Assembly (NCBI GenBank): GCA_004431415.1
Contig: QPMI01000095.1
Location: forward strand, 62,001-126,000
From: Cyanophora paradoxa CCMP329
Lineage: Eukaryota; Plantae; Glaucophyta
Reading direction: 5' to 3'
Length of the DNA stretch: 64,000 nt
Shown here: positions 1 to 64,000 of the stretch, piece after piece
How positions within the stretch are numbered: the first letter of the stretch is position 1
How the letters are laid out: the number at the start of each line of letters is the position of its first letter
The notes under the pieces: generated by a model
The model's input: the letters and a program-made list of their open reading frames with translations, nothing else
Told to the model about the DNA's origin: nothing
Database searches by the model: none
Position numbers and translations under genes: made by a program

Positions 1-648
1 CAAATGCAGGAGCTGCTTCCAGTTGATGCAGATAGAAATTTAACTAGATACTGGCGTTTAAGTGTTCCGCTGCCAGCTGCAGTTATGAGCAAGCTTGATG
101 ATGCCTCCCCTTCGAATATTTCTTATTTGATTTCCACGACTGATTTATGGCTGAAACAAACCGAAATAAATGCTAAAATAAATGCACTCTGCAGCTTTCT
201 ACTGGCGAACTACGACCTACTGAACGATGAGAGACTTATCATATCGTCTACCTTAACAGTTGAGCCGCCATTTGATGTCAACTGGTTTATAATTCCAGAT
301 GCAAACATCACAAGCAACGACTTTGAGGAATTGCACCCACCTTCTCACGTTCGACCTAACTCAACAGGGTTCCAAGGGGGCACTTTACCTAATCCCTGGA
401 TCAAAGTCGAGTTTCCTAAGCCTTTTGAGCTACATCAAATAATTATGTATGGGCCAGCCTTTGCCGCCGGAGTCCTATTTAATTTCAGCATTCTGACCAA
501 TTTAGGATATTTACGAGACGGGTCACTATTTGAAAATACGGTCCTAGCCAATGTGCTTGCTGCAAACCCATCTATGACAGGCTTCGAGCAAATGCATAGT
601 GACTCGCACTTGATCACCCACAGGTGTATAACTATGTGCAAATTATAA
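1..648 (+). CDS. Viral hypothetical protein, probably N-terminally truncated by the window; possible discoidin/galactose-binding-like beta domain
   Basis: Frame is open from base 1. The segment NPWIKVEFPKPFELHQIIMYG resembles the W-I-x-V-D-L...I...I motif of F5/8 type C/discoidin-like domains. Confidence 0.5.
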   Translation, partial: QMQELLPVDADRNLTRYWRLSVPLPAAVMSKLDDASPSNISYLISTTDLWLKQTEINAKINALCSFLLANYDLLNDERLIISSTLTVEPPFDVNWFIIPDANITSNDFEELHPPSHVRPNSTGFQGGTLPNPWIKVEFPKPFELHQIIMYGPAFAAGVLFNFSILTNLGYLRDGSLFENTVLANVLAANPSMTGFEQMHSDSHLITHRCITMCKL

Positions 649-701
649 CAAACGAATTTATAAATGTGAACGCGTTCCGGCTTGATTTCCGGGGACGTTA
701 C

Positions 702-1619
702 CTAAACTAGAAATTGCAGTTCACCAGACCAAGGCAGGCCATTCAGAGAGACGTCATCACCATCTCTGTCGACAATGCGCAGTCGCAGAGAGGTCAGCAC
801 CAGGCGCTCTTCGATGTGGATCCACTCGCCGTCATTTTCCTGATTTATATAAACGAACTTGCCAACATCCTGGCTCATCTGGATTCGAGCGAGCCCGTAA
901 TTACACATTGATTTAGCCCCACGGCGAAGCTTCGAAGCAAACGGCCGTAGCTCTTCGCAGACAAGGAAGAGGTACTGGTCGCTGTTCATGTCGATTATCT
1001 TTGGAAATTCGACGGCGTAACCAAGTGCTATACTCTGCATTCTTCCGGTGAAATCCACGCCGTACTCAGGGTGAGCAGGTGTCACTGGAATGCCAGCAAC
1101 CTCTAGATACCGCTCAGCTGCAGTTGCTGGTCTTTGCGGCCCTTCAAGCACAATAGGAGACAGCTGGAGGGGCTCATTTCGGTTCAGCCCGAGCAGATTC
1201 GATAAGGCTTTGAACTGGCAGGTCAGTGTGCAGGAACGGTTGCAATACGCAGACATTTTCAGCGTCTCTGGGTCTCGAAATAGTTTAAAATACGCAATTG
1301 AAATCCCTTCTAGCTCAATATTAAATGATAGGCCAAAGTTGTAAATATCTGTTTCGCCCAGATTTGCAGTCGTAATTATGCCAGGCTCAAACACCTCCAC
1401 GTTTTGCGTTCCAAGGTAGGGAAAGGTGATGGAAAGATACTCAGCTTTAATGCTGGTGTAAAGGCTGTTTGCGAACTCACACTGGGTTAGTCGAACAGCA
1501 ACTGGATTGATTATCGGTTCATTGATTTCGAGCACGAAGTTTGCCTCTGAATCGATTGGCCTTCTGTCTCTGCTGTCAAAGGTAAGCCTGGCGCAGCGTC
1601 GATGCTTGTCTTTGACCAT
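702..1619 (-). CDS. Minor capsid (penton-like, single jelly-roll) protein 1
   Basis: N-terminal LTFDSRDR...NFVLEINEPIINPVAVRLTQCEFANSLY and C-terminal LTSLRLRIVDRDGDDVSLNGLPWSGELQF match the pattern of PLV/NCLDV penton-like proteins. Confidence 0.75.
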   Translation of the reverse strand: MVKDKHRRCARLTFDSRDRRPIDSEANFVLEINEPIINPVAVRLTQCEFANSLYTSIKAEYLSITFPYLGTQNVEVFEPGIITTANLGETDIYNFGLSFNIELEGISIAYFKLFRDPETLKMSAYCNRSCTLTCQFKALSNLLGLNRNEPLQLSPIVLEGPQRPATAAERYLEVAGIPVTPAHPEYGVDFTGRMQSIALGYAVEFPKIIDMNSDQYLFLVCEELRPFASKLRRGAKSMCNYGLARIQMSQDVGKFVYINQENDGEWIHIEERLVLTSLRLRIVDRDGDDVSLNGLPWSGELQFLV

Positions 1620-1646
1620 TTTTATTCTCTAACTGATATAAAAAAG

Positions 1647-2603
1647 ATGCCTACGGACTACGTCTGCATTGCAAGTCACCAAGCGGAGGAGCTGACATCC
1701 ACCTCGAAATTTAAAGTAAGACTGCCTAAAGTTTATCAGGATGTGAAAGCCGTGCGCTTGGTATCAGCTGAGATCCCCAACACTATGAGCACAATCGATG
1801 TACTCGATCCGGCAGAGGATTTAGTCTTTAACACCTATATATATTGGTGCAAATATGATCCCACTAATGAAGGACCCGACCCACCTCAGGCCGGATTTGG
1901 AGCGTGGAATAACATTGCAATTCCACCTGGAAATTACGACGTCACCTCGCTTGTGACAGAGATAAACGAAAGGTTGACGGGAACAGGTATCACGTGCACG
2001 TATAATTCAGCGATCAAATTAATAGGGTTCACAGCTAACTTCGAGTTCTTTATTGCTCTGATGTTGCCAACGAACCAGGGTGGGCGGGAAGTCAGAAACT
2101 ACCAGGCCGTTGCAAGGGCTCAGCGAACTGCAAAGCTTCTAGGGCTGAGATCAATTCTACCGATTCGGTCAAAGACATTATCTATAAATACTGAATATAT
2201 AGCAGGCGCTTATGAGCCTGATGTCACTCCTGATGATCATGTGCTCCTACGAATTCCTGAAATTGGTGACCTTGTCAGTATGCCGAACACGTCAATACCT
2301 GGCTTCTTCTCGAAGCTGAGCATTCCAAGCGTCCTTCGTCCAGGCGAGATAGCATACTATGATTCAACTGAAGCACATCCTTTGTACAAGTATATTTATT
2401 CAAAGCTGGACCTCTACTCTGTGACTATTGAGATTTACGATTTTATGCAGCGAATTGCTGATTTAAATGGAGGTCCTGTCTCATTTATACTCGAAATTCG
2501 TTATGGCCCAGATGAACCCAATGGCGATGTTGTCTACGAGCTCGCCAAGCTTCAGCTCCAGAAAAGGTCAAAGACATATCCTTGGATCAATTCGTCAAAC
2601 TGA
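1647..2603 (+). CDS. Minor capsid (penton-like) protein 2
   Basis: ATG at 1647. Motifs FKVRLPKVYQDVKAVRLVSAEIPNT, IPPGNYDVTSLVTEINERL and SVTIEIYDFMQRIADLNGGPVSFILEI place it in the same family as 702-1619. Confidence 0.75.
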   Translation: MPTDYVCIASHQAEELTSTSKFKVRLPKVYQDVKAVRLVSAEIPNTMSTIDVLDPAEDLVFNTYIYWCKYDPTNEGPDPPQAGFGAWNNIAIPPGNYDVTSLVTEINERLTGTGITCTYNSAIKLIGFTANFEFFIALMLPTNQGGREVRNYQAVARAQRTAKLLGLRSILPIRSKTLSINTEYIAGAYEPDVTPDDHVLLRIPEIGDLVSMPNTSIPGFFSKLSIPSVLRPGEIAYYDSTEAHPLYKYIYSKLDLYSVTIEIYDFMQRIADLNGGPVSFILEIRYGPDEPNGDVVYELAKLQLQKRSKTYPWINSSN

Positions 2604-2733
2604 GTCGCCAGAGTCGCAGACAAGCCGAAGGCAAGGAGCCACTTGTGCTCCGCACAGCGACCGCTGCGCCAAGCTGGCTCGCCGGCGGCTAAGCGCTGAA
2701 TTATTTTCTTCCGTTTGAATTATAAACACTTCA

Positions 2734-4120
2734 ATGGATGTTACCCAGAACTTGCAACGTCTTGGTCTAAAGGAGCTGCTCACAACTCCGCAGGAAGCTA
2801 AGGATTTCTTTATGAATAACGAGCTTATGTTAGGTCTAACCAGCCAAACAAAGCCTGTGCGTGTCGTTGTCAACCCTAGCAATGACTATGGAGACTGCTT
2901 CGGAAAGAGGGTTACTTATTTCCTACCCCGTTACAATTTCCTTCAGGGGCTTGAACTCCAGTTTACCCTGCCCGAGCTGACCGCTTTTACTGGTGACACT
3001 GACCTGGTTCGCACTGGTTATCTGCGGTCTGTTGGTGCTCTTGTAAAGCGAATTGAAATCAAATATGCTTCCTACAGCTACATCGTCCCTGAGGACTGGC
3101 TTGTTCACAGCGCTCTGATTTTCAATGATGATGCTCAGCTCAAAAAGAAATACCGGTCAGGTGGCTGGCTACATGGAACACCACCTCAGGGGACAAATCG
3201 CACTGGAGGTATTTTCAGTGTAAAAATCCCCTGTCCATGGAGGGTTCTGTGCTCCCAATTGGTGCTCTTTCTGGCGAGGTGTCTGTCGAGGTTTGGTTCC
3301 GTGATCGTGCCCAGGGCTTTGTTGAGACCAGCTATGGTGGTAGGTTTGTAACGGAATATGCCATAGGCGGTGATGCGACTAAAGAAGATGGACTCGGGAG
3401 CGTGGGAGCCGCTGCTGCATCCCTGCAAACATCGGCCAGAATATAACTCCCAATGTCCTCACTGTCACTCCTGAAAAACCCGAGCTTTCGAATCCGAAGA
3501 TTATAGCTCACTGCATCAATGTTGATGAGGCCACTTTTGCCCAGGTGATTGAGAAAGTCAAATCTTCGGGGATTGCCATTCCCGCTACCGATGTCGGCTG
3601 GGTTGATGCTGATTCAATTACATATGCTGGTGCGGGAGCGCCCACCCGGATTAATCTGTCTCAAATCAGTGGACTTTGCTACGGTCTGTTCGTTAGCATT
3701 CGCAAACAGCCAAACATGAACCAAACTGACGGAAAACACAGTGTCCTCAAAACCGAGGCGAATACTCGTGATATCACTATTTCCTGCGAATTGAATGGCC
3801 AGCGGCTTTATTCAAACGAGCCTGTTCCTCTATTGCAAGGTGCTGAACTCATCGCTGATGTCTTCAAGTGCTCAAATCTCGACGCGCCTCTTAATCGATA
3901 TGTTCTGACTGGTTTGCCATTTTGCATTAGTGGGGATAAATCGATCCGAAATGCTGCTCAAACTGGTTTCGTAGATCTGACGAACTCGAGCAGCTGCTTC
4001 CTGAATATCATGAACCCTGCTGCGTATGATGCTAACAACAAGATTTACGTCCAAATTCGCGCTCTCCTGCACACTGTCCTAATTGTTGATGCTGCGGGTC
4101 TTCGCAAAGTTAACCTCTAG
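2734..4120 (+). CDS. Double jelly-roll major capsid protein (~462 aa after repairing two -1 frameshifts at ~3228-3231 and ~3421-3423)
   Basis: FGKRVTYFLPRY...LELQFTLPEL, GALVKRIEIKY and restored KIPL...VLPIGALSGEVSVEVWFR follow DJR MCP motifs. The three consecutive frames join, and the gene lies between the penton and ATPase genes. Confidence 0.8.
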
Positions 4121-4182
4121 AGAATCTGCTAATCTCGGTAGTTGGGCGCAGCCGAGGCAGCTTGTCTGCCGACTATTTTTTG

Positions 4183-4911
4183 ATGGATCAGTTCCAGCCT
4201 AGCGATATGAGGGTTCCATTCAAAGCCCTATTCATTTCAAAGTCTAATAGTGGGAAGTCTTTCTATTGCACAAAGCATTTGCTTCGACTGCTTTATCCAA
4301 AGATCAATCGCGTCGTAGTGTTTACGGCCACCAAATTCAATGGTGAATACTCTGCAATAACTAAAGAGCTTTACGACGATTTTCAGCCATCTATCGTTGC
4401 AGAAATCATTGATTCACAGCGAAATTTGATTGAAAACAAAAAGAAAGCGCCGCAGATATTGCTTGTATTGGATGATCTCGTTGCTGCCTCTGAAACTGTT
4501 GATCTGCGAAATAGCAAGACCGTTAATCGACTTTTTACACAAGGTCGTCATTTTAATATCAGTACGATTCTTATGACCCAAAAGCTTACAGCATTGAGTC
4601 AATCTATAAGATCGAACTCCGACTATTGTTTTTTCTTCAGTTACTCTAATCATACCGAGCTCGAGGCAATTTATAGAGAATTTAGTCATCTCCCGAAAGA
4701 TGAGTTTATTGCTTTGTTCGAGACTTGGGCGCATGATTATCAGTGCCTAGTCCTTGATGGAACGAAGTATGATACTGCCTGGTATGTTGATAAAGCTGTT
4801 GAAGATAAGAGTTTTCGTTTCTCTAAATGGCTAAGACAAGAAGAAGAGTCTAAAAAAGAAGAGTCTTCGCCTGTTATCTCTAAAAAGAAGCGTTTTAAAA
4901 TCTTAGCATAA
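4183..4911 (+). CDS. A32-like (FtsK/HerA superfamily) genome packaging ATPase
   Basis: Walker A variant SKSNSGKS, Walker B LLVLDD, and the A32 motif LFTQGRHFNISTILMTQ. Confidence 0.92.
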   Translation: MDQFQPSDMRVPFKALFISKSNSGKSFYCTKHLLRLLYPKINRVVVFTATKFNGEYSAITKELYDDFQPSIVAEIIDSQRNLIENKKKAPQILLVLDDLVAASETVDLRNSKTVNRLFTQGRHFNISTILMTQKLTALSQSIRSNSDYCFFFSYSNHTELEAIYREFSHLPKDEFIALFETWAHDYQCLVLDGTKYDTAWYVDKAVEDKSFRFSKWLRQEEESKKEESSPVISKKKRFKILA

Positions 4912-4920
4912 GAACAGAAG

Positions 4921-5553
4921 ATGCCACGTGGGATTCCAAGAAAGGGTTTTCGTGAACGAAGGGTGCTCCCAGAGCCAAACGCCCCTCTCATCGAAAGTGG
5001 TGCGACAGAGGGCGCAGCTGTTGCTGCTCCTAGCGGTGAACTAGCTAGTGACCCACGTCTTAATGCACCCGTTGCTAAAACGATCGCCTCGGCAGCAGCT
5101 AATGCCAGTGCGGTTGACGACCGACAAAGCCAGGTCAAAACTGTATCTGAAATGCAGTACGATATTGATGATGATGCTGCTAGAATTATCCAAGCCATGG
5201 CGTCTGAACCACGTTATTCAGGGCCGAAAATCAAGACAGCAACAGTGTCAAAAAGTCAGATTGACGAGTTGGCTGCCAAATTGCGTGATCTAGAAGCGAG
5301 GTCGGCTAATATCGAATCATATGTAAAAGATAAGCAAGAAAGAGCTAAGATCCGCGAGATGTTGCGAAGCGAGATGTTTAAGCACAGACCCATGGACGTG
5401 CCGGATTTGCGGTATCTGAAAAACGAAAAAGCTAAAGCCGAGCAATCGCTTGACTCTGCCGAAGTAAAACCTGCAACTCCAAATGTTTTCGAGCCAAATG
5501 TTACTGGGTCGCAGATGAAGAATGCGATGGGTGGCCAGAGGATTCGGTTGTAA
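4921..5553 (+). CDS. Viral hypothetical protein (basic N-terminus, Ala-rich, coiled coil); possible core protein
   Basis: Intact 210-aa ORF starting 9 bp after the ATPase stop; no recognisable domain. Confidence 0.6.
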   Translation: MPRGIPRKGFRERRVLPEPNAPLIESGATEGAAVAAPSGELASDPRLNAPVAKTIASAAANASAVDDRQSQVKTVSEMQYDIDDDAARIIQAMASEPRYSGPKIKTATVSKSQIDELAAKLRDLEARSANIESYVKDKQERAKIREMLRSEMFKHRPMDVPDLRYLKNEKAKAEQSLDSAEVKPATPNVFEPNVTGSQMKNAMGGQRIRL

Positions 5554-6070
5554 AATTCAGATGCAGAAATGGCTTATCCTCGGCGGACGTATGATGAAGG
5601 GCATAGGTGTCTCTGGCTTTAGCAGCAGCTTCAGCAGTAGTATAGTAGCCGATGTGTTTCCGATGTCCGTTTATCTGATAGTATGCTTTCCATTTACCAA
5701 GCTGCTGATTGAATGAAACACCAATGAAACCGCTGGTGTTTGTGACCCGCCGATTCTGGTTTAGAGTCTGCTGCCGCTTTGTTGCCAGTCGAAAATTTTC
5801 GCGTCTATTATCAAGTTTGTTCAGATTTATATGATCAACAGTTAAACCATTCTCCAACTCGCCACTGATGAAATTATGCATTCTTACCTTCTTACCATTG
5901 ATGATGGTTTTGGCGTATCCATTATCTAAACTCCAGCGAAATCCAAGCACACGATCAGCATCTTCCTGTGAAACAAGAGCATAAGCAATGATGACTTTGC
6001 GGCGATTGCGAATTCCACCAAGCGGGATTGCTACAGCGCCTTCAGGAACCTCTGGAATTGTGACTTCCAT
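5501..6070 (-). CDS. HNH endonuclease fused to an AP2 DNA-binding domain
   Basis: RMHNFI...VDHINLNKLDNRRENFRLAT (HNH) is followed by NTSGFIGVSF...GKWKAY...HIGYYTTAEAAAKARD...LNF (AP2). First ATG at 6070. Confidence 0.9.
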   Translation of the reverse strand: MEVTIPEVPEGAVAIPLGGIRNRRKVIIAYALVSQEDADRVLGFRWSLDNGYAKTIINGKKVRMHNFISGELENGLTVDHINLNKLDNRRENFRLATKRQQTLNQNRRVTNTSGFIGVSFNQQLGKWKAYYQINGHRKHIGYYTTAEAAAKARDTYALHHTSAEDKPFLHLNFTTESSGHPSHSSSATQ

Positions 6071-6120
6071 GTCTTTCTTTACAATCTGAGATTGCGATCT
6101 CTTTAAGCCTAGTTCAGAGT

Positions 6121-6456
6121 TCAAAAGCCCGGCCCATCCGCCTCTGATATCGATAAGTCCAGATCAAGGTCATCTGCTGGTGATAACTCCACATTTTGTG
6201 GCTGCGTAGAATTTTGGGCTGCAGCCTGAGCAATCCTAGCAGCTCTTTCTTTTTTGTACAATCCCCACATAATGTCTGGTTTTGTCTCTCGGATTAGCTT
6301 AGATGCCTTGACAAACTGAGCGCGATCATAATCACTTAGCCTGGCCCATCGACACAACCAGTGAGCATATGATGGATCTCTGAAAGCAACTTCAAGGTGT
6401 GTATGCCCTTTGTATTTCCCAATTCTCAGTATTGTCAGGCGCAGCGGCGATTCCAT
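6121..6456 (-). CDS. Small protein with a GKYKG...DPSY..WL motif (DUF3820/exodeoxyribonuclease X C-terminal-like)
   Basis: IGKYKGHTHLEVAFRDPSYAHWL matches the FGK(Y/H)KG..(E/D)..DPxY..W motif. Confidence 0.6.
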   Translation of the reverse strand: MESPLRLTILRIGKYKGHTHLEVAFRDPSYAHWLCRWARLSDYDRAQFVKASKLIRETKPDIMWGLYKKERAARIAQAAAQNSTQPQNVELSPADDLDLDLSISEADGPGF

Positions 6457-6543
6457 GATGCTTTAAAAGATAGAAATAAATCTCGTGATTCTAGCGCGAT
6501 TTATACCGCTTAAATAATTTAGATCCTTAAATGAAAGAGGGAA

Positions 6544-6822
6544 ATGGAGTCAGCGCAGCGTCGCAAACCAGGGCGCAAACCGATTGCTCTTACGCCAGAG
6601 ATTATTCAAGCAAGAAGGGAGAAGAAAGCAGAGTACCACCGCAGAAAATACAGCGAGGACCCTGCATATCGCCAGAGACACATTGAGCAGAGCAGCAGAT
6701 ATCAGGCTTCGCACAAAGATGCTCACAACGAGGCAAACAAGCGCTATCGCACTCGGTTGATAAATCGAATCTCTGTACTTGAGAGTGCCCTAGCTTCCGC
6801 TGGAATCAGCGTCTCGGTCTAA
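6544..6822 (+). CDS. Small basic, bZIP-like putative DNA-binding protein
   Basis: RRKPGRKP hook, a basic helix, and NEANKRYRTRLINRISVLESAL (basic region plus short zipper). Confidence 0.5.
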   Translation: MESAQRRKPGRKPIALTPEIIQARREKKAEYHRRKYSEDPAYRQRHIEQSSRYQASHKDAHNEANKRYRTRLINRISVLESALASAGISVSV

Positions 6823-8022
6823 GTGTCCTCGTGTTGCTGGGCGCAGAATAAGAGGCCTTCGCATTTTCAAAAGACGTGTACCACCGAGCTGTCGAACCTC
6901 CTGGATTTAACGCCTTGGTTCCAGCAGTAAGCAGCTGCTTTTGAACCCGGAGAAGTCTCTTATTTTTTTCGATGTCTGACTTGTCCAGATTCTCTTGCAT
7001 CAAATTCAGCTCCTGCTTTCGACGGCGAAGGGCATTCTGTGCAGCACTTCCAGCCCGCCGCTGCTCTGTCTCTGCTGGCACTTTCAGCAGCTGCTGGTAG
7101 CTCACCTCCTTGTCGTATCCAGCAAGCTTGAACTTGAGCAGAGGGCCAAATCCTCCTATAGCTTCAATCTGATAGACTTCTTTTGAGTACGTCGGCTTCG
7201 TTGATTTATCAAACGTGTTCCTCGCCAGCTTTACGCGCACAGAGTCTCCTACCTTGAACTCGGCCTCTTTCAGATAGTGCTGCTGCTCGTACGCCTCTCT
7301 CTGATAATCGTTTCTTGCAATAACAGGTGCTGGGTTCTTTGCTGCCTCATCAGGCGTAGTTTTAATAGCTCTATGCTCGGAGCTGTTATAGTTGCGCAGA
7401 AAGGATGGCAGCTTATCGATATATCGGTCGGTGTCGTACGCCTCCATGTATCTTGCAATGATCCGCTTCAGAGTACCATTAAAGCGCTCTACCTTTCCAT
7501 TTGCCTGCGGACGATGCGCCTCGACAGCATTGTGCTTTATCCCTCGGCTGCTAGCATAGTTGCAGCTGTAGCCTTGAATTCCTGATCCGTCTGAATGATA
7601 TCGGGCTTCACCGGAAAGCTTGCTATGAGCTGCCGCAGTGTCGAAAGCAGGGTCCCCTCGCTTTTATTTTTCATTGGGATGCTGTACGCTTTCCGGGTTA
7701 CAACATCCACAGCGTTCATGATGAAGTGCACTCCGCGGTTGCTTCTAGCATAGGGACTGACATCGATCAAATCCACTTCATAATACTTCTCTGGGTGATT
7801 ATACGTGATACTGGTGTACGGCTTCTCTTTCACCGGTTTTGCAAAGCGCTGAGCTGTGGACAGCTTCGCGAGCACTGCCTGCACCCTTGCCAGCGGCATC
7901 TTCAGCTTCTTAGCTATCCGTGCAGCTGACTGGAGCCCTGTCTCAGGATCATAGTAAGCATCAGAGATCGACAAAGTCAAGGTTGCCTTCTTGGCTGCCG
8001 CCTGTTGCTCGAACGTATTCAT
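6806..8022 (-). CDS. Polinton-type retroviral-like (rve, DDE) integrase (~405 aa after repairing a -1 frameshift at ~7541-7543)
   Basis: YYDP, EVDLIDV (D), IQTDQEF (D), restored PQANGKVERFNGTLK (E), YNSSEHRAIKTTP, and FKVGDSVRV...FDKSTKPTYSKEVY. Confidence 0.92.
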
Positions 8023-11000
8023 GGGGAACCGTGCTGTAATATTCGTCAGGAATAATCTTTCGTTTCGTATACTCCGTTTTGTTGAGTATTCGGCTGAATG
8101 GAATCTGAATTATAGAGCTGAAGTCGATCCCAGCATCGCGTTGCTTTCCATTGGGCTTGAAAACACGCGCTAGTTTAGAATCTAGTGTGCACTGCGGCTG
8201 ATAACGTTCCTCTAGCATCCTTGTGAAGGCCTCCAAAGCAATTCGGTTATCAAGGGATTCCTTCTTTGCCACTGGATCACTCGGGAGCCAGTTCTCCTCT
8301 ATCCAGCTCTTCGGAATTCCCTTTGCCCGCACATGCAGATCTGGTTCCCCATTCGACCTCACAAAGTAGCAGCAATAAACCTTTGGGCCAATGAAGTAAG
8401 CCTCAGTAATTCTCCCTTGGATGTCATAATCTAGTTTCCCCAGCTCGCTCTCGCAGATCATTCTATTCCCTTCCTCCTCTGACATTCCTCAACTGAATAT
8501 GGCTGCTTCATGCAGTCCTTCAGAAGCTCAGCAAACCTCCTGTGCACGATCATAGAATCTGTATCTGTGTAGTATGGCATTGCCTCTACGTCCTTATATG
8601 AGTTCATCCTCACCAAAAATCGATCCATGATTTCGCGGCTGTAGGAGAGGATAAATGCACCAACAAAGCAAGGCTTCGAAACGCAGGCATCCCGCCTATA
8701 CTCAGGGATCTCAAATGTGACGTACATTCTCGTATCATTCTCTATGTCAATGTCTGTAATCGTCGATGATCGCTGTATCTCCTTGAATCGTCTGTAGTTT
8801 GAGACCAGCTCGGTTGTCTCAATTACTGGACGCTGAGCAAATTTTCCATAGAGCCCATTCAAGAGGATCTTCGCCGTAGCATACTGGGCGGTCCCCTTTC
8901 GTGAGCGTGCTTTCATGCAGTACAGCTTCTCAATGTAATCTTTGAACATTCGTTCCTTGCCCTCAAACAAGTACACCTCGTGCAGCTCTGTGATCTCAAC
9001 TCCCAGTGCTATTGCCCGGTAGATATCGACTGAGGTGTACATTTCTTTCTCAATAGGCTTCAAGTTAGACCATCCCAGATTGGCTTCGTGGCGGGGAAGG
9101 GGAGAGAGCACAAGATCCTGAGGAATTTTAGCGCTAATCTTTGCAACAAACAGCTGTTCCATTTTCCTGCTCAGCATAAACTTGCGGAATCGCTCTAGCT
9201 CCGCTTGATCGGTGATGCATTTGAATTTACCAGTGGGAAAGTAATTAAAGTACATAGCCGTCGGATAGAGAGAGACCACATCCAGATCTACCAAGTAATC
9301 ATCTGGACCCTTCGAGACAAACTTCCGCTTGAATGGTAGGCATCGCCCTCCGTAAATCGCTTTGCGAAAAATCTGGTCCTCCTTGTATTTCGGTAGCAGC
9401 ACTTCCGTTTTCATCAGCTGCCTGTGGATCTGAAAAGCCATCGCCGATGCTGTCAAGGTGCGCTTCGAATTCACATTGATCCCAAATAGATCAAAACATG
9501 TCCGAGCGTACTTAATATACAGCTCAGTCATCGACCGAACGTCAGCTCTCAAATATTCGCTCCAGGCTTCCTTGTGAATCTCAACGTCATCCCACGCTCT
9601 TATCTTTCGGTGGTCAAAATCCCTTTCAAGGTGGTGCACCCGTAGTCCTTCCCAGCCTGCCGCAGTGAGCCCTGTATGTGCAAACAGGGGTCAAAGCTTT
9701 TAAACTCTCCCCAGCCAGCGTCTTCCACTCCATGCTCTTGATCTTTCCGGATGAGCGCATCACCTTGACCTGGCAGTCTGGGCGGTTCTGGACAAGCCAC
9801 TTATAGATAAATATCAAGTCGAAGCCGCTGCCATTGAAGAATACTAGAGTCGACTTTTCTTTCCAGTCGTCAAGCCAGAGCATAAACTGTTCCAGAGTTT
9901 CGGGGCCGCAGAACGATTTCGTTTCCGTGATCTCTCCTTTGCTAATTATGTCCATATCGACTGCGTACGGAACGTGGGTCGTGCGGTTGGGTGCAAACGT
10001 TTCAAAGTCTGCCGCTATGACTGAGTTTAGGGCTGTAAACTCTTCCTCGGGCTCGCATGGCTTGATTTTGCGTTCAATAACGCTCTTGTTCCTCACTGCT
10101 TCATCGCATTTGCTTGCATGGTCCTCCTTCGGATTGTAGGCGCAGCGGCAGGTATAGCAGAAGCGGCAGGTTTCCTTGTGAGTCGCCAAATCATACTGCA
10201 TCTTTCCGCAGGCTCTGCACTTCTGCATCTCGCACGTTCTCTTATCTTTAATTAGAAAGCAGTGCGCATCGACCACGCAAAGGTGGGCTCGGCGTTCAAA
10301 GCCAAATTCAGTTGAAAATAGGAGCTTGAACTTCGACGCGCTGCGGTCCGAGACCCACTCGAAAATGCTTGCATCGATTCTATAGTGCTGGCTCAGCTTG
10401 CGTATGGTAGGTTCATCGACTACAATTAGGCCCGTGGAAGCCCCAGCTGTGTGCGAATTGAACTGTAATCAACATGCTGAAGCTTCTTATATACTCTCTC
10501 AAGGTTCAGGCGACCGGGATTGAGCTTCTCATGCTCAAAGCATTCAAGCACGCAGTTGTCCTCTGGAGAGATCGGACAGTAGATCTTGTTCATCGTTAGA
10601 GCCTTCCCTCCAAAGGGCAGCTTAGGTACATTTCCCAGAGCCCCTGCTGCGTTTTCTGCGATAAGCACCTCGATCTGCACGACTGGCCAGACATCAGTGT
10701 CCTCGTAGGGCTGCTGCGCTAGCATCCAACTCTCCATCTTCTCCGCGAGATTTGCTAGAAGTGACTGCATCGTGCCCTCCTCTATGGTCGCAAGCTGCGT
10801 GCGGTACATGTGGAAATTCTCAAAATGAAAGCGAATTAAAACAGCAGCTCCAATCCTCTCTGGGATTCGCAGCTCATTCAGAAACGCTATCGTCAATTCT
10901 TTCACTCTCTCTGGATCAGCTGTCGGCTCTATCTCTATAATGTCCTTCGTGAAAAGCAGCCCTGGATACTCGTGGTGAGTATAGGTGCGAACTACGTTAA

Positions 11001-11331
11001 CGTTGGCCGATGCCTGCTCGCGGAATAGCCCTGATATAGCTTCCGCAACTTCATCAATCTCCTGTGTTGCTGCTGCTCGCGCAGCCTGCGCCCTCTCAAA
11101 ATGAGCGGCAACGTCTCGCCCGTACAGCGGACGCTGAGGCCTTTCTGTCCCCTGCAGCCTGAGCAGTGATGCTAGAGAGGATCGGAGTGTGTCAGTGTGG
11201 GTCCTGGTGTTTGAAAGAGGCCGCAGTAGCGAGTTCCTATACGTTGCATTAATGTAGCCTCGCTCATACAGCCTCTGTGCAAGCTCGTTGATTTCGGTTC
11301 TAAGGCTAGCTCTTACGGCTCGGGAGCTCAT
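7961..11331 (-). CDS. Protein-primed family B DNA polymerase (~1124 aa after repairing four -1 frameshifts at ~10431, ~9709, ~9621, ~8468)
   Basis: ExoI AADFET, ExoII FFNGSGFDL, ExoIII YLRADV, PolA DLDVVSLYPTAM, PolB KILLNGLYGKFAQ, PolC YTDTDS, PKVY and AKGI. The long N-terminal extension has Cys/His clusters. Confidence 0.93.
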
Positions 11332-11470
11332 GTTTCGATTAATGATACAATCAGAAAACTTTTTCGAAATTCAGCGCGCACAATCTCTGATTGATAACTA
11401 TCATCGCGTTTTCTTTAAGGCTTGCACAGCTACAGCTGAAGCTGATCACTTAAGTTGGCCGCGAGAGCTG

Positions 11471-11672
11471 TAAAAATAGGGGTATGAGACTTCTAGTATT
11501 TGTTTGTCCAGTTCCCACCGCAGCCGTTTGCTCTTACACTTCCCGACAATCGCTATCGATTTCTGTAACTTTTAAGTAGATTGTCGGAAGGTATAAAAAT
11601 AGGGGTATGAGACTTCTAGTATTTGTTTGTCGGAAGGTATAAAAATAGGGGTATGAGACTTCTAGTATTTGT
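11471..11672. repeat. Subterminal direct repeat array A (~46-47-bp unit; one partial copy at 11471 and two tandem copies from 11581)
   Basis: TAAAAATAGGGGTATGAGACTTCTAGTATTTGT occurs three times. Confidence 0.9.
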
Positions 11673-11674
11673 TA

Positions 11675-11957
11675 TAACTTTTGAAGTATTAGTCCAGATC
11701 TCCTATAGTCTTATTTTTATACTTCCCGACAATAACTTTTGAAATGTTAGTCCAGATCTCCTATAGTCTTATTTTTATACTTCCCGACAATAACTTTCGA
11801 AATATTAGTCCAGATCTCCTATAGTCTTATTTTTATACTTCCCGACAATCGATATCGCTGTAACTTTTGAAATGTTAGTCCAGATCTCCTATAGTCTTAT
11901 TTTTATACTTCCCGACAATAACTTTCGAAATATTAGTCCAGATCTCCTATAGTCTTA
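11675..11957. repeat. Subterminal tandem repeat array B (58-bp unit, four full copies plus one partial)
   Basis: Unit TAACTTTTGAAATGTTAGTCCAGATCTCCTATAGTCTTATTTTTATACTTCCCGACAA starts at 11675, 11733, 11791, 11861 (after a 12-bp insertion) and 11919. Confidence 0.95.
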
Positions 11958-12241
11958 AAGGATCTAAACGCGAAGCTGATCCTTCGTAACTAGGCAATAA
12001 GTAAGCTACAAACTGTAGTTGACTCTGTTTTTACTAAGTAACGTGCTGGCTTTCCCACAGTGAGGCTATATACATCGAGTTTGATCTTTGAGACTGGGTT
12101 TTACTGAGGTCGCTTTCGGCAGCCTTTGCTTTTTCCAGTCGGGCTAGATTCGTTCTTTGGTCCATTGTTTGGGTATTTCGCATTCATCCGATCTGACATG
12201 TACGTAGGCTGGATGTAAGAAGATGCACAGAGCCATCCCTA

Positions 12242-12370
12242 AATTCACTTTGCTGGCGTGGGTTGGGCACCTCCCCGGGAATTTCTAGTGCGGCGTCAGC
12301 CAAGATGGCTTCCTGCCTTCGGCCTCTCAGTGGACACTAGAATGCCTAAGCTCATACCCTAAAGTGAATT
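12242..12370. other. Nested inverted repeats forming a multi-branched fold-back
   Basis: AATTCACTTT (12242-51) pairs with AAAGTGAATT (12361-70), and TTCTAGTG (12283-90) with CACTAGAA (12335-42). Wobble-containing helices lie between them, with inner hairpins AGCCA-AGA-TGGCT and GCC-TTC-GGC. Confidence 0.65.
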
Positions 12371-12555
12371 CCCAATCAGCCTCAAAGGCTCTCCCGTTAG
12401 CTACCTCCTCGAAGCTAAATCGAATTTTATTTTTCAACCCCTAAGGTACCCACGCACACGCCCTCCGGCACGTAATAGCAGAGGGAAACGTGTAAAACGA
12501 TTTTGGTACACGCACGGCAAAATCAGATCGATCTAGTGAGGGGAAGACGCTAAAT

Positions 12556-12612
12556 ACCCATGGAACCGCGGCCCGGAGCGAAGCGAAGTGGCCGTAAGCG
12601 GGGTCCATGGGT
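12556..12612. other. Terminal hairpin of the viral element
   Basis: ACCCATGGAACCGC...GCGGGGTCCATGGGT imperfect inverted repeat enclosing GCGAAGC. Confidence 0.6.
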
Positions 12613-12620
12613 GTACAACA

Positions 12621-15600
12621 TGGATACATCTCGTCGGCAGACCTCCAAAACTGCATACCTTGCGGCGCTGGTGGGGTCATTTTGTATCACGCAAGTCGGC
12701 TTTCGGCTCCGTGTTTCGTACCTGATATGCCTTTCGCCCCAGGCACTTACCGAGGGGAGAACATGACGGACTGCCTGCCTGTGCCGTCTCGCTCCACGGC
12801 ACTCGCTGGCTCGCCTGTCTGGACGGTCTGCGATGCCGGCTACGTGGCCGACGGGCCGCGGGCAACCTGCATCCCGTGCCCCGCGGGTGAGACTCCGCGA
12901 GGTTTCCGGGCAGCTCTCGATCTCACTGCGCTCTGTCCAGGTTCGTACCAGGTCAACGATTCTTGCGTACTCTGCGAAACGAACTGGGTCTCTTCGACAC
13001 CCGGGCTGGACCGCTGCGATCCGTGCGACAATGGCACCGTTGCGGTTGCGAACGGCCAGTTTTGCGTCCGTGCGCACGATGCCGTCCCCCATCGCACGGC
13101 CATACGTGCTGAGAGCGAAGTGCAGCGTGCCTGCCTGGGTTCTACCGGCACGAAGGCATGGTCGAGTGCGAGCGGGCGCCCCGCGGGGCGATCGCGGCGG
13201 GCGGCACCCGCAACTACACGATGTGCGAGCGGGGGAGCCGGCCGGACCTGGAGTTCACCTCGTGCGACCCCTGCGAGCGGGGCACCATCGAGGTGGATTG
13301 GGAGTGCGTCGACTGCGTCGGTGCGCCCCGGCTGCCCTGTTCGATCCTCCTTTCTCCTCTTCAATACTGAGCGAGCGCCCAGGGCTGCTGTACGCCCCGG
13401 ATCGGGGAATGACGAGCTGCAAGACCTGGTGCGACTCCGGCGCAAGGCCTGCGCCATCGGTGGCCACGCTGATGCGATTTTCGCAGTGCGCCGGGGACGA
13501 TCCCCACCCCGGACAGACAGGGCTGCGCGACATGCTCGCGGGGATACTTCCGGTCGGAAAACATGTCTTCCTGCGAGCAGGTGAGCTGCTTCTCCTAGCG
13601 CTTAATTCCAAGTTTATATGACATGTGCGGCCTATCAGTGTCCGCACGGCGAATTCACGAGCGCGCCAGGCTCCTCGTCCTGCTCGCCCTGGTGCGACCT
13701 CTAGGCGACGTTTTCTCGTAGCTGTAGACAACTGGATGCGCGCTCACAATCTTGGCGGCGGCAGCCCGCGCGGGACCGAGAGCTCCCTGAACAGGGCCGA
13801 GTGCGACCTGTGCCGGGCCGGCTTCTACGAGCGGAACAGCACCTGCACACCTTGCAGGGTGCACGGGCGCCGAATAAACTGCTTATCCTTGTTTTCCTTT
13901 TAGCCCTAGCTGGCCTGACGCGACCGCAGGACGGCTTCTGGAGCGCGCCGGGCGCGTCTGCGTGCGTGCCCTGCCCGCCGGGCTACATCAGCAACGACGA
14001 TCGGTCCGGATGCCTGCCGTGCCGCGGGGGGACTTTCCGTGGAGACTCCGTGCGGCCGTTTCATTTCCTCTAGATCTGTGCATGCTCCGCGTATCCGCGT
14101 GTTCGCTGACTTGCCATGGCCATGGCAATCAATATCGCAGAACGCCTGCCTCCCATGCAAAACCGTGCGCGCTAGGAGTATGAGATGTGCACGTGATACC
14201 GTGCTTCGGGGCTGACGGGCACGCGGTTTCATGATCAGGGTCTCTGGTCCCCTCCCGCGACGAGCGGGAGCTGCCTGGAGCCGCCCTGGGGCCACTACGC
14301 GTCCAACGACAGCACGCGCTATGTCCCGTGCGACGCCGGCTTCTTCGAGTGGCTGCCAAAAAACGCGAGCCGCCCTCGGAAGTGTCTGCAGGTGCGCAAG
14401 CGTGCGTTTAATTTGCATCCCTCAACAAAAGCCGCCGTCCCTGGTTTAATTAATTTCTCTGCAGTGCCCGCTGGGGACGTTCGCTCCAAAAGAAGGGGCG
14501 TACGAGCGATGCTCGAACTGCTCGCTGGGTTTCTACTCTGCGCCCGATTTTCGGTCTTGTCTGCCGTGCCAACCGGTGAGGCCCAGCTTATCGCCAGCAA
14601 ATTTCGATGCGCGCGTGAAACACCGCTGACTGCCTGCAATGTTGTTTCTCGTTTGCAGGGCTCATACAGAGGCGCGAACCACTCCACCTGCCAGGCCTGT
14701 CCGACTGCGACCGTTGCGCGCCGTGAGGGAATGAAGCAGTGTGAGCCGTGGTGCGGGTCAGGATTTATGGCGTCGCATGTTCCACACGTGTTGTGTAGTG
14801 CACTATCGATATATCTGATTTCCGGTCGTTCGCGTCTCAGCCCACCGGGAAAGGTTCCGAGAAAGGACAGAGCCGAATGTGTCGGTGCGTTCAGTGGACG
14901 TACGCGTCGCATACACATCGTATCGAATTATATCAACGCCTTCAAATTTATTGGCTCGCTTTATTGCAGGCTGTGGAAGCGGCACTGCGCCCATTGGTGG
15001 GACATGTGTCCGTTGCGACTCCGTCTCTGTGGCATCGCCTGGAGGTTTGCGCTGTTTTTCTGTATTTGATTTCTTCCTTTGGGGGATATTTTCAACAAGA
15101 TTATTTTGCAGACGCGAATTGCGCGCCCTGCCCCGAGGGCTCCGTCGCAAACAATCTCGGAACGTCGTGCCTCGCCTGCGGCGTGTCGACCTACCGGCCT
15201 GCAGGCGCTGCGTCGTGCCTCAAGTGCCCCCGCAATACCGTCTCCAGTAACGGGAGCTCCTCCTGCACGCAATGCGAAGGCGGTTATGTAGTGCGTTCCG
15301 CGCTTAAATATGATGTTGAAATCGATAGGCGAAGTGCGCTAACACGAATTCGAACTTGCAATCGTCGAATTTCGCAGTCGGACGAAGCCCAGGCGGTTTG
15401 TGTCCCGTGTGCTCGCGGCCAGTACCGGAACGCTTCTATGGACTACTGCTCCCCTTGGTTTGCACCGCCCGTGCAGGCTTCGCTACTTGTGCTCAATTCG
15501 AAATTAAATGCCGCGCAGCCCGCCTGGCTTGATGGCGGCCAATGACGGCTCTTCTGCCTGCGTTCCATGCTCCGTCACGCAGCTCTGTCCAAGTCCGTCC

Positions 15601-18573
15601 GCTTTGCGCTTGCGGAATACCAGAGTATTTTATATGATCTTTCGAATTTCTGACGACGTGTGTACGTAGTTGGCACGGCCGACCCCGTCGAGATCCCTCA
15701 GTACGCGGACGTCGTCGGGAGGATTCAAGAGGCCGTCATCGAAAATCGGGACAGTCTTCGGCGCAGGCGAGCAGTCCGGTGAAATCAAGAGCTTGAAGCC
15801 GTCGCGCCTCGTAAACGCGGTCGCCGCAGGCGCCTGCTCCAGTACGCCATCAACTCTTTTGTGGTGGAGACTTTCGCGACTGACACGGTCAACGCCACCA
15901 TCACGCGCCCCGTGCGCTCTGCGCTCCAGTTCCGATCATAAAGATTTCGAGCTGACGCACCTACGCAGGCGATCGAGGACGAGTCCGTCGCTTTCGCGCG
16001 GCTCTACCGCATCGTCCTCTACATCGCGGCCGGCGTGGCCGCCCTCGTCATCGCCGCCGCCATCGCCGTCTGCGCCCAACTGAAGACCGCGTCTGAAGAG
16101 CGCGCTGCCGGGCGCTACCGCCAGGTCCGAGGCTCGGCGGCGCCTCATTTCAGCATGCGAAAATAAAGACCAATGCAATTGCTCGTTCTACTGTAGCTAG
16201 CTCTAGATCTGAGCTGTCCGGCAGGTCGCCAAGATGAACTTTCTATACCGTGAGGTGGTCGACCAGGCGCTGGAGGAGCGCGAGGAGCTGGAGGCGGCGT
16301 CGGGCCTGCTGCGCGCCGCCGGCTCCGTCTTCGCCATTGCTGGCCTGGGCCTCCTCGCGGTCGCGGCGGCCTTTGTCATCTTGCAGTACATCCTGGCCAA
16401 CTACACGGTCTGAACGATCCGAAATGTGGTGATGCTCGCAGACCAGAGTACTGACATCGGCTTCAATTCGCAACATGTACAGGTCGTGCAGACTCTGCTG
16501 GGCGGAGCGTCCCCCTCGGCGGGCAACATCACGGGCGTCTTCGCCGTGCGGGCCGCCTTCGTAGGCTACCCCGGGCCCTGCATCGTGCGGGGCTCGGCAG
16601 CCTTTCCGGACCCCGAGAGCGCGCTCGGCGCCGCCGCTGTGCTGGTCGGCGCGACGGCCTCTGTCCGCGGAATTGCACCTGCCGGTCTCATGGCCAGTCA
16701 TCCGGGCCCGCAGCTGTCCGCACTATACAACGAGACCCAACGGGCGTGCATGTGCGCAGCTTTGAGAGAACTATTTCCATTGCGTTGCAATTGCGAGTAA
16801 AATCTCGCCAAACAGAGTGGAATGGCTGTGCCGGGAATGCGAGCTGTCGGCCGCGACGAATGTCTCCATCGAGCTCCGCCTTGTGTCTCGGATGGCCCTT
16901 GCCGTCGCCGTCACGTACAGAATCGAGGTGTGTGCACCACATCGACGAAAATCAACTTGCGATTGGCCTCGCACTCACGGGGCCCGGCCTCAGGTTCCTA
17001 CCAACCTGACGATTGAGGGCCGGGTCCGAACGCGATCCGACGCGAGACTCGGCGCCTTCCGCGGTCTCCGGCCCGTCGTCGCTCCGCTCTCGCTTATCCC
17101 GCTCCACTTCGACGTGCGAACGCCCCTGCCCAACGCAAGCGGCAGTGCGGCTCATTAGATATTCGATCCGTGTTTCAATTTTTTGCTTACAGGACGCTCG
17201 CGATGGGAGCCCGCGGTACGACACGTCGCTCTGGCCGTCGTCGAACGAGGCCGCCGAGGTCGAAGAGGCGTCCTTCGTGCGCCCCGTTCGATTCTCAGAG
17301 ACGTGTCCGAAACTCTCTCGGGGTCCTAACCCGCGACGGGCCGACAGAGCCTGTGCTCCGTGTCTCTTCCGTTGTCGGACCCGTCCTGCGCTGGCGAATC
17401 CGTCGCTTTTCGCGCGGCCTTCGAGCTGAGCGACCTCCACGTCAGGGTGCGCGGCCCGGCCTGCAGCTGCAAACGTGGCGCCCGCGCAGCGTCGGCCGCG
17501 GAGTCTGACGGCGGCTCGGGCAGGTGAGCCGGGTGGAGCGGGCGTCGCTCCTGGACATGCTGGCGGACCTGTCGGCCCTCGGCGGCAGCGCCGTCGACGT
17601 CGGCTGCCAGATGCTCCTCGCCTACATCGCCGTTCTGCAGCTTTTGCAGGCGAGCAGCGCCTGTCCCGTGCGGTCCTTCATTTCCACGTCTAGATCTGAG
17701 CCGGCCTCGCAGCGGTACCCGCGGTTCGCGAAGTACATAGCGGGGCGGGGGGCGCAGCAGGCGGCCCTCGTCGACGCCAGGAGCTCGCGGACCTCGTCGC
17801 TGCCGGGCTCGAGCGACCGCGAGGGCCTGGGCGCGCTGGCCCCCGGGGCGCGCACCCTCGTCGTCGCGGACGTCGGGGAGGGCATCGGGCTGCAGCTCGC
17901 GCGGTCGCCGCTGCCGCGGGCGCAGTCGTGGGCGGCGAGGGCGCGCGCCTTCCTCCAGCGCCGCGGCTCCAGCGCCGGCTCCGCCGCGAGCGCCTCGTCG
18001 GCCCCCGCCTGCGAGGCGCCGCCCCGCTCCGCCCTCTCCGCCGCCGACGCCAACATTCCGAAGGCGGCGCCGAAGGAGGTCCAGCTGCAGCCCGCCGGCG
18101 GATTCGCGAACCAGGCGCTGTGGGAGGGCGCCGGCCCGAGCTCGAGCTCGGAGGCGCTGGCGCTGGAGCTGGAGCTCCCCCCCGACCTCGAGGCCAGCTC
18201 CTCCAGCTCGGGCGCCGTGCTCGCCTCGAGCGCCGCCCTCGCCTCCACCCGCCAGAGCTCCCTGCCCCCGGAGCCCCTCAAGGGCCCAGGCGGGCCGCCC
18301 GCGCCGGACCTCGAGCTCCCTAGGCCTCCGGCCCCCGCGGCGCCCCCGGAGCGCCGGCAGCCGCCGCGCTCCTTCGAGCTCGACGCGCCGGCGCTCAGGG
18401 GCGCCGCCCGCGCCCCCTCCAGCGCCAGGTCGCTCCCGCTGGGCCGCGCCGTCGGGCTGGACCGCGCCCTGGATCTGGACCTCCCTCCCGCGGCCGCGGA
18501 CGCTGCAGCCGATCGTGATCGATATCAGCAATCGAATGCACGCCCGATACGTTATGATCGATATCGCATCTAG
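12621..18573 (+). CDS. Host multi-exon gene (5' part missing or displaced): many Cys-rich GCC2/GCC3- or TNFR-like repeats followed by transmembrane segments
   Basis: Repeated exons such as GYISSADLQNCIPCGAG, CPPGYISNDDRSGCLPCRGGTF and CAPCPEGSVANNLGTSCLACGVSTY. Hydrophobic segments at ~16010-16075, ~16320-16395 and ~17560-17650. Exon structure and 3' end are approximate. Confidence 0.7.
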
Positions 18574-19123
18574 GCGCCCTTATATTATATAATTAATTAA
18601 TTAGTTCCTTCGAATTTGCGATCGATCTGCATACTTCGAATTCGATCAGCATTGCTCTTTGCATATCTGTGATTATGATACATATAGCTTACGCTTGTCA
18701 GTGTTTTTGGACTTATATATGATCAGGCCACGGCCCTAGGTCTTCCCAAGTTCATTGATTGGTACCACAGGTTTCCAATTGTTAGTTTAGATCTAGATCA
18801 ATATGCGACAGTTCCTTGTTCAAGCATGAATTCGAACCTGCGCCCCTTGCTCAAACTTAGACACGCACTTCACCGTCGCCTGCTGAAAGGCTAACCCGAG
18901 TGATCATGACTCAGTGACCGACGAGTGAGCCCGGCCCCATGACAAAAAACGAATTCGACGACCGTGCTCACGCTTAAAATTACGTTCACATGTCCGCTAA
19001 CTGTTGTGCAAGGCGCGACAAATATTGGGCTCGAGAGTTATTTCGAGAGTGCGTGACGTCAGCTAATTGCGGTACGAATATTAATGTTAATTCGAACCGA
19101 TTTAGAGCTAATGAATTCCGCAG

Positions 19124-21880
19124 TCAACCTGATCGGGATCTGATCTGGAGAAACAGGCATGTTGATTCGAAAGATGGTTGAAACACATGTACATGTGCGC
19201 ATGCGTATACACTCGCTCGAGCGAGTGTATACGAGCGATTCCTGCGAGCTCCTGGAAGTCGTCGAGGCCGGCTACTTGCGGCGAGCGTAGACGCGCTGGA
19301 TCGCCTCGCGCGCCCCCGCCTCCACGCACGCCTCCTCCGCCTCCACCACCAGCTCAGCGACCTGCCGAGGGCGGGGGCTCGCGGTTGGTCGCTCACAAGA
19401 AGATATTCTACGAGACATGCGCGGCGCCGACGGGCCTCGCGATCAAGAGTCTTCACGAGATTGTCGAGCGCTTTCTTCTCTCGTTTGTCCGCCTCCGGAA
19501 TCTCCTGCAGCATCTCGAGCAGCTCGGGCTCCAAATCGCTGGCCGAGCGGAGCAGAAGCATGCGGCCGGTGAGGGCCAGCTGCTCGAGCACTCGGCAGCT
19601 GCGCATGCGCGGGGCCATATGTCAACGATCGACCTCCTTAAGCTTTGTGTTTTAGCAAACAGGCCGGGGCTCACGCGGGCGTCGCGGGCGCCAGAGAAAA
19701 GACGTCGGCAAACCACGCGAGGACCTCCGGCGCCTTCCACTTGAGCACCTGCGGAGAGGCCCGAGGGCGAGGGCGAGGCGCGTCGATATAACTTGTGTGA
19801 CGTTGACTTGCTCATTGTGGCGAGGGCGGACCGCGCTCTTGTCGAGGACAGAGGGGCCCGTTGCAGGCGCAGTTGCGCCGGTGCACGTGGCCATTGCCAT
19901 GGGGGAACACATCTGCGCGCGGTTCAAAATTTGTATCAAACGCGAGGAAGGCATCGGACTGTGAGTCATCTGCGAGGACGCACTGCGTTTAAGCTTGGAT
20001 GTGATGTAGCTGCAGGCTTAGGAGGACCGGCTGCGGGTGCCGCAGATGTGCTGTCCATCGGTGCAGCTGCAGGCTCCGGCACCTGCAGCTGCACCTGCAC
20101 CGACATCAAGGCCATTTCACGACATCGATCTCATTGCGAGGACGCACCGATACGGAATTGAAGAGAGAGCTTGTCATTTCCGCGGGCTCCGCAGCAGGTG
20201 CAGGGGTCTACGAATTTGCGTTAGACAGAATTAATATTGTGAGCCGCCGTTGCATTCGATCGATATCACCGATTGTACAGGTGAGGTCGGGGTGCGAACA
20301 GGGGGGCTGCAGCTGGCCGCGGCCGCGGCCGCCGGCCCTGGATCCGGAGCAGCTGGCAGTTCCGCAATCGCAGATCCAGCTGTTAGAGGCCCCTGCAGTT
20401 CGATAGCGAGTAAACTGTCTATGATTATAAGGTGCAGCAGCTAGCGATGCGCATGCAGGTACGTGCATATATTCGAAATTCCGGAAGGCCGGAAATAACG
20501 ATATCGATGCGCACCGAGCTTGAAACGACAACAGGTGGGCTGGTCATTGGATTGTCGGCCATTGGCACTGGGGCAGGCGCCACTTCTGAAGCCTGCACCA
20601 GGCGTGAAGGCCTAGGGGAGGCAAAGCTCGTCTGATCATCACGCGTACGCTCGGTGCGACAGCGGCGGCGGACAGCGATCGCTCCGAGTCTGCCGAGGGA
20701 TAGGCAGCTGCAGGAACTGCGCATGTGATGTTGAGTTCCGGCGCTGGGCTCGAGGGGCCGGCTGTTGACGTCGACGTCTCCAGTGCAATCGGTCCGGATC
20801 CCCGCTTTCGCTTCTGTGCCAGCTGCCGCGGCCGGCCCAATCTGCGGTCATTGCGGGTGGCCTGGCTGCAGCTGGCAGCTGCAGGCTCGAGCTCCGGTTG
20901 CGAGGAGGAACGTGCTTTGGAAACGGCGGGCTCCGAGGCCGTGTTGGAAGGGTCCATGGCGAAGGGCGTTGCTGTTTCCGGCTTGTGGCTGGAGCTGGAG
21001 CAGAGAGTTGCTTCTAGATCTGAAAGAGAATCCGAAGCACAATTAATATTGTCAATCGTATCCGCAGTTGCAACACGCGTACGGCTGCTGTTCGATGCAG
21101 TAGAAGAGCTTGTTTGCCGCCTCTTCGCAATTGTGGCCACGGCAGATGTGTAGGGGCCCGCAGCTGCAGCTGAAACGCTGTCGCTAACGCTGTTGCCACG
21201 GCCGTGGACGTTTGGAGCAGCTGCACTAGTACTGCTAGTTGCAGAACTCGTCGACGTCCTCCGCCTCTTCGTGAGGAGATCGTGGCCGGTGGGCTCATCG
21301 TCGTCGCTTGCAATTGCACCAGCTGCAGCGCTAGCTGTGGGGCGCGCGTCGGCATCTCCGGATCCATCTGCATCCGTCCCGATTGGGAGCTGCAGCCATC
21401 CATCCGCGGAGCTGTCCGCGTCCACATGTACATCCATGTGCGTATTCTGCGTTCTGCGGTTTTAACACTAGCCATGGATTTCGGCACGTTGATCTTGAAA
21501 CGTTTAACGAGAGGGCGTGCGCAGCACCTCGCCCGTGAGAGATGCATATGTAGCTCGCGATGTGGTCGTGGCGGGGGACAATGTCGACGACGGTCCCGAA
21601 AATGCAAACGCAGAAGCCACGCCGGTGTACATGTGCTGCGCACCAGCAGGTGGCTGCACACCACCGCTTCCCAAGCTGCGCCCGGATCCGGAGAAGGGTC
21701 CGATCGCTTGCTCGCCGTCTGCCCCGGCACTAGATCGCTGCTGCTCCGGATCCGCTGAGCTCGAGGGAAGCTGGTCGTGGCCCGGCTCTAGATCTAGATC
21801 TGCGATGTGCGGGACTTGTTCGTCGCCGTCGACGTCGTCCGCGAGTTGCAGCTTCAGTGAAGGCACCGGCACCACGAGTT
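19124..21880 (-). CDS. Probable low-complexity Ser/Ala/Pro-rich exons, either the C-terminal part of the multi-AP2 gene or a separate gene
   Basis: Minus-strand open segments (21504-21875, 20544-21437, 19124-19618) with plausible splice sites; no domain recognised. Confidence 0.35.
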
Positions 21881-21929
21881 AGCAGCATTTACCGCAACCG
21901 CGCAGGCGATCACGATCATGAGGGTACCT

Positions 21930-24900
21930 CGGAAACGATGAAATCGCGGGTTCGCCTGACGGCAGCAGAACGATCCTTTTTCCAATTCAGATTATTGTCG
22001 CCAACCTGATCGAAATTGAGGACGTTCATCAATCTGACATTATTTAAACTGTTCGCTTCAATCACAACCTTCGGCCGGTTCTTCTTGGGCCCGGTAAAGA
22101 GCTTCCGGCACCACATCTCTTGCGTGTATTCTGAGCAGGGTCGCTCATGATTAGCGTTGGAACGGGCCGCGTTCACGTGCAATGCGATTGGACCGGAAAG
22201 GCAAAACGGCTACCCTCGAGATCGAAATACAATCGCATCTTGTAGTCGCTCTCAACGGATTTGGGATTGAACCACACAATCAAGCAGCGGTCATAGAAGC
22301 GCTTTGCTTCATCTGATGTCATCAGTGGTGGCGATATGACTTTCACTCCTTCAAGTGTAAATGCCGCAAAATAGCGGCCAAGCTTGTCCCTTCGTATCAC
22401 GTCATCCGTCTCTCGGCCGTCTTCTGCAATCTGTACAGTTGACCGGGTAACTCAGTATCGATATCAGTTCAGCGATATTAATAGAATTAAGAATTTAACG
22501 TTAACAAACAACATTCTAGTTTGATTGATTGATTAATTGATTCTAGTTTGCAATTGCACGTGCACGTCCAACGTTAACAGACCAAGCAAGATGATCAGAT
22601 CAGCAATATCCCAATCACTTGCAATCGATTCTACAGCTAATTTGCCATATGCATATGCTTCTATGAAATATAAATAAAACGCTAAAAAATTTAAACAAAC
22701 CCGATCTTGATCATCCTTGAAAAGTTCCGCCCACCGCCTTTTGACATCTGGATCCAAACCTAGTTGCCGAATATGCATATGAAGCTTGAGATGCAGCGCC
22801 AACAGGGCATGTTGCATAGCACGCACTTGCTTCATCCAGTTGCAGATCGATATCTAGATCTTGCGCGTGCAGCTCTTGCAATTGCGGTTGCTGTCGGAAC
22901 TGAATCAAATTGGGGATCACGTACATCTCACTGGTACCGGACGCACATGCATATGTCTTTGGACCGCCCCACGGTCGTGGAGGAACTTCCGAATCGCACT
23001 GCAGTAGTCGAAGGCATCCTCGGCGGCCCTGATGTACTCTTCCAGCTTTCCAGCATGTAGGTCGACATAGAAAGACTCGTCTTCGAACTCTGCGCACGCG
23101 CAGGGCGCGGAAAATTTATTACCGGTACCCACATATATATGCATGTAAATGTACACACACGTATGCTAGTACTGAGTCCCGTCTAGCTCAGATCTAGATC
23201 TAAATATAGCAACCAATCGCAAGCATGCACCGGTTCGGTTAAAATTCAGCTCGTCGTTTTGAATGCGTTTTTCCTCGGGGATGCCTTCGCGTCCGTCCAG
23301 CCACTGACAGCAGATAATCACGCGGTCCCGGGCCCGTCCTGCTTCCTGGTTGCAAAACGTGAGCTGTCATAATGTTAATCCGCCAAGATCAAGCAAAAAG
23401 TGCAGACAGTTGGGTCGTCTGAGGATGCCGCATAAAAGTTCTTGCGGTGCCAGTGTACCCGACCGCGCCAATACAGTCGAGCAAGGGTCTGCTCAGCTCC
23501 AGACTTGCTTGAGCTCTTGACCTTCGTTTGCCAGACGCCCTTGAGACCAGACTTGCCAACCCGGCCGGGGTGCTTCTTTGGCTTTGCAAGTACCGGCTTC
23601 GGCGTGATTGATTTATTTGCAGCGGCATTGGCACTGCGCTCCCTCACAAAGCGCCGAATTTCATCGCGTTGTGCTTTCGTCGGTTTTAAGATTTCGGAAG
23701 ACGCTTCGAATTCTCCCGACGAATTTGAAGCTCTCTGTATATCATCGAGAAGCTTCCCGCCATGCGCATCCGATTGCAAATCTGCGAAGAATTTCTCTTC
23801 CGCGTACTCTGCGAGAATTGATCATCAGAATGTGTGCATACGCAAACATGCTCACCTTGGCGGGGGAAATTCAACATGGTGTCGGGAATGCGCTCGGCAG
23901 GCCATTCAGTGTGCTCGTCCACCCACTGGCAAGTCATGATTATTTTGTCTCTCATTCTGGCAGTTTCCTGCGAGTGATTGCACTCGTCGTCAATAAGCGC
24001 TCACCAGTAAGATTAAAAAATGCTCGCGATTAATCCGCACCTCGGCGTCCCGCGAGCCAGAAGTAGAAAAGTTCCTGTCACGCCATTGGAACACCCCGAT
24101 GTAATTGCTTCGACCCTTCGGAAGAGAGACTCCCTTGAGGTGCGCATGTAGAGGTGTTTCTGGGTCTAGATCTGGATTCTCGTAATCTGCGTTTCCATGC
24201 ATATGCATTTGTGATACTGGACCCGGGTTTCTCGCACCCGAGTCAGATGTGGAGTCTGAGCTGTATTCGTAATCGTGGTCGTCCGAATCTTCCGCTGGGT
24301 CGCTTTCAGAATCGTTTTCGAAGCTTACAGCTGCAGTTGTCTGCGATTTAAAATGATATAATAAGATCAGGATGCATACGGTACCGGTGGAGGTAATGTC
24401 CGAAATAAAGAAAAAGCAAAGACCTTTGGCGCTTTGGTGCTGCTCTCGCGATCGGCGCTTGCAATCGTCTGTGCGCGGATCTGCGTGCACGTCACGTGGC
24501 ACATGCAAACGATCGAATTTTACGAAGTGCGTATGACGTGAAGTTTAACAACTCTGCGACCTTCGGGCAGCTTCCAGGCATGTATCGTTCGAGGAAACCA
24601 TAAACGCGATAGCGAAGATGTGCAGCAAGCGCTGCATGATCGTTTGGGATTTCGAACTCGTCCAAGGCCTTGTAGAACTCTTCGTGCTCGTACTCTGCAG
24701 TTGCGAATATTTAATTCGATGTTGTAGATCAAGGTTCACGCGAATCACGTAGAGCGTACTTGAGCGGTTATTTCTCCAAATGTCTTCCGACAGGCGCTTC
24801 TTACACTTGGTCTTCTTGTCAATATGGTCGCAGATTATCGCAAGACGGTCCCGAATTCTGAGGGCACCCTGCGCGCAGTATACATCAGCCAAGGAAGCTT

Positions 24901-27900
24901 AAGCTGTCTGCCGTGCCGGAACAGCTTATAAATTATAATTAAGCTCAAGGCGTGCCTCCTCCGTAGCGCAATATGCCGTCGTGATCTGTTCGCGATCGAT
25001 ATCATGAGCACGAGTCATAAATGAGAAATAATTTCATCCCACACGAGCATGCGATGTAAAACGACTATATGGGGCCCGAACCTGGTCCCCGCGCCAACGG
25101 AAACTGCCCTGGAATCCGTAGGGTCGCTCTGATACCCCCGTCGCCATCTTCCGCCAGCTGCTATTCGGCAGGGCGCCACGAGCCACGAGGAAGTCTCGGA
25201 CAGCGTGCCACGGGTTCTGGCCCTCTTCAACGACCAGCTCCCCGGCGCGGATCGCCTGAACGAAGCCTTCGTCCTCGTAATCTGAACGTACGCGCGTTGC
25301 GTGAAATTAAAAGTTAACCGAAAGAGCTAGATTCCCCGGAATGAAGATGTGAATAAATATATCAACAAGATAGATAAAGCGAAAAGCACCGGAGCGCGCA
25401 GTTGGATTTGCCAGGCACGCGTTCGGAATCATTTCCTCGCTCCGAATTCCGTCGCGCTTGTCGAGCTCCTGGCACGCGACGATGCAGATGTCGTGCTGCC
25501 GCGCCACTTCGTCCTCGCTGCATTTCGTCGGGGCAGGAGTGTAGCACTGAAAGGCAAGAAGTTAAGTTATATACCGAACAGAATTTTGAACGCAAAATTG
25601 TACAAAATATATCCGTATATATAGCATCGCGAAAACCCAGACGGGATTCGAATTCGAACCTGGTTTCCGCGCCAACGGAAACGCGTTTGGGGCTTTTTGG
25701 GTCGATTGTTAAACCGCGGATGCAGACGCCACGGCCAGCTCTCTTTCGGGACGGCTCCGAAGTTCACGAGGAAGTCTCGGACAGCGTGCCACGGGTTCTG
25801 GCCGTCTTCAACGGCCAGCTCCCCGCCGCGGATCGCCTGAACGAAGCCTTTGTTCTCGTAATCTGAACATGTCGCGTGCGTAATGATTACGTACACGTCC
25901 AGAGTAATGTTAAATATAATATATATAAATACAGTATTTTTTTTTTTTTGAGAGACTACGGTGGGGCGAACCCCCCGTAGGTAGTGATATTAAAGACAAC
26001 AAAGCAATCACAAATCAAAGATACAGTAAACTAGCACAAAATATATACAGAATCAAGAGGGATCACGAGAAGGGACACGATCAGAAGAACGCAAAAGATA
26101 AGGAGAACGAGCACGAGGAGAAGGAGTAGAAGAGCTCAAGGGCGTCGATGCAGAAGTACTAGTCACACTAGAACGACGAGGAGCACGGGGACGCAGCAAA
26201 TAAGGAGAACGAGCACGAGGAACTACAGTCGAAGACGAAGATCTAGACGAAGACGACAAGACAGAGCTAACAGCAGAACTAGAAGACGTAGTCGCAGGAG
26301 GCAAAGGCGGTAGAACAGTAGGAGAGGCGAAACGTAGGACACCACTAGAGGGGAAAGTCGAAGCTGGCGGAGTGTCTAAACGGAATCGAGATTGTAGAGT
26401 TGGTAAAACAATGGACGGCTGAAGACTAATCTGAGGAACTGGGGACGACACGAGGAAAGGGGCAGAGCTCGGGTGCAGACTCGGAATCGGCAGTATAAGA
26501 GGAGGGGCGAAACGCAAGCCAGTAGTGACAGGGAAGGCAGACGATTGGGCTGAACCAGGCGGGAGAGGCAAATATAGCGAAGTAGAAGAGAGAGAAGGGT
26601 ACACACGAGGAACGTCACCATACACAAAATACTCGCTGCCAAAAACTATACGGTCTGACGGTCGCTGAAGATAAAGAGGCGGAACTGCCTGAGGGCTAAC
26701 AGTGAGAGATGGAGGAGGAAGAGGCAGAGCTAACGACAAAGGGAACGGAATCAAAGGTACAGGGAAGGCATGGAATACACGAGGAACTGGAAGGTGGAGG
26801 GGGCCAGTGCTCCTAACTAACATCGATGAAGCATCTGATGGAGGTGACGGCAAAACAACTGAGGGTAAACTAAGTTGAGGTGAAGCGAAGATTGATACAA
26901 GACTATCATGAATCAAAGGGGGCCATGCAGGAACCGGCGGGCGAGGTGGATCTGGCGGGACAGCCAGAGGGGAAGCCGAAGGTACAGGAGAGGAAAGCCG
27001 CAGGCGCCGAGACACATGGACAGGGGACGGATCGGCATCGGAAGGCAAGGTTGAATTCGACGGAGACCGGGGGCGGCGGATTCGTGAAACGGAAGGTATC
27101 AGAGAAGGACTAGGGGGGGGCAGGGAAGTACGGAGCCGCTGAGCAGGTGGCGACGGTGAGGGTGCAGGGGAGCGAATCCGTCGCAAAGTCGGAACAGGCT
27201 GACGGGGCTCGGCATATGTAGCCGCAGCTGCAGGAGCTGGAGCAAGCACTGGGGTGCCGGATCCGGAGACTGGAGGCGGGGGCGCTGGGCAGGAGGCACA
27301 GGATCTGGAGGATTCTCTGAACTAGAGGGGGTTCGAGGTCGGCGAACGCCACGGGCATTAGCAGGATGTTTATCAGCCCGAACATGACGGTCACGATCAG
27401 CAGAAGACTGAAAGTTCTTCCCACAAATAGGGCATATTAATGTGGAGGCAGAAGCGGCGCTAGCGCTAGCATCGGCAGACGAGCTCAAACGAGAACTCGA
27501 GGGAGCCGGGACCGAAGCTGTATCAGCGCTAGCAGATGGCCTCGCAATGTGCTGAACTTGAGGATTCACGCCGACGCCATTAACTGTAGCAGCAGGCCTA
27601 GGGGTAGCGACTGCAGGGGGGCCCGGGACCGCGACTGCTGGGGGGCCCGAGCGCTGTAGAGGGATAGCTCCGCGCACAGAAAAGACGCTCGCATCAAAAA
27701 TAGATTGAGGGGGGCTAGGGCGGTCACGTGACTCAGGGTTTGAACCATCGTAATCAGAGCCCTCCCCTAAATGCCGTAAACGAAGAAGCTCAATGCGCTC
27801 GACAGCAGGAGGCAACGTAATCTCGAGAATATCCAGAAAACGTTTCCACAGGTTTAGCAGAGCATTAAATACAGTAAAAAGCACCGGAGCGCTCGAACGT

Positions 27901-28218
27901 GAGGAGTTCGTCCGAGATCGTGCTGCTGGTTTTTTCGCGCTTGTCGAACTCCTGGCACGCCACGATGCAGATGTCCCGCAACCGAGCGATCTCTCTCGCG
28001 CCGAACTTTTTCGAAGCCGGGGTGTAGCGCTGTATACGCGAATGCAAGAAGCTTAAGCTTAGCAAACGATTATTCACTATAACTATGTAATATCACGTAT
28101 ATTCGAGTTTAAATAGCTCTCGAACCTGGCTCCCTCGCCAACAGAACCGGGGCTTGACTTGTTCGAACTCACGATCGTAAGAAATTGAATTCGAGCTCGA
28201 GGCGGCCGCCACGGCCAT
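21930..28218 (-). CDS. Spliced gene encoding about six tandem divergent AP2-like repeats; 3' end not resolved
   Basis: ATG at 28218. Joined exons give repeats such as GVSERPYGFQGSFRWRGDQ|ITTAYCATEE|GALRIRDRLAIIC, KGVSLPKGRSNYIGVFQWRDRNFSTSGSRDAE|ETARMRDKIIMTCQW...MLNF, and SGLKGVWQ...YWRGRVHWHRKNFYAASSDDPT|EAGRARDRVIICCQW...ELNF. Confidence 0.65.
25076..25868. repeat. Internal exon duplication in the multi-AP2 gene (25076-25288 similar to 25655-25868; 25383-25550 similar to 27879-28032)
   Basis: Near-identical DNA CACGAGGAAGTCTCGGACAGCGTGCCACGGGTTCTGGCC...GCGGATCGCCTGAACGAAGCCTT and shared splice-site context. Confidence 0.85.
25937..27865 (-). mobile_element. 5'-truncated non-LTR retrotransposon-like insertion in an intron
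   Basis: T13 at 25937-25949 is a poly(A) tail on the minus strand. An 11-bp TSD TAAATACAGTA sits at 25926-25936 and 27866-27876. There is a 3' stem-loop at 25956-25980, no introns, and strong purine/pyrimidine strand skew. Confidence 0.85.
26053..27865 (-). pseudogene. Retroelement ORF remnant: C2H2 zinc finger and long Pro/Ser-rich tail, split over two frames
   Basis: CPICGKNFQSSADRDRHVRADKH in ORF 27099-27884, which overlaps the Pro-rich ORF 26053-27249 carrying duplicated RARSPYLLR. Confidence 0.6.
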
Positions 28219-28448
28219 GGTTAGCTGGAGCTGCCGTGGTGCGAACGTTTACCTGAGTGCGGCATAAATGTGAATAAACAGGCCTCAAGGCGCACTTCGA
28301 CGGTAATTATAAGATGTTGATCACGATCGCGACCGCCTCAATCGATATCGGAGCTCCCGGCGTCTCCTGTGCATGCGCATGCATTATTATCATACATGCA
28401 TTGCCATTAGGTTGCATACGGCGTCGGTTCAATTTTAAGGTCGCGTTT

Positions 28449-28467
28449 TATATATATATATATATAT
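28449..28467. repeat. (TA)n microsatellite
   Basis: Direct observation. Confidence 0.9.
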
Positions 28468-28904
28468 GAATATCGATATTCATCGGATGCGCCGCGCGCT
28501 CCAGCAGCGCGCGGACGCATGCAGCTGGCCGTTCGCCTCACGTGCACCCGGCGACATCGACAACGTTAAACGCGGGCGCGCGCGCGCGCGCTTTGACAAT
28601 ATTATTAATCGCGCGAATCCGAAGGCGCACCGATCACGATTGAGAAGGCTCGCCGATCGCGCCCGCCTCGCGCGCGATCGGGCTCGAGCTCCCTCTTCTA
28701 CTCGGCCTGCGCATGTGCGTTTCAGGCCGCGCCCGAAAATTTAGATCCGCGCGCGATCGCTACCTTAAGCTTGACAGGACACCCGCGAAGCCTAAAAGCA
28801 GCCAGTCGTGTTTCGGGTCACGTCGAATCGGCCCCTCTCTCCGCCACACCACTAGGGAGAGACCGCGATTTTCGAACAGGGGATACCGGACTCGGCCCGC
28901 TGCG

Positions 28905-28936
<32 letters not shown>

Positions 28937-29045
28937 CTCCCCCTTAAGCGCGTTGGATATATATATAGAGGGGAAATGGAGAGGGGGGAGGGGAGAATGG
29001 GGAACGTGAGGGAGGGGGGGAGGGGGGGGGAAGACGGGGATGGGG
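28905..29045. repeat. C31 homopolymer followed by a short AT run and G-rich purine tracts
   Basis: Direct observation. Confidence 0.85.
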
Positions 29046-29416
29046 CGTTTGAATTTAATATTTTGCGTGATATCGATTTCGACTGCCGTGATTGTCGACT
29101 GCATTCACATTCGGGGCGCGGCCGGGCCCCCGGAGGGTCTTGCGCGTACGCGTTAACGTCTCAGCTGCGGGCCCACTTTGCAATGGAATTCGGCAAGCTT
29201 AAGATTTCAGTACTGAACCAATCCTTTCTTTTTCCATCATGAAGCTAGACTTCCCGGATCCCTCAAATGCAATATATACAGCGCCCTATTTTCGGGGTGA
29301 TGAGCCCTAGGCCTCGGTGCCCGGACGCGTATCCTCGTGATCGGCGTGCATGAATAGATGTACTGCAGTAGCGCGCGGCGGGCACATTCAAAAGGGCCGG
29401 GTGCCTAGTCTCGGGG

Positions 29417-32400
29417 TCAGCTGCGGGCCGGGGTCCGGACGGTGGCGGAGCCGCTGGCGGCGCCGGCGGCCTCGGAGGGGTCGATGGAGGAGCGGGAGAA
29501 GTGGAGGGCGAGAGCGGGCCCGCCCGGGCTCGTCACCGTCGAGGCCAGGCTCTCCCGGTCCCGCTCGGGGCGGCCCTCCAGGCGCCCGTCCGACGAGAGG
29601 CGCAGGTGCGAGCGCGTGTGCGGCGCAAGGTTCGAGGCCGGCGTGCGCGAGCCGACGCGCCGGCTCAGCTGGATCGTCTCGCTCTCCAGCTGGTCCGCCG
29701 CCCGGATCCCGTCCAGCGACACCTGCGGGGCGGTCAGCGGGAGGCCCGGCCGCTCCTGGGGCGGCAAAAGGGGGCGCGGGCGGGCCTGGGAGAAGGACTT
29801 CTCGAGGAGGGAGTGCATCTCGGCGAGCTCCTGCGCCCCCGGCCGTGAGCGAGGGGCGGTCGGAGAGGGGCGGGGCGGGGCGCGCGTTGTCCTTGGAAAG
29901 GGCGACGCGCTTGAGCTGCTCCTTGCGGCGCTCCTGCTCCTGCAGCTGCCGCTCCTTCTCCTCCAGCCGCCGCCGCAGCTCCTCCAGCCGCGCCGTCTCC
30001 TCCTGCCGCCCCCGCCCCTCAGCTGCCGCGACGGGTGCGGCGAGCGGCGCAGGGGCGCGCCTGGATCTTGCGCTGGTTGCTGTTCGCGACCTCCTCCCAC
30101 TGCTTCTGCTCCCGCTTCCTGCGGCGCGCGGCTCGGCCGGCCGCGGGGAGGGCGCGCGGCGGGCGGCGCACCGCATCTCGGCGTCGCGGCGGGCCGAGTC
30201 GAGCTGCCCCTTCACGTCCGCCAGCTGCGCGCGCCGCCGCCGCGTCGGGCGGCGCGGGCGCTGCGAAGGCGGGCGGGGGCACCTGCTCGGAGAGCTGCTT
30301 CTCGCGCTCGCGGCTCTCGGCCTGGCCCTTGCGGGCGCGCTCGAGCTCGGCCTGGAGCGCCGCCGTCGTCTGGTCGAGGCGGCCCTTGAGGTCCCGCTGC
30401 ACGCTCCGCAGCTCCCCTCCGCCGCCGCCCGCTGCTCGTCCAGCGCCCGCTGCGAGGCCAGGGACCCGCGCCTCAGCCGCGCGGGGCGGGGCCGGCTTGG
30501 GGCGGCGGAGCGGGCCTGGACAGCGGCCTCGCGCTCGCGGAGCTCCGTGTCGTACTGCCGCGAGAGCTCCTCCACCTGCGCCCCGCCCCCGGCCCCGTCA
30601 GCGGCGTCGCCCCGCCCGCCCCGCCCGCCCTCGCCCCCGCCCCGCGCACCTGCGTCCGGAGCGAGGCGAGCTCCGCGCGGTACGGCGCGATCGCCTGCGC
30701 GCCGCGCCCCGGCCTCAGCGGCGGCGGCGGAGGAGGAGGGGCCCGGGGCGGGGCAGGGGGGCGGGCCTCGACGCGGGCGAGCTCGCCAAGGACGCCCGTC
30801 TCCTGCCGCACCCGCTCCACCCGCTCCTCCGCCTGCGCCGGCCCGGCATCGGCGCAGCCCCGAGGGGGGTGCGCACGGGCGCCGGCCGCGGGGCGGGCTC
30901 GCCTCGGCGCGCGTGCTCCGCAGCTGCGTCTGGAGCTCCCCGATCGCGCTCTTCAGCTCCCCGATCTGCGGGGGGTACGCATTCGCTTCGCCTCGCCGGG
31001 GGTACGAGGGCGGCGGCGCGGCTCGCCTGGCGGTTCGCGGACTCGAGCTCGCGCTGCGCGGTCCTCAGGTCCGCCTCCCGCTTCGCCGCCGTGTCCTGCG
31101 GGGGTGCGGGCGCGGCGGATCAGAAAAGGGAGGTGGCCACACAACTCCCGGGGGCGCGCGCCTTGGCGATGTTGACCATGGAGGCGGCGCGGTTCTCGCG
31201 GTCGGCGAGGAACCGCGCGAGCAGCTCGTTCGCGCGCTGCCGCCGCGGCGATCGGCGGCGCGCGGGGCAGGGCGGGGCGGGGCGGGGCGCGCCTGCATGG
31301 CGACCTCGTAGACGTCCTTGGACATGGAGAGGAGGCCCTCCTGCGGGGGGAGGAGGGGTCGGCGGGGCGCAGGAGAGGGGGGCGCTGGGGGGAGGGGGCG
31401 CCTGGACGTCGCGGGGGAGGGCGACGTGCTCGGAGAGGGCCCCCAGGAGGGCCGCGAAGTGCGCCCGCTTCGCCTGCGCCTGCGTCAGAGGGGTACGCAA
31501 ACGCGGCTCGTTGAGGGGGATATGCGCACCTGGAGGCCGCGGACCTGGCCGTCGAGCTGGCGGCGCTCGTTCTCCCAGTCGAGGCGCTCCGCCCGCGCCC
31601 GGTCCACCTCGAGGGTCGCCGCGGAGAGCTTCGCCGCGAGCTGCGCCGCCCGCTCCTCCGCCTCCTGCTGGCTCCGCGACGCCTGCCCCGCCGTGAGAGG
31701 GGGCGGGCGGGCGGGCGCTCCGGGCGGGGCGGCGGGCCTTGCGGAGGCCCTCCATCTCGACGGTCGCGCCCAGCTGCAGCCGCTGCGGATGGACGGGGAG
31801 GAGTCAGCGCAGGGCGGGGGCAGGTTGGCGGGGCGGGGCGGGGGCACGGCGCGCCTGGAGGTCCTCGCGGGTGCGGCGGGCCTGCTCCATCGTCGCCAGG
31901 CGGTCTGCGCGGCGGGGCGGGGCGGGGCGGGCGGGGCGGCCGGCGTCGGCCCCGGGGCGGGGGCGGGGCGGGGGAAGGAGGGGCGGGCCGCACGCTGCTG
32001 GAGGACGTCCTGGAGGGCCCGCGCCGAGTCGTCCGCCACCGTCGCCAGGTCCACCACCACCTGCGCCCCCGTCGCCTTCGTCGGCGCGAGGGGCCGGCCG
32101 GCGGGGCGGGCGCCGGCGGGCGCGCCTTCGAGCGGAGGCCGCGGAGCTGGTCCCGCGTGTGCCCCACCTGCGCCCGCAGCGCCACCAGCTGTCCCCGCGT
32201 CAGGCCTGCGCCCCCGCGAGCGGAGGGGCCGCCCAGCGCACCCGCGAGCGGGTCGACTCGTTGACGGCCGCCGCGCGGTCGCCCCGCTCCGCCGCCGAGT
32301 GCTTCGGAGGGGCGCGGCGTGAGGCGAGAGGGGCGGGGAGCGGAGCGGGGCGGGGCGCACGAGGGCGGCGATCTGGGCCCGAAGAGAGTCGGCCTGCGCG

Positions 32401-35135
32401 GCGCTCAGGCAACCCCGCAGAGCTCTGGTATCGACGGGCGGCGGTACCTCGCCGCGTGCAGAGGCGACCTGGAGGCGAAGAGAGTCCGCCTCGCCCCGGG
32501 CCGCAGCCTCCGCCGCCGCCGCCGCCCGGTGCGCCTCCTTCACCTGCGGCGCGCGGTGAGGAGACGGGGGGGCGGCAAGGGGGACGGGGAGGGGCAGACC
32601 TTCTGGAGGGCGTCGGCGAGGCGCCCGTTGACCTCGCCGAGCTCCCCGCAGCGCGCCGAGAGCTCCTCGTTCCTGCCGCCGCCTCGGGCCGGCGCCTCGG
32701 GGTCGGGGGGTGGGGGGAGCAGGGAGGGGTACCGGGCGGCGAGCTCCTCGTTGCGGGAGGCGAGGCGGTCGGCGGCGGCGCGGCTCTCCTCCACCTCCGC
32801 CTGCGCCGCTTCAGGCGGAGAAGGAAGTGGAGAAGAGGAGGGCGCGGGCCTGGAAGGACTTGCGGCGGGACTGCTCCTCCTCCGCCATGCGCCTCAGGCG
32901 GGCGAGGTTCGAGCCGCCCTCCTGCCCCGGCCCCTCCCCGTCAGCGGGGGAACGAGGGGCGGGGCTCTGCGCGCGGGGGGCTCGCCTCGATGTGGGCGGC
33001 CATGAGGCGCTTGGCGCGGTCGAGGTCGTCGAGACGGGCCTGGAGCTCCTGCCGGCTCCGCCGCTCCTCCGCCAGCAGCGCCTCCGCCCGCCGCTTGCCC
33101 GCCGCCTCCTCCTCGAGCCGCTCCGCCGCCTTCTGCAGCTCGCCCAGCGCCCGGCGCTCCTCGGCGAGGGCCGCCTCGGCCTTGCGGCGGGCGGCCGCCT
33201 CGGCGTCGGCGCGCTCCTCGGCGGCGCGGCCCCGCGCCCGCTCCTCGCCCAGCGCCGTCGCCAGCTCCGACTCCTTCGTCGCCTGCCCGCCCCGTCTGGG
33301 CGAGAGCGGGCGGGGGCCTGGGCGGGCGGGGCGGCGTGGGCCTGACCTTGGAGAGGAGGGCGGACTCGACCTCGCGGGCGCGGGCCTCGTAGCTGGAGCG
33401 CAGCTGCCGCTCCGTCTCCACGATGCTCTCCGTCGCCTGCTTCTCGACGTCGAAGCGGAGGCCGGCGAGGATCTGCGAGAGCCGCGCCAGCTCGTTCTCC
33501 AGGTCGCTGATCCGCCCCTTGTACGCCCGCTGCCCCGCCTGTCAGCCCCGGCGCGAAGCACGCGGCGCGCCGGGGCGGGGCGGGGCGCGCCTGCTCGGTC
33601 TCCTTCGTGGAGAGCTCGGCCTGCAGCCGCGCCCGGTACCGCTCCTGCCGCCCGGGGGAGGCTCCGATCAGCCTCGCCCTCCCCCCCTCCCTCCCGCTCG
33701 CCCCCCCGCGCACCAGCTTGCCCTGCATGGAGGCGTTCTGCTCCTGGAGCTCCCCCGCCGCCCGCGCCTTCGCCTCCGCCTTCGCCTCCAGCTCCGCCAC
33801 CTGCCACGGCGTCAGGCCCCCGCGCCCCGCCCCGCCCCGCCCCGCGCCCCGCCCCGCCGGCACCTGGCGCTTCATCTTGGCGGCCTCCTTCTCCTCCGAG
33901 GCGAGCCGCGACTTGAGGTCCTTCACCTGCGCCCCGCCGGCCTCAGGCGGGCGCCCGCGGGGCCGCCCGGGCGGGGCGGGGCGGGCCTTGCGCTGGAGGG
34001 ACATGACGCTCTCCGCGTTCTCCCGCTCCTCCGTCCGCAGCACCGCCTCCACCTGCCGCGGCGCGAGGGACGCTCAGCCCGGCGCCCCGCCCCGGAGCGC
34101 CCCCCCGGCCGCCGCCGCCGCCGGCGGACCTTCTCGCCGAGGGCGAGGTACTTGGCGCGGAGCTCGAGGCGCTCCTTCTCGGACTTGGCGAGGGTCGCCG
34201 AGGCGGCCTCCAGCTCCGCCGCCAGCTTCTTCGCCTTCCTCTTCTGCTCCGCCGCGTACGCCTGCAGCCGCTCCGCCCCCGCCGCCGCCTGCTTGCCCCG
34301 CTCCACCTCCTCCTCCAGCCGCTGCTTCAGCGCGTTCGCCTCCCGCTGCAGCCGCGCCGTCGTCTCGCTCGCTGCCGCCCCGCGCCGCGCCGCCCCGTTC
34401 GGCCGCGCGGCGCACGGGGGCGGCCGGGGCGCAGAGGGGGGGACGCACCGTTCGCGTCCTTGGCCATCGTCTCGCGGACGAGGTCCAGGGCGCGCCGGAG
34501 CTCCGACTCGACGCGCTCCTTGTTCGCCCCGTCCACCTGCCGACCCGCCTCGTCCCGGGCCCCGTAGCGGGGCGCGTGGCGGGCGGACCTCGACCTGCCT
34601 CCGCAGCGCGACGAGCGTCCGCTCGAACTCGTTGCGCTCTTCCAGGATCCGATCTGCCGGCGCGGGTCGGCACGGGAGCCCCCGCGCGCCGCGGGCGGGA
34701 TGCCGCGCACGCTGGTTCCGGGCGTAGGCGTCGTAGCGCACGCGGATCTCGTTCAGCTCCGCGTCCTTCGCCTGGTTGTCTGCCTCCAGCTCCCGGATCC
34801 TCGCCTCCCGCTCTGCGGGGCGGTCAGGCCCGCCCTTGCGGTGCCAGCGGCGCGGAGATTCACCGGAGAGCATCACGTCCTCGATGATCTCCCGGACGCG
34901 CGCCTGCGGGGCGGGGTCTGCGTCAGCGGCGTTGCAAGAGCGGTCCGACGCGGCGCACGTCGGCGTGCTCCGCCGACGCAGGATCGCTCCTCAGTGCCCG
35001 CAGAACCTCATCTGCTTCCACGGCAGCATACGCCGCTCGATAGCGCTGCGTGGTTGGAGGTTCAGGCGGACATCACGCCGGGGCGCCCGGGGAGCGCGGG
35101 CCGCTCACGTCGTTGTAAGTTGAGCTTCGGTTCAT
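29417..35135 (-). CDS. Long multi-exon coiled-coil protein of unknown identity
   Basis: Many short exons rich in E/A/R/K/L heptads (e.g. EREARIRELEADNQAKDAELNEIR, LQREANALKQRLEEEVER) separated by short C-rich introns. Start MNRSSTYND at 35135. Confidence 0.75.
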
Positions 35136-35484
35136 CGCTGCGCCTTCGGGTCGTCTCTCCGGCGCGCGGGTGCCCGGGCGGCTCCAACTAGCTAACTCGC
35201 TAGCTGCCGACCGCCGCTCGGCCTGCTTTCAAACTATGTTGCTCCGACGGTCGTAGCGGAGCTCGCGGGTGAGCTGTTGGTCCGCCCGACGTGCGCTGCT
35301 TCGGCTCGGCAACACGGTCGATTTGCCGGGTACGCGACTTTCCGCTCAAACATTGAACCCGGTCTTCCGTCCTCGTCGGCGCCTGTCCTTAAGCAAAGCC
35401 CGTCAGTTCGTCTCTAGCAACAGGAGAGATCCAGCCGGCGGCGACCGGAGCTCTTCGAGCGGCCGTTCGAATAGTAGCTCCGGC

Positions 35485-36588
35485 ATGGCAGCGCAAGCCG
35501 ACAACAGGCTGGCGCAGGCGGCCCAGATCCTCATTGCGAGGAGGGTGATACCGGAGCACGAGATGGAGGAGTACGCGCGCGAGTTTGGCGACGGCAACGC
35601 CGATTCCTTTGCCGCAACAATGCGCGAGCGGCTGCGCCTCTTCAAGATCTCCGTCGAGCGCATCCGATGCGAAGCTACCGGGGTTCGCTGCCGCGGTTGC
35701 GCTTTCCCGCGCTGCGCCGCGGTTGACCGCTTCCCGGCAGGCGATAGTCTACGGCGTCGTCAACACCGTCGGGGACAAGATTGCGCAGCTCTGGACGGAC
35801 ATGACGGAGCTGCAAATCGCTTACATGAACCGCATCGTGCGCTTCCGCTCGCCTGCTGCCCGGCCGCGCCGCTTTCGTCTCAAGTGAACGTGCTCGCAGG
35901 TCGAGAAGATCCTCGAGCAGGGCGGCGAGCTCGAACACAGCGACGTGCTCGGCGAGCTCCGAGTGAATCTCGTGCCCGCGGCAGCGCCGGCCCCGGAGGG
36001 CAGCCAGGAGGGCGCCTCGAGCTCGCAGCCGGTGGCCGGCAGCTCCAAGGGCGCGCAGCTGGCGCCCTCGGAAGCCGAGCGCACGCTGGACAGCCTCATC
36101 GACAAGCAATGGCTCACGAAGGTGGGCCGAGCGCGCTTCGCCCGCCCCGCCCGGCGCCGCTCAGGCGGGGCGGCGCAGTACGTGCGGGACGGGCGGACGA
36201 AGGTGACGCTGGGGGACCGCTCTCGGCTCGAGCTGACGGACCTAATCGAGGCGGCGAAGCCGAACCTGCCGCCCTGCGCCCTCTGCAAGGCCCCCGCCTT
36301 CCGCTTCGTCCAGGTCCGCCCGGATCAAATTCCCTCGAGCGCGGGCGCCGCCTCTGACCGCGCCGCGCGGCGCCACAGTGCCCCGGCGAGGAGTGCGAGG
36401 GCGGCAGGGCGCACGAGGGGTGCCTGCGGCAGCTGCCCCCCGGGCGGCCCGGGAAATGCTCCTGCGGGGCCGAGTTCCCCCCCGTCGAGGGCGCCGCCGG
36501 CGGCAGCGGCAGCGGCAGCGGCGGCGGCGGCGGGTCGAGCTCCGGATCCAGGGCCGGCGGGTCGGGGCCCTCCCGTCGAAAGCGGTAG
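35485..36588 (+). CDS. NSE1: SMC5/6 complex subunit NSE1
   Basis: YGVVNTVGDKIAQL, EAERTLDSLIDKQWL, LGDRSRLEL, and a RING-like CALCK...CPGEEC...HEGC...CSCG; four introns. Confidence 0.85.
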
Positions 36589-37000
36589 CTGCACTGCCGC
36601 AGGCGGCATCGATCCATGCCCGCTCGCCCGGGCCGGGCGGCGAGATTTAGGCAATGCAGGCTTTCGTTCTTCTTTGAATTTCCAACCAGACACTCTCTCA
36701 ATGAAGATTACCTATCGCTCGCACCTGCTCTAGAACATCATAATGCCAATAAAATAAGATCCGCAAGCCTTGAAGGCACAATATGCGCGGCACTAGCGAT
36801 ATACGATCCAACTGCAAGGATCCATGATCCGGATCGATATCCCGCAGGCGCTCCGGATGCGCTCCGGAGGGGTAAACTACGACTGGGACTACCGTAGAAC
36901 AGCAACTGAAGAGGACCAAAGCACTAATTCTAATCGTAAAGGAAAGAAAAAAGAGATCACAAGCGCGGGACGAACCAGGGAAGAGGAGAGCGCTGGGCGG

Positions 37001-39007
37001 CTAGGGCGCGGCGGGCTGGGCGGGCTTGACGGCGCGGGCGGCGGCGCGGGAGGCGGCGAGGCCGGGGTAGACCATGACGAAGAGGACGCAGAAGAGGCCG
37101 ACGGCGGAGGCGCCGAGGGCGGAGCCGGCGGCGCCCATCGTCCACGCCTCGTCCAGCCGCTCCCGCGAGAGGCCGGCCCCCGCGAGGGCCGAGCCCAGCG
37201 ACGAGGCGCCCGCGCCCGCCGCCGCGAGGTTGGCCCCCGACGCGGCGGCCTCGGAGGAGGAGGAGGAGGGGGAAGCGGCGGCGGAGGAGGCGGAGGCGGA
37301 GGAGGCGCGGGGCGGGGCGACGAAGACGAGGGGGCTCGCCCCGAACAGCGCCCCCACGGAAACGACCGCGTAGAGGGTCGAGCCCGGGGCCGCCGCCGCG
37401 GGCACGGCGAAGGAGGCCGAGGCGGCCCCCGCCGGCGGGGCGAGCGTGGCGAGCGGCGCCGCCTCCGCCCCCGCGTACACCTCCACACGCACCGACGCCG
37501 CCTGCGCGCCGGGCGGACGGAGGCCGTCAGCGGCAGGCGGGTGCATGGCGGGAGGGGGCGGGCGGACCGGGGAGGGGACGGCGGCGAGGGCCCAGTGGAG
37601 AGGGCAGGCGTCCCCCGCGGCGCACGTGCCCGGGGCGCTGACGGCGACGTCCGAGAAGGAGGCCCGCACGGGCGCCAGCCCCGCCGCCCCCGCCCCCGCC
37701 GCCGCCGGCGCCGCCGGGAAGCGCGAGTTCCAGCACTCCGAGACCTGGGGTGCGGGGTGGGCCGAGGGGGTGCGCGAGCGGCGGAGGAGGGGCGCGGGGC
37801 TACCGCGTAGGAGAGGGCGCCGTCGGAGGCGCGGGAGTAGAGGAGGAAGGGGCCGGAGGGCTTCGCGGCCCGCAGCGTCGCCCGCAGGTCGAAGGGCGTG
37901 CCGGGGTGCAGCAGCACGCTCTGCCGGCGCAGGCGGCGCTGAGGCGGAGCGCGAGGGGCGCGCGGGTCGGGGCGGGCCGAGTACCGGTTGCGTTGGGGGG
38001 ATGTTGGCCGCGAGGGTCATGCCTGCACGCGGCGCTGAGGGAGGGGGTGCCGGATACGAACAGAAGAGCCCCGTACCCTTGTACGAGACCCAAGAGGTGC
38101 CCGTGCTCTGGATGTGGAAGGGCGTGGGGACGGCGAGGGACACGTTCACCCGCTCGGGGGCCACGGCGATCGAGAGCTGGGGCGAGGCTGCGGGGGCACG
38201 CGCGCACGTCGGCGGGGTACCGGAAACTGCGGGGGCGTGCGGGCGCACGATCGGCGGCCATGATAAGGAACTCGTCGGAGGAGCGGAGGTGGCCCCACGT
38301 GCCGCCGGCCGCGCTCCAGCTCGCGTTCGTCGTGAGGAGCTCGTGCCTGCACCGCGGGCGGCTCGCGCGCCGGATCGAATGTGCGGGATTCGAACGTTAG
38401 CGGGCGCACCACACGGCGATGAGGCAGTAGCTGCCGTCGGTGGCGGTGGAGGGGACCTGCCGCCGAACGCGCGCGCACGCGCGCGTGAGCGGCCGCAGCG
38501 CGCGCCCGCCCGCCGGCCCCCGCACCGTGAACTTGGCAGCGTTGGCAGTCGAGGGATTGTTTGCAGAGACGACCGTCCCAAGCGCCGAGAGCCCCGCGGG
38601 CGTCGCCTGCTCCGGCCACGGGCCGCGGCCGGGCGGGCTCGCGCTCAGCCGGGCCGGGTGCGGCGGGGCGGTAGGGGCGGCAAACGCGTACGATGGAGGA
38701 GAACGCGACGGTGAGCTGTGAGTCGAGAGGTGGGGGCGTCTTGGCGAGGATGAAGGTCACGAAGGCTTCGTGGCTGTCGCCGTAAGCAATCGGCACGTCC
38801 GCCTGGCCCGGCTTCAGCACCGCGCCGCACGCCGGCTTCGATATGGTGAGACCGTGTCCTGCAGAATGGAGCGATCGGGCCTGGGAGTCAGCTGCAGGCG
38901 GCGGCCGAGCGCGGCTCGGAGCATGCGCGTTCTGGGCCCGAACCAAAGGCGACCGCCAGCAGCACCGCCGCGACGGCGGCGCGCAGAGACGACCCAAGGT
39001 GATACAT
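37001..39007 (-). CDS. Secreted/type I membrane protein of unknown function
   Basis: Signal-peptide-like MYHLGSSLRAAVAAVLLAVAF and C-terminal TM ALGASAVGLFCVLFVMVY; multi-exon. Confidence 0.6.
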
Positions 39008-39569
39008 CGCCGCGGAAATCGCGCGCCCCACGTGCGCCGACGGCCAGCTGGCGGCGCGTCAATCATGGCCGGCCGCGGGGCGACAGGCCGGCGGCTGCGA
39101 ACCTGGTTAAGCTGACGGCGACGGAGCGTGACTCTCTCGGCGAAGGGCAGGCCGAGCTCGAGCGCTAGCTACGCCTGCGCCTTCTTGCGGTGGCCGGTAC
39201 CCCGGGCCCACGGCCGCGGCTTTCGGCGTAGTCGTTAGTGTTCGAATTCGGCCACCCGGGCCGGGCCGGGCGTTTCAGCGCTAGCGCTACGGGTTGCGGT
39301 CGCCTGGCGCCGGCCGGGCTGGCCGCGGCCCGCGGCGCCCGCGGCCATCGATATCAGCTTCCGCTAAGCATGCATGCGCATCATGGCATGATCGATCATA
39401 TGCATGCATGCGCATGATCATGATCAGCCGGCGCCACTGATATCGACCAGCTGCAGAATCCGAATTGAATTGCAAGGCCTAGGCTCGCGCGCAGCTCCGG
39501 CGCATGCGCAGGCCCGGCATGCGCATGCACAGCATTGCACACGTTGATCATCAGCCGCGGCCATCAGCG

Positions 39570-42500
39570 TCACGGGGCGTGCCCGAGCTCGCGGAGGCGG
39601 GCCTCGAGGCGCCCCCGCTCCTCCGCCGCCTCGAAGTACGCCCGCTTCACGTTCTCGTACTTCTCCAGCGGGACCTGCGCGCGGGACGCCGCGGGCAGTC
39701 GCCATCGAGCTCGCAGGCCGCATGCGCAGGCCTAGAGGCTAGAGGCTCGCGCGCACCATTTCCTGCTCCTGTTGCATGGCGTTCGAAGCCGCCTGGATTC
39801 GCTTCAGAGTGAGGCGGTGCGAGGGCGAGGAGAGTATTTGTTTGAACTTTCCGCTCGGCGCACCTGCGCTCTCAGGGCGTCCGCCCGCTGGCGCGCGGCC
39901 TCCTCCTCCCGGCGCGCAGCCGCGGCCTCCTGCTCCGCCTGCCGGCAGCGACGGCTTACAATCAGATTCCGCGATACGCGCGCGGGCGCGCGGATGCTGG
40001 ATCAGATGTGGAGGGCTCACGCGGGCGGCGGCGGCGCGGGCCTCCTGAAGCCTCTCCGCCAGCTCGGCCGCCAGCGCCACCGCCTCCACCAGCGTCCGCG
40101 CCTCCCACGGCCACCGCTCCCCCTCGACCGCCTCCAGCTGCCCCCGCGCCCGCGGTCAGCGGCCGCGGCGTCGTTCGTGGTCGAGCTAGATCGAGACGGC
40201 GATCGCACCTCCGCCTGCAGCGGCGCGGTCGCGGACGCAGGCGGCTCGCGATCGGCAGCCAGCCTGCTCGCAATAGGAATCCGAATCAGAGACCGACGGT
40301 ATCGACGGATTGGGGATTAGTAATATTTGCGTTGAAAACGCGCACGGGGCGGACGGAGCTCCTGGCTCCGCGAGCAGCGCCCTGGCCTTGCCGAGAACGG
40401 CCAGCAGGGTCTCCTGCAGCTCCCGCCTCTGCGACGGCGCCGACGCCGACGGCTGCGCGCCTGAGCTCGCGCCGGCCGCCTCGAACTCTGGAAGGGGGCT
40501 GACGGCGCGGGGCGGCTCGTCCCACGGCTGTGCCCCCTGGCCCATGGCCAATGGCGAGAGGACGGGCTCGACCTCGACCGGGCAAGTCGCGCTCGCCTCG
40601 GGCAGCAGCAGCGGCGACCCCAGCGGGGATACCGGTGCCGCCGCTGCCTCCCGCGCTGGCGAGGAAGCGCCGCGGTCGGGGGTCACAGGGCTCGAGACGC
40701 GCGGAACTGGCCCGCAGCCAGGGCTGCCGGCCCCGCTCTGGGTCTGCGGGACACGCACACCCCGGCTCCTACTGCGGCTGTGGCTGCGGCTGCGGCTGCG
40801 CCGGGAGCGCTTGCGATCGCGGCTCGAGCTGCGGCTGCGCGTGCGGCCGGCAGCGCGGCCGGAGGCGCGGCTTCGGCTCCGGCTGCGGCGCCTGCTGCGC
40901 CTCCGCCGCACCGGAGGCGTGCGCGCGGTCTCCTCCTCGCCCCGAAGAACTCCTCCGCGTCGTCGCGGGCTCTGGCTGCGGCGGCGGCTAGCGCTGGGCC
41001 CTCGGCTGGCCGGTTCAGGAGATCTCGCTGCTCTGGCTCGAGCTCGCTCGGGCGGGCTGGGCCTCCGCCCAGGCGCCGGGCTCGGGCTCGGGCTCGCGAC
41101 CGGGCCGACGTTGCCGCCCGCGGCATCCGAGCTCCGCTCGCCGGCCGCGGCCCCGGCCCCGGCCCCGACCGGCGGCGCCGCAGCGAAAAGCCACCTCGGC
41201 CCCTCCGCCGCCAGCCTCCTCCACCTGCGAATGGAGGCGTGAGGGAAGGGCGCTGGGGCTAGGGGCGCGGCGAGCGGAGGCGCGCACTCTGCTTCGATCT
41301 CGTCCATGCCGGCGTGCTCCTCTAGCTCGAACCACGGGTCCCTCTGCAAGCGCCGCGCGCGCGCAGCCGTTGCTCAGCTGTGCCAGCGTCTCTGAGGCGC
41401 AGCCAGGAGAGGCGCGGGCGAACCGTCCTGTTGTACTCGGCCGCGTCTCCGGTGCAGAGGCCCAGAGGGCCGTCGATGACAAGGGCCCCCTCCTGGAACG
41501 CAAGCGGAATGTCAGCGGCCCATATGCGCGGGCCGCGCGGGCGCGGTGGGCAAAGGCGGAGCGAGAAACCGGGAGAGCTCGCCTGGATGAGCCGCGCCGC
41601 GTCCTCTGGCCTCCGGAACAGGACGACGGCCGCCCAGGCGCCCTGGATGCGGAGCCACTGCATCGCCTCCACGCGGCCGTACCTGCCGCCCCGCGCGCCC
41701 GCCGGCGCCGCGCTGAGAAGACGAGGCGCGCGGGGGCTCGAGGCGGGGCGCAGGGGGCGCACCGCCTGGAGGCGAGGGCGACGTCGCGGCGCGAGGGCTC
41801 CCACTCCGCTCGCGAGTGCGCCATAAGCCAGACCGACCTCTCGCGGACGCTGGCCGTGGCCCCGCCCTCGACCTCGACGAGGCCGGGCGACTCCGCGGGG
41901 GGCGGCGGGCTCGGGAGCGCGGCGGCGGCCTCGCTCGTCGCTGCAGCCGCCGAGGTGGATCCGGGGGCCAGGGCCTGGGGCTGGAAGTAGAGCTGGGGCG
42001 AAGAGGGCCGGGTCCCCGGCAATCAGGCGCGGCTCGAACCCGCGATGGCTTGGAGGGCGCGGCGGGGTGCACTCGCCTGGCAGTTCTTGGGCGCCATGCG
42101 CGCCTTCGCAGCATACGTCGCCGCTCCGATCTGGAAGCGGACCGTGTTGTCCCTGGCCACCCTGCGCGGGGCCGATCAGCGGCCCAGGCCTCGGGGCCGG
42201 GCCGGGGTCGAGGGGCGCGGCGCGCCGGCCCTCGCACCAGGGGCGGCGCATGAGGACCTTCGCGTACGACCCGCACTCGGCCAGCTGCAAGCCCTCCACG
42301 TCGCCGATGCTGCCCGCCCCGTGCCCCTCGCAGGGTCATTCTCTGCCGCGGCGTGGGGCGGGGCGGGGCGGGGCGGGGCGGGGCGGGGCGGGGCGGGCGG
42401 GCACCCGGCGCGGGCGAGGGCGTCGAGCAGCTCGCGGTCGGTGAAGAGGCCGCGGGGCCAGGAGCCGAGCCAGAGGAGGCGCTCCCGCAGGCTCGCCCCG

Positions 42501-42912
42501 CCTCCTCCGCCACCTCCCCGGCCTCCAGCTCGCCCCCGTCCCCGCCTCCGGTACCGGAGTCCGCCGCTGCGGGCGAGGTCCTCCGCGATGGCGCCGGCGC
42601 CCACCGCGGCGCCGGGGTCGCTGGTGCGCCATGGCCAGCTGGGCTCGAGCTCCCGTCCCGCGGCGGCGTCGGCGTCGGCGCCGGCGGCGCCTGCGCGCGG
42701 GGCGGCGCCGGCCGTTGCGTCACTCCATCGGCAACAGCGCCCACGATGGGAGAACGGGAGCGGGGGAATTCGATTGCGAAATCGGCGAACCTCGAGTTCT
42801 CCCGCCGGCAGCGCGTCCACGTCCATGGCCATGGCGTGACCGCGCTTACGTGCACGTCGACGTCATCGGAGGCAGACAGCTCACTCTGCGCAACGTTCCG
42901 GGCCTGGGACAT
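39570..42912 (-). CDS. Putative RNA-binding protein with degenerate RRM-like segments, an RS-rich tract and a C-terminal coiled coil (may be two genes)
   Basis: RYGRVEAMQWLRIQGAWAAVVLFRRPEDAARLI (RRM-like), RSRSRSHSRSRSR tract near 40770-40910, and coiled-coil exons at 39570-40110. Confidence 0.45.
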
Positions 42913-43464
42913 GTTAGATGTGCGCGCGGGCTCGCCGCGCCGGCGGCGCGGCCGGCCGCGGGGACAGCGGACTCACCTAGCTCCCGCTACAGCAGCCGCG
43001 CCGCCGGGCAGGCGGAAGATAGCGCTGTAAATACGCGTAAGTATCACGAATGCATCGCTGAAACGTCGGGGTGGGCGGCGCACGCAGACACGCGTACGGA
43101 GGCCTAGGCTGGACCGATGCGCGCCCTCGCGCTCGCTCGGCGGATGGAATTTTCATACTCGCTCAGGTAACATCAGTCGGCGCATCTCCCTGTCGACAGG
43201 TCAGCGTGACCGCAACAAAGAGTACGCCAAGCGAATGCTGGTGTGGCCGCGCTGATCGAGGCAGCGTTCGTGCGGCGACGCGTACGCGCACCTCCGACGA
43301 TAACAGACGTGGAATCGCTTCGAGGCGGTTGAGGGGGCGAGGGCGAGCCCCGACTCGCTCGTACCCCCGCCTTTGAACTTGCCCGTACCCCAGCATGACA
43401 GCCGGGGTATCGATTGATATCGCCCGATCAAGCAGCAGCAAAACTCACTCGTACAAGCAGCAGG

Positions 43465-46400
43465 ATGGCAAAGGGAAACAAGAAGCGCAGCAGGACGGCG
43501 TCGGTCAAGGAAGCCGGCGGATCGGACGTCGACGAGCTCGAGGTCAGCAAGACGAGCGGCGGGGACGAGCCCGATCGTGAGCAGGCCGCCTTCCCGCAAG
43601 CTGCTGAGGTCGGTTCGAGCTCTGCTCCGGCCGGGCGCCAGCTACGCATGCGGCCCCGGCGCAACCCGGCCACGCGTACGCGTACGGCGGGCGGTTGCGG
43701 CTCCGGCGGTTGTGGCGGTTGCGGCAGTTGCGGCAGTTGCCTTGCAGAGGCAGACGAGGACGCTGCTCCGACGACCGGGCGCGGCCGTAAGCGCCAGCGG
43801 GCAGCTGCATGCGCAGCTGCAGCACAGGCCGACGTCGACTCGACGCCAGCGCCAGCTGCAGCTGCAGCGGAGCAGCAGGCGGGGCCGGGGCCGGGGCCGG
43901 CGCCGGGCCTCTCCGCCCTGGAGCTGCTGCCGGACGAGCTGCTGGGGCGGGTCATCGGCCTCAACGGCGTGCGCGAGCTGGCGCGGCTCTCGCTCGTGAG
44001 CCGGCGGCTGCGCGACGCGACCGCCGCCGCCCTGCGGTCCCTCGAGATGGGCGCCCTCGTCCTCCGCGGGCAGCGCCTCGGGCTCTCCCGCTACCGCGAC
44101 CTGCGCGCCGCGCAGCTCCGCTGGTGCTCCCAGCGCGCCGAGGCCGGCGCCCTGCGCCTCGCCCCCGGCGGCTCGCGGGCCCTCGAGCTCGACCTGTGGC
44201 GCCCGCCCGGCTGCAGGTTCAGGTGCGGGCCTTCCCGCGCTTGATTTACTTCTCTGTGGCTGACCGCGGGCGCGCCCGCGCGCAGCGCCGGGGACGCCCG
44301 CGTGCACTTCTCGCTCTGGAGCCCGGCCGAGCCGGCCAAGCCCCTCCTCGCGTTCGCCTCCGCGCTGCAGGGGCTCCGCCGCCTCGTCGCGTGGCACGGG
44401 TGCGCATGCCCGCCCGTCCCCGCCGCCAGCCGCCGCCGCCGCTGCCGTCGAGCGCCGGCCGGCCGCGCAGGGACGTGGTGCCGTACGCCTGGACGGACCA
44501 GGCGCTGCCCCTGTCGCAGGCGATGACGGCGCGGCACGCGTACGTCGGGGCGCTGCTGGCGGCGCTGGCACCGGTGGCGGGGACCCTCGAGGAGCTCAGC
44601 GTCCGCCTCCAGACCTCCCGCGTCGACCACCGCCGCGGGCTGCCCCGTGCGCCCTAGGCCTCCCCGCCGGATGAGGGCGCCCCCCTCACCCTCCCCGGCG
44701 CGCCAGGGGGCGAGGAGGGCGACGCGATCGTGGCGGGGCTGCGGCGCCTGACGGCCCTCCGGAGCCTCGACCTCGCCGACTGCATCGGCGTCTCCGCCGA
44801 GCTCCTGGACACGGTCCGCGGTTCGGCTCCCGGCAGCTCCCGGCCCGCTCTCATGGGTAGGGTGCAGCTGGGGCAGGCCCTCGGCAGGCTGCGCTCGCTC
44901 CGGATCGCGGAGCGCAATCACGACGTGCACGTGGGGGATCTCGATCATGGGGGGCGGGAGGCCTTCTCAACCGCCATCGCGCGCCTGTGCCCCCTCCTCG
45001 AGGTCTTCGAACCCTGTATCCGCTCTTCCGCACTGTACCCCTGACGACCTCCTAGGAGCTCCGCGTGACGTTCTGTGCCGACCGGGGGACAGTTGAATCC
45101 GGTTCCCTCGAGCCGCTGCGGCTCCTGCCGCACCTGCGCATCTTCGGCATTACAGGCAGCCTCGACACTCTCCCTCAGGCAAGTCGGCCCCTGCCCCCTC
45201 GCCCCCCGCTTCCTCCCCCCTACCTCCCGTCCCCTCCCCCACCCTTCCCCCCCCCTTCCCCCTCGCCCCGATCCCCCCATCCTCGCCCTGTCCTACCCCT
45301 CCTCCCTCCCTCCCTCCCTCCCCCCTCCCCCCCCCCCCCCCACCAGCCCTTATCCCCTCCATACCCCTGGCCCTCAGCCCCTCCATTCCCCCCCTCCCCC
45401 CTCCCCCCTCCCCCCCGCCCTCCCACCCCTCCCCCACACCCCCACCCATCCCTCCCATATTCCCCCTTTCGCCCCCCCCTTCGCCCCCCCCCCCCCCCCC
45501 CCCCCCACCAATGCGGAGTCCTTATGTGAGCCTCTGCTGCCCCAGTTTGCCTCTCCACGCCTGGAGACCCTCGAGCTGGGCTCCTGGAGTCTCCCCAGCC
45601 GAACCTTGTTCAACACCGACGCCGACTCGCCCCCGATGGCACGCCCCTCATGCCGCCTACGCCGGCGCTCTGCCCACGCCGGCAACGTGCAAGCCCCTCT
45701 TTTCACGTCCCGCAGGAGAATCTGCGGACCCTGGCGCTGGCAGGTCGCTTCATGACCTGGCCGAGCCCCAAGTCTGTGCCGAACGTGAGCTCGAATCCTA
45801 CGCTCCCTCTGCCTTGGCTTCGCTGCCTTGAACCCGGCCGCGCAGCTTCGCTCCCTCTCCATCGGCCCGTGCACCGAGGAGGCGGCGCCCGGCCGCGTGC
45901 CGCCCTTCGCGCCCGACTGCCTGTGCCTGATTCGCGTGCTGAAGTTCCGGGCCCTGGAGGAGCTCTCGGTGCACCTCGCCGGCGGGGTCGGGGGCGGAGG
46001 CGCCGCCGCCGCCTGGGGCCTGGGTGCCCTGGGCGTCCTGGGCGGAGCGGGCGGGGGGCGCGAGCTGGGCCTGGACCTCTCGCGCCCGCTGCTGGCGCTC
46101 AACAGGGGCCTCCACGGCGCCCGCAGGCGCGCCCCGCGCCTCCGCGTCCTCCGCCTCGCCGTCTCCGGCGCCCTCGCCCACGCCACCCCCGCCTTCGGCG
46201 CCGCCATCACATCCCTCCTCCGCACCGCCAAGGTGCCCCCGGCCCGCACGCCTTCGATGTCTTCCGCTCCCCCTCATGAGTGCTCTGCGCTCCCCAGAAC
46301 ATCCTGGTGGAGTACGATCGCGATCTGTTCTGCCCCGCGTCCAAGGAGAGCAAGGCGCTGGCGGCCTGCACGCGCCTGCGCCGGGCCTCGCTGACCCTCG

Positions 46401-46582
46401 CGGAGCCGGCTGCGGCCGTGGCCGCCAACCCCGAGTGGCTCGCGGCGCTCGCCCCGCTGGCGAAGATGGCGGCCGAGCCCGCCCCGGCCCCGGGGGCCCT
46501 CGTCCTCGCTCGGCGCCCGGGCGACGAGTCGGACTGGGGCGCCATCCGCGCCCTGCTCGGCGACCGCTGGCGGCTCGAGTAG
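43465..46582 (+). CDS. F-box and leucine-rich-repeat protein
   Basis: LELLPDELLGRVIGLNGVRELARLSLVSRRLR (F-box); LRRLTALRSLDLADC, LPHLRIFGI and PRLETLEL (LRR-like). Confidence 0.75.
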
Positions 46583-47098
46583 GACACGCACGGCCCCGGC
46601 CTGGGCCGCCTGGCTAGCCTAGTAGCTGCAGCTGCAGGCTGACGGTTCTAGCAGACTCATGATCAATAGTTTAGCAAGCTAGCGCCTCGAGTATAAGTAG
46701 TTACGTTACTGCGGCCTCCGCGATGGAAGGTTGCGATGCTTAAGCTTTAGCTATAGCTGGTTAGCTTCATGATCAATTCTCATGTTCAGTACTGCGCGCG
46801 GCAGATCAAGATGCACTGCGGGAGCTGGTTGCAAAGCTCAAGTTGCAGATCTAGCTATATAGATGCATACTGTTTAGCAGACAATTGCAAGCCGCTGATC
46901 ATAATCATGAGCTTTTCGAATTCGGTTTCACTGGCCATGGCCCGGGAGTCATGATCACGCTTTCCACCAGCATCTGCATGAGATTAACTTTTCCAATCTT
47001 TTTCGAATTTGCGCTTCAACGCATATAATTATATTTAGGATTCCCAGATTAGAACTAGGTGCTTCCATTGATCGTGCAATTCATGATCATGTGATATC

Positions 47099-50000
47099 TT
47101 AATCCGTGGAGCCTTTCGATATAAGTTTTCTATGCACCCAGGGACGCTCAGCGGCTATTCTTGCGCTGGCTGTTCTGGGAAAATTTACACATAGTATACA
47201 CGTGCACGTCCCCTTAGGGGATCGGATCTTCAGCGGATGGGGTCGGCCGAGGCGGCGGCGGCGGCGGCGGGGCCGGGGCCGAGGGATGCCTCGAGCTGCG
47301 CCGCAAAGAGAGCGCGTCAGGCCCGGCCGCGACACGGAGGCCTGGGAGGGGCGAGGGCCGGGGCTGGGGGCCGAGGCGCGCCTTGCGGGTGATAGCGCCC
47401 GAGGGGGAGGCCGGCCCCCGGCCCTCGCCCCCGTCCTCGGTCCCCGCCGCTGCAGGGCGCGCCACCGTGCCCGGCGGGTTCGCGAGCGCCGCGGCCGCCG
47501 CCGACGCCGGCGCCCCCTGCCGAGCGCGTCAAGGATTTGAGACGAGGGGTGCGGGGGCCAAAGCAAAGCCCTGCTCGCCTCGGGGGTGGAGGGCGGGGCC
47601 GCTGCGGGCACGGGCGGGGCCGGGGCCCCAAGGGCGGCCGGTGCGTGCCCGGAGCCCGAGGGCGGTCGGGGCGGGCTGAGGAGTCCGAGGGGGCCACCGC
47701 CGGGGGTCCCCGCGCGGGCCCCGCTCTCCTCGTCGGGGAGGGGGCCCCCCGGCTCCATCGCGAGGTGCAGCAGCTGCGCGGGGCCTTCGGAAGAGCTCCA
47801 GACGAGTCGAAGAGTGTTCAGCGCACCGAGTCGAACTCGACGCCCGTCGCGTCGCCGGCAGCCGCGGCGCCCTCTGCAGGCCCGCCCGTCAGAGTTCAAA
47901 TTCGAAGCTCAATCGCGAGCGGTGGGCGGGGGCGCGGCGGGGGCGGGGACCGTGGTCAGTGGGGTTGGCGGAGGTCACCGCCGCCACGTGCGTCGGCAGC
48001 GCCGCTGCCGCCGCCGCTCTCAGATGCCGGCCGAGGGCGCGGGGCGCCGCGGCGCCCGGGTGGAGAGGGCGCGGGTCGGGCACCGGCGGCGCCGTGGCCG
48101 TTGCCGTGGACAGTGAGGTGGGAGGGGAGGGCAGCGGGGTCCTCTGTCACGCTTACGTGCGCCGGCAGGGGCGCCCCGGCTGCCGCGGCGCCGGCGGGGG
48201 CGGCGCCGGCGACGGCCGCCGGCTGGAAGCCTGGGGACGCAGAGCGTGACGAGGCTTCTGGGCGGGGAATGACGGGCCGGGGCGGACCGTCGGGATGCAC
48301 GAGGGGCGCGGGGTCCGGAGCCTGTGCGGGCCCGTGGGGAGCAGCCTGCTGCGCGTAGCCTGCAGTGCATAGGGCGCGCCGCTGAGGGGCGGGAGAGGCG
48401 CTGCGGGCAGCGGGGCGCACCGGCGCCGGAGCCGGCGTGCGCTTGCACCTGCCCCGAGCGCAGCACCTCCTCGCTCGCGGCCGCCGGGACCACACGCATA
48501 GGAGGCAGCGCCGGCATCGGGCCTGCGGCACACGTCCGCGTCGCCGCGGCGGAATGGAGAGGGGAGGCGCTGTCGATTGCGCACCCTGCGGGCGCTGCGT
48601 GTGGAAGCCCTGGCCGTGCGCGAAGCCGCCGCCTGCGCCGCCGAAGAGGGGGCGGGGGCGATCAGTGACCGGGCTGGAGAAGGACGAGCAGCGGGGGGCA
48701 CCTTGCGGGGTGCCGGTCTGCGGGAAGCGGACGGCGAACTGCTGCTGCGGGTTGAAGCCGTGCGCGTGGACCGGCACTGCCGCCCCCGCCCCGCGCGTGA
48801 GCGCCCGCTCGACCAAAACGAAAACCGACACCCGAGTTCTGTGGCTGTAAAAGTAATTATAAGCGCACTCTGCTGCGGGTAGTAGTGCGGCTGGCCTGCA
48901 CAAGGGAAGAGGTCGGTCAGGGCAGAGCGCGCTGCCGCTGCAGTGAGCGCTGGGGTATACGCATCGCGGACCGTGCATGGCGTAGGGCTGCCGGTACTGC
49001 TGCCCGTGGCCGTAGCCTACGGGCGGCTGCATGTGCATCCCGTAACCTGCGGGCCGGGGGCATGAAACCAAGGGCTCGGCTGGCTCGCAATCGCGAACGA
49101 GCGGGAAACTGTGCATGCGCACCCTGCCCCTGCATCGGTCCCTGCATGGGCCCCTGCATCGGTCCCTGCATCGGCCCGCGCCCGCCTTGGGCGACCTGCC
49201 CCTGCTGAATCCCGAAACCTGCGACGTATGCTTAGCGCGCATCCAAGCCGCTTCTCGAGCGAACCGCGGAGCCGCACCCTGGCCGTGGCCGTGGGGGTGG
49301 CCCGCCTGCGGCTGGCGCGGCCCGCGCGCGTGGGCGTGATCGAGGGCGCCCCCCGAGCCCGCGCTGGAGGCCGAGCTCGAGCTGGAGGGCGCGGCGGCGA
49401 TGGCGAGCTGCCCGCGCGAGGCGCCCCCGCCGACTGCTTAAAGAGCTCGTCAGAGGGATGCCGCGGCTGGACGACGGGCGCGCGGGGGCGGCACCGGGCG
49501 CGTAGGGGCCGGCTGGGCGGTGGGGACGCGCCCCGCCCCGCCCTCGGCGTCGGAGTGCTGCGGGGGCGAGGCGGCGCCGGGGAGGCGCGGGGCCGGCGGG
49601 AGCTGCTGGTCCTTGAGCGCCTCGAAGGCCCCCGGCCGCAGCCCCAGCCGCCCGTTCTTCATCTGCCGCCCCGCCCCGCCCCCCGTCAGCGCCCCGAAAC
49701 GAAATCAACGAGACACCGCTGAAGCGAAGTCTATGTAGCTAGGGATAGCAAGGGCCCGGAACCCCTATCACCGAGCCATTGATCACTGTTAACGTTGCGT
49801 CATGATTATAAGAAATGATCGCAGTGCATGCGCGCACGGCCGCACCACAAACGCGTTAGAGAGCTCGAGGAGCATCTCAGATGCGAGCGAGCATTAAACG
49901 CAGCGCTAAAGTGACCTCTCAAGGGGCGGGGCGGGGCGGGGCGGGCACCTTGTAGACGAAGGAGGTGGCGTCGCCGCGGCGGTGGACCTTGTAGAGCCGC

Positions 50001-53000
50001 CGCTCCAGCGACTTCTTCTGCGCCCCGCCCCGCCCCGGGCCCCTCAGCGACGCGAGAGCGCCGCGGGGGCAGAGGCTTCCAGCGCACGGAGACGTTGCAG
50101 TCCTCCAGGGCGCTCCCGACCCGCTGCGCGTGCGCGAGGGCGCGGTCACGGGGGGCGGCGGGGCCAGGGGAGGCGGCGGCCCGGGGGCGCGCCTCGTCCC
50201 GGTAGAGGTCGATGAAGCGGAGGCTCGCCGGCGCCCCGTCCGGCTGCGGGGCGGTGGGCGGGCGCCTGGCAGGAGCGACGGGGCGGGCGGGGCGGCACCT
50301 GCTCGTCGCGGCGCCTCTCCTCGGCCTCGAGCAGCACCGTGTGGATGGCGTTGAGCACGGGGGCCTGCGCCCCCGGCCCGGGCCGCGTGAGGAGCCCGGG
50401 CGCCGCGCCGAGCGGAGGGCGATATCGACATCGGTGGACGAGGAGGAGCCCGCACCCAGTTGTACTTGCACTTGCGCCACCCGATGCGGATCTGCGTGCC
50501 CGTGCCGACGGGGCCGGCACTCGGGCTCGCGCCGAACAGCGTGCTGCCCGGGGCGAGGCGCCGTCAGTCCCGGTCGGGCAGGTGCGATCGAAGCGCGCGC
50601 GGGGGCACCTGAGCCGGCGCCCGCCGCCCTCCTTCTTCTTCGCGCGGGCGCCCTCCCCCTCGCTCTCGCTCTCGTCCGAGCCTGCGCGCCCGCCCGCCCG
50701 CCGCTCAGCTGGAGGCCTCCTATCCGACTCGAAGCTAACATAATTGTAAGCGGGGGGCGCGCGCCGTGCGGGGGAGCGGCGGCGGCCGCCTCGAGCATCT
50801 CGGCGGCCCCGGCGCGCTCGCTCTCGCCGGGCCCCCGCCCTCGCCCCCGCCCCCGCCCTTCTTGTGGGAGGAGCGCGTGCGGGCCGCGATGGAGGCCTTG
50901 GGCGGGCGGCCCCGCTTCCGCCCCGGCACCGGCTTGCCCCGCCCGCCTGCATCGAGCGTCAGGTGAACGGGGCGCGCGCGGCCGCGCTGGCGGGCGGACC
51001 GGCGGGGGCGCGGGGCCCTCGGCCTTCGCGCCGGCCCTGCCCGCGCCGTCGGAGTCGACCTCGAGCGCCCCGTCGCCCTCGCTCGCGCTCCCCTCCTCCT
51101 CGCTCGAGCTCGTCTGCTGCGACTCCTGCCCCGGCCCCGCCCCCGACAGCGGATCAGAGAGCCCCCGGGGGCGGCCTGCGCGCGGCGGGCCGCGGGCTCG
51201 CGGGCCCGCACCGCCTCCGAGTCGCTCTCGTCCTTGCGCTGCGACGTGGCGGAGGCGCTCCGGAGGCGCTTCTTCAGCGGCCCGCTCGCCTTCTTCGCCG
51301 CCGTCGCCGGCGCCTGCTCGCGATCGCGATCACGATCGGGCGCCGCGAATCAGATTCGACGCGAGGCCGACCGGAGAAGTCGCGAATGCGCGGCTCGAAC
51401 CTGGAGCGTGGCGGGCGGCGGCGGAAGGCCCAGGGTCTTCAGTATGTTGTAGGGGAGCTGGTTGCCGCGCTTCAGCCCGACCGCTGCGGAAAAGCGCCGC
51501 CGGTCAGGCAGCTGCAGGCGAGCAGCGTGCTTCCATCACCGATGATTGCGAAGCTCGGATTCGTAAATCGTTTATGAGAGTGCAGGGGATCGGCGTATAC
51601 GTCAGCTTTACAATACCTTCTGCTTGGAGGATGTCGTCGTTGTTGATTTCTTCCATCACCTGGAGCAATTCAGGTTCAGGCATCGGATACATATCCGCGA
51701 CCGGCGACGTTGGCAGCGGACCTCTTTCCAGCCCCAGCTGTCGAGGTCGGCCGAGTACTCCATCAGCTTCGCCCCCGTCCTGCGCGCGCGCCGCGCGCAA
51801 GCTTGAGCCAACGTTCAACGTCACCCTCGCATCCACCCCGATCGCGAAGGAAATGCAATTATACACGCGAGGCGGGGGCGCACCAGCGCCACACGGAGAG
51901 GGCGTCGAGGCCCTTGGTGCCATTGGCGTGCCAGGTGCGCGGGGCGGGGCGGCCGGCGGTGCTCCTCGGGGCGGCGTCGGCGTCGGTGGCGCCGGGGTCG
52001 GAGCCCTCCCCGGAGAGCTGCCGCCCCGTCCCGGCATCAGCAGCGTCTCCGAACCCGAGCGGCGGCGAGGGCGGGGGCGGCGAGGACGAGGGGGGTGCGG
52101 ACGCGGAGGGCGACGGCGCGGCGGAACTTGCAGACGAGCTTGCGGACCTCGTCCGCCCGGAAGTCCTCCACCATGCTCCGCTGCCCGCCCCGGGTTAGAA
52201 TATAAATTAATGGCGGTGAGAGCTCTCGGCTGGGGCGGACGACGAGGGGGTCGTCGGGCTCGAGGCCGAAGCACGGGCCCAGCTGCTCCAGGAACGTCTT
52301 CTTCAGGTCCTGCGCGCGCCGGCGGGCCGCGGCCCGGCCGGGCCCCGGTCAGCTGCCCCGGCCCCCTAGGCCTCCAGCCAGCGGGGGTGCCGCTGCTGAC
52401 CATGATGCCGGAGTCGCACGAGAGGAACGCGTAGCCGCGGTTCACCTGAGGAAAAGGCGCTCAGGGCCGCGGAGGGCGAAGGCGGACCCGGAGCAAAACG
52501 AGGCGCGAACCCAGGCGCCGCCGGCCTCCGGGCTCCACGCCTTCTTCAGCGTCTGGCGGACGAGAGCCGGTGAGACTGGATCGGGAGGAGGAGGGGGGAG
52601 GTGGGGAGGGGGGTACCTCGGAAAGGGAGGCGACGCGGACGACGACGACGAAGGGGAGGCAGCGCCGGTGGAGGAAGAGCTCCCGCTCCCTGCCCCGGCG
52701 ATGAAGTCAGCGAGGGGATCTAGATCTAGAGGAATCGAAGGGGGCCGCACGAGGGAAGCGCGGCGTCGGCGCCGGTGCCGCCCGGCGGGGCGCCGAGGGG
52801 CTGGAGGGCCTTCGCGTTCGCGAGCGTCGACGAGGACCGGCGCCTGCCGACGAGATCGGTATCGCGCGGCGCCGGGATCTGGAGGCCGGCGCCCGCAGCG
52901 CTTCTAACTGTTCAACGAGCGCACGGGCCGCGGGGAGGCTCGGTCGCGGCTCCGATCGCGAGCTGCGCGGCGAGCGTCAGTCAAGCGCTCCGGCACTGCA

Positions 53001-55760
53001 CTCCGGGGCGCCAGCAGGGCCCGAGGGCCGGACCTGCAGCTGGCGGTCGGCGGGCCGGGAGGAAGCCGGGCCCAGCAGCTGGGAGCCCGCGGCGGCGGCC
53101 GGCGCGTCGACGTCGTCCTCGGGGCCGCACGGCCCGCCGGGCGCGGGGAGCTGCAGCGGCTGCCACTGGCCCTGGCCCTGCGAGCAGCCGTCAGCACTCA
53201 ACTGAGCTAAGATCGAAGCGCTCGACGCCGGGCGCAGCGGGCGGGCTCGCCTGGCCCCAGGGGCTCTGGAAGGGCTGGAACTCGCAGGGGCCCGGGGGCG
53301 GCCCCTGCAGGGGCGCCATCGGCCCGGGGAAGCCCATGGGGCCGGGGCCCGGAGGTCCCTGCGCGACGCAAGGCGCGTTCAGCACTTCTTCGCCGCGAAG
53401 CAAGTCGCCTTCGCGCCAGGAAAGGGGCTCACCTGCCAGAACTGGCCGGGGTAGCCGAATCCGTAGCCTTGCATCGGGCCGAAGGCCGGGCTCATGATCG
53501 GGCCGTACCCCGGAGGGGGAGGGCCCCACCCCGGCATCGGACCCCAGTACTGCTGCGGCTGGGGCCAAAATCCCTGCTGTGGGCCGAACAGCCGCGGATA
53601 GGCGAACCCTTGCTGCGGCTGCCCTTGCCCCTGGCCCGGCTCCTGCTGCTGCCCCGCGGGGCCGGCGCCGGTCCCGGAGCCGGGCCTAGACGCAGGGCCC
53701 TGCTGGGGCCCGTACCCCAGGCCTTGCTCCTGAGGCCCCGGAGCTGGGTACCCATCCGGCCCTTCAGGCGCCCCGTACGCGTAGCCAGGTGCTTGATTTG
53801 AGGGGCTCTGCTGAACCGGATACCGGCCCAGAAACTGGAACGGAAGGTATTCGGAAGGTTCGAGCAAATGGAAATAAATCGCGAGGAGCTCACCTGCACA
53901 GGCGCGTACTGCATCTGCATCGGGCCGCAGAAGCCCTGTGCGGGGCCGGGGTAGCACGGGCTCGGGCTGAAATAGCTCTGCGAGAAGCCCATCGGCACTC
54001 CAGATGGGTACGGGTAGGGGGCTTGCCCCCCGTACTGAGACGAGGCCTGCTGGTTCTGCGATCGATTTCGCGATGTTATTCGGAAGCGGACACGCTCACC
54101 CGGTGCAGCGAATTCAAGGCAGACCTGCACGGAAAACATTGGCACAGAGCTCGCACCAGGCTGCTTCTGCTGCTGCTGCTGCTGCGCCTGAAGCGGAGGC
54201 TGCGGGTCAGGCTGCGGCTCTTGAGAAATCGGCTGCTGCTGCTGCTGCTGCTGCTGCGACGGCGGGGACGGCTGCTGAAGCTGCTGCTGCGCGTGGCCGA
54301 GGCCGTGGAGGCCGCCGGGCTCGCCTTGTCTGGCAAGACCGAGCGAAGGGTCGGACCCCGTGCCCCGCATCGGCGCCGAGTCGACCTGCATCGCTTGCGC
54401 CGCCTGCGCGTGCAGCTGCCCGTGCGCATGCTGATCGTGGGGCTCCATCGGCTGCAAGCGTCGCGGCGCCGGTCAGAAGGGGAGGCGGGCGCCAGCTGCT
54501 GGAGCACAGCGAACCTGCATGTGCTGCGTTTGCGACGGGGAAGCGACAGATCCGGATCCAGAGCCGTCCGACTGTGAGTGAGGCGCAGGCGGCATCTGCG
54601 CGAAAAACAAGACGAAACCCTCAGAGAAGAAATTGCGCGCCGGCGCGCGATCTTGCTTTGATTATTGGGACGCACCTGCATGTAGTTTGGAAGGGGGATC
54701 GGCTGAGGCACCTGCTCCAGCTGCGGACCATCGGGTCCAGCTGCGTACGCTGCGGGCCCCGAGGCTGATCCGCTCATTTCGTAGGAAGGCGCGCCCAGTG
54801 ACATGCGGCTGAGCCTTGTATTGAAGGTTGCGCGGCTCCGGGCACAAGGCTAGGCCGGCGGCGAGCGGCGTTCGTCAATAGATTTAATTAAGAAGAACTA
54901 GTTTTCGATGCGCAGTACTAGTCGAGGCAACTAAAGCGAGAGCTTCTGTAACCGGCCGCGGATGGCAGGACCGGAAGGTAGCGGAGCAAAATCAGACGCA
55001 CCGGCCACGCGAGAGGAGACTTGCGCGCGACGTCGACGGATCAAATTGAACGGGAAGCGGCGGCCGCGGAGAAGAAGCGGCGCGGGCCGCCGCGGCTGCC
55101 GGTCGCTGCAGCTGTGCCTGCGCGCAGCGGAAGTCAGTAACGTACACGGCGGCGGCCTCGGAATGTACGTCGGCGAGGGCCGACTGCGCATGCATATGCT
55201 CGGAGATCGCGCGCGAGCGCGCGCGCGCGCCCATGCTCGAAGAAGGCTCAGCGCGCCGCCGCGGCTGATGCAGGGAGTCGTAACTGCTTCGAGGCTTCTA
55301 AAGCGAGGGAAGGGATTCCGAGAGAAGAGAAGACGCGGGGAGAGAAGAGGAGAGGGGAAGACCCGCGGCCGGGCGCGCCGCGCGGGGCACTCGCGCTCAT
55401 CCCGAAGCGACGTGCACCGGCGTGGGAGCCGGGAGCGTAAGCGATGACGCACCGGCTCGCGGGGCGGAGGTGGGTCCCGTCAGAGTTGGTCGAACCAGAA
55501 CGGCCGTGGCGCAGCTCCTGCGGGAATGTGAGGCTTCTAGAGATGCGGCAGCAAGCTCCGACGCGCCGGCGTGCGCGCACCGCCTGGGAAGAGCGCGAGA
55601 GATCGCGAATTCGAACCTCTCTCTTCTTTTTTTCAGGGGGGGAGAAGGGAGGGGGGACCGGTTCGCGCTGTTTTCCCTCCAGCTGATCGATATCATGTTC
55701 ATGCAAGCCGCCCGCATCGCCGCGCCAGTGCATGTCAAGCAGCTCAAGCTGAAGCACCGC
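47099..55760 (-). CDS. One or more multi-exon genes for Gln/Pro/Gly-rich low-complexity protein(s)
   Basis: Minus-strand exons with MQGP repeats (~49121-49171 and ~53300-53950), poly-Q (~54165-54290), acidic/basic tracts and short globular-looking exons (~49950-50365). Gene boundaries are unresolved. Confidence 0.4.
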
Positions 55761-56006
55761 TGCAGCTCACGTGCGGTTGCAGAGACATGTCGGACACATT
55801 AACATTAATTAAGTTATCTAGATAATCAGCCCTACGGATCTGTAAGGTTCAACAATGGGGCTCTGACGCCCCGATCACTGTAGCTCTCCCTAGTTGAAAT
55901 AACTAGCTTAATCTCATACACGCAGTTCCAGCTGCGATCTGCCAAAAAGAGAAGCGAAAAAGCAAGAGCGAAAAGGGAAAGGGAGAAGGCCCCGCCGCGC
56001 GTTGTC

Positions 56007-57304
56007 TCAGTCCGACTCTGCGGGCGCGTACTTCGCCGTCTTGTCCGAGAGCACGAGCTTCTTGTCCTTCTTGATCTGTGGGGCCCATGAGCGGGGCCAG
56101 GCGGGGCGGGAGGCGCGGGCGGGAGGGGGGCGCGCCATCTTGTCGAACTTGGCCTCGAGGTCAGCCTGCGACATGTCCTGCCCCGGGAGCTTGGCGAATT
56201 GCGCCACGACGGCCTTCTTCAGCTTGGCGAGCGTGAGCTCGTTGTCGTCCGCCTGCGGCCGCGGAGCGAGTGAGCTACCCGTGCAGAGCGGGAGAGAGAA
56301 AGGAGGAGGGCGGGTTCTAGCGGGGGACGGGGGAAAAATTGATAGAAATGTGCAAGCGTCGATTCCGTTAAGCGACCATAGGGAGGTCACTGCGGTGCCC
56401 GACACTGATCGGTGATTCTGGCCAGTCTATGGTTGAACCTGTCCGAACGCCATAGGAGGGCGCCCAAACGCAGACAGCTGGCCGCCAGGAAAACGAAAGA
56501 GAAAAGGACAGAGGCAGTCTAAACTAAAGAAGAGGGGCCGTGTCGCACCTCGAGAAGCGTTCTCCTGATGGCCGACTTCCACTTCAGCTTCTTCTCTCCC
56601 GCCGCGCTGCTCTCCGCGGACACCTTCTGCTTCTTCTCGTCGTCCGACTCAGCCTCCGACTCGGCGGGTCGCTTCTTCGTCTCGCTCTTGGGCGCGGCGC
56701 TCCCGTTGGTCTGCTTGTCCTCCGGCTTGGCGGGGGACTTCCCGTTTTGCTGCTGGGGCTTCTGGTTTCCGCCGTTCTGCTGCTGTTTGTTCTGCTGCTG
56801 GCCCTGCGCGATCGCGATCAATTGTCGAAGCCACAGGAATAAGGGGGCGCTCAAACAACGCTCACCGCCTTCGGTCTGGGTGATCGAGCCAAGGAAAGGG
56901 GGCGGGTCGTGAGCTACGGAGGCGCGATCGCGCGGTCGAGAGGCGCGGGCGAGCTCACCCCTTGTACAGGGCCTTCTGGTACTTCTCGGCCTCGCTCACG
57001 CACGACGTGTGGCTCGCGTACTCGGCCTTCATGCAGTCGAACTCTTTGCTGCAGTCGATGCAGCTGACTTTGCGCGGCCTGCGATCACAGCGTCAGCGCT
57101 CATAGCAGCACCAGCCGGTAGCCAGCAATCGCACCGGCAGGAGCGGACATGGTTGTCGAGCTTGGGCTGCGCGCGATCGACGCGAGCGGAAGGCGCGATC
57201 AGATCGGCAAGTCGACAAGCGGGATCGCGATCAGGAAGCTCTGGCGGTGCGCCACTCACTTTCTTGATCGTGTCGCCGCAGTTGTCGCAGTAGAAGCTAA
57301 CCAT
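56007..57304 (-). CDS. LYAR: LYAR-type cell growth-regulating nucleolar zinc-finger protein
   Basis: MVSFYCDNCGDTIKK|PKLDNH..C, CIDCSKEF...YASHTSCVSEAEKYQ, and C-terminal KLKWKSAIRRTL...LAKLKKAV. Confidence 0.9.
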
Positions 57305-57395
57305 CTTGTCTTTCGCGAAGCCGGGAGCTGGGGCCCGGAACTCGCACTGTTGGGTACAAGAATACAATTTCCCCCGGGTACAGGAGCAGCGAACC

Positions 57396-58167
57396 ATGAG
57401 CGCGTCGCCGGCGCCGGTCAAGGCGGTGGCGGACTGCGTGTTCGACCTTCTGCACAACGAGATCGTCGACTGGGCGTCGCAGACGGCCGGCCCCTCCACC
57501 GACGCGGTCGTCCAGAAGCTCGACCGCCTCGGCTTTCAGGTCGGATACAGGCTAGCGGAGCGGTGCGTCGACGAGGGTGGCCACTTGTCTGCCCCGTCCG
57601 CTGACGCCCTCGCCCGCAGCTACTCGCGGGAGAAGCCGCGGTTCGCCGACACGCTGGAGATCATCAAGTTCCTCTGCAAAGAGTTCTGGACCGAGGCATT
57701 CAAGCGCCAAGTGGTGCGCCCGCCCGCCAGCTGCCGCGGCCTCGACCTGACCTGTGACTGCCGCAGGACAACTTGAAGACGAACCACAGGGTGCGGGCCG
57801 CGTGCACGCGCGCTCCATTCGCGCCTTCTCACCTGCCCTCGCTCGCGCGCAGGGCGTCTTCGTGCTGCTGGACAAGAAGTTCCGCCTGATGGCCAACTTC
57901 TCGCCGCCGCCCTCTGCCAGCGCGAAGGACCTCGCGTCCATCCAGCTCGCCTTCACTTGCGGGATGATCCGCGGCGCGCTCCACGACCTCTCCGTCGCGG
58001 CGACGGTCACGGCCGAGTTCGCCACGCCGGCCCCGGCGCAGGACGCGCCTTTTCCATGTGCGCCCCCGTTCGCACGCGCCTTCGCCGCTGCAGCCCGGCT
58101 CTGACCGCGCGCCCCAGGCAACTTCACGATAAGAACGAAAGCTCCGCCGCCGCCGCCGCCGGTGTAG
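57396..58167 (+). CDS. TRAPPC6: TRAPP complex subunit 6 (Trs33/Bet3 family)
   Basis: LGFQVGYRLAER, RFADTLEIIKFLCKEFW, DNLKTNHRGVFVL and FTCGMIRGAL. Confidence 0.93.
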
Positions 58168-58661
58168 GCCCCGGAGGCCAGCACCGTCCCTCCCTCGTCT
58201 CGCCCTGCCCTGGCCCCGGCGCCTGTCCCCCTGGAGGGCCAGCGGTAATCCCTTCGACCCTGGGATGTCATCGTCATCGTCTCGGGGACCGCGACCCTGC
58301 ACCTCCGGCCCCGTGGAGGGCCTCTTCGGCCTCCCCGCAACCAGCGCACGCCCCCGGCCATGGCCAGCCCCGGAGACCGTCACACTTAGCTTGCCAGTTT
58401 CCAGAGCCTCAGCCAGAGCCCCCAGCGCTTTCCTGCGCTTTAACTGGCATCTGCGCTCAATTTGAAACGATTTACAGGAATTATGTGTCTGCCGACGTTC
58501 TCTGTGGGGGGAAAGAAGTTCACTGCTCTGCCTGCAATGCACACACATTAAAATAAGCTGCCCTGAAAATAAAATAGGCCGCTCCAAGTTGGAACGAAAC
58601 GGTTGACGGGGCTACGTTACAGGGTCCGACTGACTCGGAGGGGGAAACTGGAGAAGCGTGC

Positions 58662-61601
58662 CTACGCGTAGATGAAGTGGGCGACGCGGGAGCTCTGCGC
58701 CGCGTCCTGCGACTGCGGCTGCGCCAGGCCCGTCTGCACCCGCGACCCCGCGAACTGCGGCGGGGCGTCACGGGAGGGGGGGGAGAAACGGCGGGGGGTA
58801 CGCGGGCGAACCTCGGCTGTGGAGACGACGATGGAGACCTTAGCGCCGCCCTCGCCGCGCAGGACCGTCAGCTTCAGCTTCTGGCCGACCTTCGCGTCCT
58901 CCACCTGGGGGTACGCGAGTCAGAGGTAAGGGGATGCGCGGGTCGGAGAGGAGGTGGGGCTACGCCGCACCAGCTTCTGGAGCTCGTTGGAGGAGCGGAC
59001 GCGGCGCCCGTCGATCTGCGCGCGGGGCTCGCGCGGGGAGGGGTTCGAGGAGGGGTACGGGGACCGCACTTCGGTGATGACGTCACCCTTGCGCATGCCG
59101 GCGGTGGCGGCCGGCGTGTTCGGGATGACGTGCACGACCAGCACGCCCTCAACCTCCGCGATCGAGCCTGGCGCAGGTTGAGGGAGGGTACGTGAATGCC
59201 AACGATCGAAACGCCGCACCCGCGTTCGGGTCCGAGTTGTACCGCTTCGCGAGCTCCGGCGTGAGCGTCATCATCTGCGGGCGCGGGTTCGGATCCGGGA
59301 GGGAGCGTTCCATCCCCTTCTCCCCCCTCCCCCCGCCCACCTTGACGCCGATGTAGGGGTGCTTGACGCGCTCGCCGCGGGCGAGGACGTCCTTGATCGA
59401 CTTGGCCTGCTCCAGGCGGGCTCAGCCGGGGCGGGGCGGGCCGGGGCGGGGGGGCAGGGGCCGGGGGCGGGCCTTGTTGATGGGGATGGCGAAGCCGATG
59501 CCCTCGGCGTTCGCGCGGATCGCCGTGTTGATCCCCACAACCTGCGGGGCGGGGGCTCTCAGGGCGGGGGGCCGGCGGGGGCGACCCCTGCGGTCCGGGC
59601 CCACCTCGCCGAGCTCGTTGCAGAGGGGCCCTCCCGAGTTGCCCGGGTTGATCGCCGCGTCCTGCCCCCCCGGCCCCGTCGGCGCGGCGCGGCGCGGCGG
59701 GGCGCGGGGAAGGCGGATGCGGGGCACCGTCTGGATGAAGTCGACGCGCTTGTCGGGGATGCCGACCTGCGCCGGCCCGGCTCGGCGGGGCGCTCGGGGC
59801 CGGGGCCGGGGGGCGCGGGCGGGGGCGGGGGCGGGACCTCGGCGGAGGAGCGCTTGACGGAGGAGACGATGCCGAGGGTCACGGAGGAGTCCAGCCCCAG
59901 GGGGTTCCCTGCCCCCGCCGCGCCCCCTCGGACCCAGCTCACGCGCCGGGGGGCGGCGGGAGGGGCGCACCGAGGGCGATCGCCCAGTCCCCCGCCGCGA
60001 TCGTCTCCGAGTCCCCCAGCTCCGCGCTCGGCAGCGCCCGGCCCTGCCGGGAGGAACGGCAGGCGGTCAGCGCCGGCGGGGGCGGCGGCGGCGGCGCTGG
60101 CCGCGCGCGCTCGCTCGCCTTCGGCTCGATCTTGACGACCGCCAGGTCGACCAGCTCGTCCGTCCCCATGACCTGCAGGGCAGGGCGAGGCGGGGGGGTG
60201 AGATGCGAGGGGGGTGCGGGCACGGGGCTCGGCCCCCGCACCTTCCCCTCGAAGACCCGCGTGTCCATCAGCGTGACGGTCACCTGCGCGCACTGTTGGG
60301 GGCGGAGGAGAGAGCGCCCCGGCCGGAGTCGAGCTCGCCTTCTGCGCGTTCTTGACGACGTGGGCGTTGGTGATGATGAGGCCCGCCTTGTCCACGATGA
60401 TCCCGGAGCCCTGGCCTCGCTCCTGGGGGTGCGCTTCAGCGACCAAGGGGTGCGGAAGAGACCAGAGGGGCGGAGCGCGCCTTGCGGGCCGCGGGGGGCC
60501 GCCCCGGCTGGGCGGGGCCCGCCCGTCCCCGCCCGTTGCCGCCCCTCTCGTCCTCCTCCCCGCTGCCGAGCCGCGCCCGGTCAGAAACAATCGTACCCCC
60601 CGGCAGGAGCGGGGTACGCGCGCACAAGAACCAGCGGTGGAAGTCGCCCTCGCTGTCGAAGGGGCTCCGCGCGTTCACTGTCCGCTCCGTGTCGATGCGG
60701 ACGACTGCCGGCCCGACCTGCGCGGCGCGCTCGGTGGGGGATCCAGCGGGGCGGGAAGGAGCGGGGGGCGGGCCTTCTGGACGGCCCGGACGACGAAGTT
60801 CTGGGCGACGCGGGACGGCTTGGGGGCCGGCCGCGGGAGGGGGTCCAGGACCTCGTCCGAGGAGGACGCGACGGCCCCCGCCGACGCCGGCGCCTGTGCC
60901 GGCGCGGCCTCCGCCTCCCGCACCGCCGCGCCACCCGCGACGCTGGCGCCGGCGCCGGCGCTCGCGGCAGGAGCTGCGGCGAGGGTCGAGGCCGGCCGAA
61001 CGGGCGCCTGCCGGATCGGGGTGCGTGCGCCCCCTCGAGGCTGAACAAACGCAATCGCGCCAGCATCCACGCCTGCAAAACCGCTGGGCGGTGAGAGGAG
61101 CTGGCCTCCGGCGAGACGCAGGGCGATCAGGAACGCAGCGCCCGCAGCCGCCGCCGTGCGCAGGAGACGCTGGAGCTCCCGCGACCGGAACGGTCGAGCT
61201 ATGAAGCGCAAGATGGCGTCCAGCGGAACCGCCCAGTCGGGCAGGGGCCTCCCCTCCGTGCTTGCGTCCTGAAGCGCGTGAAGCATACGATGCGCGCGGC
61301 TACTCCGCGCGCCTCGCTGATCCCGGTCGCCGTGGCCTGTAAGCGTGCAGCTGATCTCAAAGTCGACGGGCCGATGGCCCGCGGGCGCCTCTAAGCGCCG
61401 ACGGCCGGCATGGAACGTTGGGACGCCGCCGGTCTCGCCAAGGCTGCCGTGAAAGACGATTCTCCTCCTGCTGGGCATGCGGAAGCCGGTGATGCGTCCG
61501 CATGACGAGGAGGGAGACGGCGTGGCCTGTATTTCCTGGTATTGCGCGGGGGGTTGTCCCGCAACACGAGGGGTGGGCGCTGGCGCCACGAACATCGCCA
61601 T
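58662..61601 (-). CDS. HtrA/Deg serine protease with PDZ domain, cyanobacterial HhoA/HhoB-like, with N-terminal presequence
   Basis: [19 protein letters not shown]...ITNAHVV (His), DLAVVKI (Asp), [16 protein letters not shown] (Ser), GIGFAIP, and [17 protein letters not shown]. Confidence 0.93.
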
Positions 61602-61780
61602 CCCGCCTTTGGATGCGCACCACCAAAGACAAGCCTGTTGACGAGGACGGTGTACCCCCAAAGCGACAACCCAAGGAGGAAATCTGCCCAAGCTGCTGGA
61701 CGCGAGCTCCACCGAATCGCAGTAGTAACGTAGCACGCGAACCCGGAAGGCGTTACTCGGCGGATTGATACGAGGCGACG

Positions 61781-62819
61781 ATGTCTAGGCCGGGCGGCGG
61801 GCCTCCGGCAGCCGGCGAGAACATAACGATCGCGCAACTTAGGCCATACTTAAAGCAGGTCAACTGCGTGTTCATCGTCCTTGAGAAGAGTGAGCGCCCG
61901 TGCAAGCCACCCCTCGCCTGCACGGGGCGCTCAACGCGGCGCGCGCGCGCGCAGCGAGCGTGACGAAGACGAAGGAGCAGAACACGATCACGCACGCGCT
62001 GGTCGCGGACAGCACCGCGTCCGTCAGCCTCTCGCTGTGGGACCAGCTCGGCGAGATGGTGCAGCCAGGCGACATCCTGCGGCTGAAGGGCGGGTGCGCT
62101 CGCCGTACCCGCCCGCACGCTCCGCCGCTGCCGTCGCGGGGGCGGCACTGCGGCCAAGCCTCTCGAACACTCTCGCCAGGTACTGCACCCTCTACAAGAA
62201 CTCTCTTGTCCTCTCCTCCGGCAAACTCGGGACCATCGAGCGAATCGGAGAGTGCGCTCGCCCCTCGGGGCCCCGTTACCCCAGGCAGCGCCCCACGAAC
62301 CCCCTTCGCAGGTTCTGTATGCTCTTCTCCGAAACGCCCAATATGTCCGCCTTTTCGTGGGTACCACAAGACCCGACGCAGCCGAACAATCCCGCCAAAT
62401 TCGTGCGCGAAGTTTCCCCCGACCCCCGTACCCACCATCCGCTCATCACCCGCGAGCAGAAGGCGTGCCCCCCCGGCTCGCCCGACGTACCCCCGCAGTT
62501 CCTGAACCAGGTGTACGGGCCCGTGGCTGGCCCCGGGGGGCCGGGCCCCGCCCCTACTCCAGGCCCCGGGGGCCCCAGCGACGCCTCGCCCCTCCCCGTC
62601 GGGGCGGCCCCCCGCCCGAACAGCTTCCCGCCCCGCGGGGCGGGCCCCCAGCAGCGGCCTCCCCCGCCGGCCTCGGGCCCCGGGCTGCAGCAGGCCGGCC
62701 CCGGAGCGCGCAGAACCTCGCCCAGCAACGCGCAGGCCGACGGGCCCGGGGGCGCCGCCGGCCCCGCCCGCCCCGGCTCCGAGAGGCCGCGGGACCCGAG
62801 GGCGCGCCCCCCCTCGTAG
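61781..62819 (+). CDS. SOSS complex subunit B / NABP (hSSB1-like OB-fold ssDNA-binding protein)
   Basis: [56 protein letters not shown] and a Pro/Gly-rich tail. Confidence 0.92.
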
Positions 62820-63370
62820 GCGCCGCGAGACCCATCCCGACTCACCCTCCCCGCGCCCGGCGCTTCGCGCCGCCGGGCCGAACGGAGCCGAAGCGGGGGC
62901 CGGAGCCACAAGGCGATTGGGGCCGCATCGGCTCGCCGCCACCCGGCCAGACCCCAGCGACACCGGAGGACCGCCGGCCCGCCGCCCCGGGTCCTTTCTC
63001 GCGCCGCGAGAGCGCGAGCGCGGCAGCCGTAACCGGCCGCCTTCTGCTCGAAGCACGGCCCAGTCCTGGTCACCTCGTAGAGACTTCATCGAATCGAAAT
63101 GAACGTGCACAATACACGGCGCCGATCCCGTCTGAAAGGCGATGCGGGGGGAGGGAGGAGGGATCTGGAAAAACGAATTCGAAAGCTGATTATATAAGCT
63201 CGCTAGCTCGAACTAGCAGGACTACCTGAGTAACGAAATCCAAAAATGTGAGCGCGGGCCCGGAGCCGCTCGCAGGCCGACTCCGAGTCAGCTCCGAGTC
63301 GAAGGCGGGAAAGCTCTGAAGTACACGCCGTGCGCGAGCTGCGCCAGGGCGGCGAGGAGGGCGCCCCGCC

Positions 63371-64000
63371 TCACGAGAGGGCGCCCCCGCAGGAGGAGCC
63401 GGAGCCGGCCGTGCACGCGTAGCAGTGCGAGCCTGGCGAGGTGCGAGCGCGGTCAGGCGGGGGCGAGGGCCCGGGCGGGGCGGGGCGGGGCGGGCGGGCC
63501 GGTGGCAATGGGGGTGCGGTCGAGCTCGGTGAGCGAATCGACGTCGAAGATGGTCATTCGGGCGCCTGCGCGCGCCGCGCCTCAGGCGGCGAGGACGACT
63601 TAAGCGTCGCCTCGGCGAGACGTATCGGCGGAGATTCGTCTAGGCTGGCCCAGTGGTGCCAATGGCACCAAAGAGACGCAGCCAGTCCGCGCGGCCGCGG
63701 GACGGGAAGCGCGGGGGGAGCCGCGCGGACCGTCGGGGCCGGTCAGCGGCATGTCGATGGCCTGGTTGAAGTCGCAGTCGAAGAGCGCCCCGTCCCACCG
63801 CACGTTCACCTGCCCCGTACCCCGCTCGCGGCGGGGCCCGGGGGGGGGGGGGGGGGGGGCGGGGAAGGAGGCGGGGGGTACCTGGTGCCGGCACATCACG
63901 TTGGGCAGCGTCGCGCCGTTGAAGTTGTCGGCGAGGAGCTTGAGGTAGTCGCCCAGCTTGCCCTCCCTGCCCCGGCGCCCGCGTGAGGGCGGGCGGGGGG
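63371..64000 (-). CDS. arsS: 3' part of an ArsS-like radical SAM protein (DUF3641 C-terminal domain)
   Basis: YLKLLADNFNGATLPNVMCRHQ|VNVRWDGALFDCDFNQ and terminal HCYACTAGSGSSCGGALS*; the gene continues beyond the window. Confidence 0.85.

Follow-up and report, generated by a model that had tools for sequence, protein, structure and literature searches.

A probably intact and recently mobile Polinton-like virus, seen in part, in the genome of the glaucophyte Cyanophora paradoxa

The genome of C. paradoxa is intron-rich, 99.94 Mb in size, 67.6% GC and PacBio-assembled, and the sequencing runs in which the window DNA occurs have contigs amounting to 71-124 million letters. In the window analysed here (64,000 nucleotides of contig QPMI01000095.1 of strain CCMP329), the first 12,620 positions have a GC content of 0.469, against 0.62 and 0.72 in the host flank, and ORFs span 96.5% of positions 1-11331. 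Is this stretch an integrated virus, is it still intact, and to which lineage does it belong? Positions 1-12620 form the right-hand ~12.6 kb of an element whose left part is cut by the window start. They are very probably the right portion of a Polinton-like virus (PLV) that is endogenous, has about eight near-identical copies in the genome, and is likely both intact and of recent mobility; its host is likely C. paradoxa or a close relative. The initial annotation had proposed an integrated PLV, and this proposal is borne out by the gene set, the exact end at 12620 and the host flank. All the genes that it had named were located (protein-primed PolB, rve integrase, A32 ATPase, major capsid protein of double jelly-roll fold, two candidate pentons and an HNH-AP2 gene), the pentons only at the level of likely assignments. 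The features are as follows:

1-648, plus strand: 5′-open ORF1, domains named by eye from the look of its motifs
702-1619, minus strand: probable minor capsid protein (penton) 1 of 305 aa, from the ESM Atlas
1602-2603, plus strand: probable minor capsid protein 2 of 333 aa, from the ESM Atlas; start possibly at 1647
2734-4120, plus strand: major capsid protein (MCP, double jelly-roll), two pieces with two frameshifts in the window, one near 3420
4183-4911, plus strand: A32-like packaging ATPase, 242 aa (PF04665, E 8.8e-10, 38.9 bits against a cut-off of 22.8)
4921-5553, plus strand: 210-aa protein of no named family, sub-threshold matches only
5501-6070, minus strand: HNH-AP2 homing-endonuclease-like gene (HNH_3 PF13392, E 1e-9; phrog_99, E 2e-34)
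6121-6456, minus strand: ORF of 111 aa containing a short motif similar to ExoX-C (PF20600, E 7e-5, sub-threshold)
6544-6822, plus strand: 92-aa basic ORF (weak match to phrog_19880, E 0.002)
6806-8022, minus strand: rve (DDE) integrase, ~405 aa, one frameshift near 7540
7961-11331, minus strand: protein-primed PolB (pPolB), ~1120 aa, four frameshifts near 10430, 9708, 9620 and 8486
11458-11957, no strand: subterminal arrays with units of 46 bp and 58 bp, the two unit types being related in opposite orientations
12320-12620, no strand: candidate terminal inverted repeat at 13.8-14.5x host depth in all four runs, only one end lying in the window
12621-15545, plus strand: host gene with Cys-rich ephrin-receptor-like repeats (PF07699, E 3.5e-6 at 14877-15542)

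We examined the replication and integration genes. The polymerase carries DNA_pol_B_2 (PF03175) at 8461-9690 (E 9e-49), and its sequence matches include phi29 and tectivirus polymerases. Exo I-III and Pol A-C motifs were located, together with two zinc knuckles and OTU-like Cys/His motifs. The integrase was recognized as rve/rve_3 in two pieces (7537-8022 and 6806-7531), with PF13683 above the cut-off, PF00665 at E 5e-6 and its DDE motifs located, and the ATPase shows Walker A and B motifs, with closest matches of 30-38% identity. The order of the polymerase motifs, read with Krupovic 2024, suggests that its N-terminus is likely a terminal protein joined to an OTU-like domain (TP-vOTU).

For the capsid, the nearest MCP is P0001 from C. 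paradoxa, to which the two window pieces are 72% and 62% identical, and the fold was demonstrated on this 62-72% identical relative. The P0001 model (pLDDT 66; a single-sequence fold with pLDDT 34 was discarded) is a double jelly-roll that matched iridovirus and PBCV-1 MCPs in Foldseek (E 1e-18) and gave a VIA Z of 29.8 against the PBCV-1 capsid (rmsd 3.3, 355 aligned). VIA Z was 23-30 for MCPs of nucleocytoplasmic large DNA viruses (NCLDVs), compared with 16.7 for the Sputnik and 16.6 for the mavirus MCP. A virophage-type MCP (Virophaviricetes) was rejected on these lower values and on the absence of the C. paradoxa matches from virophage clusters. We also set aside the NCLDV-first ranking as a sign of special kinship, since Polinton and PLV MCPs are absent among the PDB matches listed and the pattern is generic. 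The two penton candidates are arranged head-to-head and resemble the DUF5901 and Sputnik V18/19 clusters at 0.97-0.98 in the ESM Atlas; their recognition scores, 2025 for 702-1619 and 2149 for 1602-2603, both lie below the tool's mark of 2300. Pfam, PHROGs and PDB sequence searches gave no match for either, and this language-model similarity, the sole support, suggests that both are likely minor capsid proteins. No significant BLASTP match joins them (20.8 bits), indicating that they are not recent duplicates. PDB sequence searches with the MCP, its profile and ORF1 were likewise without a significant match.

Among the remaining ORFs, ORF1 ends what we take to be a patatin-like lipase, of which only the C-terminal end is seen, followed by what we take to be a discoidin (F5/8C)-like domain, both from the look of the motifs; it had no match in Pfam, PHROGs, NCBIfam or PDB, and is likely an entry protein. 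The AP2 domain (PF00847) of the HNH-AP2 gene is weak (E 1e-4, below cut-off), and the 92-aa basic ORF is possibly DNA-binding. Upstream of ten genes we found no common promoter word beyond AT-richness, and five intergenic or subterminal stretches were no more stable in folding than shuffled sequences. At the element end, a terminal hairpin at 12554-12614 was more stable than all shuffles (z -3.16; 0 of 200 equally stable).

We next consider which lineage carries this gene set. With Maverick/Polintons (Polintoviricetes) the element shares pPolB, rve integrase, A32 ATPase, double jelly-roll MCP, likely minor capsid proteins and a candidate TIR-like end, and the presence of both pPolB and rve integrase in the polinton-type domain order would fit a bona fide member of that class with its protease gene to the left of the window. 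However, replication and capsid modules reassort freely, so that pPolB plus integrase does not fix the class. The end at 12620 reads …ACA (5′-TGT on the minus strand), not AGT, AG or ACA repeats, and the vertebrate Maverick end motifs (AG)3, (AGT)2 and (AC)3A were not found. The element further differs in its two divergent penton candidates, in the lack of a protease from its visible part and in an MCP apparently outside the Mavpol-labelled clusters: the C. paradoxa MCP hits sit in clusters 21 and 29, which are flagged as 'new', unnamed, and without a Mavpol label in Table S4 (Bellas et al. 2023, PMC10120064), evidence that is indirect for the window MCP. Membership of Polintoviricetes is thus unlikely.

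The initial annotation had noted no maturation protease, and Ulp1/adenain was indeed absent from the 16 ORF pieces scanned with Pfam in the window, which is without the element's left part. It had also offered the NCLDV-like capsid, the two pentons, the missing protease and the end as distinctive, but none of these sets the element apart. NCLDV-like capsids are a general trait of PLV and Polinton MCP models (PMC10120064), two minor capsid genes occur in Trimcap B PLVs (10.64898/2026.06.19.733378), most PLVs lack a protease (PMC12220804), a cysteine protease belongs to the core genes of just one of the major PLV groups, and TGT ends are typical of Gypsy-type integrases, for example those of Ginger elements. 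The NCLDV-related PLVs (Zoravirus VC102, VC218, Zephyrvirus and Alpenseevirus; 10.64898/2026.06.19.733378) are alike in PLV-sized genomes and an NCLDV-like capsid module; an rve integrase is common in VC102 and VC218, and some Zephyr members have pPolB and a lipase. In contrast, Mriya48, HUH endonuclease and VLTF2/3 were not recognized by Pfam in the window portion of the element. The main text of that study (Bellas and Sommaruga 2026) does not refer to Cyanophora by name, and we found no placement of the MCP family in the 2026 PLV frameworks.

The MCP family is very isolated, with four relatives among 1.84 billion representatives. Three relatives, from ENA, stand at 27-30% identity; P0003, a bacterial repeat protein among the six MCP-search matches, we discounted as a coincidental hit. 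No further protein came from a profile search with A2, and no locus was found in scans of IMG/VR (ATPase, pPolB, P0008) or of JGI metagenomes (P0001, P0008), whose reach is limited to close relatives. Divergent variants of the proteins of the MELD virus, from a feces metagenome, are present in C. paradoxa contigs (Starrett et al. 2021, PMC8502044), and the three ENA relatives may be of this kind. P0001 itself is the protein in row 106 of Table S2 in Bellas et al. 2023 (456 aa, tig00020904), with an HHpred value of 98.5% to an iridovirus MCP; for C. paradoxa that study counted 366 MCP hits, estimated by its authors at about 7% of the genome (PMC10120064). Neither its main text nor its SI PDF mentions Cyanophora. 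Beyond this nearest MCP, the gene map, ends and copy structure were not seen there. Complete C. paradoxa PLVs are mentioned in passing, as part of a collection and with the lineage undescribed, by Bulzu et al. 2025, who report that PLVs can encode discoidin, either by itself or in fusion with patatin, with 11 cases in glaucophyte PLVs (PMC12220804), as in our reading of ORF1. Accordingly, the suggestion of a poorly described lineage stands as far as the few MCP relatives and the unnamed clusters go, but the family had already been mined in Bellas et al. 2023, and C. paradoxa elements are mentioned in two more papers. The element is a new member of a catalogued but undescribed PLV lineage, in which the window MCP forms a distinct subfamily.

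We then asked how many copies exist and whether this one is intact, using short-read contigs from four runs of four studies, in which about eight copies are collapsed and the alleles of this copy are unphased. Relative to the host, the polymerase/integrase contigs had a depth of 7.7-11.8x and the element end 13.8-14.5x, similar in all four runs, so that the end is about 1.2-1.9 times deeper. Stable depths with a deeper end fit fixed genomic copies with two ends each, and depth gives about eight near-identical copies. Capsid blocks number 13-25 against 8 polymerase/integrase blocks, and their gene neighbours vary, which may point to swapping of modules. The frames of MCP, integrase and pPolB are broken in the window by two, one and four frameshifts, which the initial annotation had missed. 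All seven match a one-base insertion at the same site in the short-read contigs, each adjoining a C or G run of 2-4, and are therefore likely assembly errors; breaks of this type are regarded as assembly artefacts by Bellas et al. 2023 (PMC10120064). Six of the seven corrections appeared at full depth in all four runs, and the one near 3420 in the MCP in three of four, at about half depth. This lower depth, the spread of seven breaks over three core genes and the loss of rare variants in contigs that merge about eight copies would suit a decayed, immobile fossil with active family members elsewhere. Such decay is nevertheless quite improbable: every break is a one-base deletion at a C/G run, the 5.2 kb of polymerase/integrase contigs have no substitutions relative to the window, no in-frame stops occur in the three genes besides those caused by the shifts, and CpG observed/expected is 0.88-0.98, indicating little decay. 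Across the capsid region, many positions of the window disagree with the deepest contigs. Taken together, these results suggest that the element is likely intact.

A multi-copy short-read contig stops exactly at 12620 in two of the four runs and at 12608 in the other two, and the flank beyond 12620 is at single-copy depth. An error-free junction contig (12593-13184) spans 12620 in all four runs at 0.9-1.0x host depth. A free or contaminant virus wrongly joined to host DNA, a possibility that the initial annotation had raised and that the element's far higher depth and the mere 28 element letters of the junction contig (below the tool's 31-letter bridging rule) might suggest, is very improbable indeed, given that this contig has no mismatches, that the element/host depth ratio is stable across studies, and that all 20 DNA runs contain 95-96% of the words of 6000-15900, a stretch covering both sides. 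The integrated element adjoins the Cys-rich gene (PF07699 at the junction itself, E 0.03 only), whose reading frame begins at 12620/12621, indicating that the virus likely inserted inside an exon.

On the Polinton model, the rve integrase would attach the element's TGT…ACA termini to host DNA, at this locus within the exon of the Cys-rich gene. Once excised, the linear genome would be replicated from both ends by pPolB, with the polymerase's own N-terminal terminal-protein domain as primer; the OTU-like domain might then cleave this domain off. The ATPase would package the DNA into an icosahedral capsid built from MCP trimers, with pentons at the vertices, and the role of the lipase/discoidin protein would be in entry. 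The odds that a giant-virus helper is needed are close to even.

Endogenous PLVs turn up regularly in the genomes of protists, those of C. paradoxa had already been counted, and the locus itself is unsurprising. Its interest lies in about eight near-identical, likely intact copies, which mark recent mobility in a culturable glaucophyte with giant-virus insertions and viral-DNA methylation, and which make the subfamily a practical system to test reactivation. Current collections contain hardly any relatives of the capsid family, which makes it a loose end in the classification of viruses. A bolder and rather unlikely reading is that the Cyanophora elements form a deep, glaucophyte-associated lineage of class level within the PLV tree, on its Nucleocytoviricota side, which combines two pentons of ancient divergence with pPolB and integrase of the polinton type, and that the present subfamily is intact, has transposed recently and could be reactivated, by a giant virus or demethylation for instance. 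If true, a virus of glaucophytes could be cultured in a model alga, and virophage-like defence could be tested in the third lineage with primary plastids.

In C. paradoxa, repeats and genes of viral origin carry methylation and are largely silent, and giant-virus insertions are also present in the genome. By analogy, CpG methylation probably keeps the element silent in culture. Four RNA-like runs (three samples, two studies) say nothing on its expression, since the host flank showed short partial matches only and thus gave no positive control; in these runs the element was uncovered except for a 71-nt piece of the polymerase N-terminal region, seen at 86% identity in two of them.

The first 12.6 kb of the window stood out in composition (GC 0.469, against 0.62 directly outside and 0.72 farther away) and formed a compact block, with ORF spans covering 96.5% of positions 1-11331. 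Pfam matched the A32 ATPase, HNH-AP2, rve integrase and protein-primed PolB (pPolB), confirming all four as initially annotated, and catalytic motifs were found in the element's proteins. The ORF at the window start was open and short-read contigs overran the ends of the stretch compared (1-16000), indicating that the element extends leftwards. The features discussed below are as follows.

702-1619 (-), first penton candidate
1602-2603 (+), second penton candidate
2734-4120 (+), MCP
6806-8022 (-), integrase
7961-11331 (-), pPolB
12320-12620, candidate TIR
12554-12614, terminal hairpin (z -3.16)
inward of the terminal hairpin, subterminal arrays of 46-bp and 58-bp units
12621-15545 (+), Cys-rich host gene

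Upstream of 10 of the element's genes, no common promoter word was found beyond AT-richness. The penton candidates lie head-to-head, with starts overlapping or almost touching at 1602-1647, and have no separate promoter space.

Four DNA runs, with host depths of 84, 116, 38 and 58, were compared with positions 1-16000. A contig spanning 12593-13184 was recovered in all four at 0.9-1.0x host depth with zero mismatches. It crosses the junction at 12620, and the chimeric assembly considered in the initial annotation is unlikely. This contig carries 28 letters on the element side, below the 31-letter bridging rule; we infer that an assembly graph branching where a repeat stops would leave an overlap of this kind. 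The multi-copy contig ended at 12620 exactly in two runs and at 12608 in the other two. The pol/integrase contigs reached 7.7-11.8x host depth and the terminal 300 bp 13.8-14.5x; since these ratios were stable across four studies, genomic copies fit better than a free replicating virus. Of the words of 6000-15900, 95-96% were present in each of the 20 listed DNA runs, all from one organism. The host reading frame opens directly at the junction, where it encodes a Cys-rich repeat, which suggests that the virus inserted into a host exon.

Frame-by-frame translation revealed frameshifts absent from the initial annotation: two in the MCP, one in the integrase and four in pPolB. In the short-read contigs all seven appeared as one-base insertions, each adjoining a stretch of 2-4 Cs or Gs. 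Six of these insertions were at full depth in all four runs, while that near 3420 was found in three at about half depth, and the five within integrase and pPolB were the sole differences between the window and the pol/integrase contigs of 3134 nt and 2129 nt. The frameshifts are likely assembly errors, although collapsed contigs do not phase the window's own copy; Bellas 2023 (PMC10120064) traced comparable breaks in other elements to the same cause. Taken together, the element is a real Polinton-like virus (PLV), integrated and multi-copy, and probably intact.

The capsid half was deeper and more diverse, with single contigs at ~13-25x host depth. Between genes (e.g. at 701, 2604, 2655 and 4120-4179), its contigs had loose ends and joints that switch strand, suggesting that gene neighbours vary between copies. 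This agrees with the module mosaicism reported for such viruses. A motif, GACAAGC…GCTGCGCC, is common to the capsid-gene flanks at 1590-1610 (-), 4145-4166 (-) and, loosely, 2619-2670 (+), with two exact matches against 0.02 expected for a pattern picked after sighting. Because short-read joints change strand between 2655 and 4179 in three of the four runs, the motif may serve regulation or recombination at a point of difference between copies.

The right end, read inward from the terminus, is TGT. The terminal hairpin sits in an element encoding pPolB; in Halocafeteria, such palindromes are described as mainly accompanying non-pPolB elements. Between the pol block (8x) and the terminus (14x), positions 11928-12306 reached just 2.6-3.4x host depth, pointing to subterminal variants among copies. 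The spacer between the second penton candidate and the MCP (2619-2641) has an inverted match of 23 nt with 4 mismatches to the inner edge of the candidate TIR (12306-12328).

The C-terminal piece of the MCP had a sole full-length match, P0001, a protein of the C. paradoxa proteome (62%; N-terminal piece 72%). This match, the GC content and the intron-rich flank all point to C. paradoxa, or a closely related alga, as the host. Among 1.84 billion representatives, six proteins scored: P0001, four true relatives (one Logan protein at 38% and three ENA proteins at 27-30%) and a repeat protein rejected as a chance match. P0001, modelled in place of the window's own MCP from an 8-row alignment (pLDDT 66), was closest to NCLDV MCPs (Z 29.8 for PBCV-1, 27.8 for faustovirus), followed by STIV and PRD1 (19.5 and 19.4) and virophages (16.7 and 16.6). 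The two penton candidates have language-model support only, and BLASTP between them gave no significant similarity, so the pentons initially annotated as duplicated are not recent duplicates.

P0001 itself is included in Table S2 of Bellas 2023 (PMC10120064), a study that counted 366 C. paradoxa MCP matches in clusters 21 (272) and 29 (94), both marked 'new' and without a group name. C. paradoxa elements are noted in passing in Starrett 2021 (PMC8502044) and Bulzu 2025 (PMC12220804), and no dedicated description was found in the largely open-access literature covered. Cyanophora is unnamed in the main text of the 2026 framework papers (including 10.64898/2026.06.19.733378), whose supplements may place the MCP. 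According to these papers, some PLVs have NCLDV-like capsid modules, some have two mCP genes and some have no protease, so the first two traits, initially proposed as marks of a lineage, are not distinctive. The 'poorly described lineage' is already catalogued, yet unnamed and unplaced.

The Polinton cycle is the best model for the element, which would function as Polintons do but is a possible rather than a demonstrated member of Polintoviricetes. The integrase would insert the element via its TGT…ACA ends, and a TP-vOTU-Exo-Pol polymerase would carry out protein-primed replication. This domain order is taken from Krupovic 2024, and TP-vOTU was placed in the window's pPolB by Cys/His motifs and position only. 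The ATPase would drive genome packaging, and a putative entry protein, which from its motifs we take to be a lipase/discoidin protein, may assist entry. Discoidin in PLVs has been reported (Bulzu 2025, PMC12220804). The element is likely silenced by methylation, as repeats and viral genes are methylated in C. paradoxa, whose genome also contains insertions from giant viruses.

In the host flank, a host-depth contig in all four runs skips the 301 bases of 13499-13801, with other letters in between, and may represent a paralogous copy of the gene with Cys-rich repeats. The host gene at 35257-36733 matched Nse1 (SMC5-6 complex) weakly (E 0.0035). A second low-GC island at 22001-28000 (GC 0.51) holds a Pro/Ser-rich frame with strong skew (26053-27321), together with a weak C2H2 finger and direct repeats of 135 nt and 98 nt, and is possibly another mobile element.
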